Below, in pieces: positions 1 to 64,000 of a stretch of DNA of 64,000 nt. This DNA is from Mytilus edulis (taxonomy: Eukaryota), in contig NC_092355.1 of NCBI RefSeq assembly GCF_963676685.1, forward strand, positions 1,798,001 through 1,862,000. Reading direction: 5' to 3'. Within the stretch, counting starts at the first letter, position 1. Each line of letters opens with the position of its first letter. The translations under genes were made by a program, and so were the position numbers. The notes beneath the pieces were generated by a model. That model was not told the DNA's origin and did no database searches. It worked only from the letters and a program-made list of their open reading frames with translations.

Positions 1-508
1 CTTCTTCTGTATGTTTAGTACAGTCAGAGTTTTGTGGTTCTCGCGTTGATTCAACCATAGCATTCTGGTGAAATTCAAAACAGGAGAATGAATGGAAAAG
101 TGTTCAATAAATGTTTTTCTTTCATTCATGTATCATTAAATTAGTGCCGATGTTGAATTTTCCTTCGTTATTGATTTTTATTGTATTTTATTAAATAAGA
201 ATTGATAAACATCCATACGTCACATGATTCATTCTTATGCTTAATCTACTATAAAAAAAAACAGGATGAAAAGACAATATATCTATTTTAAATGCAAAAC
301 AAACTATACGCAGGTTGAAAAATTAAGTATGATGTGATTGGTAATGAATAAAAATAATACTTCATAAATTATTTGCATTCGATTCGCTTCACTGAATTAT
401 TTTTATCATGAACAGGAGCACTTCTAGTCAAATGTTTGAAAGTTAGGGGTGAACATCATGAATAAAACACGTAAACAGATTTAACAGCTGTATATCTATT
501 TTGATCTG

Positions 509-552
509 AGCAGCACTGGTGAGTCTTATGTAGACGAAAAGCGCGTCTGACG
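509..552 (+). ncRNA. Degenerate type I hammerhead ribozyme copy
   Basis: CTGGTGAG-TCT-TATGT-AGAC-GAAA-AGCGCG-TC-TGACG. Same family as the 20385 copy, but the core CUGAUGA is mutated to CUGGUGA. Confidence 0.55.
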
Positions 553-1244
553 TATTTAATTAAAACCTGGTACATTTGATTACATTTTCACAGTTCCAAT
601 GCTAATCTAATAGCAAAATAAATAATCCTTTAGGACCTTCAAATGAACACTTACATGATGATAACAAAGAAGGAAAGACACATGTGATATCAAAATCAAT
701 TATGACTTAAAAAAATTAAAAAGTGAGATTTATTGATACATCCACATTATCATATACGTTACAAATGCACGACCAACAAGAACCACAGAAATCGGTTAAT
801 TATTGATACATTAAAATGAGTATAAAATGGCATAAAAAATGTAGACAATACAATACAATACTAAAAGTTGTTTTTTTTAACTTTTTGCTTCTGAAATCAA
901 GATAAAACGAAAATATTCAATCACAATTGATGAAATCAATTAATCATGTTAATGAACACAGATTAGTGGGCAATAAATCAAATCGACAAGTTAAGAGATG
1001 CTATTTGATTTTTAATATCTTACAATTTCTGTTTTAGTAGGTTTACCATCCAATTCAATTGTCCTGGTCTTTGTTTGTGTTCTCCCATCGGGATTTTCGA
1101 AGGTTTCCTCAACTTTAACAGTGGTTTTCCATATACCATTAACTGATTTAGATTCGCTGCTCCATTTTGTAGAAGTCATCGACATTATATTAGATTATAT
1201 TTTCTGGAAGATCCCTAAAGAAGTAAACTATCAATTGATATTAA

Positions 1245-1488
1245 GGAGGTACCAAACACCTGGACTAATTTTAATCTGGCTAGTTTAATTTTCATAAAAA
1301 TCTGACAAAATATTTTTATTGGCCCATTAATAAAAATATAATATTGAACCACATACTTTATCGGACATTTTTATCGGATATATAGTAGATTGAAAAACAC
1401 AAGCTTTGATCGTTTTGAAGCTCCTCAACAATAGCATTTATTCAACTGATTTTCACAAAGTTATCTCTATGTAGTGTTATGTTCCACC
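1245..1488. mobile_element. Short non-autonomous DNA element with TTAA flanks (Kolobok-like)
   Basis: TTAA|GGAGGTACCAAACAC...GTGTTATGTTCCACC|TTAA imperfect inverted ends. A related inverted copy lies at ~24088-24363. Confidence 0.45.
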
Positions 1489-3193
1489 TTAAGTCGTGCG
1501 ACACAATAATATGGACAGATATTTAATTCCGATCGATATTGGTAATTTATCGCTTCGGGCATTTTTTCTCCTAAATCTTGTTAAATTGTTTGATGGTTGA
1601 AACTGGAATCAGTCTATGAAAATACAAACTATCTCTGGCTTGAAAAAAAAATATTTACACATGCAGAAGTGCAATTTTTTAAAGTTATTTCAACATTTAC
1701 ACGACGGATGCCACACGTGGAGCAGTTCTTTAGTTGTATATGTTGTGGCATGTGTACTATTGTTTGCTTGTTTGTCTTTTTCTTTTTTGCCATGGCGTTG
1801 TCAGTTTATTTTCGATTAATGAGGTTGACTGTCCCTCTGGTATTTTTGTCCCTTTTTTATAGCACACATCGAACAAACGGATACATTTATCTGTGTCCTG
1901 AGCATATTTATTGAATATTTAACTGTGACTTTTCACAGAGACATGTATACGTCTTTATTGACACATATTTTGAAAAGAGTAAAAAAACAATAATCCGTTG
2001 TTCCAACATATTAATTAATAAATATAAACGCTACACCATACACTTACCTGATTATTAACTATAACAACACCGATGTTCGGTACAATGCAGTTCGAAATTG
2101 TTATAGACGCGCATTTATATAACATAGTCTATAGATGCAGTTCCAAGAATTAAATATGAACTCTGGAATATAACTGCGATTTCGATTTGAATGTTTTATG
2201 CATTTTCTAGGGGATATTTATGCTGAAGAAGTATAGATGTTTAATCACGCATATACAATTTTTAATTATAATATATGAAGATAAATCATCAATTGTTGGA
2301 AAATGGTAAGCATGACCTGACTCTGTATACACAGAATTGAAACATGAAAAGATGGTGTTTACTCCATTATAACTAGTAAATAAACCTATGATATATAAAT
2401 ATAGAATTAGATTATCTGTATTGTAGAATATCATATAATATGCATTTGTGAGTTTACACTGATTTTTTTATTTCTAATATTATATTGACGGTACACCGGT
2501 ATGTTTTTGTATCAGTACAGTGTTTTGTGTAGTTCCGTTGTTTTCCAATGATAGTTACATGTAATGTGTTTCCCTCGGTTTTGGTTTGAAGCTTAGATTC
2601 GTTTTTTCTCTAAATCCAGTTATGAAAAGCGGTATACTATTGTTGTCTATATTAACAGGCCATTGAAATTTCAACAAAAAATGTTAACCCAATTTAGTTT
2701 AATGATAGTTAATTGATACAAGTTTGCATTAGTACGATTTTTTTGTTAAAGATAATTCATATAATATCATGTCACTAAAGTCAGAGGGTAATGGATATAA
2801 TAGTTATTAAACCAATCAAATAATATTATTAAATAAAAAACACATTACATCGCCAAGTGTCTTAAAGGAAAGAAAGCCGAACTTAGGTCATAAATTAATA
2901 TGTCGGTTATGAAAAAAAAAATCACGTTAACGATCGCCGTACAAACTCTTTTCCAATTAACTCATTATTGTATAACCTTTAAATTTTACTCAGAAATTTG
3001 AAGAACATTTTCCTTTTATAGTAATACGACGCAAAAGAAAATTCGTAACAGAAAGAAAAAACAACAGAAAACAACAATTAATAGTGTATTCATATATTTC
3101 ATCAGGAAATAAAATAGATTTTATTGAATGTAAAATCTTTCGGCATTGCCATAAATAAATATATACAAATTCGCTGATACAAGACATATAATT

Positions 3194-3339
3194 GAGGCTC
3201 CCACAGGGTACCCCCCTCAGGTCGCAAGGTCGCTTTCAAATTTTACAGGTCGCAGGTCGTTTTAAGAAGGCCCTCAGGTCAGAAGTCGCCTCTAAAAAGC
3301 CCAGAGGTCGCAGGTCGTTTTTGATCCTGCGGGAGCCTC
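3194..3339. mobile_element. 146-bp MITE
   Basis: TIRs GAGGCTCCCACAGG / CCTGCGGGAGCCTC, ATAATT on both flanks, internal AGGTCG repeats. Confidence 0.7.
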
Positions 3340-4531
3340 ATAATTATCCAGATAGTATTCAAATGTGTTCAATAGGTTATTTACTTCACTGATTTCATTC
3401 AGCTTTAAATGCTCTGTCAAGTGACTTTCCAATATATAATAATTTATTCAAAATGAACATTTGATTAACGTCGGACAGAAAATGATTTCAATATTTTAGT
3501 ACACGAGTATTCAAACAAATTAACGTGTGTCATATAAATGTTTCAAATTTTCTACAGATCATTTTCAATTCATTATAAACTCAACAACGTGTTACCATCA
3601 TGCACATCTCTAATGTGCACCTTAGGAAGTTTCAACACATTTATAATATTTTCAAAATCGATGAATTGCTGACTGTTGGTTTTTTTTTTTATTTAAAGTT
3701 TAAAAATTGTATTCATCGAATAATTATATATTGCAAAATCAAAATTAAAGTTATAGCATCTATAATCAAACTTTGACCAATAATTAACAGTAAGTAGAAT
3801 GTTGACAGATGGAAAATATCCTAAAATACCGTATATTCGCAAATTGAAAATATAATATATAACTTAATATTATACCTTACATCGTTAGTTTTCAGGCTCA
3901 CTCGATTTATAAAGGCTTTTACCTATACATGATAATTTTTACCGTGTTTCGCGTTTTGTAAAACGTAACCATGGTAACGGAAATGTTCATACTGCATTCC
4001 ATCTCTTATGCATGTAGTTAACAAATGTCAGGTGACTGATGCAACCTTCTACAATTTTTTAGTTTTGGTTTAAATATATAATATTTTTTTAAGTTATTAA
4101 TATGATAATGTACTAATATTGATGGATACCTAGAAAAAATCAAAGACAGACATGTCTTATTTCATCATTTTATTTAATTATAGACTGTATATACCTCAAT
4201 CATTTTTTATCTTTGCTTTTTGTGTATTTTTGCACAGCATGTACTGATTTTGTGTCAAGCATGGATACCCTATTTAATATCCTTTTCTATTATATTAATA
4301 AAACCTAAAATCACAAAACAATCCGAGCAAAAGTCATCGTGGAAGCCGCTAATCAAAGCTCAAACAAATAAAATGAACGGATACTACATGTACTAACTGT
4401 CATTTTTCTAACCTGGTCAATGTTTTTGTTAGATGTATTTATATTTGTATCCATCCGATGAGTTCAGTCTTTTTCATTTGAATTCAAAAGTTTTTTCTTA
4501 TGGTGTACTGTTACATCACTGTCTCAGGTAA

Positions 4532-5251
4532 TGCGGGGTTCACACATTGCCGATTATTACTCCCGTTTGAGATCAGACAGCGATACGACACGAAAAGTGA
4601 AAAAGTCGGATTAGTATCCTCAATTATCTGGAATGTCCTATTATTGTCTGAACGCAGTCGTTTTAGTTCGTAACAGATTCCTACTGGTCGGGAAGGATCC
4701 GAATAGTTCGGCAAAGCACCCCGACAGTTAGGTGCGTCCCGTAACATTCGGGGAAACTCAGCCGATTTTGTCTAGTCGTATTACAATCGTGCCTATGTCG
4801 TGACAGATTCTGCTGTATCGGATCGAATTCCTAACAATGTTCTGTGTATTCGGGACGGTGTCCTGTGGAACGGGAATGATCTGGAGAAATTTGTTCGAAC
4901 GGATAACTTCCGTCAGCGTCGGATCACTGTCTTGTCACTATCTGATCTCTGTCGTATTACATTCGGTAGAATCGGGACGCAGTCGTGACAGACTCGGTCG
5001 AATTTTACCTGGCGAAAGATAAAAATCGGATTAGAAGCGAATTTAGAACGGGATTATCGGGATAAATTCGCTTGGAAACGGTTGAATATCGACGCTTCCT
5101 GAACAATATCTGATTGTTGTCGTGATTAAATTTTTAAAGTTTAAATTTACATCCACGATTCATAGGATCTTGATCAGACTTTTGATAAATTTTAATCGGG
5201 AATGGTCCTGTCAAGGACGGCAGTAAAAATCGTGAATGTGTGACCCCAGCT
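4532..5251. mobile_element. Non-autonomous TIR element (PIF/Harbinger-like)
   Basis: Imperfect ~40-bp TIRs (GCGGGGTTCACACATTGCCGATTATTACT / AGTAAAAATCGTGAATGTGTGACCCCAGC), TAA flanks, GC/CpG-richer interior with no credible ORF. Confidence 0.6.
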
Positions 5252-5988
5252 TAACGGAAGTTTTGGGATCCCGCTAACATGTTTAACCTGTCCAAAAATG
5301 TGGCAATATAGCCGTGCCTGTTGTATTTATTTCTTCTAATTCTAGGGAATAAAGTAATAAAATCAAATCAGGAAAGTATGTATTGTTGATTAAAAAATCA
5401 TCATCAGTATATCTGAATGTGAAATTTAAGGATCCGGCTTTTTTTATCTTCTTGTTTTAAACAAGTTTCTGAAGAAACTGCGACTCAAATGCAATAATAG
5501 GAGGTAGGGTATACAAGGAGAGGCGCAAAGTTCGTTCTCACATGAATGCCGACAGTTTGTTGAAAAAATATATCCAAATCAAACAAATATTGTATCAATA
5601 AGAAATGAAAGCATACTGATAATTGTTCTTCTGTGGTGCACGTTTTTTTTTCTTCTTTTCATTCACTATCAACAAAATATACTATATGGTATTTCAAAGT
5701 TATAAATTTAAAGCGTATGGTACCATTTTGATGTTGAAAAGAATTTTGGGTTATTTCTTTCAGACTATCTAAATTTCACATGGGCAATGGTTGCAAACAG
5801 GGTTCAAAAATCAGAAGTCTTGATAGAACTCATTTCAAAAAAAGATAGAGATTAAAAATTCTTCACAAGTTCTAAAGAGTGTTTTAAATATTATAAAGGT
5901 TGATACCACGACGCAAGTAAACAGTTTCACTGTATTTCTGAAGACCATCTTTCAAATATAAATTAACTGTTAACAACACTTTGAATTG

Positions 5989-6255
5989 TTATGCCCCACC
6001 TACGAAAGTAGAGGGGCATTATGTTTTCTGGTCTGTGCCTCCGTCCGTGTGTCCGTTCGCTTCAGGTTAAAGTTTTTGGTCAAGGTATTTTTGATGAAGT
6101 TAAAGTCCAATCAACTTGAAACTTAGTACACATGTTCCCCATGATATGATCGTTCTAATTTCTAATTAAAGATTTGACCCCAATTTCAGGGTCCACTGAA
6201 CATAGAAAATGATAGTGCGAGTGGGGCATCCGTGTACTATGGACACATTCTTGTT
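5989..6255 (+). mobile_element. Helentron-associated non-autonomous element (HINE/DINE-like)
   Basis: 5' ATGCCCC..GGGGCAT inverted pair, (CCGT)-type microsatellite, 3' GGGGCAT plus small hairpin and T-rich end. Confidence 0.55.
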
Positions 6256-6261
6256 AAAATA

Positions 6262-7135
6262 CTAATCTCAGGAATAGATTACCTTAGCTGTATTTGGCAA
6301 AATGTTTGGGAATTTTTAGTCCTCATTGATCTTCAACTTCGTACTTTGTTTGGAATTTTTTACATTTTTTTTTATTCGAGCGTCACTGATGCGTTTTTTG
6401 TAGATAAAACGCGTCTCAGGCGATAATATAGAAAGTCAATACTTGTATCTCTGATGAGTTTATTTGCCACCCCTGGTCGATGTTACTGCTGGTGGAGTTT
6501 TAATTCCCCGAGAGTATCACCAGCCCAGTAGTCATCACTTCTGTGTTGACTTGAGGTATCATTGATATGTTCATAAATATGAATTAACTGTTAACAAAAC
6601 TTTGAAATTTGGAAATACTAGGCTTCTCTACCTCAGGAATAGATTTCCTTACATTGTAGTTGTATTTGGCAAAATTTGGGGACTTTTTGGTTCTCAATGC
6701 TCTTCATCTTCATTCCTTATTTGACATTTTTGACATTGTTTTATTCGAGCGTCACTGATGAGTCTTGTGTAGATGAAACGAGCCTCAGGCGTAAATATAA
6801 AATTTCAATCCTGATTTCTCTAACGAGTATATTTACAACCATTGGGTCGATGCCACTTATGGTTGAGTTTTGATTCCACGATGGTATCAACAGCCTAGTA
6901 GTCAGCACTTCTGTGTTGACTTGCATAATCATTGATATGTTCATACTCTTGAAATAACTTGAAATACTACACTTTTCTATCTCAGGGAAAGATTACCTTA
7001 TCTTTATTTGGCAAAATTTTATGAATTATCGGTCCGCAATGCTCTTCAACTTGTACTTTTTATGGCCTTTTTGACATTTTATGAGTTGAGCGTCACTGAT
7101 GAGTCTTTTGTAGATTAAAAGAACGTCTGGTGTAA
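6262..7135 (+). repeat. About 2.5 tandem 340-370-bp units, each with a hammerhead ribozyme motif (retrozyme/Penelope-like)
   Basis: GAGCGTCACTGATG(A/C)GT..TGTAGA motifs at ~6378, ~6747 and ~7088, with the sequence between them repeated. Confidence 0.75.
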
Positions 7136-8138
7136 CTCCAGAGTTTTTGTCAATTTAATGGCCGATTATGTAGTGACCATGCAGAAGAGCCAGCAATGTA
7201 CTGTTGTTTTCACGGAATTTTGTAACGCTTAGAAATCCAATACAAACAAAGTTAGTTCTCAGATTTGCTTTTCGATGTAATGTTCACTGAAGCCATGAAG
7301 AACTTATGATTATAATATTCTCGGTAAAGTCTTAAGATGGAAGGATTATTACTATGAGAAGGCAGTAGATAAATATCTTTCTCTCAAATGATATGAATAA
7401 ACAACTGAATTTAGAGTTTTCACAGAATTAAAATCATTTCAAAATATAACAGTCTATTTATAATAGTTTAGTATAGGTTTATATGATGTGTATATTATGT
7501 AAATTTTATCGGTAAACACTATTAAAATTCAAAGTGACTAAATGAATTTGTGTTCTAGAGTAGATAAAAAAACATAATAAATCAGTTTCGAAAAATTAAC
7601 AAGTTGCATTTATCAGGGTCTATTAGTAAAACATTAGCAAATATCATTCTTTTACTTGTAGCATACACATTTTGTTGGGAAAAAAATAAAATTACATGTA
7701 TATGTATATCACCGTGACAATTCTGTAAATAATATTTTCTGTGCTCTTCAAAACAAACAATTGAATGATTTTTTTCGATTAATATTACAAGAACAACACT
7801 TTCCTTTTTATCATATATCTTCAAAGGCAATAGAGGATTTTTTATTTTTGATACTTTTATTTTTATGAGTGAATTTGAAAATATTTTCATACAAAATGGC
7901 GATTTAATTGAAAAATTAGAGGGCAAAATTTAAGTTTTACTGAGCTAGTTGAAAATTGTTTTCCTCCTTTACTGCAAAGTTCATTTTTCATCATATCCTT
8001 TTGGTCATGCTCTGGTATTTTTTCACATCCTGTTATTTTTTTTTTATTAATTTTTGGAGCTTATGTTTAGAATAAATAAAATAATTTAGAAGCTTCCGTT
8101 GAAACTGCGTAATTTGTTCTAATTATTAAATTATTTAA

Positions 8139-8681
8139 GGAGGCTCGCAGATATAAATCTTTTTTTTTAGATATAGTATTGTGCTATTTTTTTCTATAAA
8201 TGAACTTCATCATATAAAAAAAATAAAATAAGAAAAGGGGTCACCGTCTTTTCAATCTCACAATCTGCCTTCAAAAGAAGCATGCATTTTTGTTTTGGAT
8301 TTTTTGTTTTGTTGAGCTATTAGAAGAAAAATATTAGGTTATATCGAAAATAACAAAACAACCAAAAATGCAGAAATCGCTCTAATTTTACAATTATTTA
8401 GTTTCAGTACAGCTTATTTGAAAATAATTGTAAAAACGTATAGGTCACCGATGATAAAAAAAAAAGATATTTCAATTTCAATGCAAAAAAAAGGAGATTA
8501 CTCTGGAGCTTTTTCAATGATATAAAAATTATAAAAATCATCTGGGGCCAAAACGAATCCAGATTTTTGGTTGAGTGTTGTAGCAGTCATAAAGAAACAA
8601 TTAATAGTGTAATACATAAATTTTATAATAAAAACAAATATGTTTAAATGTTTTTAGAACTTTTTATGCCCTCGAACCTCC
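8139..8681. mobile_element. Non-autonomous Kolobok-like DNA transposon
   Basis: TTAA|GGAGGCTCG...CGAACCTCC|TTAA: inverted ends and a TTAA target duplication. Confidence 0.65.
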
Positions 8682-10334
8682 TTAAATGATTTTAGCAATA
8701 TCCGTCGTTTTAAAAGACGCAATTTATTTTGATACTCATTAATATTATATTATAGACAAGATTCATCCAGCATAACTTAAAGAATAAAGCTTTAAAATCT
8801 ACTGAATAAAGACTGTAAATTCAGTATACTAAAAATATCTTTCAAACAATTTGAATATTTAAAAAATAAATAAATTGGTCATCCCATTAACTTTCTTTTT
8901 ATATAAAGAAATCCAAAATAGTTCAATTTATCATCGCAAATGTCAATTTTACGCTATCTGAACTTTGAAAAAGGAAATTAAAAAAAAAATGAACATTTAA
9001 AGCACAATTCTGTTAACATCCGGATTAATGACAATTGACCAAATTTATTTCTTCACTACAAATATTTATAATTTAAATTTGTTCACAGTTTGATAGATTT
9101 GAAAATTATCAGAAAAGTCCCATTTCGTAAAATTAAACATTGTTGTTGAAAAAATACAAAGCTTTACAACTAACTGTATAACTTTATGTAAAGTCATTGA
9201 GGGAAAAAGTGTTAGACAATTTTAAAATAAACTCAGATATAAGTAAAATTATTGGAGAATTCACGTCTGTAATAAACAATTAACCACAGGTATGAAGAAA
9301 AGGTTATTCTGAATATTCATTGTAATAGCATGTTATTTGTAAGTGTGACTGTATTTATGACTGTGTTGTAGTAATAAAGCCACATTTTATCCATTAATTA
9401 TATTTAGAACACTATACAATGTGCGACATATAATATATTACGTGTAATTGAGCATTTATCTTATATTCTACTTAAGTAAGATAAAAAGGCAGGTAAAACC
9501 GGCACTTAATGAAATGTTTACACCAAACGCTTTGGTCTCATCTTTATTTGAATGTCCGTCACGTTTCGTAAGTGTAATCAACTAATTCAATGTAACCTAC
9601 ACGCTCGTTAATCTGCACGCCGTGACATGTTTTTGTTATTGCATCTTTCTGCAGTCAGTGTTGTACATACCATACACCGAAGTATATAAAAAAGAAGATG
9701 TGGTATGATTGCCAATAAGACTCCACAAAAGACCAAAATGACACAGACATTAACAACTATAGGTCACCGTACACCCATAACAATGAGCAAAGTTCATACC
9801 ATATTGTCAGCTAAAAAGGCCCCGATAAGACAATGTAAAACAATTCAAGCGAGAAAACTAACGGCCTTATTTATGTAAACAAAAAATATGTAACATATAC
9901 AGAAACGACAACCACTGAATTACAGGCTCCTGACTTGGGACAGGCACATACATAAATAATGTGGCGGGGTTAAACATGTTAGTATGTCTGTAATAGTAAT
10001 GCCCGAACTTTAAAAATATAGCTGTGTTTAATATCAGTGAATTACCTTAATACAGAAGACACGCATGATATATGATGAAAGTAACGCATTTCGTTTCTGA
10101 ATAAATATCAACTGCCTTTTTTGTTATATTACGATGACATTGTCTTTCGTATTGAATAAAAAACAAAGAAGAAAAAATCAAAATTGAAATGTTAAGGTTT
10201 AAGGAAATGAAACAAAGCGAGGAAATTTCGCTTCCTTGTTTTCTTTTCAGTGAAACTTTTTTTTTAAATACAACACGCACCTATAGCTATTTGCATAGAT
10301 AAGACTGACCAGTGGCGCTCAAATTAAATTGCTT

Positions 10335-11430
10335 TAATTGCTTTGACAAAAAAGAATGGCCAACGTAGATACAAGTATCTTGTCTTAGAGGGGATCAATC
10401 CTACTTTGTAAAGGATCACTCTGATTCGAACAAACAATTCTCTAAAACTGATATTATCAAGATGCTTGATTTCTTGATTGACAACATATTTGTTACGTTC
10501 GGAGGACGTGTTTTTCAACAGACTGTCGTCTTTCCAATAGAAACAAACTGTGCCCCTTTACTTGCCAACTTGTTTCTTTATTATTATGAGGTTGAATTCA
10601 TGCAGGAACTTCTTAGGAAGAAAGATAAGAAGTTAGAAATATCATTTAACTCTACTTTTCGCTATATAGATGATGTTCTTTCACTAAATAATTCAAACTT
10701 TGGTGACTATGTGGAACGCATCTATCCAATCGAGCTAGAGATAAAGGATACTACAGATACAGTTAAGTCGGCCTCATATCTTGACTTACATCTAGAAATT
10801 GACAATGAGGGTCGGTTGAAAACAAAACTTTACGACAAAAGAGATGATTTCAGCTTTCCAATTGTGAACTTTCCATTTCTAAGTAGCAACATTCCAGCAG
10901 CACCTGCATACGGGGTATATATCTCCCAATTGATACGATATTCCCGTACTTGCATTTCCTATCATGATTTTCTTGATAGAGGGTTGCTGCTCACAAGGAA
11001 GCTATTAAACCAAGAGTTCCAAATGGTGAAGTTGAAATAATACCTTCGTAAATTTTACGGACGCCATCACGAGTTGGTTGACCATTATGGAATAACCGTT
11101 TCACACATGATATCGGATATGTTCCTTATGTCGTAACTACAATCCCCTTCCCTTTCGTGAATGTGACCTACCGAATTAGACTATTTACCGGATTTGTTAT
11201 CACATAAGCAACACGACGGGTGCCGTATGTGGAGCAGGATCTGTTACCCTTCCGGAGCACCTGATATCACCCCTAGTTTTTGGTGGGGTTCGTGTTGTTT
11301 ATTCTTTAGTTTTCTATGTTGTGTCGTGTGTGCTGTTGTTTGTTTGTCTTTTTCATTTTTAGCCTTGCGTTGTCAGTTTGTTTTAGATTTATGAGTTTGA
11401 CTGTCCCTTTGGTATCTTTCGTCCCTCTTT
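10335..11430 (+). mobile_element. 5'-truncated Penelope-like retroelement (RT C-terminal part plus 3' tail)
   Basis: ORF 10462-11040 has NCAPLLANLFL, FRYIDD, YLDL and YDKRDDF..NFPFLSSNIP..AYGVYISQLIRY. Premature stop at 11038-11040 relative to the copy at 58752-59117. Confidence 0.85.
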
Positions 11431-12626
11431 TAAAATAGTAGAAATGTCAAGTGAAGAACAAAATAGAAGGGTTTCGCAAACTTTTTTTTCAATTGTGGAA
11501 AATATGGCTGATGTTATGAATAAAAACAAAATTAATTCAATTTATAGTTGTGTCAAAACATACATGCCGACTTCAAAGACTACCGATACCATAGCAAATA
11601 AATCCTTATTCATCAGTGAACCGTTATTCCTTATAAAATAGAGGCAAAGATATTAGAGGGACATTCACGCAGTAGCTCAAAAGGGAAAACAGACAATCAG
11701 TAGTGCACAAAACACAACATGGAAAACTAAAGGCTGAGCAACACACAACCTACTAAAATGGTGCAAGAGCAGGTGCTCCAGAAGGATGAGCAGGTTCTGC
11801 TCTATAAGTTGCACTCCCTAATTCAATGTTACATGTTATTTTTCTCCTATCTTATACACAGTTATAAATTGGCAGGGATAAAAATTAGACCGTTGGGTGT
11901 CCCGTTTGAATGGTTTTACACGTGTAAGGTGCCCTTTACAGCTTACTGTTCGATATGAGCGTAGGCTCCGCGTCGAAGACTGTACATTGACATATATTGG
12001 TTTACGTTTATGAACTGTGACATGAATGGCAATTTGTCTCATTGACACTCCTACCAGATCTTCACATATCTAAGGACAATACATTACAGAATTCTCAGAG
12101 AGATCAACATATCATTTCGGATAACCGAAATTAACTAAAATAACATGTTTTGATGGGGTTGTGTCCCTAGTACTTTGTGTAATGTTTGTATATTTCTTGT
12201 TATAAAAATGGATTCACTTTGATATCTACTCTTCGATTTAAATTGTTGCATCCTTAAAACATTGAACTCCAAGAAAAATTATAGACGGCAAGTTTCAAAG
12301 CATTTCACACTAAATGGATATGTTACAACTGTTATATTCTTGATTGGGTACAGATGTTTTCTTATGTAGAAAATGGTAGATTGAACCTGGTTTTAAAGCT
12401 TAACCTCTCACTAGTTCGACTTCCAACGTATTTTATATTTTACTTTTTCCTTATGTGAAATAGAGATAAATTTATTATGTAATGAACCAACTGTAGTTTT
12501 ATACACCAAACATTAATTTCAACACAAATCGGGCAGTTTCAGAAAATACACATTATATCACAAACATATCGTCTGATACACAATGTGTTTTCTATTGAAT
12601 CTTTGTCTTTCGTGATAATAGAGAAG

Positions 12627-12978
12627 AAAAGGGACAGTCAAACTCATAAATCTAAAACAAACTGGCAACGCCATGGCTAAAAATGAAAAAGACAACCAAA
12701 AAACAGCACACATGACACAACAAAGAAAACTAAAGAATAAACAACACGAACCCCCCAAAAAATTAAGTATGATCTCAGGTGCTCCGGAAGGGTAAACAGA
12801 TCCTGCTCCACATGTGGGACCCGTCGTGTTGCTTATGTGATAACAAATCCGGTAAATAGTCTGATTTGGTAGGTCACATTAATGAAAGGGAAGGGGATTG
12901 AAGTTACGACGTAAGGGACATATCCGCTATCATTTGTGAAACGGTTATTCCATAACGGTCAACAATATCGTGATGGCG
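12627..12978 (-). repeat. 3' tail fragment of the same Penelope-like family
   Basis: Reverse complement of ~11060-11410. Further tail fragments at ~1700-1855 (+), ~19690-19770, ~20870-21030 and ~21505-21787 (-). Confidence 0.8.
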
Positions 12979-15019
12979 TAGTAGATTACTTTTACCTTTA
13001 ACCCTAGTTTCATACAATGGGATGATAAAAGATAAACAATATGCTTGGAAACATCTTATAAGTCCGTTGACGTATATGTTAAGATATTGTAGCTTAAGGT
13101 CGAAACTGTTGACGCTATCAAATTAAAACAGCTTGCATTAGAACATGAACTTAAATTAAAAGAACTTGAAATGAAGGAAAGGTTGGAAATGGAGAAAATA
13201 AAAGAAAAAGAAGATGAATTTAAGTTAAAACAGGCAGAACTTGAAATGAGGGAAAGACTAGAGATGGAGAAACTGAAGATTGAAATGGTCAAAGAAGAAA
13301 GCAACACTAAAGTCCAGCTGAAATCAGAATATTTTGATGCAGCAAAAAATATACGTTTGGTTCCCAGATTTTGTGAAAAAACAGTCGATAAATATTTTCC
13401 ACAGTTTGAGAAAATTGCTCATAATTTGAATTGGCCAAAGCCATATTGGACTACAATGCTACAAAGTGTTTTCGAGGGTAAGGCCGCTGAAATATACTCC
13501 GTACTTCCATCAGAAAAAGTTTTGAAAGCTTATGAGCTCGTACCAGAAGCATATAGACAGACATTTAGATCTTATAAAAAGTTTGATTCGCAAACCTATG
13601 TGGAATTTGCTCGGGAAAAAAGAAGATCTATTTGATAAATGGCCCACTTCAAAGAAACAGATAACAATTTTGATAACCTAAGACAATTGATGTTATTAGA
13701 AGAGTTCAAACAATGTGTTCATTTAGACTTAAAAACACATTTAGACGACAAAACTGTTGGGACAATACATGATGCAGCTGTAATTTCAGATAAGTATACC
13801 CTTTCACATGAAAGAAGTTTCAAGAGTCAAAATGTTAATACTATAAGTGGAAATTACAAAAATCAAAGCACTGAGCGTATTGATAGTAAGCCTGTTTCAC
13901 AGAATAAGAGTCAGTCCAGTTATAATATGTCTAGTCCAAAATTTATTACTTTTGAGAAGAGGTCACTGATTTGTGCTTATTGTAAGAAAAATGGTGACCT
14001 GATGGCTGATTGTTTTAGACTCCAGAAGAAGAATGAACGAGATAATAAGCCGAAGTCCAGTGCTTGTACGACACCTTATATTACCAGTACGTTGGAATGT
14101 TCTGCGAGTCAGGCTTTTAAGTCCAGTTTTTGTGATTACACGGAGGCATATAAACCCTTTATGTCTGATGGGTTTGTTTCTATTGATGATGATACCACTC
14201 TTCAACCTATTAAGATTTTACGGGACACTGGAGCTTCTCAGTCTTTATTGTTAGAAGGTGTGTTGCCTTTGTCGGAGAAGACTTCTGTTGGTGCCTCCGT
14301 TTTGTTACAAAGTGTGAGTTAGGTTGTATAGATGTTCCTCTCCATCGTATTTATCTGAAGTCAGATTTGATAACTGGACCAGTTATTATGGGTGTTCGTT
14401 CTAATCTCCCTGTTGAGGGTGTTACATTATTGCTAGGAAATTATCTAGCTAGGAACAAAGTGGTTGCTGAACCAATTTTTACCAATGAACCAGTGGTGGA
14501 TGTTAAATCACCTGAAGATGATGCTGAATTGTATCCAGCTTGTGTTGTCACTATGGCGATGGCTAGAAACAAACAAGTTGAGTATTTGCAAGAAAACCAG
14601 TTTGATTACATGGACCTTTCCTGACACTTTCCTAGCCGACATTGAAGGTCATGGTAGTTCAGAAAAGGCCATAATAAAACCACCTAATGTTAACAAGAAT
14701 GTATTTATGCCATGGCCAGACGTCAACAGTCATTCATTAAACAGAAAAAACCTTTTCGAAGAACAAAATAAAGACCCTGAGGTTTTTCAGCTCCGCAAGA
14801 GGGCTCAACCACAGGAGGAAGCAGACAAAGTGGCTGAATGTTGTTTCTATCAGGACGGCATTTTAATGAGGAAGTGGAGGCCTCTTGATGCTACCGCAGA
14901 GGAGGAATGGAGACTGGTATACCAAGTGGTGGTGGCTAAAGTTTATAGGCAAGAAATTATTGGTCTTGCCCATGGCACCCCCTTGGCTGGACACTTAGGT
15001 ATTAGGAAGACTTGCCTTT

Positions 15020-15844
15020 AGATCTTGCAGCAATTCTACTGACCAAGACTGCAAATCATGTCATATATGCCAGGTTGTTGGTAAACCTAACCAGAAAATA
15101 CTACCAGCACCACTTCTGCCTATTCCAGCCTTTGACGAACCTTTCAGCAGAGTTTTAATTGACTGCGTTGGACCTTTACCAAAGACCAAACCTAGAAATG
15201 CGTATATATTGACAATCATGTGTACATCCACTCGCTTTCCTGAGGCTATTCCGCTAAGAAATATCAAGACACCTACCATTGTCAAAGCAATTATCAATTT
15301 TTGCACATTAGTAGGACTTCCTAAGTCTATACAGCTCGACCAGGGATCAAATTTCATGTCAGGTTTATTTCAGCAAGTCGTGTACCAGTTAGGGATTGCT
15401 CAGTATAGATCAAGTGCGTACCATCCAGAATCTCAAGATGCCTTAGAACGTTTTCATCAAACATTGAAGAACATGATTAGAGCTTTTTGTCTTCAATTTG
15501 ACAGAGACTGGGATGATGGAGTTCACTTTCTACTTTTTGCAGTTCGAGAGGCTGTTCAAGAATCCCTTGGATTTAGTCCCTTTGAGTTGGTATTTGGCCA
15601 TACTGAAAAGGGAACATTAAAATTGATTAAGGAAAAGTGGCTTACTGAACATACTGACTTGAATCTTTTAGACTATGTATCTAGATTTAAAGAAAAATTG
15701 TATACTGCTTGTCAAAATGCGCAGAAAAACTTTAAAAATGTACAGAACAAGATAAAAAAAATATGGTATGATAAAGATGCCAGGGATAGAGTTTTTAAAC
15801 CTGGTGATAAGGTACTTGTATTTTACAGAGTAAACCAGATGTAA
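15020..15844 (+). pseudogene. Gypsy integrase (disrupted)
   Basis: IDCVGPLP, TRFPEAIPL, DQGSNF, SAYHPESQDALERFHQTLK, GFSPFELVFG. Confidence 0.85.
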
Positions 15845-15870
15845 TTGAACCACCTTTTAGTTATAAAACT

Positions 15871-17300
15871 ATGGAAGAGACAGATAGATTGAAAGATTCA
15901 GAAATTTTGTCAAATTTAGACTCAAAACTTGCACATCTGTCTCTTGATCGTAGAGAAGAAATAAAAACTTTGGTATTTTCTTTTAAAAATCTTTTTCCAG
16001 ATGTGCCAAACAAAACCACTGCTGTTTGTCATGGTGTTGATGTAGGAGATGCTTCTCCAATTAAGCAAGATGCTTATCGGTTCAATCCACCCAAACTTGA
16101 AGCTATGAGAAAAGAAATTAAATATATGCTTGACAATGATATTATTCAGCCGAGTAACAGTGAATGGAGCTCTCCTTGTCTCCTTGTGCCAAAACCAGAT
16201 AAAACCTTTCGTTTCTTGACTGATTTCAGAAAAGTAAATTCAGTCTCAAAATCTGATTCCTATCCGATTCCAAGGATAGACGATTGTATTGACAACATTG
16301 GTCAAGCAAAATTTGTGAGCAAATTTGATTTGTTGAAAGGTTATTGGCAAGTTCCATTGACACAGAGAGCTCGTGAAATATCAGCTTTTGTTACACCAGA
16401 TGGTTTATTTCAATATACTGTAATGCCGTTTGGCATGAAAAGTGCGCCAGCTACATTTCAAAGAATGATCAATAATGTTATAAAAGATTTAAACTGTTGT
16501 TATGCTTATATTGATGATCTAATTGTATGTATTGATAGCTGGGAACAGCATTTAACACATTTGTATGATACTTTTGATAGATTTTCACAATCAAATTTGA
16601 CTATCAATCTTGATAAAGGTGAATTTTGTCAGGCCACTGTTGATTATTTAGGGCATACAGTTGGCCAAGGTCAAGTGAAACCTATTATGGCTAAAGTGGA
16701 AGCCATTTCCAAATTTCCTCCTTAAAACAACTTATGAGATATTTAGGCATGATTGGATTTTACATAAAATTTTGTTCAAGTTTTGCTACTGTGGTTCAAC
16801 CATTGACTCATCTTTTACGAAAAGATTCTAAATATATCTGGAGTGAAAATTGTCGAAACGCTTTTGAAAATAGCAAATCACTTTTAATTAATAGTCCGGT
16901 TCTGATTACTCCAGACTTTAAAAAACAATTTAAACTTGCTGTTGATGCAAGCGATGTATGAATTGGAGCTGTTTTATATCAAGAGACAGATGATAATGTT
17001 GAGAAACCTATATCATATTTTTCCAAGAAATTAGATAAACATCAGAAAAATTATTCAACTATCGAAAAAGAGTGTTTTGCAATGTTGTCAGCACTTCGAC
17101 ATTTTGATGTATATTTGAATCCCACTGTATATCCTATTCTTGTTTGTACAGATCATAATCCTCTCACCTTCATACATAAAATGAGAAAAAAGAATCAGAG
17201 GTTGAATAGGTGGAGTTTATTGTTACAGGAATAAGATGTAATTGTAAAACATATTAAGGGTAAAGATAATGTAATAGCAGATGCTTTATTTAGATCTTAT
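15871..17300 (+). pseudogene. Gypsy reverse transcriptase / RNase H (disrupted)
   Basis: WSSPCLLVPK, DFRKVN, FDLLKGYWQVP, MPFG, YIDD, YLGH, then an RNase H remnant (VDASD, YSTIEKE, TDHNPL) with stops. Confidence 0.9.
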
Positions 17301-17386
17301 TAAAACACTTTGTATAAACTAGGTATTTTGTTCATATTATTCATGATAAGTTTTTGTTACACTAAAACCTCTTTTAAGGGGAGAGG

Positions 17387-17879
17387 TGTTATGATATTGT
17401 AATTATTGTATTTATTTATGTTGGCCTGATTTGTGTTGAGTGGCCTGATAGTTGTTTACAGAATAATCTTAGAACTGTGCAGTTTAGAAATCACTGGAAC
17501 AATTATAGAATGATTGGAATCTAGAATGATCCTAATACAAAATGCGTTATATAAACTTCTACATTTTACTAGAAACTTCCGTTGTAACTTTCTAGGACGT
17601 TCCATTATAGACTGTTCTAGAATCTTCCATGACAACTATATATATATACAGACACTAACTCACACACTTGGACTTAAACACCGATAGACTTTAGTATTCA
17701 CAGCAATTTGGATTGAAATTTTAATTCTACAAACAACATCATACTGGATTTTGACCTTAGTAGTGAACGTAATATTCAGATTGGATTCCTAGAAGATTGT
17801 ATAATAAATATTGTTAAATTTTACTATTGATTTGTGTCTTTTGTTGGCTACAATTTAAAGTCGATTTCTGGCCGTAACA
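17387..17879 (+). repeat. 3' LTR (493 bp)
   Basis: Polypurine tract AAGGGGAGAGG directly before TGTTA...TAACA inverted ends; internal TATA run and AATAAA. Confidence 0.85.
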
Positions 17880-17920
17880 TATATGAAAGAAGAATAAACG
17901 ATTAAAATAAATTTAATTGC

Positions 17921-19838
17921 TTATTTGCCGATACCACCGATTCCTCCATAACAACGACAAAACTTGTCAACACAGTGCGCAGAACCAATTCTGCATTTGG
18001 TACCAGTGCAATCTGATGCGCCTGTACATGCTGAAAAAATAAACAAAATGTTTCATATTAAAGGTTATATTTAGATAATAGGTATTGACAATACAGGCAA
18101 AAGTAAAAACTAACCAGAGGTGAATTGTAAGCGCAAAAATTTGTCAAAATAATGCGCGTTTCCAATTCTGCATTAAGTACAAGTAATCGGTTGCACCTGT
18201 ACAGGCTAAAAAAGCTTTACTTTGCTAAAACTCTATTAAGCTGGTTCAAAATACATATTTTCTATTTTTCAGAATACAGGAATTGACAATTCAAGCAAAT
18301 AGGATATATGTGGCGCGAGAGGGTAATCACAGTTTAAGTATGCTAAAATCTTAGTGTTTTATATACATCGTGGAATTAAGTGTTTCACATTGACATTTTA
18401 TATGTACTATGTTTATAGGCAATTCATTTAAACCGATACTTTAACATAGCTGAAATCAAAAGAAATAAATACCCTCTCGTTGGTTTACAATGTACTTAAT
18501 CAATACGTAATCATGGAAAAGTTGTCTAATTCATTGTTCACCCTAATCTGAAACCATGTTCAAAATTGAAAATTAAAAATGTGTCAATTAAAAAGCTATT
18601 TGTTTATTCAATGAATGGCTATTATCTATTTTGAATTTATCGAACCATAAAACTAATTTTTCACTCTTCACATTGAATGATCCGCGAAGCGGATTATGTA
18701 AAATGTGAAGAGTCAAAAATTAGTTTTATGGTTCAGTAAAATCAAAATAAATTATTGCCATTCATTATAAATAAATTTCTATCAAAAATAAGGCTCAAAG
18801 AACTTTTTATATTATTTATATTAACAATAACAACGTACACACATGTTGGCGTATGAATACACAACGTCAGAGTGGGCGTGTCGCCATCAAAATTGACAAC
18901 ATTGAAAATGACACTTATAATTTTAACCAATCAGAAGACAGTAAAAACACCAAATTCATTTATTACATGGTATTTAACTATAGATGTAATAGTGAATTTA
19001 GGAGGAAATCAATAGATTAGACAGTTGCACTTTAATCAAAACAATTGCATGGTGAAATGAAACTGGAATTCGAAATTTTGCTAAACAATCAAGTTGATTA
19101 AAAATAACATATTTTAAAATTTTTATTTATTTTAAATTAACGTATTACCTCCTCCTGCCTCGCCATCACTACAGACACACTCGTGCCTACCAAAGACTAA
19201 TTGAAGACATCTTGATGCATGTCCGGATGTGCATTTTGTGTCTGTGCAATCGGAATCATTTGAGCAGGTCTCAGCATAGATAGAGGCTAAAAAAACAAAG
19301 GTATATCAATAAAGGCAACAGTAGTATACCGCTGTTTGACAGTTATAAATCGATTGAGAGAAAACATATATAGGTTACAAACTAAAACTGAAGGAACAAA
19401 TATCAACTATAAGAGAAATAAAACGAAACAACAGAAACACTGAAATGCAACAAAAACTGTTATGGGCTATCAACATAGAATCAGTGAAAGTCTGTAAAGA
19501 AAATGACCAGCTGTTCAGAATATTTTTATAAAGCATCAAACATGTCCAATTAAAAGGATTTTATATAAAAAAAAAAAACAAGTCGTAGCACGACAATATT
19601 TTTCAAAAAGAGTTTTAAATTTTCCGTTCTTAAGTAATTTATCAAGATTAACAGTTAGCTTCGAATAGTACTTCTTCATTAAAGAAGATGGACGAAAGAT
19701 ACCAGAGGGACAGTCAAACTCATAAATCGAAAATAAACTGACAATGCCATGACTAAAAAATAAAAAAAGATAAAATTAACTGTTATCATGGTTATAGTAC
19801 TTACCAACGAGAAAAACTAGTATAATAGCAACCTTCAT
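17921..19838 (-). CDS. Host gene 1: secreted 12-Cys peptide, Cvsi-2-like serine protease inhibitor (93 aa; exons 19838-19805, 19286-19149, 18030-17921)
   Basis: GT-AG introns, both phase 1. Protein MKVAIILVFLVASIYA-ETCSNDSDCTDTKCTSGHASRCLQLVFGRHECVCSDGEAGGACTGASDCTGTKCRIGSAHCVDKFCRCYGGIGGIGK. Family name is from Cys spacing recalled for oyster Cvsi-2. Confidence 0.85.
18125..18205 (-). pseudogene. Degenerate duplicate of exon 3 of gene 1
   Basis: TTTTTTAG acceptor, then CTGATD.., a frameshift, and CRIGNAH..DKF with most cysteines lost. Confidence 0.7.
18628..18749. repeat. Long imperfect palindrome with a CCGC-GAA-GCGG apex
   Basis: Arms ..GAACCATAAAACTAATTTT..CTCTTCACATT / AATGTGAAGAG..AAAATTAGTTTTATGGTTC.. 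Confidence 0.8.
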
Positions 19839-20384
19839 TTTGGTGATTATCCGTTGAAAATAATGAAATCAAATGACTTTCTGCAGTCTTAAGTAGGTTA
19901 AAGATCTAGAGGTTAGGTCGTTCATAGATTGTACATATGTGAATCACGATTTCGTTTTGACTAGACAGGATTTCGTCATGGGAATTATAAATACTTCATT
20001 ATTGTGACTTTTCTTTAGATTTATCAGGAATTTCAATCAACGTTTCACATAATAAAAGTTATGTACTTCGGTACTTGCAGGAAAATACGTGTGTTATTAA
20101 AATTTGCTGTTACAAAATGTTAGAAATTATTATAAATTAAGGAATGTATCTCCCTCATGCAAAGCTTTGATTCCTTTCACGGATTTGGCTATAGTTTTGG
20201 ACCTTCTGGATTATAGCCCTTCACCTTTTATTTAAGCTTTGGATTTCTAAAAATGTGGCCACGAGCAGCACGGAAGAGACATGATGATAGCACCCCCTAT
20301 AAAATTATACAAAATGGAATGAAAGCTACAAAAGTTATGATATTTAAGATCGTTATTACTTATTTTTATTATTATAATTTATTA

Positions 20385-20427
20385 CGCCAGACGCGCGTTT
20401 CGTCTACACAAGACTCATCAGTGACGC
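20385..20427 (-). ncRNA. Type I minimal hammerhead ribozyme with intact core
   Basis: Minus strand reads GCGTCA-CTGATGA-GTCT(TGTGT)AGAC-GAAA-CGCGCG-TC-TGGCG: stem I, core, stem II, palindromic stem III and a GUC cleavage triplet. Confidence 0.85.
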
Positions 20428-23337
20428 TAAGATCAAAATAGTTGTAAAACCAAACAATTACAAAGTTGAAGAGCATTAAGGACCCAAAATTCCAAAAGGT
20501 TGTGCCAAATACGGGTAAGGTAATCTATTCCTGGGATAAGAAAATCCTTAGTTTTTCAAAAAAAAACAGTTTTGTAACAGAAAATTTTTAAATGACACAG
20601 AAACATTCTTATAGTGCCAAAAGAATCTACAATATATATCGGTATTGTTACACAATCTTTCAGACTCATATATATGATATAAGATATATATGATTTCTAT
20701 ACCGCAAAGAAACTATTTTGACCGAAATTTAATGTGATCAGTATTTTCCAACTGCTGTGTATAATTTGTTTTGATGTTGAACTAATAAAAGTACACCAAT
20801 AACACATGTTATAAGAGAATTAAGCACAATGAATATGTTTAAGTCTGTCAACTGAATGAGATTGTTCCAAAGAGGGACGAAAAAGACAAGAGGAACAGTC
20901 AAACTCATTGATCAAAAATAAACTGACAACGTCATGGCTAACAAAGAAAAAGACAAACAGACAATAATACACAAGACACAACATAGAAAATTAAAGACTA
21001 AGTAACACGAACCCTTACTAAAATCTGGGGGTTTCAAGTTTGTTTCTTGCTTTATACTTGTTTTATTTTTTTGTGTTTCTATTTGCATTTCTCACAAGAA
21101 ATATGTAATTATATTTAAACACAAATTACAAAAATTAACACTTGAACAATTATTTAAGTCATACATTCTAATAAGATATATTACAATTTATTTGGTTATT
21201 TTGATGCTGCTTTTAAAAATTTCCAATTGAAAGCTATTTCATTTGTATTTGCAGAATTGTTGCTTTTTGTTGGTTTTAATCCAATATTTCAGTTATTCTA
21301 TCACGTCAATTTTTTACTGTAAGTTCTTACATCTACATTTGTATACATAGTATTTAAATAAGAACAAAATAAAATTTTCCGTAAAACTGTTAACAAAATC
21401 CGCTACTATACTCAAAATTGTATATCATGGATAGCCAGAAATGTCGTACAACATTACATTTTGAAAAATTGGGGAAAAAATGATTTCTTCACAAAGTACA
21501 AAAAGAAGGACGAAAGATACCAAAGGGACAGTCAAACTCATAAATCTAAAACAAACTGACAACGCCATGGCTAAAAATGAAAAAGACAAACAGAAAAAAC
21601 AATAGTACACATGACACAACATAGAAAACTAAAGAATAAACAACACGAACCCCACCAAAAACTAGGGGTGATCTCAGGTGCTCCGGAAGGGTAAGCAGAT
21701 CCTGCTCCACATGTGGCACCCGTCGTGTTGCTTATGTGATTACAAATCCGGTAAATAGTCTAATTCGGTAGGTCACATTCATGAAAGTTCATTGTTTTTT
21801 TTTTTTAATTCAAATTAAAAAAAATTATGGTAGAATCATACTATACATGTACAATCTTAAAATAAAAATGTTGTACAAACACATTTCTAATTAAAATAAC
21901 CGGCATTAATCTGAGCGATCCAAGCACTCACATAAAGAGATAAGGAGATAAGGCATCCCATTGAAAGAACCCCCTTTCTCAGAGAAAACAATTCTGATGA
22001 AACATATTCGTTATTTAACACTTCCCCCAAGTACGTATGTAACAAATACAAACTTTCAATCGTGGTATCTATAATTAAATAATTTATTAGCATCGTTTGA
22101 TCCAACTGATAAATCAATGCCATAAATCTGCAAAACCTGTACTATAAAAGAGCCTGTTTAAACAATTCAATCTCTAACTTTTTGAACAGATCAGAAATAG
22201 CAAGTACATTCGCATATGAACCTATTATAAAGACAACCTTTTGTATTTGAATTGTTTTATCTACCAGCACCTTATTTGCTGTACCTATCTTAAAAGTTCC
22301 ACACATCAATGTGACTGGTTGCCAGTTTCAATTGTAATTGCTCATAATGTTAAGTAATAAAAGGATTTTCCTGTTTAAGTAATGTGAGATTGAAGTTAAA
22401 GTAGATTTAAACAAGTATATATTTGGTTAATTTGGTATAAATTGTTTTTCGTTGGTTCACTATATATTTATACATCTTTTATCAACGACATCCTCAAGAA
22501 GAAGTTTGGAAATTCCTTTTTTTTCTTTTTAATATTCTTTTCCAAAATTGAGAAGAAAATAGTTCCCATTTCACACTCTGCATGCAATCGCTTTTCCGAC
22601 TTCTTGTAATTATCTCGTAGATCTTCATGACCCTTGATATCATTATTTCTAGTTCCATTACTCACATTCTTGGTGAACTTATATTATTATCCAGTAGGTT
22701 TTTTATCCAATAATGACAACTAATATAGGGATTAGTATCATTTATATTTAGATTTATATTTCTATCTTTTTTCTAAATGACAGAAAAGAGATTGCATTTC
22801 CGCGGACTTCTATCTTGATTATATATTATAATAGCTGATAGCTTATACTGAACTGTTTATCCACGGTCTAAACATTCATGGATGGATCTGACTTATATTT
22901 TTTTCTCACAGTTTTGATACTGTTTTTTACTATTCTAAAACATACCGCTTACTAGGTCATTTTTATATGAAATAATTTTGTATTGCACTTTTCTTTACAG
23001 TTGTTGGTCAAGTATTCCTGTGAGTTTTCTAGTCCTATGAGACATCAATATAAAGAAGTAAAATCACAAAAGTACTGAGCTCAGAAGAAAATTCAATACA
23101 GAAAGTCTCTTAGCAATTGGCGAAATCAAAAGCTTAAACACATCAAACAAATGGATAGCAACTGTCATATTGCTGACTTGGTACATGCATTTTCTTTTTG
23201 TAGCAAATGGTGGATCAAACCTGGTTGTATAGCTAGCTTCACCTCTCACTTGAATGACGGTCGCATCAAATATCATTATATTGACAACAATGTGTGAACA
23301 AAGACTACAGAGTTAATTAAAAAGTATATTTTATTGT

Positions 23338-26300
23338 TTATTTGCCAATTCCTCCATAACAACGACAATGAGCGTCAACACAGTGTGCATTTCCAATTCT
23401 GCATTTAGTGCCAGAGCAATCGCTTGCGCCAGTGCATGCTGCAAAAATAAAAGTTATAGTATTAGTTCAGATACCACAAAATAGATACGTATATTCTTGG
23501 TATTTTTTTTAAATTAGTCTACAATAAACAATACAAAAACTATAAACAAAAGCATATTTTTTTTTAAATATAATACAATCAATAATGAATGCTGCTTATG
23601 CTCTAGGTTTTAACTGGTTACATCTAGAAAAATGAAATACTGACTTAGACGTAAATACAATGAAAGCACTTCTTAAATTGTCTGACCAAATGTTTTAAAA
23701 GAAAACACTAAATTACAAGTTGTGCATGCAGTTGATAAAGAATACACTAATTCTCAAAATGTGCATGTGGTTGAGGAAAAATACACTTATTTTCAATATC
23801 TGAATATAGTTGAAAAAGAATACACTTATTTTTTAAAAAAATTATGTGATTGAAGAAAGAACTCAACTGTTGTCAACATGTGCATGTGGTTAATGAAAGA
23901 ATACACTAATTGTCAAAATGTGCATGTGGTTGAGGAGAGAATACACTTGTTGTCAAAATGTACATTGTGTTGAGGGAAAAAAATGTAATGAAACAGCTTG
24001 TCAAATATAATTATAAGTTGAAGAGCACTCAAATACGTTTTAAAAAACTATACATTGCAAGCTATGTATGAAACAAAACATATTTGAAGTGGTACATAAC
24101 ACAACAGAGAGATAACTCTGTAAAATCAACTGAACGTTTTAATCACGTTTTGTTAATAATACATTATAATGCTGGTCAATGATCAAAATCAGTGTTTGTA
24201 AAACTGCATTATTTCCAATGAAATTTTTTGACAAAGTGTGCGGTTCAAGTTTTGGGAAATTTATATATTTTTGTCAAAGAGCCTAAGTATATAATTTGTC
24301 AACATCTTATACAAATTAAAAGAGCCAAATGAATTTTAGTCCAGGTGTTTGGTACCTGTTTAAATTCATTTCTCTTAAATCACTGTCTTACCATTTCCAG
24401 CTTCACCATCACTGCAGACACACTCGTGTCTTCCAAAGACTAACTGAAGACATTTAGATGCATGACCGGATGTACATTTTGTGTCTGTGCAATCGGAATC
24501 ATTTGAGCAAGTCTCAGCAAAGACAGAGGCTGAAAAATTAAAAAAAATATATGAAATGATATTTTCGACCTTAAAAGATGGGAGTATATTTCCTCCAGAA
24601 AACTATCTTTTATATACGCCTGAAAAACTATCCTACTTATTTGTTTTTGTTTTTAAAATTTGTTATGATTGTTATTGTATTTATATATTGTCGAACAGAT
24701 AAAGACGTGTTTTACAAAAGAAGTGCACATGTCAAAATTAATTGCAAGATTAAATATCATTCGCCTACATACTGTTCTTAATGCCGATCATTGCAGTAGT
24801 TTCATTGAAATATCCCTTTTTTCAAATCATAACGTGTTTGTGGTTCAAAGAGTCATAGATGTTTTGACTAGCTCATACCAATCTGAGACTTTTCCTCATC
24901 GGTTAGGGTTAAAACCGATATGCAAATTTTCAAAAGAATTGATAACAAACGTCAGGATTTCAACAAAAACGAGAAATGCGTGTTTTATATGCTAGAAATG
25001 TTGTCTCATTTGTAATTTTGTTGATATTGTCCATTACTTCATTGTGACGATTGACTGTGTATGACTTGATTCTACTTGGTCGATTAAAGCAATTTAAACA
25101 TCGGTACAGTACTGTTGTCTTTATTAATTGCATGCAGTATTTCCATCCACCGGTTAATCTGTAGTTACATCTTATTAAGGAGAGCGTTATTTCATTCTAT
25201 AACTGTGTGGTACAACAAGATTTGCTTTTGCTTTATTTAAGTAAATATACAAATAGTTTTATATTTAGCGGACCTAGTCATGACACAAGTTCCTTCCACC
25301 ACTTCACAAATTATACAGCACATGCAGTTATACAATAGCGCTGGTATGCAGTGCTTTGTCAAATATATTAGACATTAAAAAGACATGTACAGAAGCAGAT
25401 ATTCACATTTGATACAATATAAAATTCCCGTCATGCGTACTCAATATTTTAACTTGTAGATATATGAGAAGATGTGGTATGAGTGCTAATGAGACAAATT
25501 TCCATCGAAATAATAATTTGTAAAAGTAACAATAACTTTAAATCAAAACTGTACATGCTAGAGTTTATACTATTAGACTTTTTTGTCGATAACGTTTTTA
25601 ATCATTGCTTGTTAATTAAGAATTGAATGCTTTTTTTTTGTAACTTCATTGCGGTGTAAAAGCGTTGACCGAAGTACATTTTGTATGAAGCGCGGAAGCG
25701 CTTCATTCTAAAAATGTGCGCACGGTCAACGCTTTTACAACCATATGAAGTTACAAAAAGAAGCATTTTTAAAATACTTAAAAATAACATTTTTTAGCTA
25801 TGACCATGAAAATACAAATTTTGTATATTTTTTTTTATTTATACCCGAGTACTGTGCCTGTGCACTTTATTGTGGGACCACGTGTTATCATGAATGAAAA
25901 GTTATATTGAGTAATGCAATTGCTTAAGGAATAACACGTGAGGTACAGTTGGCCAATCAGAATAAAGTATTATGATGAAACATACATATAATTTAATTAT
26001 TGTAATATATGGTTTTCATGTTAGAGTCAACCTTTAAATCTTACACGGAAAATTTATTTTTTGAACCATTTATTTGAAATTTGTTTTTACAATGGTTTTC
26101 TAGGAAGGAATTCTTACGTTGGAGAAAACCACGAAATTGTTCACACTACGTTAAAAGAAAAACTGGTAAGATGGTTGAAGAAGATCTGTGATTCTTGTTC
26201 TAATCAAATCAGGTGTCAATATAGATAGTTGTGATGTTAACTAGTCTGAATTAAAAAAACGTTGAAACCTACGATTGTTTTGGATAAACACCACAAATTG

Positions 26301-27675
26301 TATACGTGTGCATATAAAACAAATTTCGTTGATTAAGGGTCTAAATACAACACAAACAATATTTTTCAAAAGAACAAAAAAGTTAAAAAAAATATTTTTA
26401 CAAAACGCATTTAACTAGCAGGTCGAACTGATGTTCCTAACCCCTGATGACTGCCATTGACGATTTCCAAATAATTTGATCACAAGATTAAAAAGAGAAC
26501 AAAGCCCTAATAATATGTATCAGAATGGAAAAAAGAAAACAATGTGGTCACCGAACTCGTTTATTTTGCTACATAATAAAATGCATTAATTCATAACACA
26601 TTATAATATTATTCTAAAAATTACTACGCTTATATTTGAATAACCTTTTACTTATGAGACAAAGTCAAACATTGTGAATTCAACATAACATACATATTTT
26701 GGTAAAAACACAGCCGTAGATATGAAAAGCACATAACTTTCTACATTAACACGGTATATTTTACACACTCTCTACATTTGCATATGTCTTTAAACCGATA
26801 GTTATATGGTTTTACAAAATCCAAGTTGGAGGCCTAGAAGACAATCAAACAACCTTAATTTTAAAATTCAGTTAAAACAATCATAAGGAAGTCATTGTGT
26901 ATTAAATGCATAAAAGAAGCTGTATGAATTTAAAAAGGGTTATTTTTAAGCACTTGGCACTGCTACTTTTAGCAAATTGATAGTCCTCGATAACACGATT
27001 AGCTCATACTTTGTGCTAAGGCAGTGACCTTCTTTAAAAATTTCTGTCTAAAGTTATCCGTTGATAATTTAATTTTGGATGTAAAGCGTCTTTTAATTGG
27101 CTGACGTTGTTTTCTTTATCAGCTCACAAAAATGTGTCATATGACCTGACATTATCAATGTTTTTTCATGGTTTTCATCGGTTTGAAATGGAATTTAGTA
27201 TTAAATTATAAGAAATGACTGTAATATATTTACTGTCTGTTTGAAATAACATAACAAAAATGTGGTGCACACTTAAAAATAACCCGCTACGCAGGTTATT
27301 CAGTGTGCACCACATTTTTTATGTTATTTCTTCATAGACAGTAAAACAAATACAGTCATTCCTCACGTAGCATTATAATCATTCAAAATATAAGTTATTT
27401 TCTTGTAGAGTTTTTTTTTCTCACGCGTTCTTCAGTTACTCAATAAATTTTACTTATCTGGCCGTAAGTGATTTTTAAGCATTCTACGTGGATATAAACC
27501 TAGCAAACCACTAAGGCTGCACAAAATCTACAAAGCATTATTTTCATCTTTTATTTTTGATAAAAATAGTTACTAGTATCAAAATTAACCTTCTATTTTG
27601 GTTTGTTCAACTCCAAAACGTATACAAATCCGTAAACTTACCAACAAGACAAGCAAGAATAATGGCAACCTTCAT
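23338..27675 (-). CDS. Host gene 2: Cvsi-2-like secreted 12-Cys peptide (90 aa; exons 27675-27642, 24529-24392, 23438-23338)
   Basis: Paralog of gene 1 with the same exon phases. MKVAIILACLVASVFA-ETCSNDSDCTDTKCTSGHASKCLQLVFGRHECVCSDGEAGNACTGASDCSGTKCRIGNAHCVDAHCRCYGGIGK; AATAAA just after the stop. Confidence 0.85.
23720..23975. repeat. ~40-bp minisatellite, about 6 diverged units
   Basis: Recurrent GAATACACT.ATTGTCAAAATGTGCATGTGGTTGA. Confidence 0.7.
25626..25768. repeat. Long imperfect palindrome with a GAAGCGC-GGAA-GCGCTTC apex
   Basis: Arms TTTTTGTAACTTCAT..TGTAAAAGCGTTGACCG / CGGTCAACGCTTTTACA..ATGAAGTTACAAAAA. Confidence 0.8.
27214..27360. repeat. Long imperfect palindrome
   Basis: Arms AATGACTGTA..GAAATAACATAA..AAATGTGGTGCACACT / AGTGTGCACCACATTT..TTATGTTATTTC..TACAGTCATT. 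Confidence 0.8.
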
Positions 27676-29078
27676 GTTAATTGTCCTTTGTAAGAAGTGA
27701 GATCTAATGGTCGCCTGTTATCTTAAATACGGAGATAATCTCAAAATTAGGTCATCTGTGAATCACGATTTCGTTTTGACTTTGTACAAGATTGCGGTCG
27801 TAGGAGTAACATGTATTTCATTATTGCGACATTTCGTTGGATGTGTCAGAATTTGATTTGAAGTCTTACATAATTATAAGAAATTATAAAAAAAACTTGA
27901 AAGACAATAATTAAAGGACACAGTGATTGATTGATTGATTATTGGTGTTTCAACGCTACTTTAAAGCGCTACTTTTGGGTCATTTCGTGGCGGCTCGTGT
28001 TTATTGGTGGAGGAAGCCGAATTGCCCGGAGAAACAAACCGACCTTATGTAGGAAAACTGAAAAATAAAGGCAACAGTATTATACCGCTGTTCAAACTCA
28101 TAAATCCATGGACAAAAAACAAAATCGTGGTAACAAACTAAAACTGACGGAAACGCATAAATATAAGAGGAGAACAACGACACAACACTACAATGTAACT
28201 AACACACACAGAAACGGACCAATGATCAGACAAAATCCCACGAAAATAACAAATATAACATCAAAACCAAATACATGAATAGACAAGTACCGTGACACGT
28301 CTTATCGCAATGTCAATTTACACTCAAAAATAAGAGAAAACAAACGACGCAACGTTAAACTGTAACACACACAGAAACGAACTATAATATAACAATGGCC
28401 ATATTCCTGACTTGGTACAGGACATTTTTAAAGGAAAAAATGGTGCGTTGAACCTGGTTTTGTGACATGCCAAACCTCGCACTTTAATGGCAATGTTAAA
28501 TATAACATAGAAATGACAACATAATATTACAGGACTACAATACAAATAAATAGGAAAACGTTTAGACAAAGAAACACATGATTAATGAATAACAAAAAGC
28601 ATCAGGTTTAAAATTAACTCGCCAAAAACGCTCCTCGTCCACACAAGACTCACCAGTGACGCCCAGATATAAAAGATCGAAAGCGAAAAAAAATACAAAG
28701 TTGTACTGCACTGAAGATCAAAAGTTGAAAAAGGTTGTGTCAAATATGGCTAAGTTTCTATGCTTGGGATAAGAACATCCTAATTATTTAGAACAATTAA
28801 TAGTTTAAACATATTTTATTGTTCCAAAAAGAGACAAATGGATTAGACACAAGTTTTTCAACTTAGTAACGTCTTCTCCAATATATACATAAATATACAC
28901 ATGAATGAACATTATATAAATATGAAAAACAAATTATCTGCCCTTGGAAATGAATGGTTGAGTTTTTTTTTCTCTCTGCTCGACCTGCCTGATAATTTCA
29001 ACTTAAACATGGTGAAACGGTGAATTTTTCTGAAACCAACACATAACAAACTTACTTTGATAGTAATGAATAAAGGTA

Positions 29079-30386
29079 ATGAGTGAAAAACAAAATACTC
29101 GTAAGCGTGAAAGAGAAATAGAGACAGAAACTTTTAATAGTAAACAAACCACAGGTATAAAAATGGCGGATACTAACATGACGGAGACAGAGAGCTCACT
29201 CGAACAAAACCTCGGTGAATACTCTGAGGATCAAACATTCAATAACAAACTTCTAAGTGGCATAGTAGGCATACAACAAACATTAAACAGTCTTATAATA
29301 AAATTTGAAAACCAAAATGAAGAAATACATGGTATTAAAAATGACATATACGCCAAAGATGGCATTGAAGACAGACTTCAAGCTGTGGCAACAGAAACTG
29401 AAGACCAAACAACTATGATAGCCGAAGTCAGAAATCAAAATACAAAACTGACAACGGAATTAAATCTAATGAAGTCATACGTGGTACATTTAGAAACTAG
29501 ACTCGATTGTCAACAAAGTCAAATAGCAAACCTGGTTGAACGCAGCATGAGGGAAAATGCTATAGTAATAGGGGTTCATGAACGAAATGACGAAAACGTA
29601 ATAGCGGAATTAAAATTGATTTTCAAAAATGTTTTGAAAATAACTGAAAATATTAAAATTGACCGAGCCCACAGAATAGGGACCCAGACAAATAAAAACA
29701 GCACCCGTCCTATAGTTGTTAAATTCCATGACTACAATGACCGGGAGCATGTCATAAACACTGCACGAACAATAGGCAAACAAAACAAAGAGTTACTAAA
29801 TGGCATATACATAACTCCACAGTTTCCAGACGATATGCGTGAAAACAGAAAAAGACTAGTACAAAAACAAAAGGAGTACAAAGAAGTAGATGTAGGCACT
29901 AAAATTAAAGGAAACAGTTTATTCTTCATCAAAAGTGGATCTAAATATGTGGAAAAAGTGTCAACACCAAAAGCTTTAGCTATTTTTGATGCCAGTAACA
30001 AGTCTAAATTTGGTACATTTGAGCAAACTAGTTCTAATGAAGTTAGTGACAATGGTCATACTTATTGTGTCACAGCTGCTGTCACCACAACATACGCAGA
30101 AGTTCGTGAAGCTGCCCGACAAATAATGCAGGGCCCAGTATCTGCATGTACATACAACACATTGGTATATCGGTTTACAGACAAAGACGGACATACACAC
30201 GACGGGTACGATGACGACAGAGACTACGGAATTGGATCAAGGATACTTGACTATTTAAAAGAAATAGATGCACACAACATAACTATCATTTCCTCACGTA
30301 CACCTCCATCTGGTACAGCAAAGATAGGTTCAAGAAAAAACAATATTATCTTGGAGGGAGTAAAATCGGCTCTCCGCAAAATGTAA
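29079..30386 (+). CDS. LINE ORF1p: coiled coil, L1-type RRM/CTD and C-terminal IMPACT/UPF0029-like domain
   Basis: ERSMRENAIVIG, IDRAHRIG, RPIVVKF and ITPQFP motifs. C-terminal YNTLVYRF..DGYDDDRDYGIGSRILDYL..NITIISSR resembles IMPACT HNIYAYRI..DDGE..AGGRLL..NVMVVVSR. Confidence 0.85.
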   Translation: MSEKQNTRKREREIETETFNSKQTTGIKMADTNMTETESSLEQNLGEYSEDQTFNNKLLSGIVGIQQTLNSLIIKFENQNEEIHGIKNDIYAKDGIEDRLQAVATETEDQTTMIAEVRNQNTKLTTELNLMKSYVVHLETRLDCQQSQIANLVERSMRENAIVIGVHERNDENVIAELKLIFKNVLKITENIKIDRAHRIGTQTNKNSTRPIVVKFHDYNDREHVINTARTIGKQNKELLNGIYITPQFPDDMRENRKRLVQKQKEYKEVDVGTKIKGNSLFFIKSGSKYVEKVSTPKALAIFDASNKSKFGTFEQTSSNEVSDNGHTYCVTAAVTTTYAEVREAARQIMQGPVSACTYNTLVYRFTDKDGHTHDGYDDDRDYGIGSRILDYLKEIDAHNITIISSRTPPSGTAKIGSRKNNIILEGVKSALRKM

Positions 30387-31623
30387 ACAATAAAAACTTT
30401 AAACTAATTTACTGTTGTTTGAACTCATCTTGATAGACAATAAACATGCAGTAAAGTATGCTGAATGTCATTTTTTCTTCTTCTTTCAGGTTTATAATTT
30501 GTTAGATATTATATATTTAGTTTCATGTATTCTCTTTTCAAATCCTATATGTTTACTATTTTCAAAGTATCTTAAGAGTTTCAATTCTCTATTTTATTTT
30601 CAAAAAGAGTATTCATTATTCCAGTGAGTTATAAAGAAGCAAATTTCAAATGAATTACCTTAATAGGTAATCTGTAGATAAAACTACTTTTTATGAATTT
30701 TAAATTTACATACAACTTTATCCGAAATAATTTCACCATGAATTAAAATAAGTCAATAAAATACATGTAGCGTATATTGTAATTTTATATAACAAAATTT
30801 ACTCACGGTACCGGCACGCAGACATCATGAAAGTAATCATCTTCCCTGTGTATTACTATAATCCCGGGAGAAAAAAATCCCACTTTTTTGTTGTTGTTGA
30901 CACTATATTTACATAAATTGCACATACACACGTTAGAATAATCCAATATACTGGTATTCTATAAAATGAATTCTCATTTCCTTTTTTGTAAAGTGCGAAT
31001 ATCCTTTCGATCCCCAGCAATGTTGGCGAACAAAAATGTATATATTAAACATTTTTTATACGTTTTGCACCCAATGCAAATCTTAAAAAACTATCCGATA
31101 TATATATATATATGCAAAAACATGAATCCAGTGATATGCAATGCAATCCACAGTTCTATCAAAATACATATTTGCCATTATATAACTGTGTCCCATATTC
31201 GTACGTCGGCAAGAAAAGGTAAACACAATTATCAACAAGAATGTCTGTGTACCTGTGCACGTGTATTTCAATCTGTAATTGGGTCATTTATAGTAAAGGT
31301 TGTAAATTGTAATGTTGTTATGTATGAATGAAAGTTACATGTACTTTAAACCGTAACTGGTAAACCTATAGTGTATTGTTTTTATTAATGAATGAAAGTT
31401 ACATGCGTTTTATTGAGAATGAACAATGAATATAACAAACATTAACATTAATTATATGGTTTAGGTCAGGCAGACCGAACAGAGAGAATTATCTCTCTTT
31501 TTGTATTGTATTGTATATTTGATATGTTTTTCTGTATTTTGTTTCTACTTAGTTATATAATGTTCAACTACGTTAAGTGTATCACATATGAAATTAATAA
31601 GACTGTAAAGCCAAAACTAGATA

Positions 31624-34600
31624 ATGGCTAATTATTGTATCAATTTAACTTCTCTTAATGTAAATGGCTTTGGAAACAATTTTAAACGCAAATCCATGTT
31701 TCTTTGGTTAAAAAAATTTCAAAGCGACATCATTTTCTTGCAAGAAACACACAGTACTGAATCGTATGAAACTATATGGAAAAAGGAATGGGGTGGAGAT
31801 ATTTATTTTTCGCACGGGGAAACGAACTCTAAAGGTGTTGCTATTTTGTTTAACAGCTCAACAGATTATATATTAAAGGAAAAAATTGCAGATGAAAACG
31901 GAAGGTATCTCATTCTAACTGTTGAAATTGATAACACAGATTTTGTTTTTGTAAATTATTATGCACCGACCAAAAATTTTGAAAATGACCAAATTGAATA
32001 TATTGAAAAATTAAAAATTTTATTAAATGAAAAGTTAGAACAAAATCTCGTTTTGGGTGGAGATTTTAATACGATACTAAATCCATCTTTAGACAAAATG
32101 GGTGGTTCAAAATATAACACACCTGTCAAATATACGAGTAAATTAGAAGATTTTATAGAAGAGTTTGACTTATGTGATATTTGGAGGACAAAAAATGTTG
32201 ACTCTAGATTATATACTTGGCGTCAAAGAACCCCGCTTATACAATGTCGCTTAGATTTTTGGTTGATATCGAATTTTTTGTCAAGCAGTGTTACAAAAAC
32301 ATCCATTGTTCCGTCTATAAAATCTGATCATAGTCTTATCAAGTTGACACTGTCAGGCGAAAACTTTAGTGAGAGAGGTCCCGGTTTCTGGAAATTCAAC
32401 TCGGGTTTATTGACAGACAAAGATTATGTGGATATAGTCAAAAATACTTTATCAGAATGTGATGATAAATATCAAAATTTAGAAAATAAAAATTTAAAAT
32501 GGGATACCATTAAAAGTGAAATAAGGGGCGCAACCGTCAAATATTCCAAATATAAAAACATGAAATTGCGGGAAAGAGAGTCCAGTTTAAAAAAACGACA
32601 AGACGAAATTCAGAAAAATCTCTCTCGTACATATTTAGATAAAGATATAAATACACTTTTAATTGAATTAGATATTGTTAAAGAAGATTTAGAGCAAATA
32701 GTAAATAATCAAACAAGAGGGGCTATTATACGATCACATGCCGAGCACTGCGAAGGCAATGAAAGAAATTCAAAATATTTCTTATCATTAGAAAAACGTA
32801 ATTATAAAAATAAATGTATTAACAAATTAGTTGTAAACGACATTGAAATATTGTCACAAGAAAAAATTCTAAACGAAGAGAGAAATTTCTACGAAAATCT
32901 GTACTCATCAAAAGAAGACCCTGATAAATATTCAGGTGATTCTAACTTTTTTGATTTAAATTTTATTCCTAAGCTAACAGATCTGGAAAAGGATATATGC
33001 GATGCAGATATTTCAGAATCTGAGTGCGTTAAAGTTTTAAAAACATTTAAAAATAATAAAAGCCCTGGTACAGATGGGCTTACCGCTGAGTTTTACAAAT
33101 TTTTCTGGATTGATGTAAAAAAATATGTTTTGGAAAGCTATGAATATTCCTTCGAGACCGGAACCCTCTCAATAGACCAAAAACGGGGTATTTTGACTCT
33201 TATTCCAAAGAAAGATAAAGATAGAACACTCTTGTCGAACTGGCGACCTCTTTCTCTCTTAAATTTTGATTACAAATTATTAGCCAAAGTTATTGCGGAA
33301 AGAATGAAATTATTTCTTCCGAAACTTATAGATCCGGATCAGACAGGATATGTGGCTGGTAGATATATTGGTGAAAATCTACGACTAATTGCTGATATTA
33401 TATTGTTTACTACTTTAAAAAATTATCCAGGGCTTATATTACTAGTCGATTTCGAAAAGGCGTTTGATACGCTAGAATGGAAATTTATTCAAAAAGCATT
33501 GGCTTGTTTTAATTTTGGTAGCAAGTTCCGGAAATGGGTCTTAACTTTATACTCAAATATATCTAGTCTTGTCGTTAATAATGGATTTAGTTCTAGTCCG
33601 TTCAAAATTGAGAGAGGTGTTCGACAAGGGTGTCCTTTGTCTCCTTTTTTATTCATTTTGGCCGTTGAACTGCTGGCAATAAATATTCGTAAGAACAACC
33701 ATATATCAGGTATAAAAATTGGGGATACTGAAATAAAAATTTCACAGTTGGCTGATGATACCACTTGTTTTTTGAAAGATGTATTTTCTGCGCAAATTTT
33801 ATTAGATTCCTTTAATGATTTTGAGAAGTGTTCAGGGTTAAAAGTCAATTTTTCGAAAACCGAAGCAACATGGATTGGAAGAAATAAATTTAACAAAGAA
33901 GGTTCCCTTCCTATTAAATGGACAGATGGTTTTAAAACCTTAGGTTTAAAATTTAACGCTTTTGATGAAATGGTTTGTTCTAACTTAGATACATGCATAG
34001 AAAAAATGGAATCAATTATTAAAATGTGGAGGATCAGAAACCTTTCCTTGATCGGTAAAATCGTAATTCTTAAATCACTTGCAATATCGAAGCTTATTTA
34101 TGTCATTTCATCTACACATGTACCAAGATCTTATGTAATTAAAATACAAAGGGACATTAATAACTTTTTATGGAATGATAGTACTCCGAAAGTTAAATCG
34201 GAAGTTATTCAAAAGTCTCCTAGCGAGGGGGGACTGAAAGCACCAAATTTTGAAGTACAGTTGTTATCCTTTCGTATCATGTGGGTAAAACGATTTTTGT
34301 CAGAACATGACTCTAAATGGAAACATGTTTCCAAAGCATTCTTCTCCCTTTTTGATTTAGAGGACTTATTTATGAGCAGATGTGAATTTGAGTTTTTAAA
34401 TTTAAAAGCACCTCTTTTTTATATAGAAGTGCTATCTGCTTGGAAACGTTTCAAGGGTATTTTCATCCCGTTAAATGCATTTCATGTTAGAAAAGAATTT
34501 ATTTGGTTCAATCCGTTTATCAAGATTAACAGAACGAGTATTTTTTACAGATCTTGGTACACGAAAGGCATAAGGTTCATTAATGATATTGTAGATGATA

Positions 34601-35409
34601 AAGGCGAATTTTTGTCTCATGACGCTATTAACAAAAAATATAATTTGAATGTTACTTTTGTAGACATTCTTTCTATTAAACTTGCTATACCACGTGACTG
34701 GAAAGATTTGTTATTACAACAACACATGTCACCTAAGAGCAACTCTTTTGGATTCGTTTTTGAGCATGAGAATAAAAAAATGCCTATTAGCAAATTATAT
34801 ACTAAAGATGTATATTCACTTTTTATCGATCGGGTAAGTGTTTCTCCTATTTCACAACAAAGGTGGGAAGAAAGTTTTAATATAGAAATTAGTGACGAAA
34901 AGTGGAACAATATTTATTCACTAGCTTTTAAATGTACTATTGAAAGCAAACTACAAGCTTTTCAATATAAAGTGTTACACAGAATAGTCTCACATAATTA
35001 TCTCCTTGAAAAATATAAACTTTCTTTAACTAATGAGTGTGCCAGTTGTAAAGAAATAGAAACTATAGAGCATAAATTTTTTGAATGTATAGAAATAAAA
35101 CGATTTTGGAGAGAATTTTCTAATTGGTGGCATTTAGTTTTTGGAGTAAAATTTTTTTTAAATAAAGACAGTGTCATTTTTGGTATATTGAATTCTGATA
35201 ACTTAGTGTTAAACTATTGTATTTTACAGGCAAAATATTACATTCATTATGTAAAGTACACACAATTAGACAGATTGTTTATATCTGTGCAAGCTTTTCT
35301 CAAATTTTTGAAAAGACGTCTGGAGATATTAGAATATTTATATCTTTCTAAAGACAAGCACGAGTCATTTGTTGACAGATGGGGGGAATTTATGGAAGTT
35401 ATTAATTAA
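31624..35409 (+). CDS. LINE ORF2p: APE endonuclease, RT and C-terminal CCHC (1261 aa, intact)
   Basis: SLNVNG, FLQETH, GGDFN, SDH; PGTDG, DFEKAFD, RQGCPLSP, LADD; CASC..ETIEHKFFEC. Confidence 0.95.
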   Translation: MANYCINLTSLNVNGFGNNFKRKSMFLWLKKFQSDIIFLQETHSTESYETIWKKEWGGDIYFSHGETNSKGVAILFNSSTDYILKEKIADENGRYLILTVEIDNTDFVFVNYYAPTKNFENDQIEYIEKLKILLNEKLEQNLVLGGDFNTILNPSLDKMGGSKYNTPVKYTSKLEDFIEEFDLCDIWRTKNVDSRLYTWRQRTPLIQCRLDFWLISNFLSSSVTKTSIVPSIKSDHSLIKLTLSGENFSERGPGFWKFNSGLLTDKDYVDIVKNTLSECDDKYQNLENKNLKWDTIKSEIRGATVKYSKYKNMKLRERESSLKKRQDEIQKNLSRTYLDKDINTLLIELDIVKEDLEQIVNNQTRGAIIRSHAEHCEGNERNSKYFLSLEKRNYKNKCINKLVVNDIEILSQEKILNEERNFYENLYSSKEDPDKYSGDSNFFDLNFIPKLTDLEKDICDADISESECVKVLKTFKNNKSPGTDGLTAEFYKFFWIDVKKYVLESYEYSFETGTLSIDQKRGILTLIPKKDKDRTLLSNWRPLSLLNFDYKLLAKVIAERMKLFLPKLIDPDQTGYVAGRYIGENLRLIADIILFTTLKNYPGLILLVDFEKAFDTLEWKFIQKALACFNFGSKFRKWVLTLYSNISSLVVNNGFSSSPFKIERGVRQGCPLSPFLFILAVELLAINIRKNNHISGIKIGDTEIKISQLADDTTCFLKDVFSAQILLDSFNDFEKCSGLKVNFSKTEATWIGRNKFNKEGSLPIKWTDGFKTLGLKFNAFDEMVCSNLDTCIEKMESIIKMWRIRNLSLIGKIVILKSLAISKLIYVISSTHVPRSYVIKIQRDINNFLWNDSTPKVKSEVIQKSPSEGGLKAPNFEVQLLSFRIMWVKRFLSEHDSKWKHVSKAFFSLFDLEDLFMSRCEFEFLNLKAPLFYIEVLSAWKRFKGIFIPLNAFHVRKEFIWFNPFIKINRTSIFYRSWYTKGIRFINDIVDDKGEFLSHDAINKKYNLNVTFVDILSIKLAIPRDWKDLLLQQHMSPKSNSFGFVFEHENKKMPISKLYTKDVYSLFIDRVSVSPISQQRWEESFNIEISDEKWNNIYSLAFKCTIESKLQAFQYKVLHRIVSHNYLLEKYKLSLTNECASCKEIETIEHKFFECIEIKRFWREFSNWWHLVFGVKFFLNKDSVIFGILNSDNLVLNYCILQAKYYIHYVKYTQLDRLFISVQAFLKFLKRRLEILEYLYLSKDKHESFVDRWGEFMEVIN

Positions 35410-36079
35410 ATTTTATTCTCGATATGATCATGTATATTTAATGTATTCCAAAGTATCTTTTACTTGTATCATATACCGATTATTCACATCATTTACTTGT
35501 ATTTGTTTTTACTATGTCTTATTCGTAAATATCAATAGTATGACTATGCCATATGTCAATCACTTATATATTGTAAAAATGTATGTATGTATACATGTAT
35601 GCACTGTAGCTTGAACACCAAAAAGATCAATAAAAAATTAAAAAAAAATATGACTTTAACCAATTATTATTTAAGCATGAAGATATAAAAATAAATTACA
35701 TATAAAGTTTAAGAATCGAATCAATGGATATTTACCACTTAATATAACCAATCGAATGCGCCTATTTTCAGAACAAATAAATGCAAACACACCGAACTGT
35801 GTAAATTAAATATGTTAGTGTACATGACAAGTGACTTAAGTCATGTGTGTATGAATTTGTTTGAATGTAAATTACACACTCATAGTTTATAGTTACGGAT
35901 TAACAGAAAAACTGAATAAATATACACGTAATTGTAATTATCAATTTTGTTTTTTACTTAAATCCATTGAAACTTTTCAGAATACAGAAGTCAATCATAA
36001 AGATCATTCGATTATCGTACCCAAAAGAGCATACATACATTGATTATGTTCTAGTAAGATCTGTTACAGAATAAGGTTG

Positions 36080-36688
36080 TCAAATGTGAGAAAAACGCTT
36101 GGTACTTTTTATATACTTTTGTACAGATAGAAAAACAATATCATTTTCTTCAGAACTCAAAGACTCATCACCAGAGAGCAATAACTCAATTGTAATATTG
36201 ACAGCAAAAACATTGATTTCATTTATCATTAAAAGCCTTTGTGATGAAAAATTGTTACAATATAATAAATAATGTTTAGCATCTTCATTGATGAAGCCAC
36301 ATAAACAATTGGCATCTTGTACTAAGTTTGCATTAAACAAATCAGATTGAAGAGTGCTACAATGGTTTCGCAACCTTGCATGTAATACAGATAGTAAGCG
36401 GTCTCCAGAGCAAAAATGCCTCGGAGGTTTTTTATTCTTATAGTATAACATGTGCAATTTGCTTTTAAATGATGAAAATGTAGGACTCTGTCTAATGATA
36501 ATATCTAAAGTGTTCCACAATGTTATGGATGCTGGGAAATAAGAATGTTGATAAACCGACAAACGATTCACTGGAATAGTGATATTGTGTCTGTTTCGTA
36601 AATTGTAATTACTAATATCAGACACAAATTCTGGAACCAAGTCATGTAAATAATCTGGAGCCTGATTGTTAATAATTTTATAAAACAT
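36080..36688 (-). pseudogene. C-terminal 202 aa of the CR1-type ORF2, cut off by the Polinton
   Basis: MFYKIINNQAPDYL..YNLR..SYFP..WN..HARLR..CLCG..EDAKHYLLYC; joins in frame to ..REVKKLAM of ORF 52807-55701. Confidence 0.9.
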
Positions 36689-36689
36689 G

Positions 36690-37652
36690 AGTAGTATGTA
36701 TATTACTATAGGGTTTTTGAATTTTATAGGGTTTTTACCATATTAGGTAATAACATGATGACATCACATTTTTTCACCTGTCGTACATGTTAACATACAA
36801 ACTATAGCGTTTTCCTTACCTGTTGATTCAAATACTTGAGCGTTTTACAAGATGATGTAATAACATGTTTTACTATCACGTTATACGTAGAAAACTCTCA
36901 AATGTTTGTCATTGTAGTACATGTTAGCATACGGAACCTTTACATGGTATATATGAAAGAGAGAGAAATTACAAAGTAAAAACAAATAATTATAAATTGA
37001 AATAAAATAAGTTAAATTTAAAAAAAAAATAATAATAAAAAAAAAAAAAAAAAAAAAAAAATAATCTAATGTATACACAAATCATTTACAATTTCTATGA
37101 AGATAGAGAAGGGTCTTTTTCCTTGGATTTTTCGTTATTTGGTTAAGAACATGAAGGAACTTTAAGAAATAGCATGTTTGTAACCATTTTCTAATTAGTA
37201 AAACAAATGATATAATCACCTGATCATGTCCAACATATTAAACCCTAAGGCGATACAACTAGAAATAAATGTTTATATCAAAATTAGTTTAGATATTAAA
37301 TGAAGGAAAAATAATCTAATAGTAATTATTAATATACTTTATATAGTTCGAGAAGACATTTTATATAAATAAATATCTGTCTTGTATCATTTAATTTTGC
37401 ACATTTAACTTGTTGTAGCTCGAGAAGAAAGTGTGTATAAATATATATACATATTTCACATTTATTTTGTTTTTATGAATTCAAAGTTTAGAACAGCATA
37501 AAAATAAATATTTCAGATGTCAATATATTTTGGTTGAATACTTGATAAATAAATGCTCTTAGTAAACAGTTTTTTCTTTTTCTTTAACTAACCTTAAATA
37601 CGTCTGTACAGTCCGAGATCCAAGAACGAAATGATTTTAAACAGGAAGTACA
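36690..37652 (+). repeat. Polinton left terminal inverted repeat
   Basis: Near-identical reverse complement of 51869-52828. Confidence 0.95.
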
Positions 37653-38147
37653 TGTACGTCATGTCCTGTACGTAAGTCACAACTTACGTTTCATTTGACC
37701 TCGACAACCCGGAATAGATGACATAAGTCATGTAATAGAAAATCAAGAGAGAAGCATACTTTGATGTCAAAGGATTACGTTTTGTCTGCACAGTGAACCC
37801 GGAAAGTCTGAATCTATGTACGTCATGTCCTGTACGTAAGTCACAAGCTACGTTTTATTTGACTTCGACAACCCGGAATAGATGACATAAGTCATGTAAT
37901 AGAAAATCAAGAGAGAAGCATACTTTGATGTCAAAGGATTACGTTTTGTCTGCACAATGAACCCGGAAAGTCTGAATCTATGTACGTCATGTCCTGTACG
38001 TAAGTCACAAGTTACGTTTTATTTGACCTCGACAACCCGGAATGGATGACATATTAAGTTATGCAATAGAAAATCAGGATAGAAGCATACTTTGATGTCA
38101 AATGCTTACGTTTTGTCGGCAAAGTGAACCCGGAAAGTCTGAATCTA
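37653..38147 (+). repeat. Three tandem ~164-bp units just inside the left TIR
   Basis: Units start at 37653, 37817 and 37981 (TGTACGTCATGTCCTGTACGTAAG...CCGGAAAGTCTGAATCTA). Confidence 0.95.
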
Positions 38148-38368
38148 TTGAGTAATACGGTAAAATTGATACCCGTAAAATCGATCATTAAGCAACTGTG
38201 CAGACAATTTTAGGGTATTATGGAAACATTACGAGTGAAAAAACAACCCATAGATACGGGGAAGCTTCCTCTACGACCAGACAACAATGTCACAAGACAT
38301 AAAACTATGTAATGAACCATGTATATATATCTCTCCGTTCCTACAAAATTATCATTCAACAATTTACC

Positions 38369-38941
38369 ATGAACGGAGACACTTCAAACCACGCTAGAAG
38401 ATGGAGGGTGTCCAAAACAGGCCCATTAGAAGAGGCAATACTTACCATAAAGTTAACAGAAAACAGACGATTGACAATGAAGACCTGGAATGGAGAAATT
38501 CGAGTCGACATACGAGAATGGGAATCCGACCACAAGGCCACCACAAGAGGGGTTAGTTTGTCAGCTATGCGTTGGAAAGTACTGCATGACTTTGCAGAGG
38601 ACATTGACCAGGCCATAGAAAAAATGTCCGGAAAGGAAGAAGTGGACGTCAAAATTCATTTAGGAGGGAACATATACCTTAGCGTAGACCACAGATTCAG
38701 CACTGTAGATATAAGAAAGTTTTGGAGACCTAAAGGAGAAACAGATGCACGACCAACCCGAAAAGGTATAGCGTTAACAACTGAGCAATGGCGTATTGTC
38801 CGAGAATCAATGGAGAAGGTGAATGAAAAAATCCCAGACATCGAAACCATGATACCGTGTTGGATGAGCGAAGACCATCAGAACCAGCTTGGAATGTTGA
38901 GATGTAGTGAATGCAATCCCGACGATTATATGAGCTATTGA
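38369..38941 (+). CDS. Tandem PC4 (Sub1/p15)-domain protein with a C-terminal Cys/His cluster
   Basis: Two PC4-like repeats (RVDIREW..RGVSLSAMRWKVL; TVDIRKFW..PTRKGIALTTEQW) and C-x5-H..CSEC. TATATATA (38322) and Inr-like TCATTC (38352) favour the ATG at 38369. Confidence 0.85.
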   Translation: MNGDTSNHARRWRVSKTGPLEEAILTIKLTENRRLTMKTWNGEIRVDIREWESDHKATTRGVSLSAMRWKVLHDFAEDIDQAIEKMSGKEEVDVKIHLGGNIYLSVDHRFSTVDIRKFWRPKGETDARPTRKGIALTTEQWRIVRESMEKVNEKIPDIETMIPCWMSEDHQNQLGMLRCSECNPDDYMSY

Positions 38942-39007
38942 AGAGATTCGTGGCTCTTTTTTTTATGTGTATCACAAAATAAAATATATAAAGACAATGT
39001 ATGACTT

Positions 39008-39448
39008 TTATTCTTTTATTGCACAAACAAACATAGATACAAACATGTCATTATAATTCAAATCGTCCATCTTGAATATATCGAGTATTCTTTTCATAGA
39101 ATGGTCATTTATCCTCAATACGGCATACACTATACAAAACTCTCAACACTTATTTGAGTTATAATTCTGAAGTCTTCTGGTGTTGTAAGCATATTGTGGT
39201 CCATTTGCAATCATAGTTTCAATAAACGGAGTCATCGGCTTGTTTCCTAGAGAATCGAAAAATTCAACTGGTCCTTGTAACGGAAAATACAACACTGTCC
39301 AATGCTTCCCCGGTTTATCACTTGGATCGGTATTAACAATAAAGAGACTTGGCTTTTTACCGATTTTTGTTGGTATTTCGTCTGCAGCACAGACAACACC
39401 AAAGTTGCAAAACAAGTTCAACAGTGTTCGTATTTGGTTGCTAAACAT
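39008..39448 (-). pseudogene. Adenain-like cysteine protease with one nonsense codon
   Basis: NTDPSDKPGKHW, FFDSLG, LQ..SNKC*EFC. TGA at 39143-39145 replaces the conserved Gly; the frame continues to DLNYND..TAA at 39008. Confidence 0.9.
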
Positions 39449-39449
39449 G

Positions 39450-40703
39450 TCAGATTGTAACGGCCCTTGACTGACTTATTTCAAGAAGCGATGAAAATCT
39501 AGCATACATGATTACTGTTATAGGTTCAGGTAACGGTGTTGCAAACTTCATTTCCACACGAGTTTGTCCCTTTTTCAAGATTGATGTGTCATCGCCGTCT
39601 TGAAAATCTATAACGTACATACAGTAGCCGTGCGTATAGTCGCCACGACTTATGTGTAATGCCGACGTAGTATTAGAGTACAAAGTTTGATACGCTTCTA
39701 CAAAGTTTCCAGCTGCGTAGTTAGGTACGAGGGGTCTTGATGGAAAATTCTGTCCATCAACCATGAAGTTCAAATAGTTGCAGTTGTAATGAAACATTTT
39801 AAACGGGTTTTTCTTGTAACTTCCATTGAACGACTCTGAGCTAACACATGATATGACTAAGGAATTGGGTACATTTCCAAGAAATAAATCTTCGGCACTG
39901 AACGAATAAATCCCGGCTGCTAGGCTATAGGTTTTAATGGTGGACTTCATGTAAGGATACAGTGCGGGGGATGCTTTCAATGCCTCGTTGTGCCCCAGCA
40001 TGATGCCAGAGTTCGGTTTAACTGTACACACCTTGAGATAGGCATCGACTATATGCACTTTGTAGTCAGGATTTGTTTCTGGAGACATGAGACGAAAAGC
40101 ATTCTTATGGGGCCACAGTTTGATCTGAATCGGCACTCCATTAAGGACGAGTCGTTTCTGTTGACACAAGTCCAAAAACAAGGGTCCTTCGTAATCGCAT
40201 ATTCGGCCTGATTGGGTTTCCTTGTATCTCATATATAATCCCGTATTAGGTCCGGATTCCGGATCTGGCTCATCAATGTCTGGTCCTCTGTCCTTATGAA
40301 AACCCCAGGCCGACATTTTACCATTCTGATCGTTTACGTTTGAATTTAAAATCATGTCAAAGTAAGCCTTATATGCATAATTAGTTCCAACATGGTTGAC
40401 GGCTTGGTGTTGGAGACTCATTTCCACTTGAGAAAATATACTGCTTAGAGGCACGTTTACAAGTCCTACCAAATTATCTGCAGTGACGGGAGATCCGTCG
40501 GAAGTTCTCAATTGCAGTTTGATGTGCAGTTTCAAGCGTTCTAAATCAAGATACGAGGTGGACGTGGCCGGTATGTTGAATTCAATGGGAGACTCCTCAA
40601 CGAGCTGATTGATGGGTCTGTATTCGATCCATTCCCGTCCCAGTAATCCAGTGTCCCGGGGTTGTCTATCGAACAAGGCAAGACTTTCACTCAATTTGTC
40701 CAT
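39450..40703 (-). CDS. Polinton major capsid protein (double jelly roll), 417 aa
   Basis: LALFD..WIEYRP..PIEFNIP..YLDL, SIFSQVE, YAYKAY, DLCQQKRLVLNGV, FNGSYKKNPF motifs and position in the element. Confidence 0.9.
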   Translation of the reverse strand: MDKLSESLALFDRQPRDTGLLGREWIEYRPINQLVEESPIEFNIPATSTSYLDLERLKLHIKLQLRTSDGSPVTADNLVGLVNVPLSSIFSQVEMSLQHQAVNHVGTNYAYKAYFDMILNSNVNDQNGKMSAWGFHKDRGPDIDEPDPESGPNTGLYMRYKETQSGRICDYEGPLFLDLCQQKRLVLNGVPIQIKLWPHKNAFRLMSPETNPDYKVHIVDAYLKVCTVKPNSGIMLGHNEALKASPALYPYMKSTIKTYSLAAGIYSFSAEDLFLGNVPNSLVISCVSSESFNGSYKKNPFKMFHYNCNYLNFMVDGQNFPSRPLVPNYAAGNFVEAYQTLYSNTTSALHISRGDYTHGYCMYVIDFQDGDDTSILKKGQTRVEMKFATPLPEPITVIMYARFSSLLEISQSRAVTI

Positions 40704-40754
40704 GGTATGTACAAGAAATATTTATAACAACACGTCTCCCTCTCTTATAGTAGT

Positions 40755-41030
40755 TCATCCATCGAAAACATCGCTAAATTTACGTTTGAGTGTTTTTCTT
40801 TTCAGATTTTTAATTTCTTCTTTGGCCATCTCGACAGCCTGTGCAGTTGGTGACACAATTTTCAGATCGGGTTCAGATGAACCCATTCCTTTCTGGTTGT
40901 CCTTGACGACGTATTGACCAGGGACATGGTTTCCAGACGTCATAGACAAAAAGTAATCCTTGTATTTATTGACGTTTGGTTCGAATGGCACCCAGGTCTT
41001 TGTGTCGTAATCGTAAACGTGTGTGGTCAT
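40755..41030 (-). CDS. Small Polinton protein with a basic tail (putative core protein)
   Basis: Tightly packed between mCP and MCP; QKGMG motif; VSPTAQAVEMAK helix; KRKTLKRK tail. Confidence 0.65.
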   Translation of the reverse strand: MTTHVYDYDTKTWVPFEPNVNKYKDYFLSMTSGNHVPGQYVVKDNQKGMGSSEPDLKIVSPTAQAVEMAKEEIKNLKRKTLKRKFSDVFDG

Positions 41031-41431
41031 ACTTGTTTCAAATGAAGAATGAAGGACACTGTTCCTAGTGCTTTAAATTCGGACAGGTGTTGGTCTCTTA
41101 TAGATATTTTGATGCAACTTAGATCCGATCGCGTAATTGCGAAATAGAAAGAATCCGTAAAGATCCAGTCTTTTTTATACACTGGAATTTCTCTCAGTAC
41201 AGCTAGTGTTTTATCTCCGACAAACGACTCCTCACAGAAATCAACACAAACAAAAACAGAGGTGACGTGCGGGGGAAACGCTATATCCAACGAACACTGT
41301 TTCAGACTGCATTTCCAATGTCCCTGTAAACGGATCGTCTGTGGTAGAGCAACCGTAAACTCTTGTGCATTGTTATGAGGAAAGTAATTCAGAGAGCAAT
41401 CACTCGATAGAAACAGGTAATGCTGGTTCAT
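41027..41431 (-). CDS. Minor capsid (penton) protein, compact 134 aa
   Basis: N-terminal YLFLSS..YFPHN..FTVALP..LQGHWKCSL and C-terminal IKISIRD..FILHLK, typical of Polinton mCP. Confidence 0.8.
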   Translation of the reverse strand: MNQHYLFLSSDCSLNYFPHNNAQEFTVALPQTIRLQGHWKCSLKQCSLDIAFPPHVTSVFVCVDFCEESFVGDKTLAVLREIPVYKKDWIFTDSFYFAITRSDLSCIKISIRDQHLSEFKALGTVSFILHLKQV

Positions 41432-41467
41432 TGCTGTTAATGGGGAAGTGTGTGGGTTTCGTTTTTC

Positions 41468-42570
41468 TTATACAAATTCCTTCACCTCACTCTCGAGAAT
41501 CCAAGAGTCGAATTTTTTAGGCCAATGCAACCACCTCACAAGCACTTCTTTCCTACCCCGGTATTTTCGTCGCTTGATAATTCGTTCCACTTTATATCGT
41601 GTGTTCTCATCCACCTTAACTCTTTGCAATTCTGGAAAATAATAGGTACCTTCTATCTCGTCGCCGAGCCAGTCTGTTAATCGGTATACCGGCGTATTGT
41701 CACGTCTGTAGCGGGACTGTATCTTAAATATTTCTCCAGTAAATCGTTGTTGGTATTCTCTCTCGAAGGTGCCCTCAAGTAAGTCAAACGGACCAGATCT
41801 CCGATTTTGAACATGTATTTTCTTTTTGCAACTCGTTTTTCCTTGTGGTACTTGGTGCGAATCAAATATTGTTGAAGTCTTACTTCGTCTTCGTTATCGT
41901 TGCCGACCTCCGAGGGTGACGTTCCTAGTGATCTATGGGTTGTATGGTTGTAGCTGTCAACGAGTGAATCTAAAACCAACCTGTATGATTTATTCTGGTT
42001 TTCTGAAATGTAGCGGTAAATTTTCATCTTCAGCGTTTTCTGTACCCTTTCTGCATAGGACGCCTTGACCTCGTTTTGAGTCAGGATGTGCTTGATGTTT
42101 TTGCCACGACAGAAGCGTTGGAAATTTCCGTTCGTGAACTCCGAACCCTTGTCTGTCCTCAAAACATTCGGAGTCCGACCGTTGCCGACAATTGATTCTA
42201 GAGCTCTTGTAACTTCGGAGCCGGTTTTCTGTTTCAGTAATCGACAATTCACAAATCTAGAAAAAATGTCAATGGTTACCAATCCATATCTGAAGCCCTG
42301 ATTGTCTTTTTGCAGGGAGGAGAGATCCATTAAATCGGCATCCCACTGACTGTCTATTCCGTCTACAACCACCCTATTTCTCCGGAATCGTCGACGTACT
42401 TGTCGGGTCAAGGTGTAAGCATCCTGTCCTTGTAACCATTGTCGTATGTGATACTTGCTGATGTCGTATTGTCCCTGACTTTTTGCAAAGTCGTACAGCT
42501 TTTCGACCCCCGAGAAAGACGCCGGACTTTTCGGATCGTAATAGATCGTTTTTAAATAGTCTTCCCACAT
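41468..42570 (-). pseudogene. Retroviral-like integrase with C-terminal chromodomain (one frameshift)
   Basis: YYDPKSPASFSG, WDADL, IDIFSR, TDKGSEF, AER. After a shift at ~41772 the frame reads FEREYQQRFTGEIF..YKVERIIKRR..VLVRWLHWPKKFDSWI to TAA at 41468. Confidence 0.92.
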
Positions 42571-42602
42571 GATTGATGTGTTGTGTATTTAACCCCCACT
42601 TC

Positions 42603-43130
42603 TTATAAATCACACAACAGCTCTAACTCCATTAACGTCGGATAAACATGATACTCTATATCTCTTTGGTCTTTCACCCCGGAGATCACCACCTTACCGG
42701 AATGAAAGCAAGTAAATCGCACGTGTCCCCTCGAAACGATAGCGCCAGGGAACAATTCCGGTTCATAATTTGCGGCAAAGGTATTCTTCAAGAGATTCAA
42801 ACGGAGGTGTCCGTTAAGACTGTGTGTCAACGACATGGTTAGTATCTTGACGTCGTGGAAGTTCACTGGCCATCCGTGTCTCTGAATCTGTCTTGCGTAT
42901 CGTCTCAATCTCAGCCTGGCTTCTTTTTCATCGAGGACAGCACCGTTGCAAACAATTTTCCCTCGCGCGTAAACCAAGCAGTTTCCTCCTATCTTTTTGT
43001 GTTTCCAGATAACCACATTGTGACGTTTCGCATCATACCTTACATTACACATGACCTTTTGCGTTAAGACAAGGAGGTCGATTGGACACCCGAGCTCCGC
43101 CGAACAGACGATGTTACTGACATGGATCAT
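42603..43130 (-). CDS. Divergent TATA-box-binding protein (TBP core, two repeats, 175 aa)
   Basis: SNIVCSAELGCPIDL, YDAKRH, GKIVCNGA, RRYARQIQRHG, NYEPELFPG and FHSGKVVISG align colinearly with the TBP core. First ATG is at 43130; the track start is a TTG. Confidence 0.93.
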   Translation of the reverse strand: MIHVSNIVCSAELGCPIDLLVLTQKVMCNVRYDAKRHNVVIWKHKKIGGNCLVYARGKIVCNGAVLDEKEARLRLRRYARQIQRHGWPVNFHDVKILTMSLTHSLNGHLRLNLLKNTFAANYEPELFPGAIVSRGHVRFTCFHSGKVVISGVKDQRDIEYHVYPTLMELELLCDL

Positions 43131-43165
43131 GGCTATCGTCTGGTTCAAACTTCTCAGTATTAGTG

Positions 43166-43177
43166 TTTATATAAGAG
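43166..43177. promoter_or_regulatory. Bidirectional TATA element between the TBP and ATPase genes
   Basis: TTTATATAAGAG reads TATATAAA toward TBP (ATG 43130) and TATATAAG/TATAAGAG toward the ATPase (ATG 43213), centred in an 82-bp gap. Confidence 0.75.
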
Positions 43178-43212
43178 CGACACACCGTACAGAGTACCTT
43201 TCTGTCTACATC

Positions 43213-43866
43213 ATGAAAACGCTTGTACCATTCGAAATGTGCAGTAGTATGATTATATCTGGAGCGACGGGAAGTGGGAAAAGTACCTGGATATACAATT
43301 TTTTGCAAAATATCGACGACATGTATACAGACCAAAGTCCGGAGAAGGTACTGTACTGCTATGGGATCTACCAAGACCTGTTTATAGACATGGAAAGAAA
43401 TTGTCCGAGATTATCGTTCCATCAAGGAATACCTACGCGAGAGGAGATAGAAGATTTCACCGCCAATGGCAAACATAATCTGATCGTGTTGGACGACCTC
43501 ATGCACGTGGTCGTGGACAATGCCGAAATGGAATTGCTTTTCACTCAGGGGTGTCATCACAGGAAGCTCTCTGTGATATTTGTCACCCAGCAACTATTTT
43601 ATCAGGGTAAGAAAGCACGGACCATTGCCCTCAATACATGGTACATGGTGCTACTAAAGAACTTACGGAACGTGGCCCAGGTTTCCACCCTGGGACGTCA
43701 ACTGTTTCCGGGGAAAGGTAACGCCTTAGCGAATGCTTATCAAGATTGTCTGAAAACGCCATATGGTTATTTAGTTGTAGATATGGCGCCGAATACAAAC
43801 GATCTATATCGACTCCGGACCAACGTTTTCCCGGGAGAGGACCCCCTCATTTATTCCGCATTATAA
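43213..43866 (+). CDS. A32/FtsK-like genome packaging ATPase
   Basis: Walker A GATGSGKS, Walker B LIVLDD, HHRKLSVIFVTQ, PYGYLVVD. Real start is probably the ATG at 43213. Confidence 0.93.
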   Translation: MKTLVPFEMCSSMIISGATGSGKSTWIYNFLQNIDDMYTDQSPEKVLYCYGIYQDLFIDMERNCPRLSFHQGIPTREEIEDFTANGKHNLIVLDDLMHVVVDNAEMELLFTQGCHHRKLSVIFVTQQLFYQGKKARTIALNTWYMVLLKNLRNVAQVSTLGRQLFPGKGNALANAYQDCLKTPYGYLVVDMAPNTNDLYRLRTNVFPGEDPLIYSAL

Positions 43867-43901
43867 GAGGAATCTTTGTGACTGTGTATGTTTTGGAAAG
43901 T

Positions 43902-44216
43902 ATGAGCGATACCATTACAAAAAACGGCAGTTTCCTGAAGTTCTTTTTAACGGCAAACACGCTTCAGAAAAAAGTCATGTTACAGAATGTATCGCTTCAA
44001 CAGACCAAAGCCCTGTCGGAAATAGCGGTCAATTTGCTAAACGATACAGTTGATTTGCCAGCCCAAACGAAAATGCAACTCAAAAGATATAAGAAGGTAT
44101 ATCGGTTAATAGGCAGCAGACGAACGAGCTTGAAAAACAAACAGAACGTTTTAAGGTCCTCCTATCGTGCCATCACATTAATGTTGCAAGGGTTCTGGTC
44201 TCATCTTGGATTATGA
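43902..44216 (+). CDS. Conserved small basic Polinton protein (PW/PM-type; name uncertain)
   Basis: ALSEIAVNLL..LKRYKKVYRLIG..SLKNKQ pattern; TATAAGAG 40 bp upstream of the ATG. Confidence 0.7.
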   Translation: MSDTITKNGSFLKFFLTANTLQKKVMLQNVSLQQTKALSEIAVNLLNDTVDLPAQTKMQLKRYKKVYRLIGSRRTSLKNKQNVLRSSYRAITLMLQGFWSHLGL

Positions 44217-44632
44217 GTTCCGTACAGAAGGACGTTTTGATACCGTACGACAGATACCAGCAGTTAATCAAAAGATCTACCAAATATCAAATTCAATCGG
44301 GCCAGGGACAACGTTTAGAGGAAAGGTCCATTGTAGACGCCATTCCGACTGATCAGACCCATCGCGCCCAGGAGATTTTACGACTCATTCGGGACAGTCC
44401 AGAACAACCCTTGAACTGGAATGAAAACGGAGAAATCATTTACAGGGGGACATTGAAACGGGGATCGAGCATCACGAAACTTTTAAGACATCTAGTGAGT
44501 GGATCTAAAACAACCAAACCTATTGGACAACGAGAATTCCTCAAGAGTCTGAAAGAAATGGGCGTCACTGTTAGTTTGATAACCCAATCGATCCCAAGAC
44601 CACCGGGAAAGCGAAAATGGATGACCTTATAA
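44213..44632 (+). CDS. Conserved Polinton protein (PZ-type; name uncertain)
   Basis: VLIPYDRY, WNENGEIIYRG..GSSITKLL, PIGQREFLKSL. Confidence 0.75.
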   Translation: MSSVQKDVLIPYDRYQQLIKRSTKYQIQSGQGQRLEERSIVDAIPTDQTHRAQEILRLIRDSPEQPLNWNENGEIIYRGTLKRGSSITKLLRHLVSGSKTTKPIGQREFLKSLKEMGVTVSLITQSIPRPPGKRKWMTL

Positions 44633-44667
44633 GAGTGGTGAGGGCCTGTATTCATCATTTCCACAGA

Positions 44668-45048
44668 ATGGAGGATTACGAGAGAGTGGAACGGGACTTC
44701 AAATTGCATTTCAATGTCATAAAAATTATTGGTGTTCTGTTAATGCTATACAGTACGGTGATAACGATTTTGTTGGGAATAAACGTGAAGCCTGGCGGTG
44801 TTTCAATGGACTGTACCTTACGTTTAAGAAATAGCAAAGGCTGTCAGCCCAGAGACCAGTTTCCACTGACAAACGGTGCATATGTGACTGTGTGTACAAG
44901 AAGAGGCGTGGACATAAGACATTATATAAACGACAAAGTTCCAGCAGAGGGTGTGCACCTGAATCAAAGACAGTGGGTTTATTTGAAACGTTCAATGGCT
45001 CACATCGATCGTGCCATATCGACGGGAAACAATACCTCAACCCTGTGA
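44668..45048 (+). CDS. Transmembrane-anchored PC4-like protein
   Basis: Hydrophobic IIGVLLMLYSTVITILLGINV followed by FPLTNGAYVTV..VDIRHY..GVHLNQRQWVYLK..IDRAI (PC4 pattern). Confidence 0.7.
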   Translation: MEDYERVERDFKLHFNVIKIIGVLLMLYSTVITILLGINVKPGGVSMDCTLRLRNSKGCQPRDQFPLTNGAYVTVCTRRGVDIRHYINDKVPAEGVHLNQRQWVYLKRSMAHIDRAISTGNNTSTL

Positions 45049-45214
45049 TTTTTTTTTTTTTTTTTTTTTTTTTTCTCATATGAAAAAAGGAGAGACGAGA
45101 TGTATTTATGTACCATACATGTTTAGTTTTTTTTAGCTGTACCATTATTAAAGAATAGAAAACGAGGTGTTCATTTTGTATTATCGCACAAATAAATAAA
45201 AACACAGAGTTTAT

Positions 45215-48200
45215 TCAAAATCCGTACGGAATCGTCGTCATGTCATCCTTGACGACTCTCTTCGTATATACCACTTGGTATTTCTTTGATTGTTCTCTGT
45301 TGTAGATAAGGGACATTGGCCGATTCCTGACGATCTTTGTCTTGTCCACGAGCTCGATCTTCCTCTTCTTTGTGGATGGTTCTTCGTCCTCGTTCGGAGA
45401 GAACAACAGGCCCTTGATGGCGTCGAAATTGACGAGTTTTGAATTCTCGTAATTCAACGAGAATCCACGGACCTTGCATACTTCCTGACCATCGGATCTT
45501 CTGTAGGCGTAATTTTTGGGGCCACCGCTAACGAATTCCTCGATGTAGTGTCCCTCCAATTCGTCGGTCAATTCTCCGAGGTAATCTCCCAGTGATAATG
45601 TCTGTGCATTCCGCCTTTCGATATAGATGACGGAATCTGTGTCGTGGTACAACACATTTTCTTTCAACTGGTCGAGAACATCGTACAACTTCAGACGGGC
45701 CCAGGATGTCGTGAAAGTGGCCAAGAAGATGTTCGTCTTCGTGTCTTCGTCAACGAAGTCGTTCACGTGAATCCACGATACCTGGACGATGTGGTCGTTG
45801 ACGATTTCAAAATTTAAAACTTGTTTCGTTGGATCGGTAAGCATCTGAAAAAATTCATCCATCTGGTTATCGTAAAAAAACATCACTTGTGTCAAGTTCA
45901 GTCTTTGGCCGAATTTGCCCCAGAACGAATTGAGACAAAGCTTGGCCACAGCACGCAGTCCTGGGTTTTTCTCTATGGCATCCCAGTCCAGACGAACCCC
46001 CTCTTTCTGGAAATAACTTTCGATGTACGTCTTCTTTTGATCCGTAGTCCTACACCAGGCGGGAAAGTCGGACGCTTCCTGTTTGTATTTTAGAAAAGTG
46101 TTGATATAGCGAGCAAACAGTCCTCCGTCATTGGTCTCGTGGTCGTACATTGTAGTTTCCGGCCAGTGATATACTTCATACATTTTCACCACGGTGTATC
46201 CCTTTTCCATTGCTTTCATGATTTCGGGAGTGGTCCAGGTTCCAAGCAAACACCTCTGTTCGTCTGTGTGTTGACAAGGTGATTTAGACTCCTGGTCGGC
46301 ACATGTTTTACACAGCGGGAATTTCAATTTGCCCTGGTTTTTATACGGCAGAACTGGAAAAAACAGTTTTCTTGGAGGCAACATTTTTACCAGAGCGATA
46401 CCGAAGTAATCCTTCATCTCACTGAAATCGCTGTGAATAATATCTGGATGACCCACGGGGTACCGACACGTCTTGTTCGTCCAAGGGTATAGGCTCGTGA
46501 AATCGACGTATCGTATGAACTCCCCATCGGTTACCTCGTGATGCAGCCGGATTGCATTGGTTCTTCCACCATAGAAGCTATCTCGAGCATCCAAAGGTGG
46601 CTGTAAATCGAGGGAATTGACGAACCGTCTCATTTGTTCGTTTTCTTTCAGTTTCGATTGGAAATCGTGCTCCCAGATCGACACGTATTTGTAACCGGCA
46701 TTTTCGATGGTCTGCTTTCTGATTTTGGTCAGGTAATACAATTCTATCATCGTCTGCCTCGTCCCTGGAAGTCTGGTCTTGTCCCGTTCGTTCGGCATAC
46801 AGACTGGACACCCGTGCCACCTGCAGCCTAAAAACTCGTATACAGTATTGGTCTCTCTGCAATACCCATCGAAACGAATCCGTCGGCTGGGAAGACTGAC
46901 TTCACCACCATTCAAAGCGTGTTGGATCTTTTCCAGCTTTCCCTGTTTCTTGTTCTTTTCCATCACCCATTCCAACCATTCAATGCTCTCTTTACTGTAG
47001 TTGTCCAATCTTCGGTATCCTGCAGCCGGAATCAGAGCAATGGGCGATTTCACGAACTCGCGTTCGTGTTCTCGTATGCTCATCTCTTGGAGATCTGCAT
47101 GCGAGTACCATCTGTCTTCGTATCGAACGTCTATGTCGGACAGGTAGGTGTGCCATCCCAGGGATTTCTTTACTCTGACGTCCTCGTCGCCTTGGTGTTT
47201 TCTACATTCAACCACAAGATTGTGTGTGTGCAAGAGATCTTTTGGACTCAACCATCTATCGACGTACCATACTTCTCCATGTCCGTTGACCCATCGTGTC
47301 GGCAATGCGAGATCTGTGTTGGTTACTTAATGAACTCGGTGTTCCTCTTGAAGAAAACAGGTTCTAAATATGGTCATACACATACTGGCAATCGTCACAG
47401 AGTCGAAGGCATCCACGTCATTGTTTGTCTGTGTAAAGATCAACTCACGGAACTTTAAACAGGCCTTCCTCGGGATGGTTACGTCGTCACGACAGTAAGC
47501 CTCGATCTCTTTTGCAAAGTCAAATATGGCACCCTTTGATTTCTTTTCCTTGTACCATTTCAAGAAGTCGTGTCTATTTTCAACGTTCATGCTGTTCATG
47601 CCGTAGTCCTGCGGAGCTGGATATTCACCAATGTAGTTTTGATTTTCAATCGTGTTGAAAAATGAGGGAAGTAACCTTTCCTGATTTCCTCGTCTTCTGC
47701 TGTCAGGGAGAACGTTTTCGGCAGTTTTTTCAACGACATTGGTAAAAAATTCAGAGAGTCGACCAGTCTGATATGTAGCCCCTTGCCGACGTACATGCTC
47801 ATTATCTTGGAGCCGTTGTATATAATGTGTGTCGGTGTCATGCAGTTGTCCACCAGATACCTCAGGATGAAGGTGCCGTCGTATCCTTGTAGGTTGTGGG
47901 CAACGACTTTAGCTCCGAAATGTTTTTCTTGAAATAGCCAACGTCCGAAATGAACCGCTGACTCATATCCCTTGAAAACCATTTCTCGGTTGCCACAGGT
48001 GTCGGCACAAGGTGACCTGATGTACGACCCTTCTTTCTTCTTTTCACATTTCGTGCACCTGGTGCCACAGTTTTTGCACCGGACCTCGATCGGCTTCTCC
48101 TGACAGGCACTACAGCTAGTATGGGCGACTACAAAGTTGGGTTTGTGCTGGTTTCGTCCACACCAGTCCGTACTGCAATGTTGGCAGACTCTGCTTCCTT

Positions 48201-51092
48201 CTTTCGGCATGTAATTTTCCCTGCACTGCACTGGTGACGACTGGTCACATTCGAAGTCAAAAAAGATGAAAAATTTGTCTTTTATTTCCTTCTTTAGACT
48301 CCTCATGTAACACCTGTGGTTTCCGAAGACGACCTCAGTACAATTTTTACAGGTCCACTCGCCGCACTCGTGGGGATTTTCCAGCAAGTTTCTGTTTCTC
48401 CGGTCGACTGTTTTATGGCACTTGATGCAACGCCAATACTTGGAACATTCAGATAGACTGTCTCTGGCGTTCAGCGTTTGACGTTTCCCCTTCTCCTCTG
48501 GTGTCAACTTGTGGTACTGGAAACACTCCATAGAACGACATTCCATACGGCAGGACCTGCAAGATACAGGATCATCCATCACCACACATTCGTCACTTCG
48601 CTTACAAATTAAGCAGGGTCCACCACATGCATGCTTTGCGACGTTACTGTACGGTTTCAGACATTTCATACAAAAGTAGTTGTTTGAAAAGAAACCGGTT
48701 ATCGTATTGATGGCGTGGAAATGGTTGCCGTCCACCAGATAAAGAAAGATACATGGTCTGTCCGACTGTGCTCCTATTCGACAGAATCTGTTGCCTAACG
48801 CTGAATCGATGACGAGTATTCGAAGGTGTAAAACGTCTTCGAATACTGAGATGTCTGTGATGGTACAGGGTCGGTCCAGTGGCAAACCTACTTTACTTGT
48901 TAGGGCAGCTGCCAACTCCCTCTGTTCTCTGCTATTCTTTTTTCGTAGATTTTCGTAGTGGGTTGACGGCATCTTCCCCGTGTCTAATATCAGTTGCAAA
49001 TTAGACCTTCCTTTCCTTTCTTTCGTTATTTTCCGCCATTCTCCTCGAGGACAGACATTCTGCTTGGCCCAACAGACAGCGATGGCCCTGGCAAGACATA
49101 AATTGTCATCGTTTACAATTTCCACGATGGCTTTTTTTCTGGACAGCGAATTGTTATCTCCTCTCAGCTGTGTAAAATGTAATCTTTTACCCCCTTTAGG
49201 GATATCGATGACACCCACGTCTATTCTGAAGTCCACGTTTAAGGCCAGTTCTTGGTGACTGTTTAGAACTTTCATCACGTACTCCAGGACACAGGAGGGT
49301 GTCAGCTCACCAATAGGTCTTAATGAAACGACTATGGGTTCCACGTCTGGATGTTGGATGACCACTCTACCCAGGTCTTTCGTATCCATTCCTCGGGTCG
49401 CCTCACGAATGACGTCTTCAAACATTTTCATGAGGTTAGCATGAATATCTAACAGACGCTGGCCCCTCCATTTCTCATTAAATGTAACCCCGTATACATT
49501 TTCCATCGCCTTGTTTTTAAATGTCTTCGACGATTTTAGGTGTATTTCATAAGCGTCTTCGTCCCCGCACCCTTCTTGTTGAGACGTGTCGTGGCTAAGC
49601 GGGGAGCTCGATGGCACTGCTTCGTCCCCGCACCCTTCTTGTTGAGACGTGTCGTGGCTAAAATGGGAGGTCGATGGCACTGCTTCGTCAGGAGTACCTC
49701 TTTCTTTTGCATGTTCTTCTTTGTGCTTCACTAGATCTTCGTTCTTTTTGAATCGTGCGAAACAAACACTGCATTGGACTGTTTTCCCGCCTGTCTTCGG
49801 TTTACCTATACCACAAAATAAAATAAATCTGTTGTAAGTTATCGTTTATCAATTACTGTTCATTCAGAAAATATTTATTAATCAATTTTAGACTTAAATA
49901 CGATTTTTATCTTAACATTTTTCAGAAACATCCTGTTTGATGCACATTAAATTTTTCAAAATTATACGGGTTTCAAATATTGCTTCTACCACTCTTTCCC
50001 ATTTAAAAAAAATATAGTCTTTGAAGGCCGTACGGTGACCTATAGAAACAATTACAATTAGACTGTAATCAACTTACCACTTTTATTATCCATTTTTTCT
50101 TCAATACTTTGGGCACATTGGTATAGCAAAGTGTTTTCTCCCTCATCTGGAAAAAAGAACTTAGAATTAAAATACATGTAATCTTACTCCCAACAATGAT
50201 GCATTACGTTTTAATACATGTATTCGTATTCTATAAGATATGTCTCTATGTATAATACGTATTTGCTAAAATTTATTATTTTCAGAAAAATCCTGTTTGA
50301 TGCACATTAAATATTTTAAAATACGGGTTTCAATTATTGCCACTACCACTCTTTCCCCATTAAAAAAATATAGTCTTTGAAGAAAAGAAAAACATTGTGT
50401 ATGTTACCTTCAGTAAACAAACAATTACAATTAGACTGTAATCAACTTACCACTTTCATTATCCATTTTTTCTTCAACACTTTGGGCACATTGGTATAAC
50501 AGAGTGTTTTCTTCCTCATCTGAAAAAAAAGAATTTAGAATTAAAGTAAATGTAATCTTACTCCCAACAATGATACATTACGTTTTAATACATGTATTCG
50601 TATTCAATAAGATATGTCTCTATGTACATGTATAATACGTATTTGCTAAAATTTATATAATTGTAGGAGCATACTTCATTTGCATAATTTAAGATGATAG
50701 GGATAACAAAGAAAAGAAACTCACCAAATAAGATTTCCATTTCTGCGTCTTTCATCCTTGAACAATAATCACAGTGTATCTTTAAGTGTTCCTTACATCT
50801 AAAAGCAAACACATTTAAAGTTATTAAAGACATACACTCTAAATTAAGATTATAAACGCAATGGTTCTAAAAATAAATAAATGTTTGTACTTTAACATTT
50901 ATAATATATATACTAGACTTGCATGATTTTTTTTAATTATTTTTCACACAAATTATTTTGTTACTAGACATTACTTTATTTTAAAAAAAATGTGCAAAAA
51001 TTGAAAAACATTTAAAAAAATACTTACATATTGCTTTCTATGTACTCGGCATCGGCAAACAATTGATCGTTATCTTCAGGGGAAAAATCCAT
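45215..51092 (-). pseudogene. polB: Protein-primed family B DNA polymerase polyprotein, spliced (exons 51092-51028, 50798-50725, 50519-50451, 50146-50078, 49805-45215); one frameshift and one stop
   Basis: C2H2 finger; vOTU-like DNLCLARA..NHFHAI; exonuclease FFDFE / AHNLQGYD / YCRDDV; VSR-like DGY..YEFLGCRWHGC; polymerase DFTSLYP, KLCLNSFWGKFGQ, YHDTDS. Frameshift at ~47660 and TAA at 47327-47329. Confidence 0.92.
49915..50657. repeat. ~365-bp tandem duplication containing one 69-nt PolB exon per unit
   Basis: TTCAGAAA.ATCCTGTTTGATGCACATTAAA at 49921 and 50281; exons at 50078-50146 and 50451-50519. Confidence 0.9.
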
Positions 51093-51868
51093 TGGTTTTT
51101 TTTCTTGTTCGTGAATAAATTGAACGTTATCGGTTGATTCGAATTCTGTTGTAGAATTTTGAGAGTTTTGAATATAATTCTAACTTATATAGGTGATATT
51201 ACAGAAGAAAGGTGACATTATGATTAATGATTTCTTTGCTATAGAAGCATAATTACAACACAAAGAGAGATCAAATACATGCCGATAGGAACAGTATACG
51301 GTCAAATAAAGTACAATTTGTGACAAACGTCCAGAAAATGACTTACATGTTCTTCCTGTTTAAGATCATTTCATATTTGTATTCGGATTGTACGACAGAA
51401 TATATTGTTAGTCTTTTATTTACAGAAATGATATTAACAAACGTGTGTTTAGTCTAATATTATTTTTTTTCCATGTTCAAATCTTGAATTTTCTTACGGG
51501 TTCATACAATTTGAAAAAAAAATGTTAAAAGAAACATATATTTTATATAAACCTTCTTTTTGAAGGTATACACATTTATTTTGTGTATTTATTTTGACAT
51601 TTAGTGCTATGTAAATATATTTATATTCTTTTTTCATTTTATATCCAAATTAATTTTGAGAAATACTTTTTCTTGACTTGTACATGTATAGCCTAAAGGT
51701 TAAAATTGTTACACTTTATCCTGGGATTATATTCTTTGGTTCTCTAATTAGCTAATTGGTAATGTAACAACCATGTCATTACATCTTCTTACAGTACTTT
51801 CGTGTATTTGACCAAAAATCCAGACCCACAAACCTCCTTTTCTATCTATAAAGAACATATTAATCATC

Positions 51869-52828
51869 TGTACTTCCTGTTTAAAATCATTTCGTTCTTG
51901 GATCTCGGACTGTGCAGACGTATTTAAGGTTAGTTAAAGAAAAAAAAATGTTTACTAAGAGCATTTATTTATCAAGTATTCAACCAAAATATTTTGACAT
52001 CTGAAATATTTATTTTTATGCTGTTCTAAACTTTGAATTCATAAAATCAAAAAAAATGTGAAATATGTATATATATTTATATACACTTTCTTCTCGAGCT
52101 ACAACAAGTTAAATGTGCAAAATTAAATGATACAAGACAGATATTTATTTATATAAAATGTCTTCTCGAACTATATAAAGTATATTAATAATAACTATTA
52201 GATTATTTTTCCTTCATTTAATATCTAAACTAATTTTGATATAAACATTTTTTTCTAGTTGTATCGCCTTAGGGTTTAATATGTTAGACATGATCAGGTG
52301 ATTATATCATTTGTTTTACTAATTAGAAAATTGTTACAAACATGCTATTTCTTAAAGTTCCTTCATGTTCTTAACCAAATAACGAAAAATCCAAGGAAAA
52401 AGACCCTTCTCTATCTTCATAGAAATTGTAAATGATTTGTGTATACATTAGATTATTTTTTTTTTTTTTTTTTTTTTTTTTATTATTATTTTTTTTTTAA
52501 ATTTAACTTATTTTATTTCAATTTATAATTATTTGTTTTTACTTTGTAATTTCTCTCTCTTTCATATATACCATGTAAAGGTTCCGTATGCTAACATGTA
52601 CTACAATGACAAACATTTGAGAGTTTTCTACGTATAACGTGATAGTAAAACATGTTATTACATCATCTTGTAAAACGCTCAAGTATTTGAATCAACAGGT
52701 AAGGAAAACGCTATAGTTTGTATGTTAACATGTACGACAGGTGAAAAAATGTGATGTCATCATGTTATTACCTAATATGGTAAAAACCCTATAAAATTCA
52801 AAAACCCTATAGTAATATACATACTACT
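51869..52828 (-). repeat. Polinton right terminal inverted repeat
   Basis: Reverse complement of 36690-37652; ends in ACTACT. Confidence 0.95.
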
Positions 52829-55701
52829 AACATGGCTAACTTTTTTACCTCCCGCCTTACGCTTAATTTTTCCCATCCCGTCTCCCTGTAAATAGCGTTT
52901 CGTCTAGCATAACTTGGTAATCCAGTAACTACGCGAGCAGCCTCGATTTGAATATTTTCTATCCGATCAGAATTTGTGTTCCCACAATTATCCCAAACTT
53001 CTGATGAATACTCAAGTATCGGACGAATAAAAACCATATAAATTTTTTCCAAATAATCCCTTTTTAATCGATATTTTAGTTTGCGTAAAACATTAAGCTG
53101 CTTCGTAGTTTTCTCAATCAGTTTATCAACATGCTTATTCCATTTACAATCATTACTAAATATGACACCTAGGTGTTTGTGCGCACTAACTGGTTTCAAT
53201 GTAGCACCTCCAAAATCAAAAGTAATATCACTGTATATATTTTTCAAACTAAATACCATAATATCAGTTTTATTAGGGTTAAACTTCACTAGCCATTTTT
53301 CTGACCACTTACTTAAATAATCAAGATCTCTACTGATTGAATTTTTCAAAGTGGATTCATCAGGTGCAGTATGACCTATTGAAGTATCATCTGCAAAAAG
53401 CCTTCCGAATCCAGACATACCACCAGCTATATCATTTATGTATATTAAAAACAACAAGGGTCCTAATACTGACCCCTGAGGCACACCAGCGTTAAGTTTT
53501 CCAATGTTTGATAACGAATCTTTTATGACAACTCTCTGAGATTGTCTAGACAAGTAACTTGTCAACCAACATAGCAAGTCTCCTTTAATACCATATTTTT
53601 CAAGTTTATGTAATAAAGCCTTAATCCAAACAGTATCAAATGCTTTGCTTATATCAGCAAATGTAATGCTTGTTAAAAGCTTTTCATTTAGTGCACTCGA
53701 AATTTTGTTATACAATTCTATTAACTGATGCGAAGTTGAGTATCCTGGAATAAATCCGGATTGATACTTGTATAATAATTTATTTCCATGTAAATGGTTA
53801 AAAATATTTTTGAAAACAATCTTTTCTAAGACTTTACTCACACATGACAATAAGGAGACTGGCCTGTAGTTAGACGGTAATGACTTGTCACCACTTTTGA
53901 ATAAGGGAATAACATGTGCAATCTTCCATTGGTCTGGAAATATTTTGTCATTTAAAGATTTGTTAAAAAGTAGACATAATGGTTTGGAAATTTCATTTTT
54001 AACGGCAAGTAACATTCTGTTGCTAACGATATCTGGCCCAACAGCTTTATTAACATCGAGCGTTGAAAGAATATCAAGTACATCTTGTTCACTAACTACA
54101 ATTTGTGAAATAAATTCAAGACATCGGTCGTCAAATTCCGGCAAATCTTTACTTGCGCCATCTAAATTAGAAATTGAACAAAAATATTTATTTAAAATGT
54201 CGGACTTTTCGGTTCCCTCATACGCAAGTTTAAAGTTGTGATCAAGGTCCGTCATGGGTGGTAAATCATGAGACGGTGTATCACTTTTAATTAACATGTT
54301 AACCGTTTTCCAGTATTGTTTACAGTTGGTAACTTTTAGTTCATCTAAATTTTCATTAATACTGGTAAAAAAATATTTTTTAGCTTGCTTTTTCAAGTTA
54401 TTTACTTTGTTTCTTTGTTGTTTAAATTTCTTTTCTGCGGATGCACTATTTGAGCGAATAAAAATATTACGAAGCCTGTCGCGTTTTCTCAATTCACGCC
54501 GCAAATTTGAATCATACCAAACTTTATCGTCACATCTTATAGTTACTTCCCTTGTAGGTATGCACTCGGAGGCTATATTAAGAAATGAGTTCGTGAAATT
54601 AGTCGCAGCAACATGAACATCACTTGCATCAGAAATTAAAAATTCCCAATTTGTTTCAACTACTTTTTGTTTCATAAGGTCATAATCACCTTTTTTGTAA
54701 TCCCATATCGATCTATTATAAGTTCGTCTTTTACTAAAACAACAATTAATTGTGACGTATGTTCCATCATGATCACTAATACCTCTATCAAAAGGTATTG
54801 TGTCTTTATCTAAAACCGGTATCGAATCAGTGACTAAAATAGGATCAAGTAAAGACGTGCTACCTGTTCGTGTGTCAAAATGAGTAGCTTTGTCAATTAT
54901 GTTAACAAGGCCATTGATGAAAAAAATATCTCTTATATTTGACGGTAGATCTGACATAAAGTTTTTATTCAGGTCACCTAAGCAAATTATGTTATTATTT
55001 TCATCCATGGCATTTTTCAACATTTGATCAAAATACTGCCAGAAATAAACTGAAGATTGCCGTTCCGACCTATAATTGATGTTTATCAATATTGATCGCA
55101 ATTTAGTTTTTAACTCAAACCACATACTCTCAAGTTGGCAATTCTCCAAATCATGTCGACGAGTTATGCGAACGTAACTTTTATAATACATAATAATGCC
55201 ACCCCCATGAGAATTTCTTTCTTTTCGAACTGGTATTTCAAAACCGGATATATATAAATCAGAATCTGTAATATTTGAGTCTAAATGGGTTTCTGTCAAG
55301 AATACGACATCGTAATCTTCAATAATATCGACAATATAATTCAGTTTATTTCTAAGGCTTCTTATATTACCATGGAAAATTGACAATGTTTTCTCAGATA
55401 TTTCTGGTGTGCGCTCAGGACCCGGGTTCGGTTCGATGTCACCACATATTAGCAACAACCATAATAACAGTATGTACAATGAAATCATATAAGCAGAAGA
55501 TCTGTATAAATTAAAAATACATAGTTTGAGTCTTGAAATATGCGTAAATAAAACGGCAAGTAATTCATACACTGAGAAAGATACAAATGTTTTTCTCAAA
55601 CAACCCAGACTTATCTTGTGATAAAACAGTCCTATTGTCATTCTATATGCTACGATGTCATTACCCATTGTCAAATACAAGACAATACATGTAAATGACA
55701 A
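52829..55701 (-). pseudogene. CR1-type ORF2 (2A-like peptide, APE and RT), N-terminal 957 aa
   Basis: CGDIEPNPGP, NIRSL, LTETHL, GDLN, SDH, GPD, NYRPVSLL, DISKAFD, GVPQGSVLGP, FADD. Confidence 0.93.
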
Positions 55702-56420
55702 TTAGAAAATAGGACTGCTTTGTAAAACATGATGCAAGATATAAACACATATAAATCGAATGATCATTCATGAAATTCAGGAAAATAAAAAATAAGGGAC
55801 AACAAAAATTTATGTACAAAAGGCAAAATTGGAACATCATAAGAATTTTCGATGCAATTGTAATGAAATCAGAGAGATCAATTTAGTTAAGATGAATTTA
55901 GTTTCGATGTCATTTGAGGGGGCGGAAACAATAATCAAATAAATCAGAAAACAAAATGTGAAGTTTTTCAAAAACGGAAGATCATTTGTGAAGTGTTAAT
56001 ATAAGGTAAATAGATTAATCTATCTTTTCATTTAATCAATACAGGTAAGCTATAAAAACGTTTGAAAAACGATCATTATTAAAGTTACAGGAGCGTAATA
56101 AGTTCACGTGTATGTAAGTTATTTAAATCACTCAAGTGTAAAGAGTTGAGTTATAATTTCATGTCACATGTTTTAAATTGCAAATAAATGAAATATAAAT
56201 AAACAAACACAGACACGTGATACTTAACACGTGTAGCGAGAAAAGAAATATTCAGCACAGCAATACATAGAAAACGAATATAATTATCTATACAAGACTA
56301 GTGTATATAATCAAATTGATAAAACAATAATTTAAGAATCGTGTTATTTATACAAATGGCAGTCAACGGACTTATACAAATGGCAGTCAACGGACATAAG
56401 ACTATGATGTAACGGAATGT

Positions 56421-57305
56421 CTAATCCTCTTTCTGGTCATCACCTTCAAGGACTTCCCCACCAAGCTTATATATGTCCTGCCTAGAAATTACCACTTTCG
56501 GACGAGAATTCTCAGATTGTTTAATCAATATGGACCTGTCATGTGTCCAACTCGAATTTATTTGAACTTTCTTACGCAATGTGTTAAGTCTGTGCAGAAG
56601 ATTGTATCTGTGTTTTGTAAGATTTTCAGCAATGAAATTTTTGTTTGTGTTTCCTTTTAATTTGCGTTTATTGCTGAAAACCAACTGCCTTTGACGATAC
56701 GACAGGAACCGTACAATGATGGAAATTTTTCCGTCTTTAATCTCACCTATGGGATGGGATCTGCCAATATCTCTCGTGTCTAACTTCAATTTCAATTGCT
56801 TATGGCAAATACCAAGGATAAGGGAATCTGTGTCTATAGGCTTGATAATATCGCCTTTGTCGTCAGTTGGTGCAGGAACATTATGGAATCGTAAACTGGT
56901 TCTTCGAGAATACTGTTCCTGTTCCTCGACTCTGGCTTCGATCTTATCTAATTTGCGATTTAAAGAATTTATTTGCTCTTTTTGATTTTTAAGTTCAACA
57001 TCTTTCAAAATAAGTGCTTCTTTATTGTGTTTAATAGTAAGTAAATGAGGCTGAATACATTCGTCAACGATCAGTGCAATTTTAGGTTTGACCATTTCAA
57101 TTACTTTTTCAGTGATGAGAGGAATGATGGAGTCTAAAAACTCTTGATTTTTTAGCGTAGCACAAACAACATCAGATAGCTTGAATACAGTTTCATTTTC
57201 AATTGATGATATTATCTGTTCAGAACTGTCATGTTCAGAAACGATAGAGCCACTGATAGATGAATCAAGGTTGGCTGTTCTTGCTACCTTTTCAACTTGT
57301 TGCAT
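56421..57305 (-). CDS. ORF1p of the CR1-type LINE (coiled coil plus RRM-like)
   Basis: EEQEQYSRRTSLRFHNVP, DIGRSHPIG, IIVRF, FIAENLT. Confidence 0.85.
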   Translation of the reverse strand: MQQVEKVARTANLDSSISGSIVSEHDSSEQIISSIENETVFKLSDVVCATLKNQEFLDSIIPLITEKVIEMVKPKIALIVDECIQPHLLTIKHNKEALILKDVELKNQKEQINSLNRKLDKIEARVEEQEQYSRRTSLRFHNVPAPTDDKGDIIKPIDTDSLILGICHKQLKLKLDTRDIGRSHPIGEIKDGKISIIVRFLSYRQRQLVFSNKRKLKGNTNKNFIAENLTKHRYNLLHRLNTLRKKVQINSSWTHDRSILIKQSENSRPKVVISRQDIYKLGGEVLEGDDQKED

Positions 57306-58451
57306 AGATGGCGATAAATTGTCGGGACTACTGGATGGTTGTAACCTTTACCTAAATACTGATATTGCATTTAAACACAATGCATATTGCAATACAATTA
57401 ACTATAATATGTATATGTGCAGTTTGTTATGAATCCAACATCAAACTTAAATTATCGTACAGATTATGTTGACCAAAATTAAATCTAATAAATGACGGCG
57501 GTGATTAATTTTTGTTTCCATAACACATAAATATAATAGAAAAGACGTCAACACATTTGACAAAATCCGATGAGAATTACAAATATAACATTAAACATTT
57601 AAACTAAATACATGAGTTTGGGATAGACAAGTACCTAGTCAATAAGATTAGAGTAGAGTGCACCCTTACGAGCAGTGTTCTAACTTACAACATCAGTGTT
57701 GTCTGGCTAGTCATTTCAGTAGTAGATTTACTTAGACCACGTAGCCACAGAGGCCCCCACGTCATAATGATTGATTAGTTGATTGTTGGTTGCTTTACGC
57801 CGCATTAGCACAAAAAGTCCATATCGCGGCGAGCCCACGTCATAATGAGAACAGCACCAAAATAAAAACAATTCCAAAAAGAGTAGCGGGATTTGAAAAA
57901 AAAATATTTTATAGAAGACTTATTTCAATAAATTATATTTTAGATGTATTTCATTGCAACGTTGTGATCTTTAAAAGAACCTACTATTACGAAAACTATG
58001 TATTTGAGATGAGAGGAATTTACGCAAACTATTTTAAACGTGAATAACAAGCATATACAAAAAATAACATCTCTTCATTCAAATATTATTTTGTTACTGT
58101 TCTTTCCATCATAAACATCTGAAAAGTTTAAAAATAGACAAACATCGTTTATTTATTTGCTTAGCAATTTCATAATTCTTTCGCGGAAATCAAGTCGTTT
58201 ACTAGTCCTTATTTCAAAATCTGTTCGTTTATTCTTCATACATTTAATTTTCTTCGGAGTAGAAAATGTTGGTGATTTTTCTTTTTTCTTTTTTAAAGTT
58301 TAGCAATTTGTTTTTACATTAGTTAACATATTTCAATAATAGACTCATAACTTTTCATTTGTTTCTTACGATAGGACTGAAACGTACCTAATTTAAGTCA
58401 TCGGGAAACAATACGATTACAATATAGAACAAATGTTATATGATTGTATTG

Positions 58452-59110
58452 AAAGAGGGACGAAAGATACCAAAGGGACAGTCAAACTCATAAGTCCAAA
58501 ACAAACTGACAATGCTATGTCTAAAAATAAAAAAGACAAACAGAAAAACAATAGTACACATGACACAACATAGAAAACAAAAGAATAAACAACACGAACC
58601 CCACCAAAAACCAGGGGTGATCTCAGGTGCTCCGGAAGGGTAAGAAGATCCTGCTCCACATGTGGCACCCGTCGTGTTGCTTATGTGATTACAAATCCGG
58701 TAAATAGTCTAATTCGGTAGGTCACATTCATGAAAGGGAAGGGGATTGTAGTTACGACGTAAAGAACATATCCGATATCATATGTGAAACGGTTATTCCA
58801 TAACGGTCAACCAACTCATGATGGCGTCCGTAAAATTTACGAAGGGATGATTTCAACTTCACCATTTGGAACTCTTGGTTTAATAGCTTCCTTGTGAGCA
58901 GTAACCCTCTATCAAGAAAATCATGATAGGAAATGCAGGCACGGGAATATCGTATCAATTGGGAGATATATACCCCGTATGCAGGTGCTGCTGGAATGTT
59001 GCTACTTAGAAATGGAAAGTTCACAATTTGAAAGCTGAAATCATCTCTTTTGTCGTAAAGTTTTGTTTTCAACCGACCCTCATTGTCAATTTCTAGATGT
59101 AAGTCAAGAT
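58452..59110 (-). mobile_element. 5'-truncated Penelope-like element copy
   Basis: Near-identical to ~10780-11430 (LDLHLEIDNEGRLKTKLYDKRDDF..). Confidence 0.85.
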
Positions 59111-60228
59111 TGAACAAATTGTTATTTATAAGTTCATAACATGCATAAAATCGTTATTTTTTTTTGTGAGAGTATTGGTGTTGGTAGAGGTTATTTACAG
59201 AATAATTATGATGCGTGCCGATATCAAATAATAATCCTTTTTCATTCTGCAGTACCATATATTTTTAAGCGTATTGATTGTCATTACAAATGTCATTCGT
59301 TCGTATCACTTTTCTAGATTTACCTGTATAAGTACGCCAACGCCCTGTATTTGAATGATGTTTACGAAATAATTAAAACCAATGGTAGTATATGAAAAGC
59401 CATATAATCATAATAGAATTTTAGAAATAGCAAAATCAATCTAAGATGATATTTGCCAGATGGAATTGAATCATAAGTTTCTTTGTCATTTAAAAATTTA
59501 AAAATGTCAATGTTTTCAAAATGTTTGTTTGAACGTATTTCGTGAAAAATTGTCAAAAGTAAAATCACAAAAATACTGAACTTAGAGGAAGATCAATTGG
59601 GAAAGTCCATAATCACATGGCAAAATCAAACAAAACGCATCAAAAACGAATGGACAAGAACTGTCATATTCCTGACTTGGTACAGGCATTTTTAAATGTA
59701 GAAAATGGTGGATTAAACCTGGTTCTATAGCACTAACCCTCTCACTTTAATGACAGTCTCATCAATTTCCGATATTTTTACATTGATGCGTTAAATAAAC
59801 AGACACAATAAATAAAATAGTCAAAATATGGGTACATCAGTCATCATCGTTTAACAATTTTAAAAGGAACAATTTAACAGAACACAAAAACATCTACTAT
59901 CTACAAAGGGACAATGATGCCACATATCTTTATTTGTATATAACTATATATAACTTTCAAGTGTCAAAACGTGGAACGCAATTTGAGTACAGTAATGTAC
60001 TTAATTATAGAAATGCTTCTAACCTTTAATGTATACCTTGTGAATATGTCCATCTGATAGACATATCAAGTCGATTGGTGACTAACAATCATAATAATTT
60101 CCATTCGTGAAGGCTCCAAAAGGTTGTCACTATCAATAGATAAATTAGTTCTTCAACAATTTGACAATAACTTAATGAATGAATGTTATTTTATAGAATT
60201 TCCTTCACACAGACCTCTTATCGACTTT

Positions 60229-60235
60229 TATAAAT
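60229..60235 (+). promoter_or_regulatory. TATA box of host gene 3
   Basis: TATAAAT 54 bp upstream of the ATG at 60283. Confidence 0.55.
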
Positions 60236-60282
60236 GACAGGATTCCGAGGATTTAATTTACACTTGCGAAAACACAGCAAAA

Positions 60283-63200
60283 ATGAAGGTCATCGCTATT
60301 CTGCTCTGCGTTATCGGTATGTTCTTGTATCAGTTAATCTATTTAAGTATCTTGAGATTTCAATAGGAAAAAGTTTTGTTCGACTTGCTATTAGATATTA
60401 GAGTGTAGGGACCTACTTATTTTTATCTAGAGTCTTTTTTTGGTATGCGCTATGAGTTTCCTTGCAGTAACTTTGAGCCTACTTTCATACGACATTTTAC
60501 CGTTTATCATTATTGAACGTTTTTAACATTAACTTAGAATAAGTGCTTTTTATGTGCGAATGTTTTTCATATATTTCGTTTTTGACGTTTTATTAGTACA
60601 CTAATAGCAGTTCAAAAAACAAAAATGACAGAGTTAAGATTGTAGAGAATTATTTTAAATCTGTAAATCATTTATGTATCTGTCTCAAATAAGTAACCTC
60701 TTCAGTGACTGTCGCGTGTCAAATCAAATTCAGTTAAGTGTCAATAACAGGTTACTTCTGCTATGTGTTAGTCCGTTCATACCTATGTTAGACTCTAGAT
60801 AATTATGATAAAAATCACTAGCGACTTGTTATGTGGTCTTTAATCTTTAGATACCAGAGTAGATGTAGTTATCTTATCAGTTATGTTATTAAGTGTTCTT
60901 TTTACGATTGTGGAATTTCGGTCAGATGTTGAGATGCGTACCCTGCTGCAACTAACGGTTTTAGCAGTTTTCGGGGTCATGTGACTCGCTTAGACATTCG
61001 TACTATCTTGATTTGTGTCTTTGTAATCAATTTATGAGATTTCAACATCGGTAAACTGCTGTTCAAAAATTAGAATAGTTAGAGAAATAAGACTTTCCTA
61101 ATGTGTATAGACAGTCTATTGTTAAAGAGTGTTCATAATTTGTACCTTGGATGCTGTTTCAATTAGATCCCTCCATAATCTAAGCTTGTGCCAATCGAAA
61201 TTCAAGTTTTCAGCAAAATTTATCAAATGCAACTGATACTTAAATAAAAACTTTGCATTTTAAACAGAAACCATATTAACCCAATTTGTATTACTTTCTA
61301 TGGAGTGAATTCTGCAATTAAGAAAGGATTCAATCGACAAGAAATACATAGACATGCGCATCAAAATGAAACGAAACAATATATTGTTTAATTGTCAATA
61401 TTCCATACCATATGACAAATCAATATTATATTGCACTTCACTGTTCTGCACATGTAGATGGATTTTGGATTATTTACATGAGCTTACAAAAACTTTTTTC
61501 ATTTGATGGAAACAAATAGTAAATAGACCCCGTAACAACTAACTCGCACTACCTTTTAGGTTCATACTTACTCTACTGTTCTGCACATGTAGTAGCATTT
61601 TGGATTATTTACATGAGCTTACAAAAATCTTTTGTCATTTGATGGAAACAAATAGTAAATAGACCCCGTAACAAATAACTCGCACTACCTTTTAGGTTCA
61701 TACTTACTCTACTGTTCTGTAGATGGATATGTAGATGGATTTTGGATTATTTACATGAGCTTACAAAATCTTTTGTCATTCGATGGAAACAAATAGTAAA
61801 TAGACCCCGGAACAAATAACTCGCACTACCTTTTAGGTTCATACATACTTATCCAACATTTATGAAATGCATTTGTGAATTTAAGTTTATTTTAATATTT
61901 GTTTATTTACTTAGAAAACATGAAATATATATAATCTAACTGTAATATTGTAGTCGCTGTATATTGTGAGACATGTACATCAGACCGTAGATGTACCAAG
62001 ACCACATGCTCAGACTCTAATATATATAATCTGTTATATTGTAGTCGCTGTATATTGTGAGACATGTACATCAGACCGTAGATGTACCCAGACCACATGC
62101 TCAGACTCTAATATATATAATCTAACTGTTATATTGTAGTCGCTGTATATTGTGAGACATGTACATCAGACCGTAGATGTACCCAGACCACATGCTCAGA
62201 CTCATCACATCATGTAGTATGCTTCGCGGGTCATTGCACATGCAGCGGCAGAACAGGACAAAGTAAGCAATTTCTTTTTATTACATTTCAAATCAAGAGT
62301 AGAATTGTTTTTACAGTGAATTAATATTTTAAAAATAATAGAACAATGGTTCAATAGTTCTACAGTAGGAATATCGTGACTAGCAAAACTCTTTTCAAAT
62401 GTGACTTCTATTGCTAGTAACGATATACCGGCAGTCTGCAAGCGTATTATAATTCGCCGTTTCAGAATCTAATGCATTCTGGGTAATATTTTCAAAAGCG
62501 TACACCAAAGCGTTTTGATTGGTTTAAAACGTTATAAACAATGGAAATTCAACCAATGACGTAACGTTTTTTTAACTTTGGGGTACGAACAATGAAATTA
62601 CCCATGATGCTTTAGATTCTGAAACGGCCAATTGAAACATCAATGCAATAATTACATATCACATGATCTGTTATATAATTTGTTAGTAAAATAATTATAT
62701 TAAAATTGCACTATATAGCTTTATCTGTAACTTGCACTATATAGCTTTATCTGTAACTAACATACTAGTCGTTAAACGTTATACAACATTGCATTCTGCT
62801 TATACGTACTTAAATATTAGATATTAACGGTTTTCTAGAATGGTTTACTTTAAATTAGTATTCAAAGAGATTACTTACATTCTTTTGGTGTTGGCTACGA
62901 TAGAATATACGAGTGTTACAATCAATTATATACGTAAATTAGAAATCGTTCCTATAACGTAATTTTATCAAAGTATACATGGAACTATACGGCAATCAAC
63001 AATAAAAAATCATCCTAATGTATATTAAGACATAGCTTTAGTGCCAATTATGTACATAATGGAAAGAACAATGAAAATAATAAATTATTTATGACTCAAA
63101 AAAAGAAAACAAAACTTAAACATTAGAAAATTCTACATTTCATACAGAATAAATAAGGGAAGAAAACCTAAAGAACGTTTGGTTGTGTAATTTTTCCCAT

Positions 63201-63788
63201 ATACAAGTCCTCTCTTCGCATGTGCCAGATCAATTCACCGTTTCAGAATCTAATGCATTCTGGGTAATATTTTCAAAAGTGTACACCAAAGCGTGGTGAT
63301 TGGTTTAAAACGTCCTAAACAATCGAAATTCAACCAATGACGTAACGTTATTTTCATTTTGGGTACGGACAATGCAATTACCCATAGTCCTTTAGATTCT
63401 GAAACGGCCAATTGATTAACATATTAAACATAGGAATACCGTATACAAATGTATATATCAATAATTCATTATTCTTCAAATTCATTATTCTTCATCTCAA
63501 AAGGACAACATTGATATAATCACAATTATGTACGAATAAATATGATAAGGTTTGTTCTAACGACTTACCATAAATGGTATGGAAATAGAAGTAAATGTCT
63601 ATATCATTCTATTTAATTTTTTAAAAACTGTTTTTTAGCATATATATCATATACAAAATAATTAAATATCAACATTTTATTTTGCAGCATGCACAGCCGT
63701 AGCCGACTGTAGCAGTGAACATTGCAGATTTGGAAGGTCCCACTGTTATGACGGTCATTGTCATTGTCTCCCTGGAGCAGGAAAATAA
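60283..63788 (+). CDS. Host gene 3: divergent Cvsi-2-like secreted peptide (85 aa; exons 60283-60316, 62140-62262, 63688-63788)
   Basis: Same 34-nt signal exon and phase-1 introns. MKVIAILLCVIVAVYC-ETCTSDRRCTQTTCSDSSHHVVCFAGHCTCSGRTGQTCTAVADCSSEHCRFGRSHCYDGHCHCLPGAGK. Confidence 0.85.
61440..61845. repeat. Three tandem ~136-bp units in intron 1 of gene 3
   Basis: ACTGTTCTG..GGATTATTTACATGAGCTTACAAAA..CACTACCTTTTAGGTTCATAC repeated three times. Confidence 0.9.
61924..62203 (+). repeat. Three tandem 91-95-bp units spanning the exon-2 splice acceptor of gene 3
   Basis: AATATATATAATCT..ATATTGTAG|TCGCTGTATATTGTGAGACA..GCTCAGACTC three times. Confidence 0.9.
62451..62633. mobile_element. ~180-bp MITE (second copy at ~63232-63413)
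   Basis: TIRs AATTCGCCGTTTCAGAATCTAA..GGGTAAT / ATTACCC..TTAGATTCTGAAACGGCCAATT. Confidence 0.75.
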
Positions 63789-64000
63789 TTCAAATAGAAA
63801 CTCCCTCAACCTCATTATTATATAATGGTTTAATTGACATTTTTGGCAAATAAATAGGTGTTTTTCGATAAATGATTTGTTCTTCCATTTATTTGTATTG
63901 TAGTCCTGTCATGTAATGTTGTCATTTTTAGTGTTATATGTAACATTGCCATAAAAGCGGGAGGTTTGGCTAGCCACAAAACTTGGTTCAACCCACCATT

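Follow-up and report, generated by a model that had tools for sequence, protein, structure and literature searches.

The TATA-binding protein (TBP) fold and minimal, non-canonical late promoters are known from several groups of dsDNA viruses. Herpesviruses encode viral TBPs (vTBPs; KSHV ORF24, EBV BcRF1, HCMV UL87) acting at TATT late promoters; giant viruses and asfarviruses encode TBP-like proteins, which serve viral RNA polymerases; and the baculovirus late motif places A, G or T as first letter before a TAAG core.

Mavericks/Polintons are defined, in the available sections of PMC8097293, by terminal inverted repeats (TIRs) ending in (AGT)2//(ACT)2 and by a 6-bp target duplication. Figure legends in the accessible part of Starrett et al. 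(2021) name a TBP-like gene; a promoter motif, a role for TBP or an early/late scheme does not appear in the accessible passages of that work (where “promoter” occurs 0 times in both texts) or of Barreat and Katzourakis (2021), and those of PMC1935006 and of a 2026 PLV preprint contain nothing on the TBP/box question. No description of a TBP-driven TAAGA late promoter in Polintons was found in the literature. The matter bears on the regulation of capsid genes in animal Polintons/Mavericks, and on whether these go through a viral early/late cycle at all. We describe here an element in a 64,000-nucleotide stretch of Mytilus edulis DNA, which we will refer to as the window, whose TBP gene and box pattern point, as far as sequence can tell, to a self-encoded early-to-late transcription switch.

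The element and its genes

Delimited by the comparison of its TIR arms, by its ends and by its target duplication, a whole Maverick/Polinton of 16,139 bp (36690..52828, no strand assigned) splits a LINE-like reverse-transcriptase ORF at its host site. Its left (36690..37652, plus strand) and right (51869..52828, minus strand) TIRs end in AGTAGT//ACTACT, and AACATG is duplicated at 36684-36689 and 52829-52834; the same TIR ends and 6-bp duplication characterize the described Mavericks/Polintons (adintoviruses; Barreat and Katzourakis, 2021; Starrett et al., 2021), with which the element appears to share, going by their accessible passages, eight core genes plus pm. It encodes a protein-primed PolB (45215..49506, minus strand; Pfam DNA_pol_B_2) and a retroviral-type integrase (41677..42570, minus strand; Pfam rve, 1.5e-12), both with broken frames in this copy: PolB is divided into two ORFs near 47596, and the integrase, broken near its 3′ end, has 297 aa vs. 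about 370 in relatives. Unlike the described PolB genes, this one appears to have 5′ introns, its spliced 5′ exons probably lying upstream of the two ORFs, and an ATG at 51092 precedes a GTAAG donor that suggests splicing.

The major capsid protein (MCP; 39450..40703, minus strand) is a double jelly roll in its predicted structure (pLDDT 79), matching the capsids of PBCV-1, iridovirus, Sputnik and mavirus (E 2.5e-14), and the A32-like packaging ATPase (43213..43866, plus strand), kept in all relatives compared, gave a Pfam Pox_A32 match (1.3e-4, 22 bits) just below the cut-off of 22.8. Pfam was silent on five further genes, provisionally named from gene order (PMC8097293, available part) and homology between elements: the stop-interrupted protease (39143..39448, minus strand), adjoining the MCP stop; PW, a 91-aa ORF (40755..41030, minus strand); the minor capsid protein (mCP; 41027..41431, minus strand); PM, a 104-aa ORF (43902..44216, plus strand); and PZ, a 139-aa ORF (44213..44632, plus strand). 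A tandem PC4 gene (38369..38941, plus strand; Pfam PC4, 1.7e-20, two stretches) is presumed to be early, and is found in TBP-less elements too. A 126-aa ORF (44668..45048, plus strand) has a PC4-like C-terminal half (36% over 56 aa to tandem PC4, pairwise E 7e-5) and no Pfam match. The TBP gene (42603..43130, minus strand; Pfam TBP, 5e-26) encodes 175 aa, corresponding to the core only. ORF listing and Pfam revealed no RNA polymerase ORF in the element.

TAAGA boxes in the element and its relatives

The initial annotation placed TATAAGA before six starts, and recomputation returned the same coordinates, strands and distances. By position scan, TATAAGAG stands 46 nt before MCP (40742..40749, minus strand, intergenic), 43 nt before ATPase (43170..43177, plus strand), 40 nt before PM (43862..43869, plus strand) and 40 nt before ORF 44668 (44628..44635, plus strand), and TATAAGAA stands 41 nt before mCP (41465..41472, minus strand) and 37 nt before integrase (42600..42607, minus strand). 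Three of the six use the TAA stop of the upstream gene (TBP for the integrase box, ATPase for the PM box, PZ for the ORF 44668 box), and the mCP box probably does likewise with the end of the frameshifted integrase. Further copies had been listed with correct coordinates, strands and distances, namely TATAAGAG 72 nt before PW (41095..41102, minus strand) and TATAAGAA 125 nt before PZ (44088..44095, plus strand), as well as one at 38710, which is present as claimed. All three sit in coding sequence and may be dictated by the protein. The PW copy, uncertain as a box, encodes Ile-Arg-Asp within mCP and has a counterpart at 78 nt in relative L001 and no match in L032; the copy at 44088, inside PM, is probably not a promoter box, and it and the 38710 copy were discarded as such for lying within coding sequence. 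A TAAGA copy inside MCP of L001, L004 and L008 was also rejected as a protease promoter, because it encodes a conserved Tyr-Lys-Arg and the window reads TACAAGA there. The protease gene lacks a TAAGA box in 3/3 elements, the window having AATAAGTC at 32 nt.

Between 39001 and 45100, TATAAGA occurs eight times, always in the sense orientation, where 300 Markov simulations gave a mean of 0.8 and a maximum of 4; for the AT-rich window as a whole, the enrichment is mild (27 vs. 17). Six of nine late starts have TATAAGA within a 26-nt interval, with a simple binomial chance of about 2e-15 that is indicative only, since the motif was picked after the fact.

Relatives were drawn from 21 element loci among the 100 MCP matches listed, each a single stretch of less than 10 kb, so that their early-gene promoters are mostly outside view. 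TAAGA is found 30-82 nt before 21 of the 27 core genes in the window, L001, L004 and L032 (15/20 without the window; background 0.11), vs. 5/72 in 11 TBP-less Polintons of the same genome (background 0.06); at 30-55 nt, the counts are 14/31 for all TBP-bearing loci without the window and 3/72 for TBP-less ones. Canonical TATAWAW precedes 12/72 core genes in TBP-less elements vs. 1/27 in the four TBP-encoding ones. The box thus tracks TBP-encoding elements and stays at background level in TBP-less ones, where the initial annotation had named equal presence as the outcome that would speak against it. PC4 is not the determinant, since the PC4-bearing, TBP-less L016 and L019 have a TAAGA box before 0/10 core genes. 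The element in the window, L001, L004 and L032 belong to a single clade (ATPase tree 96/93; MCP 93/90), so the 27 genes represent far fewer independent events; one clade for all TBP-bearing elements is compatible with the trees (p-AU 0.10). Counting against the reading favoured below, the divergent TBP-bearing L037, L038 and L079 have a box before 2/10 genes; box enrichment is absent from the fragments L033-L036.

TATAAGA, proposed as the motif, holds in the window, but the common core is TAAGA with element-specific flanks: TATAAGAR (window), NATAAGAG and YGTAAGAA (L032). An excess on the coding strand only (observed vs. expected) was seen for ATAAGAG in L001 (10 vs. 0.37) and L004 (9 vs. 0.79), GTAAGAA in L032 (9 vs. 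1.03), CATAAGA in L079 (5 vs. 0.67) and TATAAGA in L038 (5 vs. 0.70). G6 is strict in 27/27 picked boxes, 24 of which lie 28-49 nt before the ATG, with none closer, and G at position 2 is fixed in 6/6 L032 boxes. No initiator word was found at a fixed distance from the box, and TATAAAC shows no enrichment in 15 TBP-bearing loci (0-2 copies per strand). A genome-wide count of ATAAGAG-N25-45-ATG was at background level and uninformative; IMG/VR scans with TBP queries returned no relatives, and the ATPase scan returned distant elements alone (7 loci, left out of the comparison). In the TBP-less L018, ATAAGAG occurs five times on the coding strand vs. 0.75 expected, the best of 256 words, with none at a start.

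The word might also be an RNA-level or coding signal (stop context, re-initiation, splice), or be read by PM, PZ or the PC4-like protein. About ten boxes share bases with a TAA stop, conserved peptides (IRD, YKR, RKK) are encoded by several of the rest, and GTAAGA resembles a splice donor; in the TBP-bearing group, 7/15 TAA stops of labelled genes double as boxes. Boxes are nevertheless intergenic and in both other phases at unchanged distance, no gene precedes the ATPase box on the same strand, GA follows TAA stops in TBP-less elements in only 2/44 cases, and PM, PZ and PC4 are common to box-less elements, all of which makes this explanation hardly credible. The MCP box keeps its distance (46 nt in the window, 48 and 49 nt in L001 and L032) while its context varies (intergenic, ORF phase 1, ORF phase 2), and the box at the 3′ end of the TBP gene serves as a stop codon or as sense codons, depending on the element; hence the box is a DNA-level signal.

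Mavirus is driven by helper late promoters, which counts for another explanation: TAAG as a baculovirus-type late initiator for the RNA polymerase of a large DNA virus acting as helper, with the elements as virophage-like satellites and their TBP as a passenger. The core TAAG is invariant and preceded by A or G, and baculovirus late motifs lie in the same range, 30-50 nt before the ATG (PMC5490809, available part). We consider this quite improbable, given that flanks are uniform within an element and different between elements, that an ATG closer than 28 nt is never seen among the chosen starts, that 7/27 boxes have another ATG at +16 to +29, which would fall inside the leader, and that the co-occurrence with TBP is left unexplained.

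The element TBP and the proposed switch

The element TBP has the two-repeat saddle fold of its family, as seen in its two Pfam stretches and in its model (pLDDT 97; Z 21.3 and rmsd 1.6 over 173 residues to human TBP). Its DNA-binding face departs from the canonical contact set (four intercalating Phe, N69, N159, V161, L205, T124) by F99H, F116Y, T124N, N159T, V161S and L205T, and keeps N69, E186/E188, F190 and F207, the acidic TFIIB-binding stirrup (E186, E188) being intact as YEPELFP. The replacement of two of the four intercalating phenylalanines (F99H, F116Y) counts against our preferred reading. Across the element TBP family (n=84), N159 is T in 72, V161 is S/T in 75, T124 is N/H in 51 and L205 is kept in 10 (T in the window, S205 in L032); E186 is kept in 62 and E188 in 72. 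Element TBPs form a separate clade (42/46 sampled rows, SH-aLRT 97).

The canonical boxes announced for the presumed early genes TBP, PC4 and PolB are all present: TATATAAA, 43 nt before the TBP ATG (43166..43173, minus strand), overlapping the ATPase box on the opposite strand; TATATATA before tandem PC4 (38322..38329, plus strand), with TCATT downstream, which we take to be an initiator-like word; and TATATAAG, 99 nt before the ATG at 51092 (51184..51191, minus strand), the probable PolB promoter. TAAGA occurs 30-82 nt before 0/14 TBP starts. In L037, the element's own variant box stands before PC4. RNA contigs from 4/17 listed runs (X1 and X2 being one sample, RNA status assumed except for X5) cover PC4, protease/MCP/PW and PM/PZ/ORF 44668, but little of TBP, and span four of the boxes; they carry no start, strand or level, and their scant PolB cover is no evidence.

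G6 is disfavoured by the TATA consensus, as had been stated, but it is no barrier to TBP: co-crystal work of Patikoglou et al. (1999), cited in the available part of PMC13566119, makes it compatible with wild-type TBP. Consequently, the window box alone needs no special TBP, and host TBP could suffice to read the boxes here. The same part excludes G at position 2 for wild-type TBP, and the putative YGTAAGAA box of L032 does require a special one. The initial annotation had pointed to the N-terminal repeat as reader of the 3′ half of the box; most family-wide changes belong to the C-terminal repeat, the reader of positions 2-4, and T124N is the main change in the N-terminal one.

The box could then be a weak TATA for host TBP/TFIID or a host paralogue, kept as a lineage habit, with the element TBP otherwise employed (dominant-negative shut-off, boosting). 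Besides the tolerance of G6, this agrees with the ATPase box, which also fits the canonical consensus, as had been noted, when read two bases earlier (TATATAAG from 43168), and with TBP and box going together in one clade. On the other hand, L032 fixes the excluded G2, the host TBP exons are canonical, a strict G6 in 27/27 is odd for an A-preferring reader, and the TBP-less elements of this host carry canonical boxes in its place; we thus find it unlikely.

Our preferred reading, to which we assign a probability of about 0.7, is that the box would be a late promoter driven by the element TBP, in the manner of herpesvirus vTBP and TATT. The initial interpretation is thereby partly supported: the box co-occurs with TBP-encoding elements and is absent before TBP genes, but three details had to be corrected. 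Also weighing against the reading are the descent of the four clearest elements within one clade, the box-less protease gene, the coding-strand excess of ATAAGAG in L018, the lack of an initiator word at constant spacing, the many boxes that coincide with TAA stops and, in L037, the variant box before PC4. Ordinary TATA boxes would serve host Pol II and host TBP for transcribing TBP, tandem PC4 and PolB; the 175-aa element TBP would bind the 8-bp box (TATAAGAR in the window) of MCP, mCP, integrase, ATPase, PM and the PC4-like gene, recruiting host TFIIB via the retained acidic stirrup; and Pol II would start roughly 25-30 nt past the box, giving very short leaders. The rebuilt minor-groove face would fix TAAGA at positions 3-7 and relax positions 1-2: judging from TBP-DNA structures, G would be tolerated at position 2 once L205 is lost (as in L032, which combines S205 with G2), and T124N/Q would lie opposite G6. 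The element TBP would favour its own box over TATAAAAG, and in this copy, where the TBP promoter shares sequence with the ATPase box of the other strand, it could shut off its own gene. More tentatively, TBP-bearing Polintons may hold private, co-evolving TBP-box pairs (TATAAGAR, NATAAGAG, YGTAAGAA, CATAAGAA and, possibly, ATAAGTR). A general transcription factor of 170 aa, captured and reprogrammed, would by itself let each family activate only its own virion genes, independently of the host and of the other families, and the overlapping bidirectional box would make the change from early to late automatic.

With its defined activator and 8-bp target, the late-promoter reading is approachable by reporter and gel shift. 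If it is true, the regulatory state of endogenous copies becomes readable, silent until the TBP gene is on, and a set of altered-specificity TBPs bears on TATA recognition; if the private pairs are real, roughly 80 divergent members constitute a natural library of such TBPs, still docking host TFIIB.

Comparison with known systems

The element TBP shares its fold with the cellular TBP/TRF family, and differs in lacking an N-terminal extension and introns and in the family changes at N159, V161, L205 and T124. The fold also matches the TBP-like proteins of giant viruses and asfarviruses, as a TBP fold in a dsDNA virus; identity to these is 8-18%, the Polinton family being much closer to cellular TBP. 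As in baculovirus late promoters, the boxes present a TAAG core before capsid genes at a similar ATG distance, reading (A/G/T)TAAG no more than about 50 nt from the ATG; in baculoviruses, however, a viral RNA polymerase starts at TAAG itself, whereas the element encodes no polymerase of this kind and its flanks vary by element.

Herpesvirus vTBPs combine, as is proposed for the element, a TBP-fold protein, a non-canonical minimal box, structural genes and host Pol II. Both proteins have a polar DNA face, with polar changes at yeast positions 122, 124, 161 and 205; the KSHV TBP mimic is polar at N485, N487, N520 and S560 (PMC12529657, Table 1). KSHV ORF24, a protein of 752 aa, makes direct contact with Pol II, depends on five partner proteins and is without the acidic residues that bind TFIIB, whereas the element TBP consists of no more than the 175-aa core, has 34% identity to human TBP and keeps the stirrup; the Pol II-binding N-terminal domain and extra C-terminal domain of vTBPs are absent from it, and its box is TAAGA, not TATT. 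We see no sign of common descent between the two. If the late-promoter reading is true, they would have converged on polar substitutions at the same positions, and the element would hold the smallest known TBP-based viral late-transcription system, with one protein vs. six in herpesviruses.

TAAGA boxes of the window Polinton and their variants in other elements

The Maverick/Polinton of the window (36690-52828; 16,139 bp) is bounded by terminal inverted repeats (TIRs) of ~960 bp with AGTAGT//ACTACT ends and a 6-bp AACATG duplication, and holds genes for a tandem PC4, protease, MCP, PW, mCP, integrase, TBP, ATPase, PM, PZ, a PC4-like ORF and PolB. PC4, integrase, TBP and PolB exceeded the Pfam cut-off, the ATPase match fell just below it, and the predicted model of MCP matched double-jelly-roll capsids; the names mCP, protease, PW, PM and PZ (the last three being small ORFs named by position) derive from homology among elements and from the gene order in the available text of PMC8097293. 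In this copy the reading frames of integrase, protease and PolB are interrupted. PolB (minus strand, 49831-51191) seems to contain two 5' introns, judging from its sequence, with an ATG at 51092, a donor near 51028, an exon at ~50798-50725 and an acceptor at 49831 entering a zinc-finger-like stretch. The insertion splits a long LINE-like endonuclease/reverse-transcriptase ORF (parts at 36080-36688 and 52807-55668); also outside the element are a 465-nt inverted repeat pair (97%) at 10778-11242 and 58646-59110 and, at 29079-35409, two long ORFs of 435 and 1261 aa.

The eight TATAAGA copies which the initial annotation had placed upstream of late genes, and the canonical boxes it had claimed ahead of TBP, PC4 and PolB, are all present. 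In the late block (39001-45100), where 0.8 copies of TATAAGA would be expected, eight were observed, every one in sense orientation. Of the six near copies, three incorporate the TAA stop of the upstream gene. At 38710, 41102 and 44088 the word falls within coding sequence. At 43166-43177, one 12-bp bidirectional element combines the canonical TBP promoter (minus strand) with the overlapping ATPase box (plus strand); the remaining TBP-bearing loci, which differ in gene order, show no such overlap. Three 164-bp tandem repeats (37652-38148) separate the left TIR from the PC4 promoter; they contain the words TGACGTA and CCGGAA, which we take to be CRE/ETS-like, and are a possible candidate for an early enhancer. 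A single PC4-like domain, the third in the element, is encoded at 44668-45048 downstream of a TAAGA box, so that a late PC4-like protein would exist in addition to the early tandem PC4. The protease start adjoins or overlaps the MCP stop in the window (39448-39450), in the related loci L001 and L004 and in most TBP-less loci, and the protease has no box, which suggests coupled translation.

As a motif, TATAAGA holds in the window, but the core common to the elements is TAAGA, with flanks of each element's own: TATAAGAR in the window, NATAAGAG in L001 and L004 (10 copies vs. 0.37 expected and 9 vs. 0.79), YGTAAGAA in L032 (9 vs. 1.03), CATAAGA in L079 (5 vs. 0.67) and TATAAGA in L038 (5 vs. 0.70), these words having been chosen after inspection. 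The opposite strand holds no copies of them, or one in the TATAAGA count of L079, and L037 shows a weak excess of ATAAGT. TATAAAC showed no enrichment in 15 TBP-bearing loci (0-2 copies per strand). The MCP box lies 46-49 nt ahead of the ATG in the window, L001 and L032 (79 nt in L004), in intergenic, PW phase 1 and PW phase 2 context, respectively; the box located at the 3' end of TBP serves as a stop codon in three elements (window, L003, L032) and is read as sense codons in two (L001, L004). This constant distance in varied phases, together with the reading of the TBP-end box as stop or sense, argues that the box is conserved as a DNA-level signal; that it acts in RNA, or through some other factor, is highly improbable. 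Distances were tabulated for 27 picked boxes: 24 of them are 28-49 nt ahead of the ATG, and no initiator at a fixed distance from the box was found. The distances overlap those for baculovirus in the accessible part of PMC5490809, as a baculovirus-type helper initiator would have it; we consider this explanation very unlikely.

Elements with and without TBP

Searches of the host genome (1.37 Gb) with four TBP queries and the Pfam model agree on element-type TBP at about eight places, window included, and also found two spliced host genes. The MCP search returned at least 100 matches, from which 21 element stretches were taken for comparison; 9 of the 80 metagenome TBP-bearing loci returned were taken as element-like, the others being cellular-looking by identity. 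L008-L021 gave no TBP match to the family profile. Near-copies (L002, L014, L015) and fragments or decayed loci (L003, L005-L008) were left out of the counts, and gene starts were chosen by homology.

TAAGA occurs 30-82 nt upstream of 21/27 core genes in the window, L001, L004 and L032, of 2/10 in the divergent TBP-bearing L037, L038 and L079, and of 5/72 in eleven TBP-less elements, where the background is 6%; in the control proposed by the initial annotation, the box thus goes with TBP. At 30-55 nt, with the window left out, the figures are 14/31 for TBP-bearing vs. 3/72 for TBP-less elements (Fisher p 1.4e-6, an overstatement given the relatedness of genes and elements). None of 14 TBP genes has the box at 30-82 nt, and one has it at 83 nt. 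Canonical TATAWAW precedes 12/72 of the same core genes in TBP-less elements vs. 1/27 in the window, L001, L004 and L032, an excess that is modest over the 7% background of the TBP-less elements. As a counter-case, TBP-less L018 has five ATAAGAG on the coding strand (0.75 expected), none ahead of a start. The window, L001, L004 and L032 form a single clade, with L038/L079 separate; L016 and L019, PC4-bearing and TBP-less, show 0/10 boxes, and the integrase tree groups them with TBP-bearing rows (100/99). In terms of independent contrasts the association counts as one or two rather than dozens. On comparison of these sequences the finding is real and has good support. Public contigs from probable RNA runs extend over the PC4, MCP and PZ regions and span several boxes; they cannot place starts, and their pattern is as would be expected from nested read-through.

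Several other features were observed in these loci. TBP lies directly downstream of the PC4 gene in L001 (4-nt overlap), L035, L037 and L007, suggesting an early PC4-TBP cassette. A conserved hydrophobic ORF of 76-86 aa with its own box precedes ATPase in L001 (1999-2073), L004 (7660-7850) and L032 (1546-1806), and is missing from the window element. In L010, an apparent inverted duplicate of the ATPase/PM/PZ genes (1495-1809 and 8595-9588) flanks the capsid module. In one TBP-less family, 20 or more host-genome copies share identical MCP scores, which suggests recent activity; each TBP-bearing family is represented by one or two copies.

The element TBP and its proposed role in late transcription

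The window TBP is a bare core whose predicted model aligns with that of human TBP at Z 21.3 and rmsd 1.6 over 173 residues, its nearest named relative being from the pearl oyster Pinctada. Among the best 150 matches of a profile search over 1.84 billion representatives, 71 were short non-canonical TBPs; with the loci these give 84 element-type rows, ten of them with DNA context. Yeast residue numbers are used here, those beyond the anchor being presumed. The anchor is Table 1 of PMC12529657. Across the 84 rows, N159 is changed to T in 72, V161 to S/T in 75 and T124 to N/H in 51, L205 is retained in only 10, and the TFIIB-contacting stirrup is kept, with its acids E186 and E188 retained in 62 and 72. 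The 45 cellular comparison rows were selected by patterns fixing some scored positions; the host's own TBP exons are canonical independently of that selection. A quick tree places 42/46 sampled element-type rows in one clade (SH-aLRT 97). T124N/Q is inferred to face G6, given that the saddle is two-fold symmetric. Yeast L205, replaced by S in the L032 TBP, is presumably the residue numbered Leu-163 elsewhere. In wild-type TBP, Leu-163 acts at position 2, C/G are excluded at positions 2, 4 and 5, and all four bases are allowed at 6 (PMC13566119, accessible text). Under these limits, and contrary to the premise of the initial annotation, host TBP could in principle read the window box, but not that of L032. 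We regard host TBP as an unlikely reader of the box.

Late transcription driven off the box by the element TBP is the mechanism we prefer, with a probability of about 0.7. Host TBP would start transcription of TBP, PC4 and PolB; the element TBP would bind the box and dock host TFIIB, with Pol II starting ~25-30 nt downstream, and in the window copy the overlapping pair of boxes at 43166-43177 could turn the TBP gene off. If element TBP does drive the late genes, the TBPs of the window, L001 and L032 would each be expected to favour the box of their own element among TATAAAAG, TATAAGAG, CATAAGAG and CGTAAGAA, and host TBP would be expected to fail on CGTAAGAA.

Relation to known systems

In the available parts of Starrett et al. 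(10.1101/697771, PMC8502044), Polinton-related TBP appears as a figure-legend label only, and the word "promoter" does not occur in either text. Beyond this label, full-text searches of the literature turned up no Polinton-related TBP. The TBP-box arrangement is apparently undescribed for Polintons, a claim on which annotated element maps in supplements, Repbase entries and subscription papers could bear. It would work like the herpesvirus vTBP/TATT system without belonging to it. The KSHV mimic carries polar residues where the Polinton TBP is changed, but is devoid of the TFIIB-binding acids, which the Polinton TBP keeps.

Follow-up and report, generated by a model that had tools for sequence, protein, structure and literature searches.

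A gene for a TATA-binding protein (TBP) lies among the viral core genes of a Polinton in the genome of Mytilus edulis, and it raises the question of what a mobile element would do with a TBP of its own and which promoters such a protein would serve. We addressed this question in a window of 64,000 nucleotides, to which all positions below refer unless another contig is named, and in related elements from the same genome and from metagenomes.

The Polinton (Maverick/adintovirus type) is 16,139 bp long (36690..52828) and was recognized by its terminal inverted repeats (TIRs), its AGTAGT termini, and its gene set. The TIRs measure ∼960 bp (left, 36690..37652, forward strand; right, 51869..52828, reverse strand), agree at 949 of 959 aligned bases, and are bordered on either side by a 6-bp target site duplication, AACATG (36684..36689 and 52829..52834, both forward). 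In common with known Polintons, Mavericks, and adintoviruses, the element has long TIRs (AGT termini), a 6-bp duplication, and genes for a protein-primed PolB (pPolB), an rve integrase, a double jelly-roll (DJR) capsid protein, an A32-type packaging ATPase, and a protease, the ATPase and protease matching Pfam below the cut-off. It is inserted in ORF2 (endonuclease and reverse transcriptase [RT]) of a LINE, which is split into 36080-36688 and 52807-55668 (reverse), and the two halves join across the target site duplication. A second, apparently intact LINE lies just left of the element (29079-35409, forward), with a 435-amino-acid ORF1 and a 1,261-amino-acid ORF2 (endonuclease, RT, and zf-RVT).

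From left to right, the first gene encodes a tandem PC4-domain protein (38312..38941, forward; PF02229, E value 3e-20), and this gene also occurs in a Polinton without TBP. The stretch before it (37652-38148) holds three 164-bp tandem units with CRE-like and CATG-containing motifs recognized by eye. On the reverse strand follow an adenain-type protease (39143..39448), truncated to 101 amino acids compared with 160 in a relative and 49% identical to a homolog on C6 that itself matches Peptidase_C5 below the cut-off; an intact DJR major capsid protein (39450..40703), which matched Atlas structures of DJR clusters with TM-scores of 0.87 to 0.97; orf91 (40755..41030), a small ORF of the capsid module known from its conservation in relatives; and a product of 41027..41431 that, from its position and conservation and with no Pfam match, we take to be a minor capsid protein. 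The integrase with its chromodomain (41468..42570, reverse) is split in two, with PF00665 and PF00385 in different frames. TBP sits between the integrase and the A32 ATPase (43213..43866, forward), the latter being intact, 53 to 61% identical to its relatives, and matched by Pox_A32 at an E value of 2e-4, below the cut-off. The TBP and ATPase genes stand head to head with an 82-bp gap. Further right on the forward strand are orf104 (43902..44216), a basic, all-helical protein without a clear fold match; orf139 (44213..44632), a conserved Polinton ORF; and orf143, read from its second ATG (44668..45048), with a hydrophobic stretch and a weak PC4-like end whose homolog matches PC4 below the cut-off. 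The pPolB gene (45215..49506, reverse) is split over three frames, PF03175 being matched in three pieces, and upstream of it are a 63-bp tandem pair (49557-49682) and a ∼370-bp duplication (49919-50626). With an integrase broken into two frames, a PolB broken into three, and a truncated protease, the present copy is defective; its TBP, capsid, and ATPase genes are intact.

The TBP gene itself (42603..43130, reverse) is an uninterrupted, intronless ORF for a core-only protein of 175 amino acids. A Pfam scan matched it to two repeats of PF00352 (E value 5.1e-26; 90.8 bits against a cut-off of 22.9), human TBP aligned to its residues 4 to 164 (E value 1.6e-24), and an AlphaFold2 model from a 62-row alignment had a pLDDT of 97. 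By Foldseek, the model has the TBP saddle, with TM-scores of 0.84 to 0.92 and 30 to 35% identity to eukaryotic TBP structures and with cellular TBPs ranked first; viral TBP-like models matched at 8 to 18% identity only. The reading frame, the two Pfam repeats above the cut-off, the recovered fold, and the neighboring genes all agree with the initial annotation, which had called an intronless, core-only TBP amid viral core genes from the letters alone. With cellular TBP (PF00352; PDB 1cdw and 1ytb) the protein shares the two-repeat saddle (TM-score ∼0.9), the Y-E-P-E stirrup, the basic helix 2, and N69, at ∼35% identity and without an N-terminal extension or introns.

Residues were numbered as in yeast TBP through the human TBP alignment, yeast L67 being residue 4 of the query protein. 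The N lobe carries F99>H37, F116>Y54, and T124>N62; the C lobe carries N159>T98 and V161>S100 and is also changed at R196, V203, L205, and T215 (T215>S). The set of four intercalating phenylalanines is incomplete, F190 and F207 being retained and F99 and F116 replaced, and the canonical pairs N69/N159 and T124/T215 are both broken (N159>T, T124>N, and T215>S). The TFIIB-contact glutamates E186 and E188 are present as E123 and E125, and the basic helix 2 patch K133/R137/R141/K145 is present as R72, R76, R80, and R84. All residue calls made in the initial annotation held in this alignment, including the retained YEPELFPG stirrup and basic helix. Its description of the changes as asymmetric is right for the phenylalanine pair of one subclade and does not extend to the DNA face as a whole, since both lobes are about equally altered: among 14 positions per lobe that we take to be DNA facing in TBP-DNA structures, 6 are kept in the N lobe and 7 in the C lobe.

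Does this gene belong to Polintons or to the host? A protein search of the 1.37-Gb assembly gave nine matches at eight loci, including the query. At four of the seven other loci (C6, C10, C2, and C7), an integrase gene lies just downstream of TBP; the C11 locus adjoins PolB and orf104 homologs, and on C2263 and C9 remnants are left, close to pieces of PC4. Most Polintons of this genome lack TBP, as judged from the 5 of 100 scored capsid matches (four loci) that have one nearby. No near-identical copies of the element were found in the same assembly; a rearranged remnant (G000:C11:53.33-53.35 Mb), ∼91% identical over PolB and PC4, is without the central genes, TBP among them. The presence of TBP in other elements, on which the earlier reading depended, is borne out by the metagenome loci: in all 11 contigs, a Polinton integrase gene is found no more than ∼2 kb from TBP. 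The viral contigs scanned contained no relative, and a scan of prokaryote genomes gave two short matches that we took as chance. Named relatives are bivalve proteins, and by our own count ∼90 of the best 150 representatives favor the family profile, built partly from the same 150, over the vertebrate TBP core. At the RNA level, one 212-nt contig from one metatranscriptome covers TBP at a depth of 2.2 and gives no strand, start, or level; a run on guessed RNA data gave contigs over PC4, the capsid gene, and small ORFs and none over TBP.

Individual relatives offered further observations. P0168 (UniRef K1QC83) from Magallana gigas, named "TATA box-binding-like protein 2," is probably a Polinton gene, as are P0164 ("TBP," Mytilus edulis) and P0004 (hypothetical, Pinctada). 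Many contigs of the oyster cluster are ∼5.49 kb long. In P0018 (283 amino acids), TBP runs directly into integrase sequence, as a fusion or in a frameshifted copy. Upstream of TBP, L002 encodes a protein that by eye is CARD-only-like (1995-2405, reverse) and L013 one that by eye is macro-domain-like, with no Pfam match (336-974, reverse).

The host has TBP and TRF2-type genes of its own at separate, intron-containing loci, and the host TBP exons are ∼77 to 92% identical to vertebrate-type TBP, compared with ∼35% for the Polinton TBP. The initial annotation had proposed a phylogeny with metazoan TBP, TRF2, and TRF3 and viral TBPs. In a quickly built tree of 118 rows, with long branches and with the Polinton context checked for 12 of the 83 family rows, the Polinton family is a clade by itself: a branch with an SH-aLRT value of 97 separates all 83 from the rows of cellular TBP, of TRF2 type, and of archaea. 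TRF2/TBPL1 and TRF3/TBPL2 are paralogs of TBP, and TRF2 lacks the intercalating phenylalanines. The two TRF2-type rows, named by eye, group with cellular TBPs and animal TBPs stand with them, away from the Polinton family. Selection was estimated by Nei-Gojobori comparison of 13 TBP pairs. The dN/dS ratio was 0.10 to 0.17 in nine pairs (Fisher P < 1e-11) and 0.21, not significant, in one near-identical pair; three pairs, including both with the present copy, were saturated. Values elsewhere in these elements were 0.08 to 0.23 for the integrase, 0.08 for the ATPase, and 0.18 for the minor capsid gene. Judged by these ratios, TBP is constrained like core genes in the relatives; the dN/dS comparison proposed at the outset thus revealed purifying selection there, the present copy being saturated. 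Recent capture from the host is very unlikely given the distinct clade, the linkage to Polintons at 11 of 11 loci, and the purifying selection.

Residue counts over the 83 family rows, set beside 36 cellular rows, gave a picture of which surfaces are held. The phenylalanines are mostly kept (F99 in 61 of 83, F116 in 65, F190 in 68, and F207 in 57), as are two other DNA-face residues, N69 (73) and L114 (62). The stirrup is kept (Y185 in 71 of 83, E186 in 59, P187 in 78, and E188 in 73), and so is the basic helix (R137 and R141 in 76 each and K/R145 in 66). N159 survives in a single row and is T in 72, V161 is S or T in 79, and T124 is N in 35 and H in 14. V203 is changed family-wide, L205 is kept in 8 rows, P191 in 32, and E93 in 11. 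Overall, conservation within the family is poor on the DNA face and better on the protein-contact surfaces. H99 and Y116 occur together in four rows only, a subclade that includes the query, whereas all 11 other context-checked members keep both F99 and F116 (as do 61 and 65 of 83 rows singly) and their elements bear the same TAAGA core. The loss of the N-terminal phenylalanines, which the initial annotation had linked to altered specificity, is therefore not supported as the key feature; the family-wide changes lie in the center and the C lobe. The proposal of altered specificity on the 3′ side of the box otherwise fits the candidate box described below, whose departure from TATAWAWR is a G in the 3′ half, at position 6. 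At E93, the query and the 11 other context-checked rows have R. In part of one report, E93R is described as lowering TFIIIB assembly and Pol III transcription (PMC5526994), and the change predicts poor use of the Polinton protein in Pol III transcription.

The candidate box came from comparing the sequences that precede core genes in Polintons with and without TBP. In the initial comparison, TAAGA was prominent in the former (28 of 68) compared with the latter (1 of 29). The final set omitted the near-duplicates C10, L042, L045, and C5_20.66 and added eight new TBP-less elements, TBP-less status being based on genome-wide searches and a local profile over 20-kb or 6.5-kb stretches. With the motif and the late and early gene classes chosen after the initial comparison, RTAAGAR lies 25 to 55 nt upstream of the start in 24 of 34 virion, packaging, and integrase genes of TBP-carrying Polintons. 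It precedes 0 of 48 starts in the 14 Polintons of this genome that have no TBP (including 0 of 30 in the eight elements added after motif discovery) and 0 of 20 TBP, PC4, and PolB starts. By sequence, this is a non-canonical, TATA-like box confined to late-type genes. Ten of the 34 late starts have no box, and some of these follow a boxed gene or are decayed. The consensus is YRTAAGAR, with Y at position 1 in 22 of 24 and AR after TAAG, and 21 of 27 sites lie 30 to 42 nt from the ATG, with an abrupt lower limit near 30 nt. A search for an initiator ∼30 nt downstream of the box revealed no peak. Although 14 of 32 boxes overlap a stop codon, the box is not a stop-codon artifact, since 18 of 32 are not stops of a long frame and 24 of 34 upstream TAA triplets stand in box context compared with 0 of 56 in the control.

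The coding core of the present element has nine TATAAGAR sites where 0.58 would be expected (no more than 4 in any of 300 simulations). Every one is on the coding strand, and six of them are 37 to 46 nt before a start. Across the whole window RTAAGAR is at chance level (48 versus 52); the enrichment is local to the element. Boxes of the form TATAAGAG precede the ATPase start by 43 nt (43170..43177, forward), the major capsid start by 46 nt (40742..40749, reverse; not a stop codon), orf104 by 40 nt (43862..43869, forward), and the second ATG of orf143 (44668) by 40 nt (44628..44635, forward). Another TATAAGAG box is 72 nt before orf91 (41095..41102, reverse), beyond the usual spacing, and is shared by two related elements. 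The form TATAAGAA occurs 37 nt before the integrase start (42600..42607, reverse), where it overlaps the TBP stop codon, and 41 nt before the putative minor capsid start (41465..41472, reverse). The PC4 gene has no upstream box. The TBP gene is preceded at 43 nt by a canonical TATA sequence, TATATAAA (43166..43173, reverse), a presumptive promoter element that overlaps the ATPase box by 4 bp. All 13 TBP genes are without the box at 25 to 55 nt; 9 of 13 have TCA[GT]T 14 to 45 nt upstream, 4 of 13 have a strict TATAWAW, and in three cases the TATA lies 29 to 31 nt before TCA[GT]T. A CACGTG E-box is present 82 to 95 nt before the TBP start in four related elements, L041, L043, L044, and L051.

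In the TATA register, base 6 of the box is G, and bases 1 and 2 are relaxed. Polar residues at 122 and 124, which we take to be base contacts, could read this G. The box varies across TBP-carrying lineages (TATAAGAG, CATAAGAG, and CGTAAGAA), and in L041, L043, L044, L046, and L051 all nine boxes have G at position 2, compared with 1 of 23 elsewhere. The scored TBPs of that group (L041, L043, L044, L045, and L046) have T203 together with S or C at 205. In excerpts of a study of yeast TBP, the mutant TBPm3 (V203T, L205V, and I194F) binds TGTA and wild-type TBP does not, and wild-type TBP accommodates G at positions 3 and 6 (PMC1636458). Some Polinton TBPs thus resemble TBPm3 in sharing V203T and occurring with G2 boxes. 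Since G at position 2 abolishes binding by wild-type TBP, the CGTAAGAA boxes would need a nonhost reader; the TATAAGAR of the present copy might be read weakly by host TBP, as the wild type tolerates G6. The metagenome contig L046:552-10612, which has CGTAAGAA boxes, holds an unbroken PolB (1,555 amino acids), ATPase, integrase, TBP, and the start of a capsid gene.

In the capsid tree (SH-aLRT, 100) and the ATPase tree (99), the elements with TBP group as a single clade, which they do not in the PolB or integrase trees. TBP and box therefore move together with the virion module, as would suit a late role. Given the single capsid/ATPase clade, the association of box and TBP counts as one evolutionary event, and a Fisher test on the counts overstates it; the link between G2 and T203 is also one event on the tree. 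The TBP-carrying elements at C6:49.41 Mb, C10:11.19 Mb, C11:35.12 Mb, and C2:52.31 Mb (G000) have distant PolB genes, 25 to 33% identical in short pieces, and three of them share the capsid and ATPase lineage of the present element. Distant PolB genes with a common capsid and ATPase lineage are a pattern pointing to module exchange.

A Polinton TBP with a candidate cognate promoter is, on these sequence comparisons, real and conserved. We hold with moderate confidence that the protein would serve as the late-gene selectivity factor of one animal Polinton lineage, acting through host TFIIB and Pol II. The promoter sequence of the TBP gene suggests that host TFIID and Pol II would transcribe it early, from an ordinary TATA/Inr promoter. 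From the co-occurrence of box and gene and from the residue changes, the Polinton TBP would then bind YRTAAGAR ∼31 to 48 nt upstream of capsid, ATPase, and integrase genes through a DNA face remodeled at 122/124, 159, 161, 203, and 205, which implies a preference for YRTAAGAR over TATAAAAG. The retained residues suggest that host TFIIB, and hence host Pol II, would be recruited through E186/E188. Among the ORFs of the element, no Pfam match to a TFIIB-like protein was found, and no viral polymerase was detected either; orf104, the one ORF folded for this comparison, had a best Z score of 5.8 and no match to a TFIIB-like cyclin fold. In the present copy, where the late box of the ATPase overlaps the TATA of the TBP gene, binding of TBP could, speculatively, damp its own transcription as a feedback switch. 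Several points count against the late-factor reading: box and TBP belong to a single clade, the gene classes were set post hoc, host TBP might read the TATAAGAR of the present copy, no initiator peak was seen, TATA geometry would leave 5′ untranslated regions of ∼1 to 17 nt, 10 of 34 late starts have no box, 9 of 13 TBP genes have no strict TATAWAW, the DNA face varies within the family, and the RNA evidence amounts to one 212-nt contig.

Leader length also bears on another interpretation, in which a helper virus would supply an RNA polymerase that uses RTAAG as its initiator and TBP would have some other task. The baculovirus late motif (A/G)TAAG acts as an initiator and equals the core of the box, and virophages share late promoters with giant viruses. 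An initiator at this position would yield ordinary leaders of 30 to 40 nt and would agree with the absence of a visible initiator downstream of the box. However, conservation spans an 8-bp TATA register (Y1 in 22 of 24 and AR after TAAG), the spacing edge is sharp near 30 nt, the TBP-less Polintons of the same host have no box, and no helper virus was identified, and we regard this interpretation as improbable. We consider it very doubtful indeed that a host TBP or retrocopy was recently captured as neutral cargo, the box being a by-product of stop codons. The defective state of the present copy, the 14 of 32 boxes that overlap a stop codon, and the database names "TBP" and "TBP-like 2" for relatives would suit that account, but it is largely refuted by the separate clade (SH-aLRT, 97), dN/dS values of 0.10 to 0.17, linkage to Polintons in 11 of 11 cases, and the TAA control (0 of 56), and the host TBP and TRF2 genes are separate intron-containing loci, the TBP exons being ∼77 to 92% identical to vertebrate-type TBP compared with ∼35% for the Polinton protein.

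It is also possible, if rather unlikely, that a host factor (TBP/TFIID or TRF2) reads the box as a lineage trait, and that the Polinton protein acts away from promoters, either tying up TFIIB, TAF1, Mot1, or NC2 as a decoy or binding nucleic acid in some other way. In favor of this reading are the protein-contact surfaces, better conserved than the DNA face, and the restriction of box and TBP to one clade. In the portions covered here, host-type TBP tolerates G6 (PMC1636458), and a phenylalanine-poor TBP from Giardia binds single-stranded DNA (PMC12209930). Against it stand the CGTAAGAA boxes, whose G2 abolishes wild-type binding in the same excerpts (PMC1636458), the 14 TBP-less Polintons that have the same host factors and no box, and the general retention of N69, L114, and the four aromatic positions, which binding to DNA would require.

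The late-factor reading has a parallel in the herpesviruses. KSHV ORF24, a TBP mimic of beta- and gammaherpesviruses, works with a TATTWAA late box; it is multidomain, is one member of a complex of six factors, makes direct contact with Pol II, and is modeled as incompatible with TFIIB, according to the parts of the report drawn on here (PMC12529657). In both systems, a viral TBP fold would serve late genes through a TATA-like box of non-canonical sequence and the Pol II of the host, with early genes under host-type promoters, whereas the Polinton protein is a bare 175-amino-acid core that keeps the TFIIB stirrup and has no Pol II-binding domain. The resemblance is one of analogy, not membership. 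The TBPs of large double-stranded DNA viruses have the fold in common with the Polinton family. In the sections consulted of the analysis by Ravarani et al. (2020, PMC7221094), which assigns both stirrup glutamates to the contact with TFIIB, these glutamates are variable in the large-virus proteins (∼40% at the first), the N-lobe basic signature is lost, and most are co-encoded with TFIIB; the Polinton family, in contrast, keeps both the stirrup glutamates and the basic signature. It differs from cellular TBP in N159T and V161S/T, in the variable T124, V203, L205, and P191, in the usual loss of E93, and in being borne by a mobile element. In Starrett et al. (2021, PMC8502044), the legend to Fig. 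5 defines a "TBP" label in a map of MELD viruses and related elements; the portions of the text covered contain no analysis of the TBP gene or its promoters. In the literature surveyed, which included term look-ups in PMC11131425, PMC11071296, PMC11161782, and two 2026 preprints and was confined to text as distinct from figures, supplements, and Repbase, neither a family of TBPs in Polintons nor the box turned out to be described.

For the bivalves, these results mean that proteins entered in databases under the names "TBP" and "TBP-like 2" are probably encoded by Polintons. For the study of TBP itself, the family offers dozens of natural variants of the DNA face, some with matched boxes, on which the TBP recognition code may be tested. 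We see about an even chance that one small gene would give a 16-kb animal Polinton a late program of its own with host TFIIB and Pol II and no other viral factor, box and TBP changing together. The family would then amount to a library, made by nature, of TBPs with altered specificity, and it would be evidence that animal Polintons run a viral cycle that is staged and autonomous. If true, this would be a third viral solution, and the smallest, beside the herpesvirus vTBP complex and the TBP-TFIIB pairs of giant viruses. For the gene regulation of animal Polintons and the case for a true viral cycle, a TBP together with a confined box would provide a direct model of an early-to-late switch.

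Follow-up and report, generated by a model that had tools for sequence, protein, structure and literature searches.

A TBP-encoding Maverick element of Mytilus edulis, its recurrent TATAAGAR box and a divergent spacer with overlapping TATA boxes

A Maverick element with a TBP-like gene

The window analysed here is a stretch of 64,000 nucleotides of the Mytilus edulis genome (contig NC_092355.1, positions 1,798,001 to 1,862,000), and all coordinates below are positions within it. Within it, a gene for a short TATA-binding protein (TBP) paralogue and a gene for a packaging ATPase diverge from a short spacer, and both genes belong to a Maverick/Polinton element (Table 1). The element is a Maverick by its terminal inverted repeats (TIRs) with AG-repeat ends, the arms of which (36690-37652 and 51869-52828) are 96-100% identical, by its 6-bp target-site duplication (TSD), AACATG, which flanks both sides, by a protein-primed DNA polymerase B (pPolB) and by an rve integrase. 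It encodes a PC4-like protein, protease-like and capsid-like proteins, the integrase, the TBP-like protein, the ATPase, three small open reading frames (ORFs) and the pPolB, which lies in three pieces.

The TIRs, the 6-bp TSD, the pPolB and the rve integrase are shared with the Mavericks, Polintons and adintoviruses described previously (Starrett et al. 2021; PMC8502044, in excerpt), and the putative ATPase, capsid-like and protease-like genes would be shared as well. In that paper, a gene 'similar to TATA binding proteins' is among the labels in the legend of Figure 5, which concerns MELD viruses with adinto-like PolB. Unlike the present analysis, the text of the paper, in the same excerpts, contains neither a promoter motif (the word 'promoter' gives 0 matches) nor a role for the TBP. 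In the Polinton literature searched, as freely accessible text, a TBP-like gene was mentioned in this legend alone and a promoter motif nowhere.

Pfam gave no matches for the capsid-like and protease-like ORFs, which owe their labels to their size, to their place in the element and to homologous ORFs elsewhere among the Maverick families; homologues of the capsid-like ORF were present in every Maverick family that was read. A longer ATPase ORF begins at 43051 and overlaps the TBP gene, but alignments with homologues begin at about residue 2-5 of the protein that starts at 43213, which makes the latter position the likely start. Because the pPolB is in three pieces and the integrase and protease are shortened, we consider this copy to be decaying, with its TBP gene and boxes intact. 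The element lies in a LINE-like reverse transcriptase ORF. This LINE-type endonuclease/reverse transcriptase ORF is otherwise open and is split by the element into two parts (36080-36688 and 52807-55668); the interruption, together with the TIR identity of 96-100%, indicates a recent insertion.

Table 1. Features of the element and its surroundings, in window coordinates
Feature	Position	Strand	Details
Whole Maverick/Polinton element	36690-52828		16.1 kb; TIRs of ~1 kb; AGTAGT...ACTACT ends; 6-bp TSD AACATG
PC4-like transcriptional coactivator	38312-38941	+	PF02229, E=3e-20
Canonical TATATATA box	38322-38329	+	47 nt to likely PC4 start (38370)
Protease-like ORF	39143-39448		101 aa (about 160 aa in relatives)
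Major capsid protein-like ORF	39450-40703	-	417 aa; labelled by position, size and homologues
TATAAGAG box	40742-40749	-	46 nt to major capsid ATG (40703)
TATAAGAG box	41095-41102	-	72 nt to 91-aa ORF (41030); within upstream coding region
TATAAGAA box	41465-41472	-	41 nt to 134-aa ORF (41431)
rve integrase	41677-42570	-	297 aa (368 aa in relatives); PF00665, E=1.5e-12
TATAAGAA box	42600-42607	-	37 nt to integrase ATG (42570); includes TBP stop codon
TBP-like gene (short TBP paralogue)	42603-43130	-	175 aa; PF00352, E=5e-26
Spacer from which the TBP-like and packaging ATPase genes diverge	43131-43212		82 bp
Canonical TATATAAA box	43166-43173	-	43 nt to TBP ATG; putative early promoter
Second canonical box, TATATAAG	43168-43175	+	45 nt to ATPase ATG; overlaps TATAAGAG on the same strand
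TATAAGAG late-type box	43170-43177	+	43 nt to ATPase ATG
A32/FtsK-like packaging ATPase	43213-43866	+	217 aa; Pox_A32, E=1e-4, just under cut-off
TATAAGAG box	43862-43869	+	40 nt to 104-aa ORF (43902); includes ATPase stop codon
TATAAGAG box	44628-44635	+	40 nt to ATG 44668 (126-aa ORF); includes stop of 139-aa ORF
Protein-primed PolB	45215-49506	-	three ORF pieces, PF03175 on all three

A TATAAGAR box upstream of seven genes

We noted that the sequence TATAAGAR stands before seven genes of the element, namely those for the major capsid-like protein (MCP), a putative minor capsid protein (the 134-aa ORF, so labelled by its position), the integrase, the ATPase and three small ORFs, at a distance of 37-46 nt from the ATG and, at one site, of 72 nt. 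The heptamer TATAAGA is the top heptamer of the element in a de novo count and occurs nine times in the 11.6-kb core, where 1.26 occurrences were expected and at most four were obtained across 300 simulations. The boxes ahead of the TBP and PC4 genes are canonical TATA boxes and not TATAAGAR.

Does the motif arise merely from stop codons, or mark the 3' end of the gene upstream? Three of the seven sites include the TAA stop codon of the ORF before them, but four are without one, and TBP-less elements, described below, lack the motif. Moreover, past the last gene of both gene blocks AATAAA is present and the motif is absent. Because the motif also stands in the head-to-head spacer, where it has no co-oriented gene upstream, and is missing from the 3' ends of the blocks, we deduced that it is not a 3'-end signal. 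The spacer is the best single argument for the motif as a promoter and against a 3' signal; that site largely refutes the explanation by stop codons or 3' ends, which we regard as highly improbable.

Measured from base 1, the distance from box to ATG across families is 33-48 nt, and the late boxes sit about 10 nt nearer to the ATG than canonical boxes do. If transcription starts 30 nt downstream of the box, the late leaders would therefore be only about 3-18 nt long, shorter than with the canonical boxes (about 40-63 nt).

The box accompanies a single TBP-carrying clade

There are many Maverick families in the genome, and only 14 TBP matches were obtained from all 27 candidates scored; these fall in two multi-exon loci, which are probably host genes, and in a few elements. 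The TBP-carrying elements form one clade in the trees of the ATPase and the MCP (100/99 and 100/100, respectively). In this clade, 21 of 48 core genes have TAAGAR 20-75 nt ahead of their ATG (2.8 expected by shuffle), a count that includes the window element and its C6 relative, on which the motif was first defined, whereas in families of the same genome classed as TBP-less by genome-wide searches rather than by whole-element reading it precedes one gene of 66 (5.1 expected). The other 27 core genes of the clade are without TAAGAR in the tested range. On their own strand, the TBP genes are never preceded by it (0/11), and neither are the genes for the protease (0/5) and the 139-aa ORF (0/4), both of which abut the gene upstream.

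The clade set comprised 15 loci, namely the window element, L015, L022, L044, L045 and ten of 16 loci of the metagenome family. L044 and L045 are decayed, have no TBP match nearby and were placed in the clade by kinship; L018 was dropped as a copy, and the metagenome loci L065 (canonical TBP) and L067-L078 (31-34% identity) were excluded. For the TBP-less set, 10 kb of 17 loci was read and 12 loci were used after the near copies L032, L033, L043, L047 and L049 had been dropped.

De novo heptamer counts gave a similar picture. ATAAGAG was the top heptamer in both the C6 family (11 occurrences versus 0.95 expected) and the C2 family (9 versus 1.09), and was enriched in L051 (6 versus 0.85); CATAAGA was in excess in L060-L062 (8 versus 1.0) and GTAAGAA in the MOX loci (18 versus 4.2; 10 versus 2.2 in L054 alone). 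An excess of this kind was absent from the ten TBP-less loci examined. Base 1 of the box in the relatives is C, G or A, and G at base 6 is strict in every family. Because the TBP-carrying elements are a single clade, the co-occurrence of motif and TBP amounts to one evolutionary event. Because TATAAGAG is element-wide and tied to TBP-carrying elements, the element TBP is its likely reader.

In the TBP-less Mavericks (L030-L043 and L047-L049), the genes for the integrase, capsids, protease and ATPase have overlapping or abutting stop and start codons and no box for each gene, and this tight packing suggests a different expression strategy.

We also considered a reader supplied by another virus. 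Baculovirus transcription starts within a TAAG motif, and variants of the late element have A, G or T as the base before TAAG. The box might likewise be a TAAG initiator for the RNA polymerase of a helper virus, with the start inside the motif and the element TBP otherwise employed. The ATAAG/GTAAG core, which stands ahead of structural genes in both systems, fits the baculovirus late element, but the latter is read by a viral RNA polymerase (PMC4893493, in excerpt), which is missing from the element, no candidate helper virus was identified, and the AG or AA after TAAG is conserved here. Leaders of 30-46 nt would replace those of 3-18 nt, and the very short leaders that a TBP reader leaves unexplained keep this alternative alive; yet in families that are less decayed the distance to the ATG does not fall below about 31 nt. 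Adintovirus DNA has come from baculovirus-infected insect cells (PMC8502044, in excerpt), but the restriction of the motif to the TBP clade would be unexpected for a helper polymerase, as would a base 2 that changes along with the TBP residues known to read it (see below). We regard such a helper-dependent initiator as unlikely.

The element TBP and its relatives

The element TBP contains two Pfam PF00352 stretches and, in its AlphaFold model (pLDDT 93.7), forms a two-repeat saddle, with a TM score of 0.90 to human TBP and of 0.81-0.92 to solved TBPs. It retains the fold and the stirrup (YEPELF) and is about 33-35% identical to cellular TBP. It belongs to a short-TBP family of at least 90 sequences, taken from clusters at 50% identity, that forms a branch separate from the canonical TBPs (100 local support). 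Its closest named relative is that of the pearl oyster, Pinctada imbricata (51%). Viral contigs were scanned with three queries (the TBP itself, a TBP alignment and a capsid alignment), and no relatives were obtained.

Like cellular TBP and TRF, the family has the two-repeat saddle, and its intercalating aromatics are mostly retained; N69, F116, F190, F207 and E188 are kept in most members (numbered as in yeast, by way of the range matched to 1rm1 and of the alignment gaps). Unlike them, it branches on its own, lacks the N-terminal tail and has a family-wide change of M104 to W. Further changes affect the centre of the DNA-binding face: against 49 canonical TBPs, N159 is replaced by T in 78 of 89 sequences, V161 by S or T in 86 of 89 and T124 by N or H in 56 of 86, and L205 is mostly polar. 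The DNA-contact set that is invariant in canonical cellular TBP (F99, F116, F190, F207, N69, N159, V161, T124, T215 and L205) is not intact in the element TBP, which has H37, Y54, T98, S100, N62, S150 and T140 in place of F99, F116, N159, V161, T124, T215 and L205, respectively.

Might the box be related to particular residues of the protein? In the MOX group, whose box is CGTAAGAA, all seven complete TBP sequences carry I194V/V203T/L205S, and L063 and the ATAAGAG families are without these changes. In yeast TBPm3, it is these residues (194, 203 and 205) that determine base 2; an A to G change at base 2 abolishes binding by wild-type TBP, and yeast TBP with I194F/V203T/L205V accepts G there (PMC1636458, in excerpt). 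Residues 203 and 205 are variable in all members of the short-TBP family, and the covariation, as one event at variable positions, is suggestive only. A second candidate covariation, P191 to N with C at base 1 (L060-L062), was rejected because base-1 C also occurs with P191.

These observations bear on whether TATAAGAG might be a weak TATA box for the host TBP, the element TBP being a decoy, a dosage booster or a protein with a non-promoter role. All seven sites of the window element begin with TATA, and TATAAGAG is presumably the G(-26) variant of the adenovirus box. A crystal structure exists for wild-type TBP on this G(-26) variant (title of PDB 1qn5), but a G at base 6 (TATATGAA) gave weak output in yeast (PMC2396422, in excerpt), and its strict conservation in every family would be unexpected if the boxes were merely weak. 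Base 1 is C, G or A in the relatives, moreover, and the base-2 G of one group is not specifically bound by wild-type TBP (PMC1636458, in excerpt), so that we consider a weak host box quite unlikely.

A proposed two-stage programme

The best explanation, and in our view a probable one, is that an element TBP whose early expression is driven by host TBP switches on the late genes through the NATAAGAR box. The early genes, TBP and PC4, would be read by host TBP at their canonical TATA boxes. The element TBP would then recognise the non-canonical 8-bp NATAAGAR (TATAAGAR in the window element), about 33-48 nt before the starts of the genes for the capsid, the ATPase, the integrase and accessory proteins; once bound, it would recruit the host Pol II machinery. 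At the spacer, the TBP gene's early box and the ATPase gene's late box lie on opposite strands with 4 bp in common, and occupancy of the late box could damp the TBP gene.

By analogy, the system most likely works like the late system of beta- and gammaherpesviruses without being a member of it. In these viruses, TBP mimics (KSHV ORF24, EBV BcRF1 and HCMV UL87) act at TATT late promoters (PMC4893493 and PMC12529657, in excerpt). Both systems would have a virus-encoded TBP fold expressed early and a TATA variant ahead of late structural genes; in the element, the non-canonical box lies at seven sites, structural genes included, and is absent before TBP genes. Polar substitutions at T124, V161, L205 and T215 are also common to both, those of KSHV ORF24 being T124N, V161N, L205S and T215S (PMC12529657, in excerpt). 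In contrast, the herpesvirus protein is large and multidomain, with about 10% identity, and is described, for ORF24, as incompatible with TFIIB binding, whereas the element TBP is a stand-alone core of 175 aa with about 33-35% identity that keeps its YEPELF stirrup; the box is TATT there and NATAAGAR here, and the host here is a 16-kb integrating element. None of the five partner proteins (sought by Pfam) was found in the element, and its TBP is not a protein of ORF24 size with a Pol II-binding domain.

A broader proposal, which we put forward as possible but doubtful, is that a clade of animal Mavericks has a private promoter code of one protein: a captured TBP would have been re-tuned to NATAAGAR, box and protein would have co-evolved (CGTAAGAA with V203T/L205S), an early-to-late cascade would operate within a 16-kb element, and here a single 12-bp site would both end the early phase and start packaging. 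If the two-stage programme is true, it would be a convergent, minimal counterpart of the TATT/vTBP system found in herpesviruses, with the short-TBP family as a natural set of TBPs of altered specificity. A defined box and an element-encoded reader make the timing of Maverick virion genes, with or without a helper virus, directly testable, and such a test needs only short DNA and one small protein.

The divergent spacer

A preliminary description of this locus placed one bidirectional TATA element in an 82-bp gap between two diverging ATGs, about 41-43 bp from each. The gap is indeed 82 bp, and TATATAAA (leftwards) and TATAAGAG (rightwards) each lie 43 nt from their ATG, within TTTATATAAGAG at 43166-43177. 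A rightward canonical box, TATATAAG, which begins at 43168, had been overlooked; it is present because the core of the spacer, TTATATAA (43167-43174), is palindromic. Neither box is separated from its start codon by another ATG; the single minus-strand ATG, at 43211, lies farther upstream than the leftward box. When the spacer was shuffled 100,000 times, TATAWAWR overlapped on the two strands in 0.5% of cases. The overlap is real, but rather than a single bidirectional element the evidence favours two promoter classes, canonical early and TAAGAG late. The TATATAAA and TATAAGAG 8-mers have 4 bp in common, and with an 8-bp TBP footprint simultaneous occupancy would therefore be implausible, in agreement with the original suggestion that a single TBP could be bound at a time.

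No second copy of the spacer region was found in a DNA search of the genome (39 of 585 candidates scored), and no contig crossed the spacer among 26 of 29 pieces from 4 of 22 runs, the RNA origin of three of these runs being a guess. One RNA contig, with a depth of 2.2, spans 42703-42914 in the TBP gene; because such contigs do not reveal transcription starts, we base no conclusion on them.

The same description went further and proposed a feedback switch, in which element TBP bound in the rightward orientation silences its own gene and activates the ATPase. As a selected negative-feedback device this is sterically plausible: the boxes overlap by 4 bp, each exactly 43 nt from its ATG, and a canonical reverse TATA occurs at only one of the seven promoter-position motif sites, the sole one facing a divergent gene, with a chance of about 4.5% given a TATAAGAG. 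Conservation of the switch was not borne out when the spacer was sought in related elements, the check that had been suggested, because a head-to-head ATPase is present in none of 17 relatives. These relatives, from about seven lineages, each have 400 or more bases of sequence on the 5' side of the TBP gene; four more had too little flank, and the three closest TBPs (51-58%), which lack genomic context, fell outside the comparison. In L051, L054, C6/C10 and C2, where both genes were mapped, the ATPase lies 4.5-6 kb beyond the TBP start, and the TBP gene of the relatives is usually followed by the integrase and preceded by a co-oriented gene. Because TATATAAG also faces the ATPase and is among the strongest boxes in a yeast extract assay (PMC2396422, in excerpt), host TBP could fire either way; TBP alone orients weakly, and its partners set direction (PMC1636458, in excerpt). 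The arrangement is thus lineage-specific, a functional feedback at this spacer can be advanced only tentatively, and that it was selected as a switch seems to us rather doubtful.

Further features of the elements

The PC4 promoters of L052 (about 230) and L054 (1252) are TATATATAAGAG, a compound canonical-plus-late box like that on the ATPase side of the spacer. Upstream of PC4, the window (37652-38148) has three tandem repeats of 164-167 bp with TACGTCA (CRE-like) and CATG-centred motifs, which are likely to be a host-signal enhancer for the early genes; related elements have an excess of TGACGTCA (L051) or CACGTG (MOX loci). At both convergent junctions (38978-39020 and 45191-45215), AATAAA signals stand back to back, which suggests nested, 3'-coterminal transcripts for each gene block. 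The 126-aa ORF (44668-45048) looks by eye like a second, divergent PC4-type protein, with no Pfam matches. In other TBP-carrying Mavericks of the genome, the TBP gene is preceded by ORFs (1998-2796 in L003/L004 and 1992-2264 in L002) that we take, from the look of their sequences, to be death-fold/CARD-like and macro-domain-like.

Follow-up and report, generated by a model that had tools for sequence, protein, structure and literature searches.

A Maverick/Polinton-borne protein and its family join a predicted membrane anchor to a PC4 fold

Introduction

To our knowledge, and in the lists of structural matches obtained here, PC4-fold proteins are soluble nucleic-acid binders. A 126-aa open reading frame (ORF) of Mytilus edulis raises the question of what such a fold would do behind a membrane helix. 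It lies in the window, the 64,000-nucleotide stretch analysed here (NC_092355.1, forward-strand positions 1,798,001 to 1,862,000). A sequence-only reading had described a PC4 fold following a hydrophobic helix of about 21 residues, with three cysteines, a C-terminal NNTS sequon and a TATAAGA promoter, and had likened the product to a type II membrane protein that either tethers genomes to a membrane or is a PC4 fold repurposed for egress or entry. Are the helix and the fold real, on which side of the membrane would the domain lie, and which of these roles does the evidence favor?

Results

The host element and its TATAAGA motif

The ORF is carried by a 16.1-kb element with TIRs of ~960 bp (36690-37652 and 51869-52828) and a 6-bp TSD, AACATG. 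Pfam matches within the element are pPolB, a retroviral-type integrase, an A32-like ATPase, TBP and a tandem PC4, and its cysteine protease is matched in the PDB at E 4e-5. TIRs, 6-bp TSD, pPolB, integrase, packaging ATPase and protease are the hallmarks of a Maverick/Polinton. The 417-aa ORF at 39450-40703 had no match in Pfam, PDB or PHROG; from its size, position and the look of its sequence we presume it to be the major capsid gene, whose product in Polintons is a double jelly-roll protein.

36690..52828, unstranded: Maverick/Polinton host element, 16.1 kb, recognized by TIRs, TSD and gene content
38312..38941, + strand: soluble tandem two-domain PC4 protein (Pfam PF02229, E 3e-20, two stretches; no hydrophobic window)
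44628..44634, + strand: TATAAGA, a TATA-like motif and putative promoter, 40 nt before the ATG of 44668-45048

The soluble tandem PC4 retains a basic residue at the position of human R100 and served as our control. Its C-terminal ~30 aa form a Cys/His-rich tail, conserved in most of its 19 homologs, that could bind zinc; one homolog, P0087, also carries PF00619.

The 11.2-kb coding core holds nine copies of TATAAGA where 1.1-1.6 would be expected, and 0/400 sequences of the full-length Markov nulls from which significance was taken reached nine. Six of the nine sit 37-46 nt ahead of a gene start: besides the membrane PC4, the genes concerned are those for the ATPase, integrase and presumed capsid protein and the ORFs at 41431 and 43902. 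No copy stands within 60 nt ahead of pPolB or the soluble PC4. The motif thus stands where the sequence-only reading had placed a promoter, and we infer from its distribution that the membrane PC4 is co-expressed with the other TATAAGA genes. The element also encodes its own TBP (42603-43130, - strand; Pfam E 5e-26), whose gene is preceded at 43 nt by TATATAA, which stands back to back with the motif of the ATPase. With this TBP, the tandem PC4 and TATAAGA before six genes, the element may run its own late-transcription system.

Several further features of the element were recorded. Two parts of one ORF, at 36080-36688 and 52807-55668 (both - strand), flank the Polinton with the AACATG duplication; from its translation we take this ORF to be a LINE endonuclease/reverse transcriptase, into which the Polinton appears to have inserted. 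On the minus strand (45215-49506, 41468-42570 and 39143-39448), pPolB is split over three ORFs and the integrase and protease seem shortened, reflecting either decay or assembly error/indels; the membrane PC4 ORF is intact. Subterminal repeats comprise three ~164-bp units within 37652-38148 on the left, and a 63-bp pair and ~370-bp duplicated units (49557-49682, 49919-50656) on the right. Between the ATPase and membrane PC4 genes lie two plus-strand ORFs (43902-44216 and 44213-44632) that had no match in the searched libraries; in position and size they resemble, as we presume, the Cupiennin/GasderminX pair of Beta adintoviruses.

The reading frame and its hydrophobic helix

The protein divides into the following parts.

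44668..45048, + strand: membrane-anchored PC4-fold protein (predicted), intact ORF of 126 aa with no internal stop
44668..44724, + strand: N-terminal tail, residues 1-19, predicted cytosolic from the family charge bias, with basic residues adjoining the helix
44725..44781, + strand: hydrophobic helix, residues 20-38, predicted uncleaved signal-anchor (hydropathy, model, family rows)
44782..44841, + strand: variable stalk, residues 39-58, with the non-conserved Cys49 (pLDDT low at 46-54)
44842..45027, + strand: PC4-fold domain, residues 59-120, with near-invariant Cys59 and Cys76 (profile, model, alignment)
45028..45039, + strand: overlapping C-terminal sequons N121 and N122, read from the ORF and not conserved in the family

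The best 19-residue Kyte-Doolittle window scores 2.50, a value reached in 22 of 10,000 shuffles of the protein, and since it spans residues 20-38 a helix of ~19-21 residues, as originally described, is right. Among the 13 element ORFs scanned, this is the only one with a window above 1.6 and hence with a membrane helix, and no fusogen-like ORF was seen. The helix is kept with either of two starts. An in-frame ATG at 44617, upstream of TATAAGA and within the preceding ORF, was rejected as the likely start, and 44668 is supported because its TATAAGA spacing matches that of other element genes. A 139-aa antisense ORF (44726-45145) was rejected because it crosses a poly-A tract. Directly after the stop codon is a run of 27 T (45049-45075), where the membrane PC4 gene and pPolB run towards each other.

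A conserved family of helix-bearing homologs

A HMMER search of a representative library gave 73 matches to the protein at E≤0.001. The alignment built from them has 72 rows, 71 homologs and the query, and leaves out P0001 (99% identical) and P0057 (a 1641-aa repeat protein). A hydrophobic window of at least 1.6 precedes the first conserved Cys in 64 of the 72 rows, which is not an unbiased helix frequency because a full-length query favors helix-bearing matches. Ten further matches, kept out of the family counts, were inspected, and eight had the helix. A word-indexed homolog search gave one match among four candidates, and a single-protein search of prokaryotic genomes, which finds close relatives only, yielded 52 pattern matches and no confirmed one. 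We conclude that the predicted combination of helix and PC4 domain is a property of a conserved family and not a single oddity, its homologs being known here as protein sequences alone.

Median domain identity in the family is 35%. One row is not independent: P0061 has the look of a copy altered by deamination or bisulfite conversion, since C-to-T changes alone explain 24 of its 26 differences from P0003 over 97 aligned residues. It was included in the helix, sequon, tree and residue counts and dropped only from the 71-row set used for start, pre-helix and identity figures. A subgroup of ~26 members was also seen, many with a second sequon adjoining the W89 position and some with an extended conserved C-terminal helix; both are absent in the subgroup of the 126-aa protein.

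The PC4 fold and a probable dimer

On its own, the 126-aa sequence had no match in Pfam and PHROGs and matched human PC4 at E 0.1-0.2 only, and all three PDB sequences among the matches listed were PC4. The family profile matched human PC4 in the PDB at E 5e-9, and 36 of 72 members matched PF02229 at E≤0.01. The AlphaFold2 model (mean pLDDT 87, pTM 0.52) opens with a long N-terminal helix, passes through a stalk of low confidence and continues with strands E61-66, E71-76, E80-85 and E95-98 and then a C-terminal helix, which is the curved antiparallel sheet followed by one helix of the PC4/Sub1 superfamily. VIA-align placed human PC4 as its best match (Z 7.6, rmsd 1.4 Å over 58 residues, 33% identity), a Z below 8, the level under which the tool warns of a 'common arrangement', though the sequence agrees. 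The ten best Foldseek rows were all PC4 or MoSub1, none below E 0.001, and structure neighbors in the ESM Atlas were PC4 clusters with TM below 0.5. The Atlas gave no usable feature match for the 126-aa protein or P0014, and a viral structure library gave no match at E≤0.001. Profile and model both yield the PC4 fold that had been proposed from the sequence, and on this prediction we conclude that the protein is a member of that fold class.

The domain probably also keeps the PC4 homodimer, as modeled. The homodimer scored 0.55 against 0.02 for the best control, with an interface confined to residues 62-120, but the model may have reproduced this arrangement from the solved PC4 dimer. Runs agreed in at least 67% of contacts at pLDDT of at least 67, and the mark used was reached by 21/30 solved pairs and 0/23 single chains (17/29 and 0/30 in eukaryotes).

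Loss of most ssDNA-contact residues

In human PC4, according to the part of PMC4350104 drawn on here, ssDNA is contacted by R70, R75, R86, R100 and K101 and by the stacking residues F77 and W89. The 126-aa protein keeps only R86, and has Ala, Cys, Arg, Ile, Ala and Glu at R70, R75, F77, W89, R100 and K101, respectively. Across the family, the R70 and R75 positions are basic in 0/72, the latter being always Cys, and W89 is represented by W/Y in 3/70. The R100 position is basic in 2/68 family members versus 36/38 soluble domains, and R100 and K101 positions are both basic in 0/72 versus 31/38. R100 is the cleanest contrast, because the soluble control is itself variable at R70 (11/36), R75 (2/36) and W89 (16/38). 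Retained in the family are R86 (61/71), in part K101 (28/69) and, with a mapping made uncertain by a nearby alignment gap, an aromatic residue at F77 (19/69). These replacements make it likely that normal ssDNA binding has been lost. With most contact residues replaced and a membrane segment present, the 126-aa protein would not be expected to function as a PC4 coactivator.

Topology, sequons and cysteines

By the positive-inside rule, the basic flank of a membrane helix faces the cytosol. In 53 of 62 proteins the stretch before the helix had a higher net charge than the stretch after it, and with the count anchored on the conserved Gly this held in 52 of 61, with two opposed; the charge bias and the rule together place the N-terminal tail in the cytosol. 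This tail has at least 20 residues in 55/64 members (median 34 aa), a length that, in the predicted sequences, favors an uncleaved signal-anchor over a signal peptide.

Sequons point the same way. After the helix the family has 126, against 60.7 ± 7.1 in shuffled sequences, with 0/2000 shuffles reaching 126, although the shuffles ignore kinship and the family members are related. At least one post-helix sequon is present in 61 of 64 proteins (39.8 expected), and the stalk (13-40 aa) has 80 against 33.8 shuffled. Neither the N-tail (13 vs 18.3) nor a set of 20 soluble tandem PC4 proteins (20 vs 24.6) showed an excess. At the two main sequon sites Ser/Thr accompanies Asn in 41/49 and 22/47 rows versus 7/22 and 1/24 rows without Asn; Ser/Thr enrichment also extends to position +4 after Asn (24%, as against 29% at +2), so that part of the signal is positional conservation. 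Cys59 is found in 71/71 and Cys76 in 72/72 members, versus 0/28 and 4/36 of the soluble domains.

The query is a poor representative of this pattern. It lacks both of the commonest family sequon sites, the most frequent of which lies in the stalk. The three cysteines (49, 59 and 76) and the NNTS sequons (N121, N122) that had been noted are all present, but NNTS is weak: shuffling the protein's C-terminal part yields a sequon 63% of the time and only 8/72 members have a sequon in the C-terminal tail, and we therefore rejected it as strong evidence. Lying 5-6 residues from the C-terminus, these sequons are of uncertain use; a site that sits 14 residues before the C-terminus was used less efficiently, as stated in the part of PMC3613688 consulted. 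Thus the family shows the type II pattern, in which sequons and paired Cys are confined to the C-terminal part, and in the 126-aa copy alone this pattern is weak. Hydropathy, charge and sequon statistics across the family make type II topology, which the first reading had suspected, very probable, with the PC4 domain in the lumen, and the predicted ectodomain would be glycosylated and carry a Cys59/Cys76 disulfide.

Comparison with known proteins and origin

The human PC4/SUB1 C-terminal domain (PF02229; 1pcf, 6ycs, 4usg) shares with the 126-aa protein its fold and the predicted helix-on-sheet homodimer and with the family its profile; the D-I-R and G-x-x-L core motifs are also common to both. 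Unlike human PC4, the family has an N-terminal membrane helix, a stalk, a conserved Cys pair and a sequon excess, has lost the equivalents of R70, R75, W89 and R100, and has a shorter loop before the last strand. The element's soluble tandem PC4, considered with its 19 homologs, is likewise a PC4 fold on a Polinton/adintovirus, but these proteins differ: they have two domains, keep the basic motif and show neither a hydrophobic window nor an excess of sequons. A tree separated the 72 membrane-type domains from the 38 soluble domains (support 98/76). It gives no origin, because it has few columns and an unsettled bootstrap and holds membrane-type and soluble element-type domains without cellular PC4.

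MOSUB, a PC4 gene of Branchiostoma lancelet adintovirus, is named on a map in the supplement of PMC8502044, in the portion of that source used here; by its matching length, MOSUB (A0A5H3CIS2, 203 aa) is probably the tandem soluble type. Among adintovirus genes, PLA2X, GasderminX and Cupiennin are virion-module accessory genes with proposed membrane action, and in the portion of PMC8502044 covered (section 3.2) they have other folds and none is described as a single-pass glycoprotein or PC4-like. MFUS-1 of nematode Mavericks is, as predicted for our protein, a single-pass membrane protein encoded by a Maverick, and is taken as a hint of enveloped particles in the available text of bioRxiv 10.1101/2022.07.12.499685. 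There it is an 866-aa class III, glycoprotein-B-like fusogen with a signal peptide and a C-terminal helix, captured from outside, whereas the 126-aa protein, predicted to be type II, lacks fusogen features.

We found no description of a membrane-anchored PC4 in the literature searched, which lies mostly outside subscription journals and Repbase annotations. One paper with both polinton and PC4 was found, in which PC4 is a table label. The main text of PMC8502044 has no 'PC4', 'transmembrane' or 'glycoprotein', and the rest of its supplement may bear on novelty.

Discussion

What the protein may do

The reading that we favor, with somewhat more confidence than doubt, is a Polinton-borne type II membrane glycoprotein with a PC4 fold that does not bind ssDNA and is most likely a particle-related, envelope-side protein. 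In this model the helix would serve as an uncleaved signal-anchor and the short N-tail would stay in the cytosol, while the stalk and PC4 domain would enter the ER lumen and later come to lie on the outside of a membrane. Cys59 and Cys76 would form a disulfide and the stalk would be N-glycosylated. The domain would be kept as a compact homodimer scaffold without ssDNA binding, its former DNA groove presented to a protein or glycan partner. Expressed alongside the capsid-phase genes through the TATAAGA promoter that they share, it would be a small membrane or envelope-side protein acting in particle envelopment, egress or attachment. Topology, glycosylation, disulfide, dimer and late expression in cells are all predictions of this model.

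The claim that the PC4 fold has been repurposed is supported by the loss of most ssDNA contacts, R100 in particular, and by the predicted lumenal topology, and the element's separate soluble PC4 means that the nuclear PC4 job is already covered. The particle-phase role itself (envelopment, egress or attachment) is a tentative lead that we would hold a little less readily than we would doubt it: the shared promoter suggests production with particle genes, but the integrase also carries that promoter, and the element showed no fusogen-like ORF. Egress or entry, as first suggested, is compatible with the evidence, which demonstrates neither.

The main rival, although unlikely, is that the same lumenal type II glycoprotein is a host-facing accessory acting in immune modulation, superinfection exclusion or ER retention of a host protein. 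All of the topology evidence would fit this equally, the element has no fusogen-like gene, and the domain evolves quickly (median 35% identity), which is common in proteins that interact with a host. Against it, TATAAGA stands before this gene as it does before the ATPase and presumed capsid genes, and is missing within 60 nt ahead of pPolB and the soluble PC4.

It is more doubtful still that the lumenal or extracellular domain uses its groove to bind a polyanion, such as extracellular nucleic acid, a glycosaminoglycan or an acidic peptide, for attachment or scavenging. The R86 position is basic in most members, query position 63 is basic in about half and the sheet region is slightly basic, but its mean net charge of +0.8 is a third of that of the soluble control (+2.3). 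The stacking W89 is lost, a sequon adjoins its position in 22 members, and the Asp84-Arg86 pair may be structural. An acidic peptide that mimics DNA is also a ligand of PC4, according to the part of PMC2755895 drawn on, which would fit such binding.

Reverse topology, with the PC4 domain cytosolic or nucleoplasmic and tethering single-stranded genome intermediates to a membrane, is highly improbable. The fold and probably the dimer are kept, as is R86, the 126-aa copy has weak sequons only, and N-tail sequons occur in 13/62 members. The charge bias points the other way, however, the sequon excess is confined to the post-helix part, the cysteines are paired and R100 is lost in 66/68. Genome tethering, one of the two roles first proposed, is not supported, because type II topology puts the domain in the lumen and most DNA contacts are gone.

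Finally, that translation starts at the internal Met47 (MDCTL), making the helix an incidental upstream extension, is scarcely credible and already largely refuted: the helix call is absent in 8/72 rows and the sole 99%-identical database protein begins at Met26, within the helix, but Met occupies the MDCTL column in only 3/71 rows, seven of the eight helix-less rows look like short or partial/shifted gene calls and one is borderline (KD 1.57), and pre-helix residues are conserved (Lys 57/71, Gly 47/71, His 42/71). Neither outcome that the first reading had named as refuting it was thus obtained: a PC4 fold is predicted, and the homologs retain the helix instead of beginning at the MDCTL Met.

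What it would mean for Polintons

Returning to the particle-related, envelope-side protein that we favor, a broader possibility, which we regard as speculative, is that it belongs to a widespread and undescribed family of Polinton envelope or surface glycoproteins that arose from a duplicate of the element's own nuclear ssDNA-binding PC4 gene and acquired a signal-anchor, a disulfide and glycans. The available part of bioRxiv 10.1101/2023.08.22.554363 poses as an open question whether only nematode Polintons are enveloped, and a small glycoprotein under a capsid-phase promoter offers a concrete marker for it. If true, the existence of such a family would imply that a group of Polintons in animals other than nematodes makes particles wrapped in membrane, and its members would show the PC4 fold at work outside the cytoplasm. 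A PC4 fold moved into the secretory pathway would be a clear instance of exaptation, for which the element itself supplies a control in its soluble counterpart.
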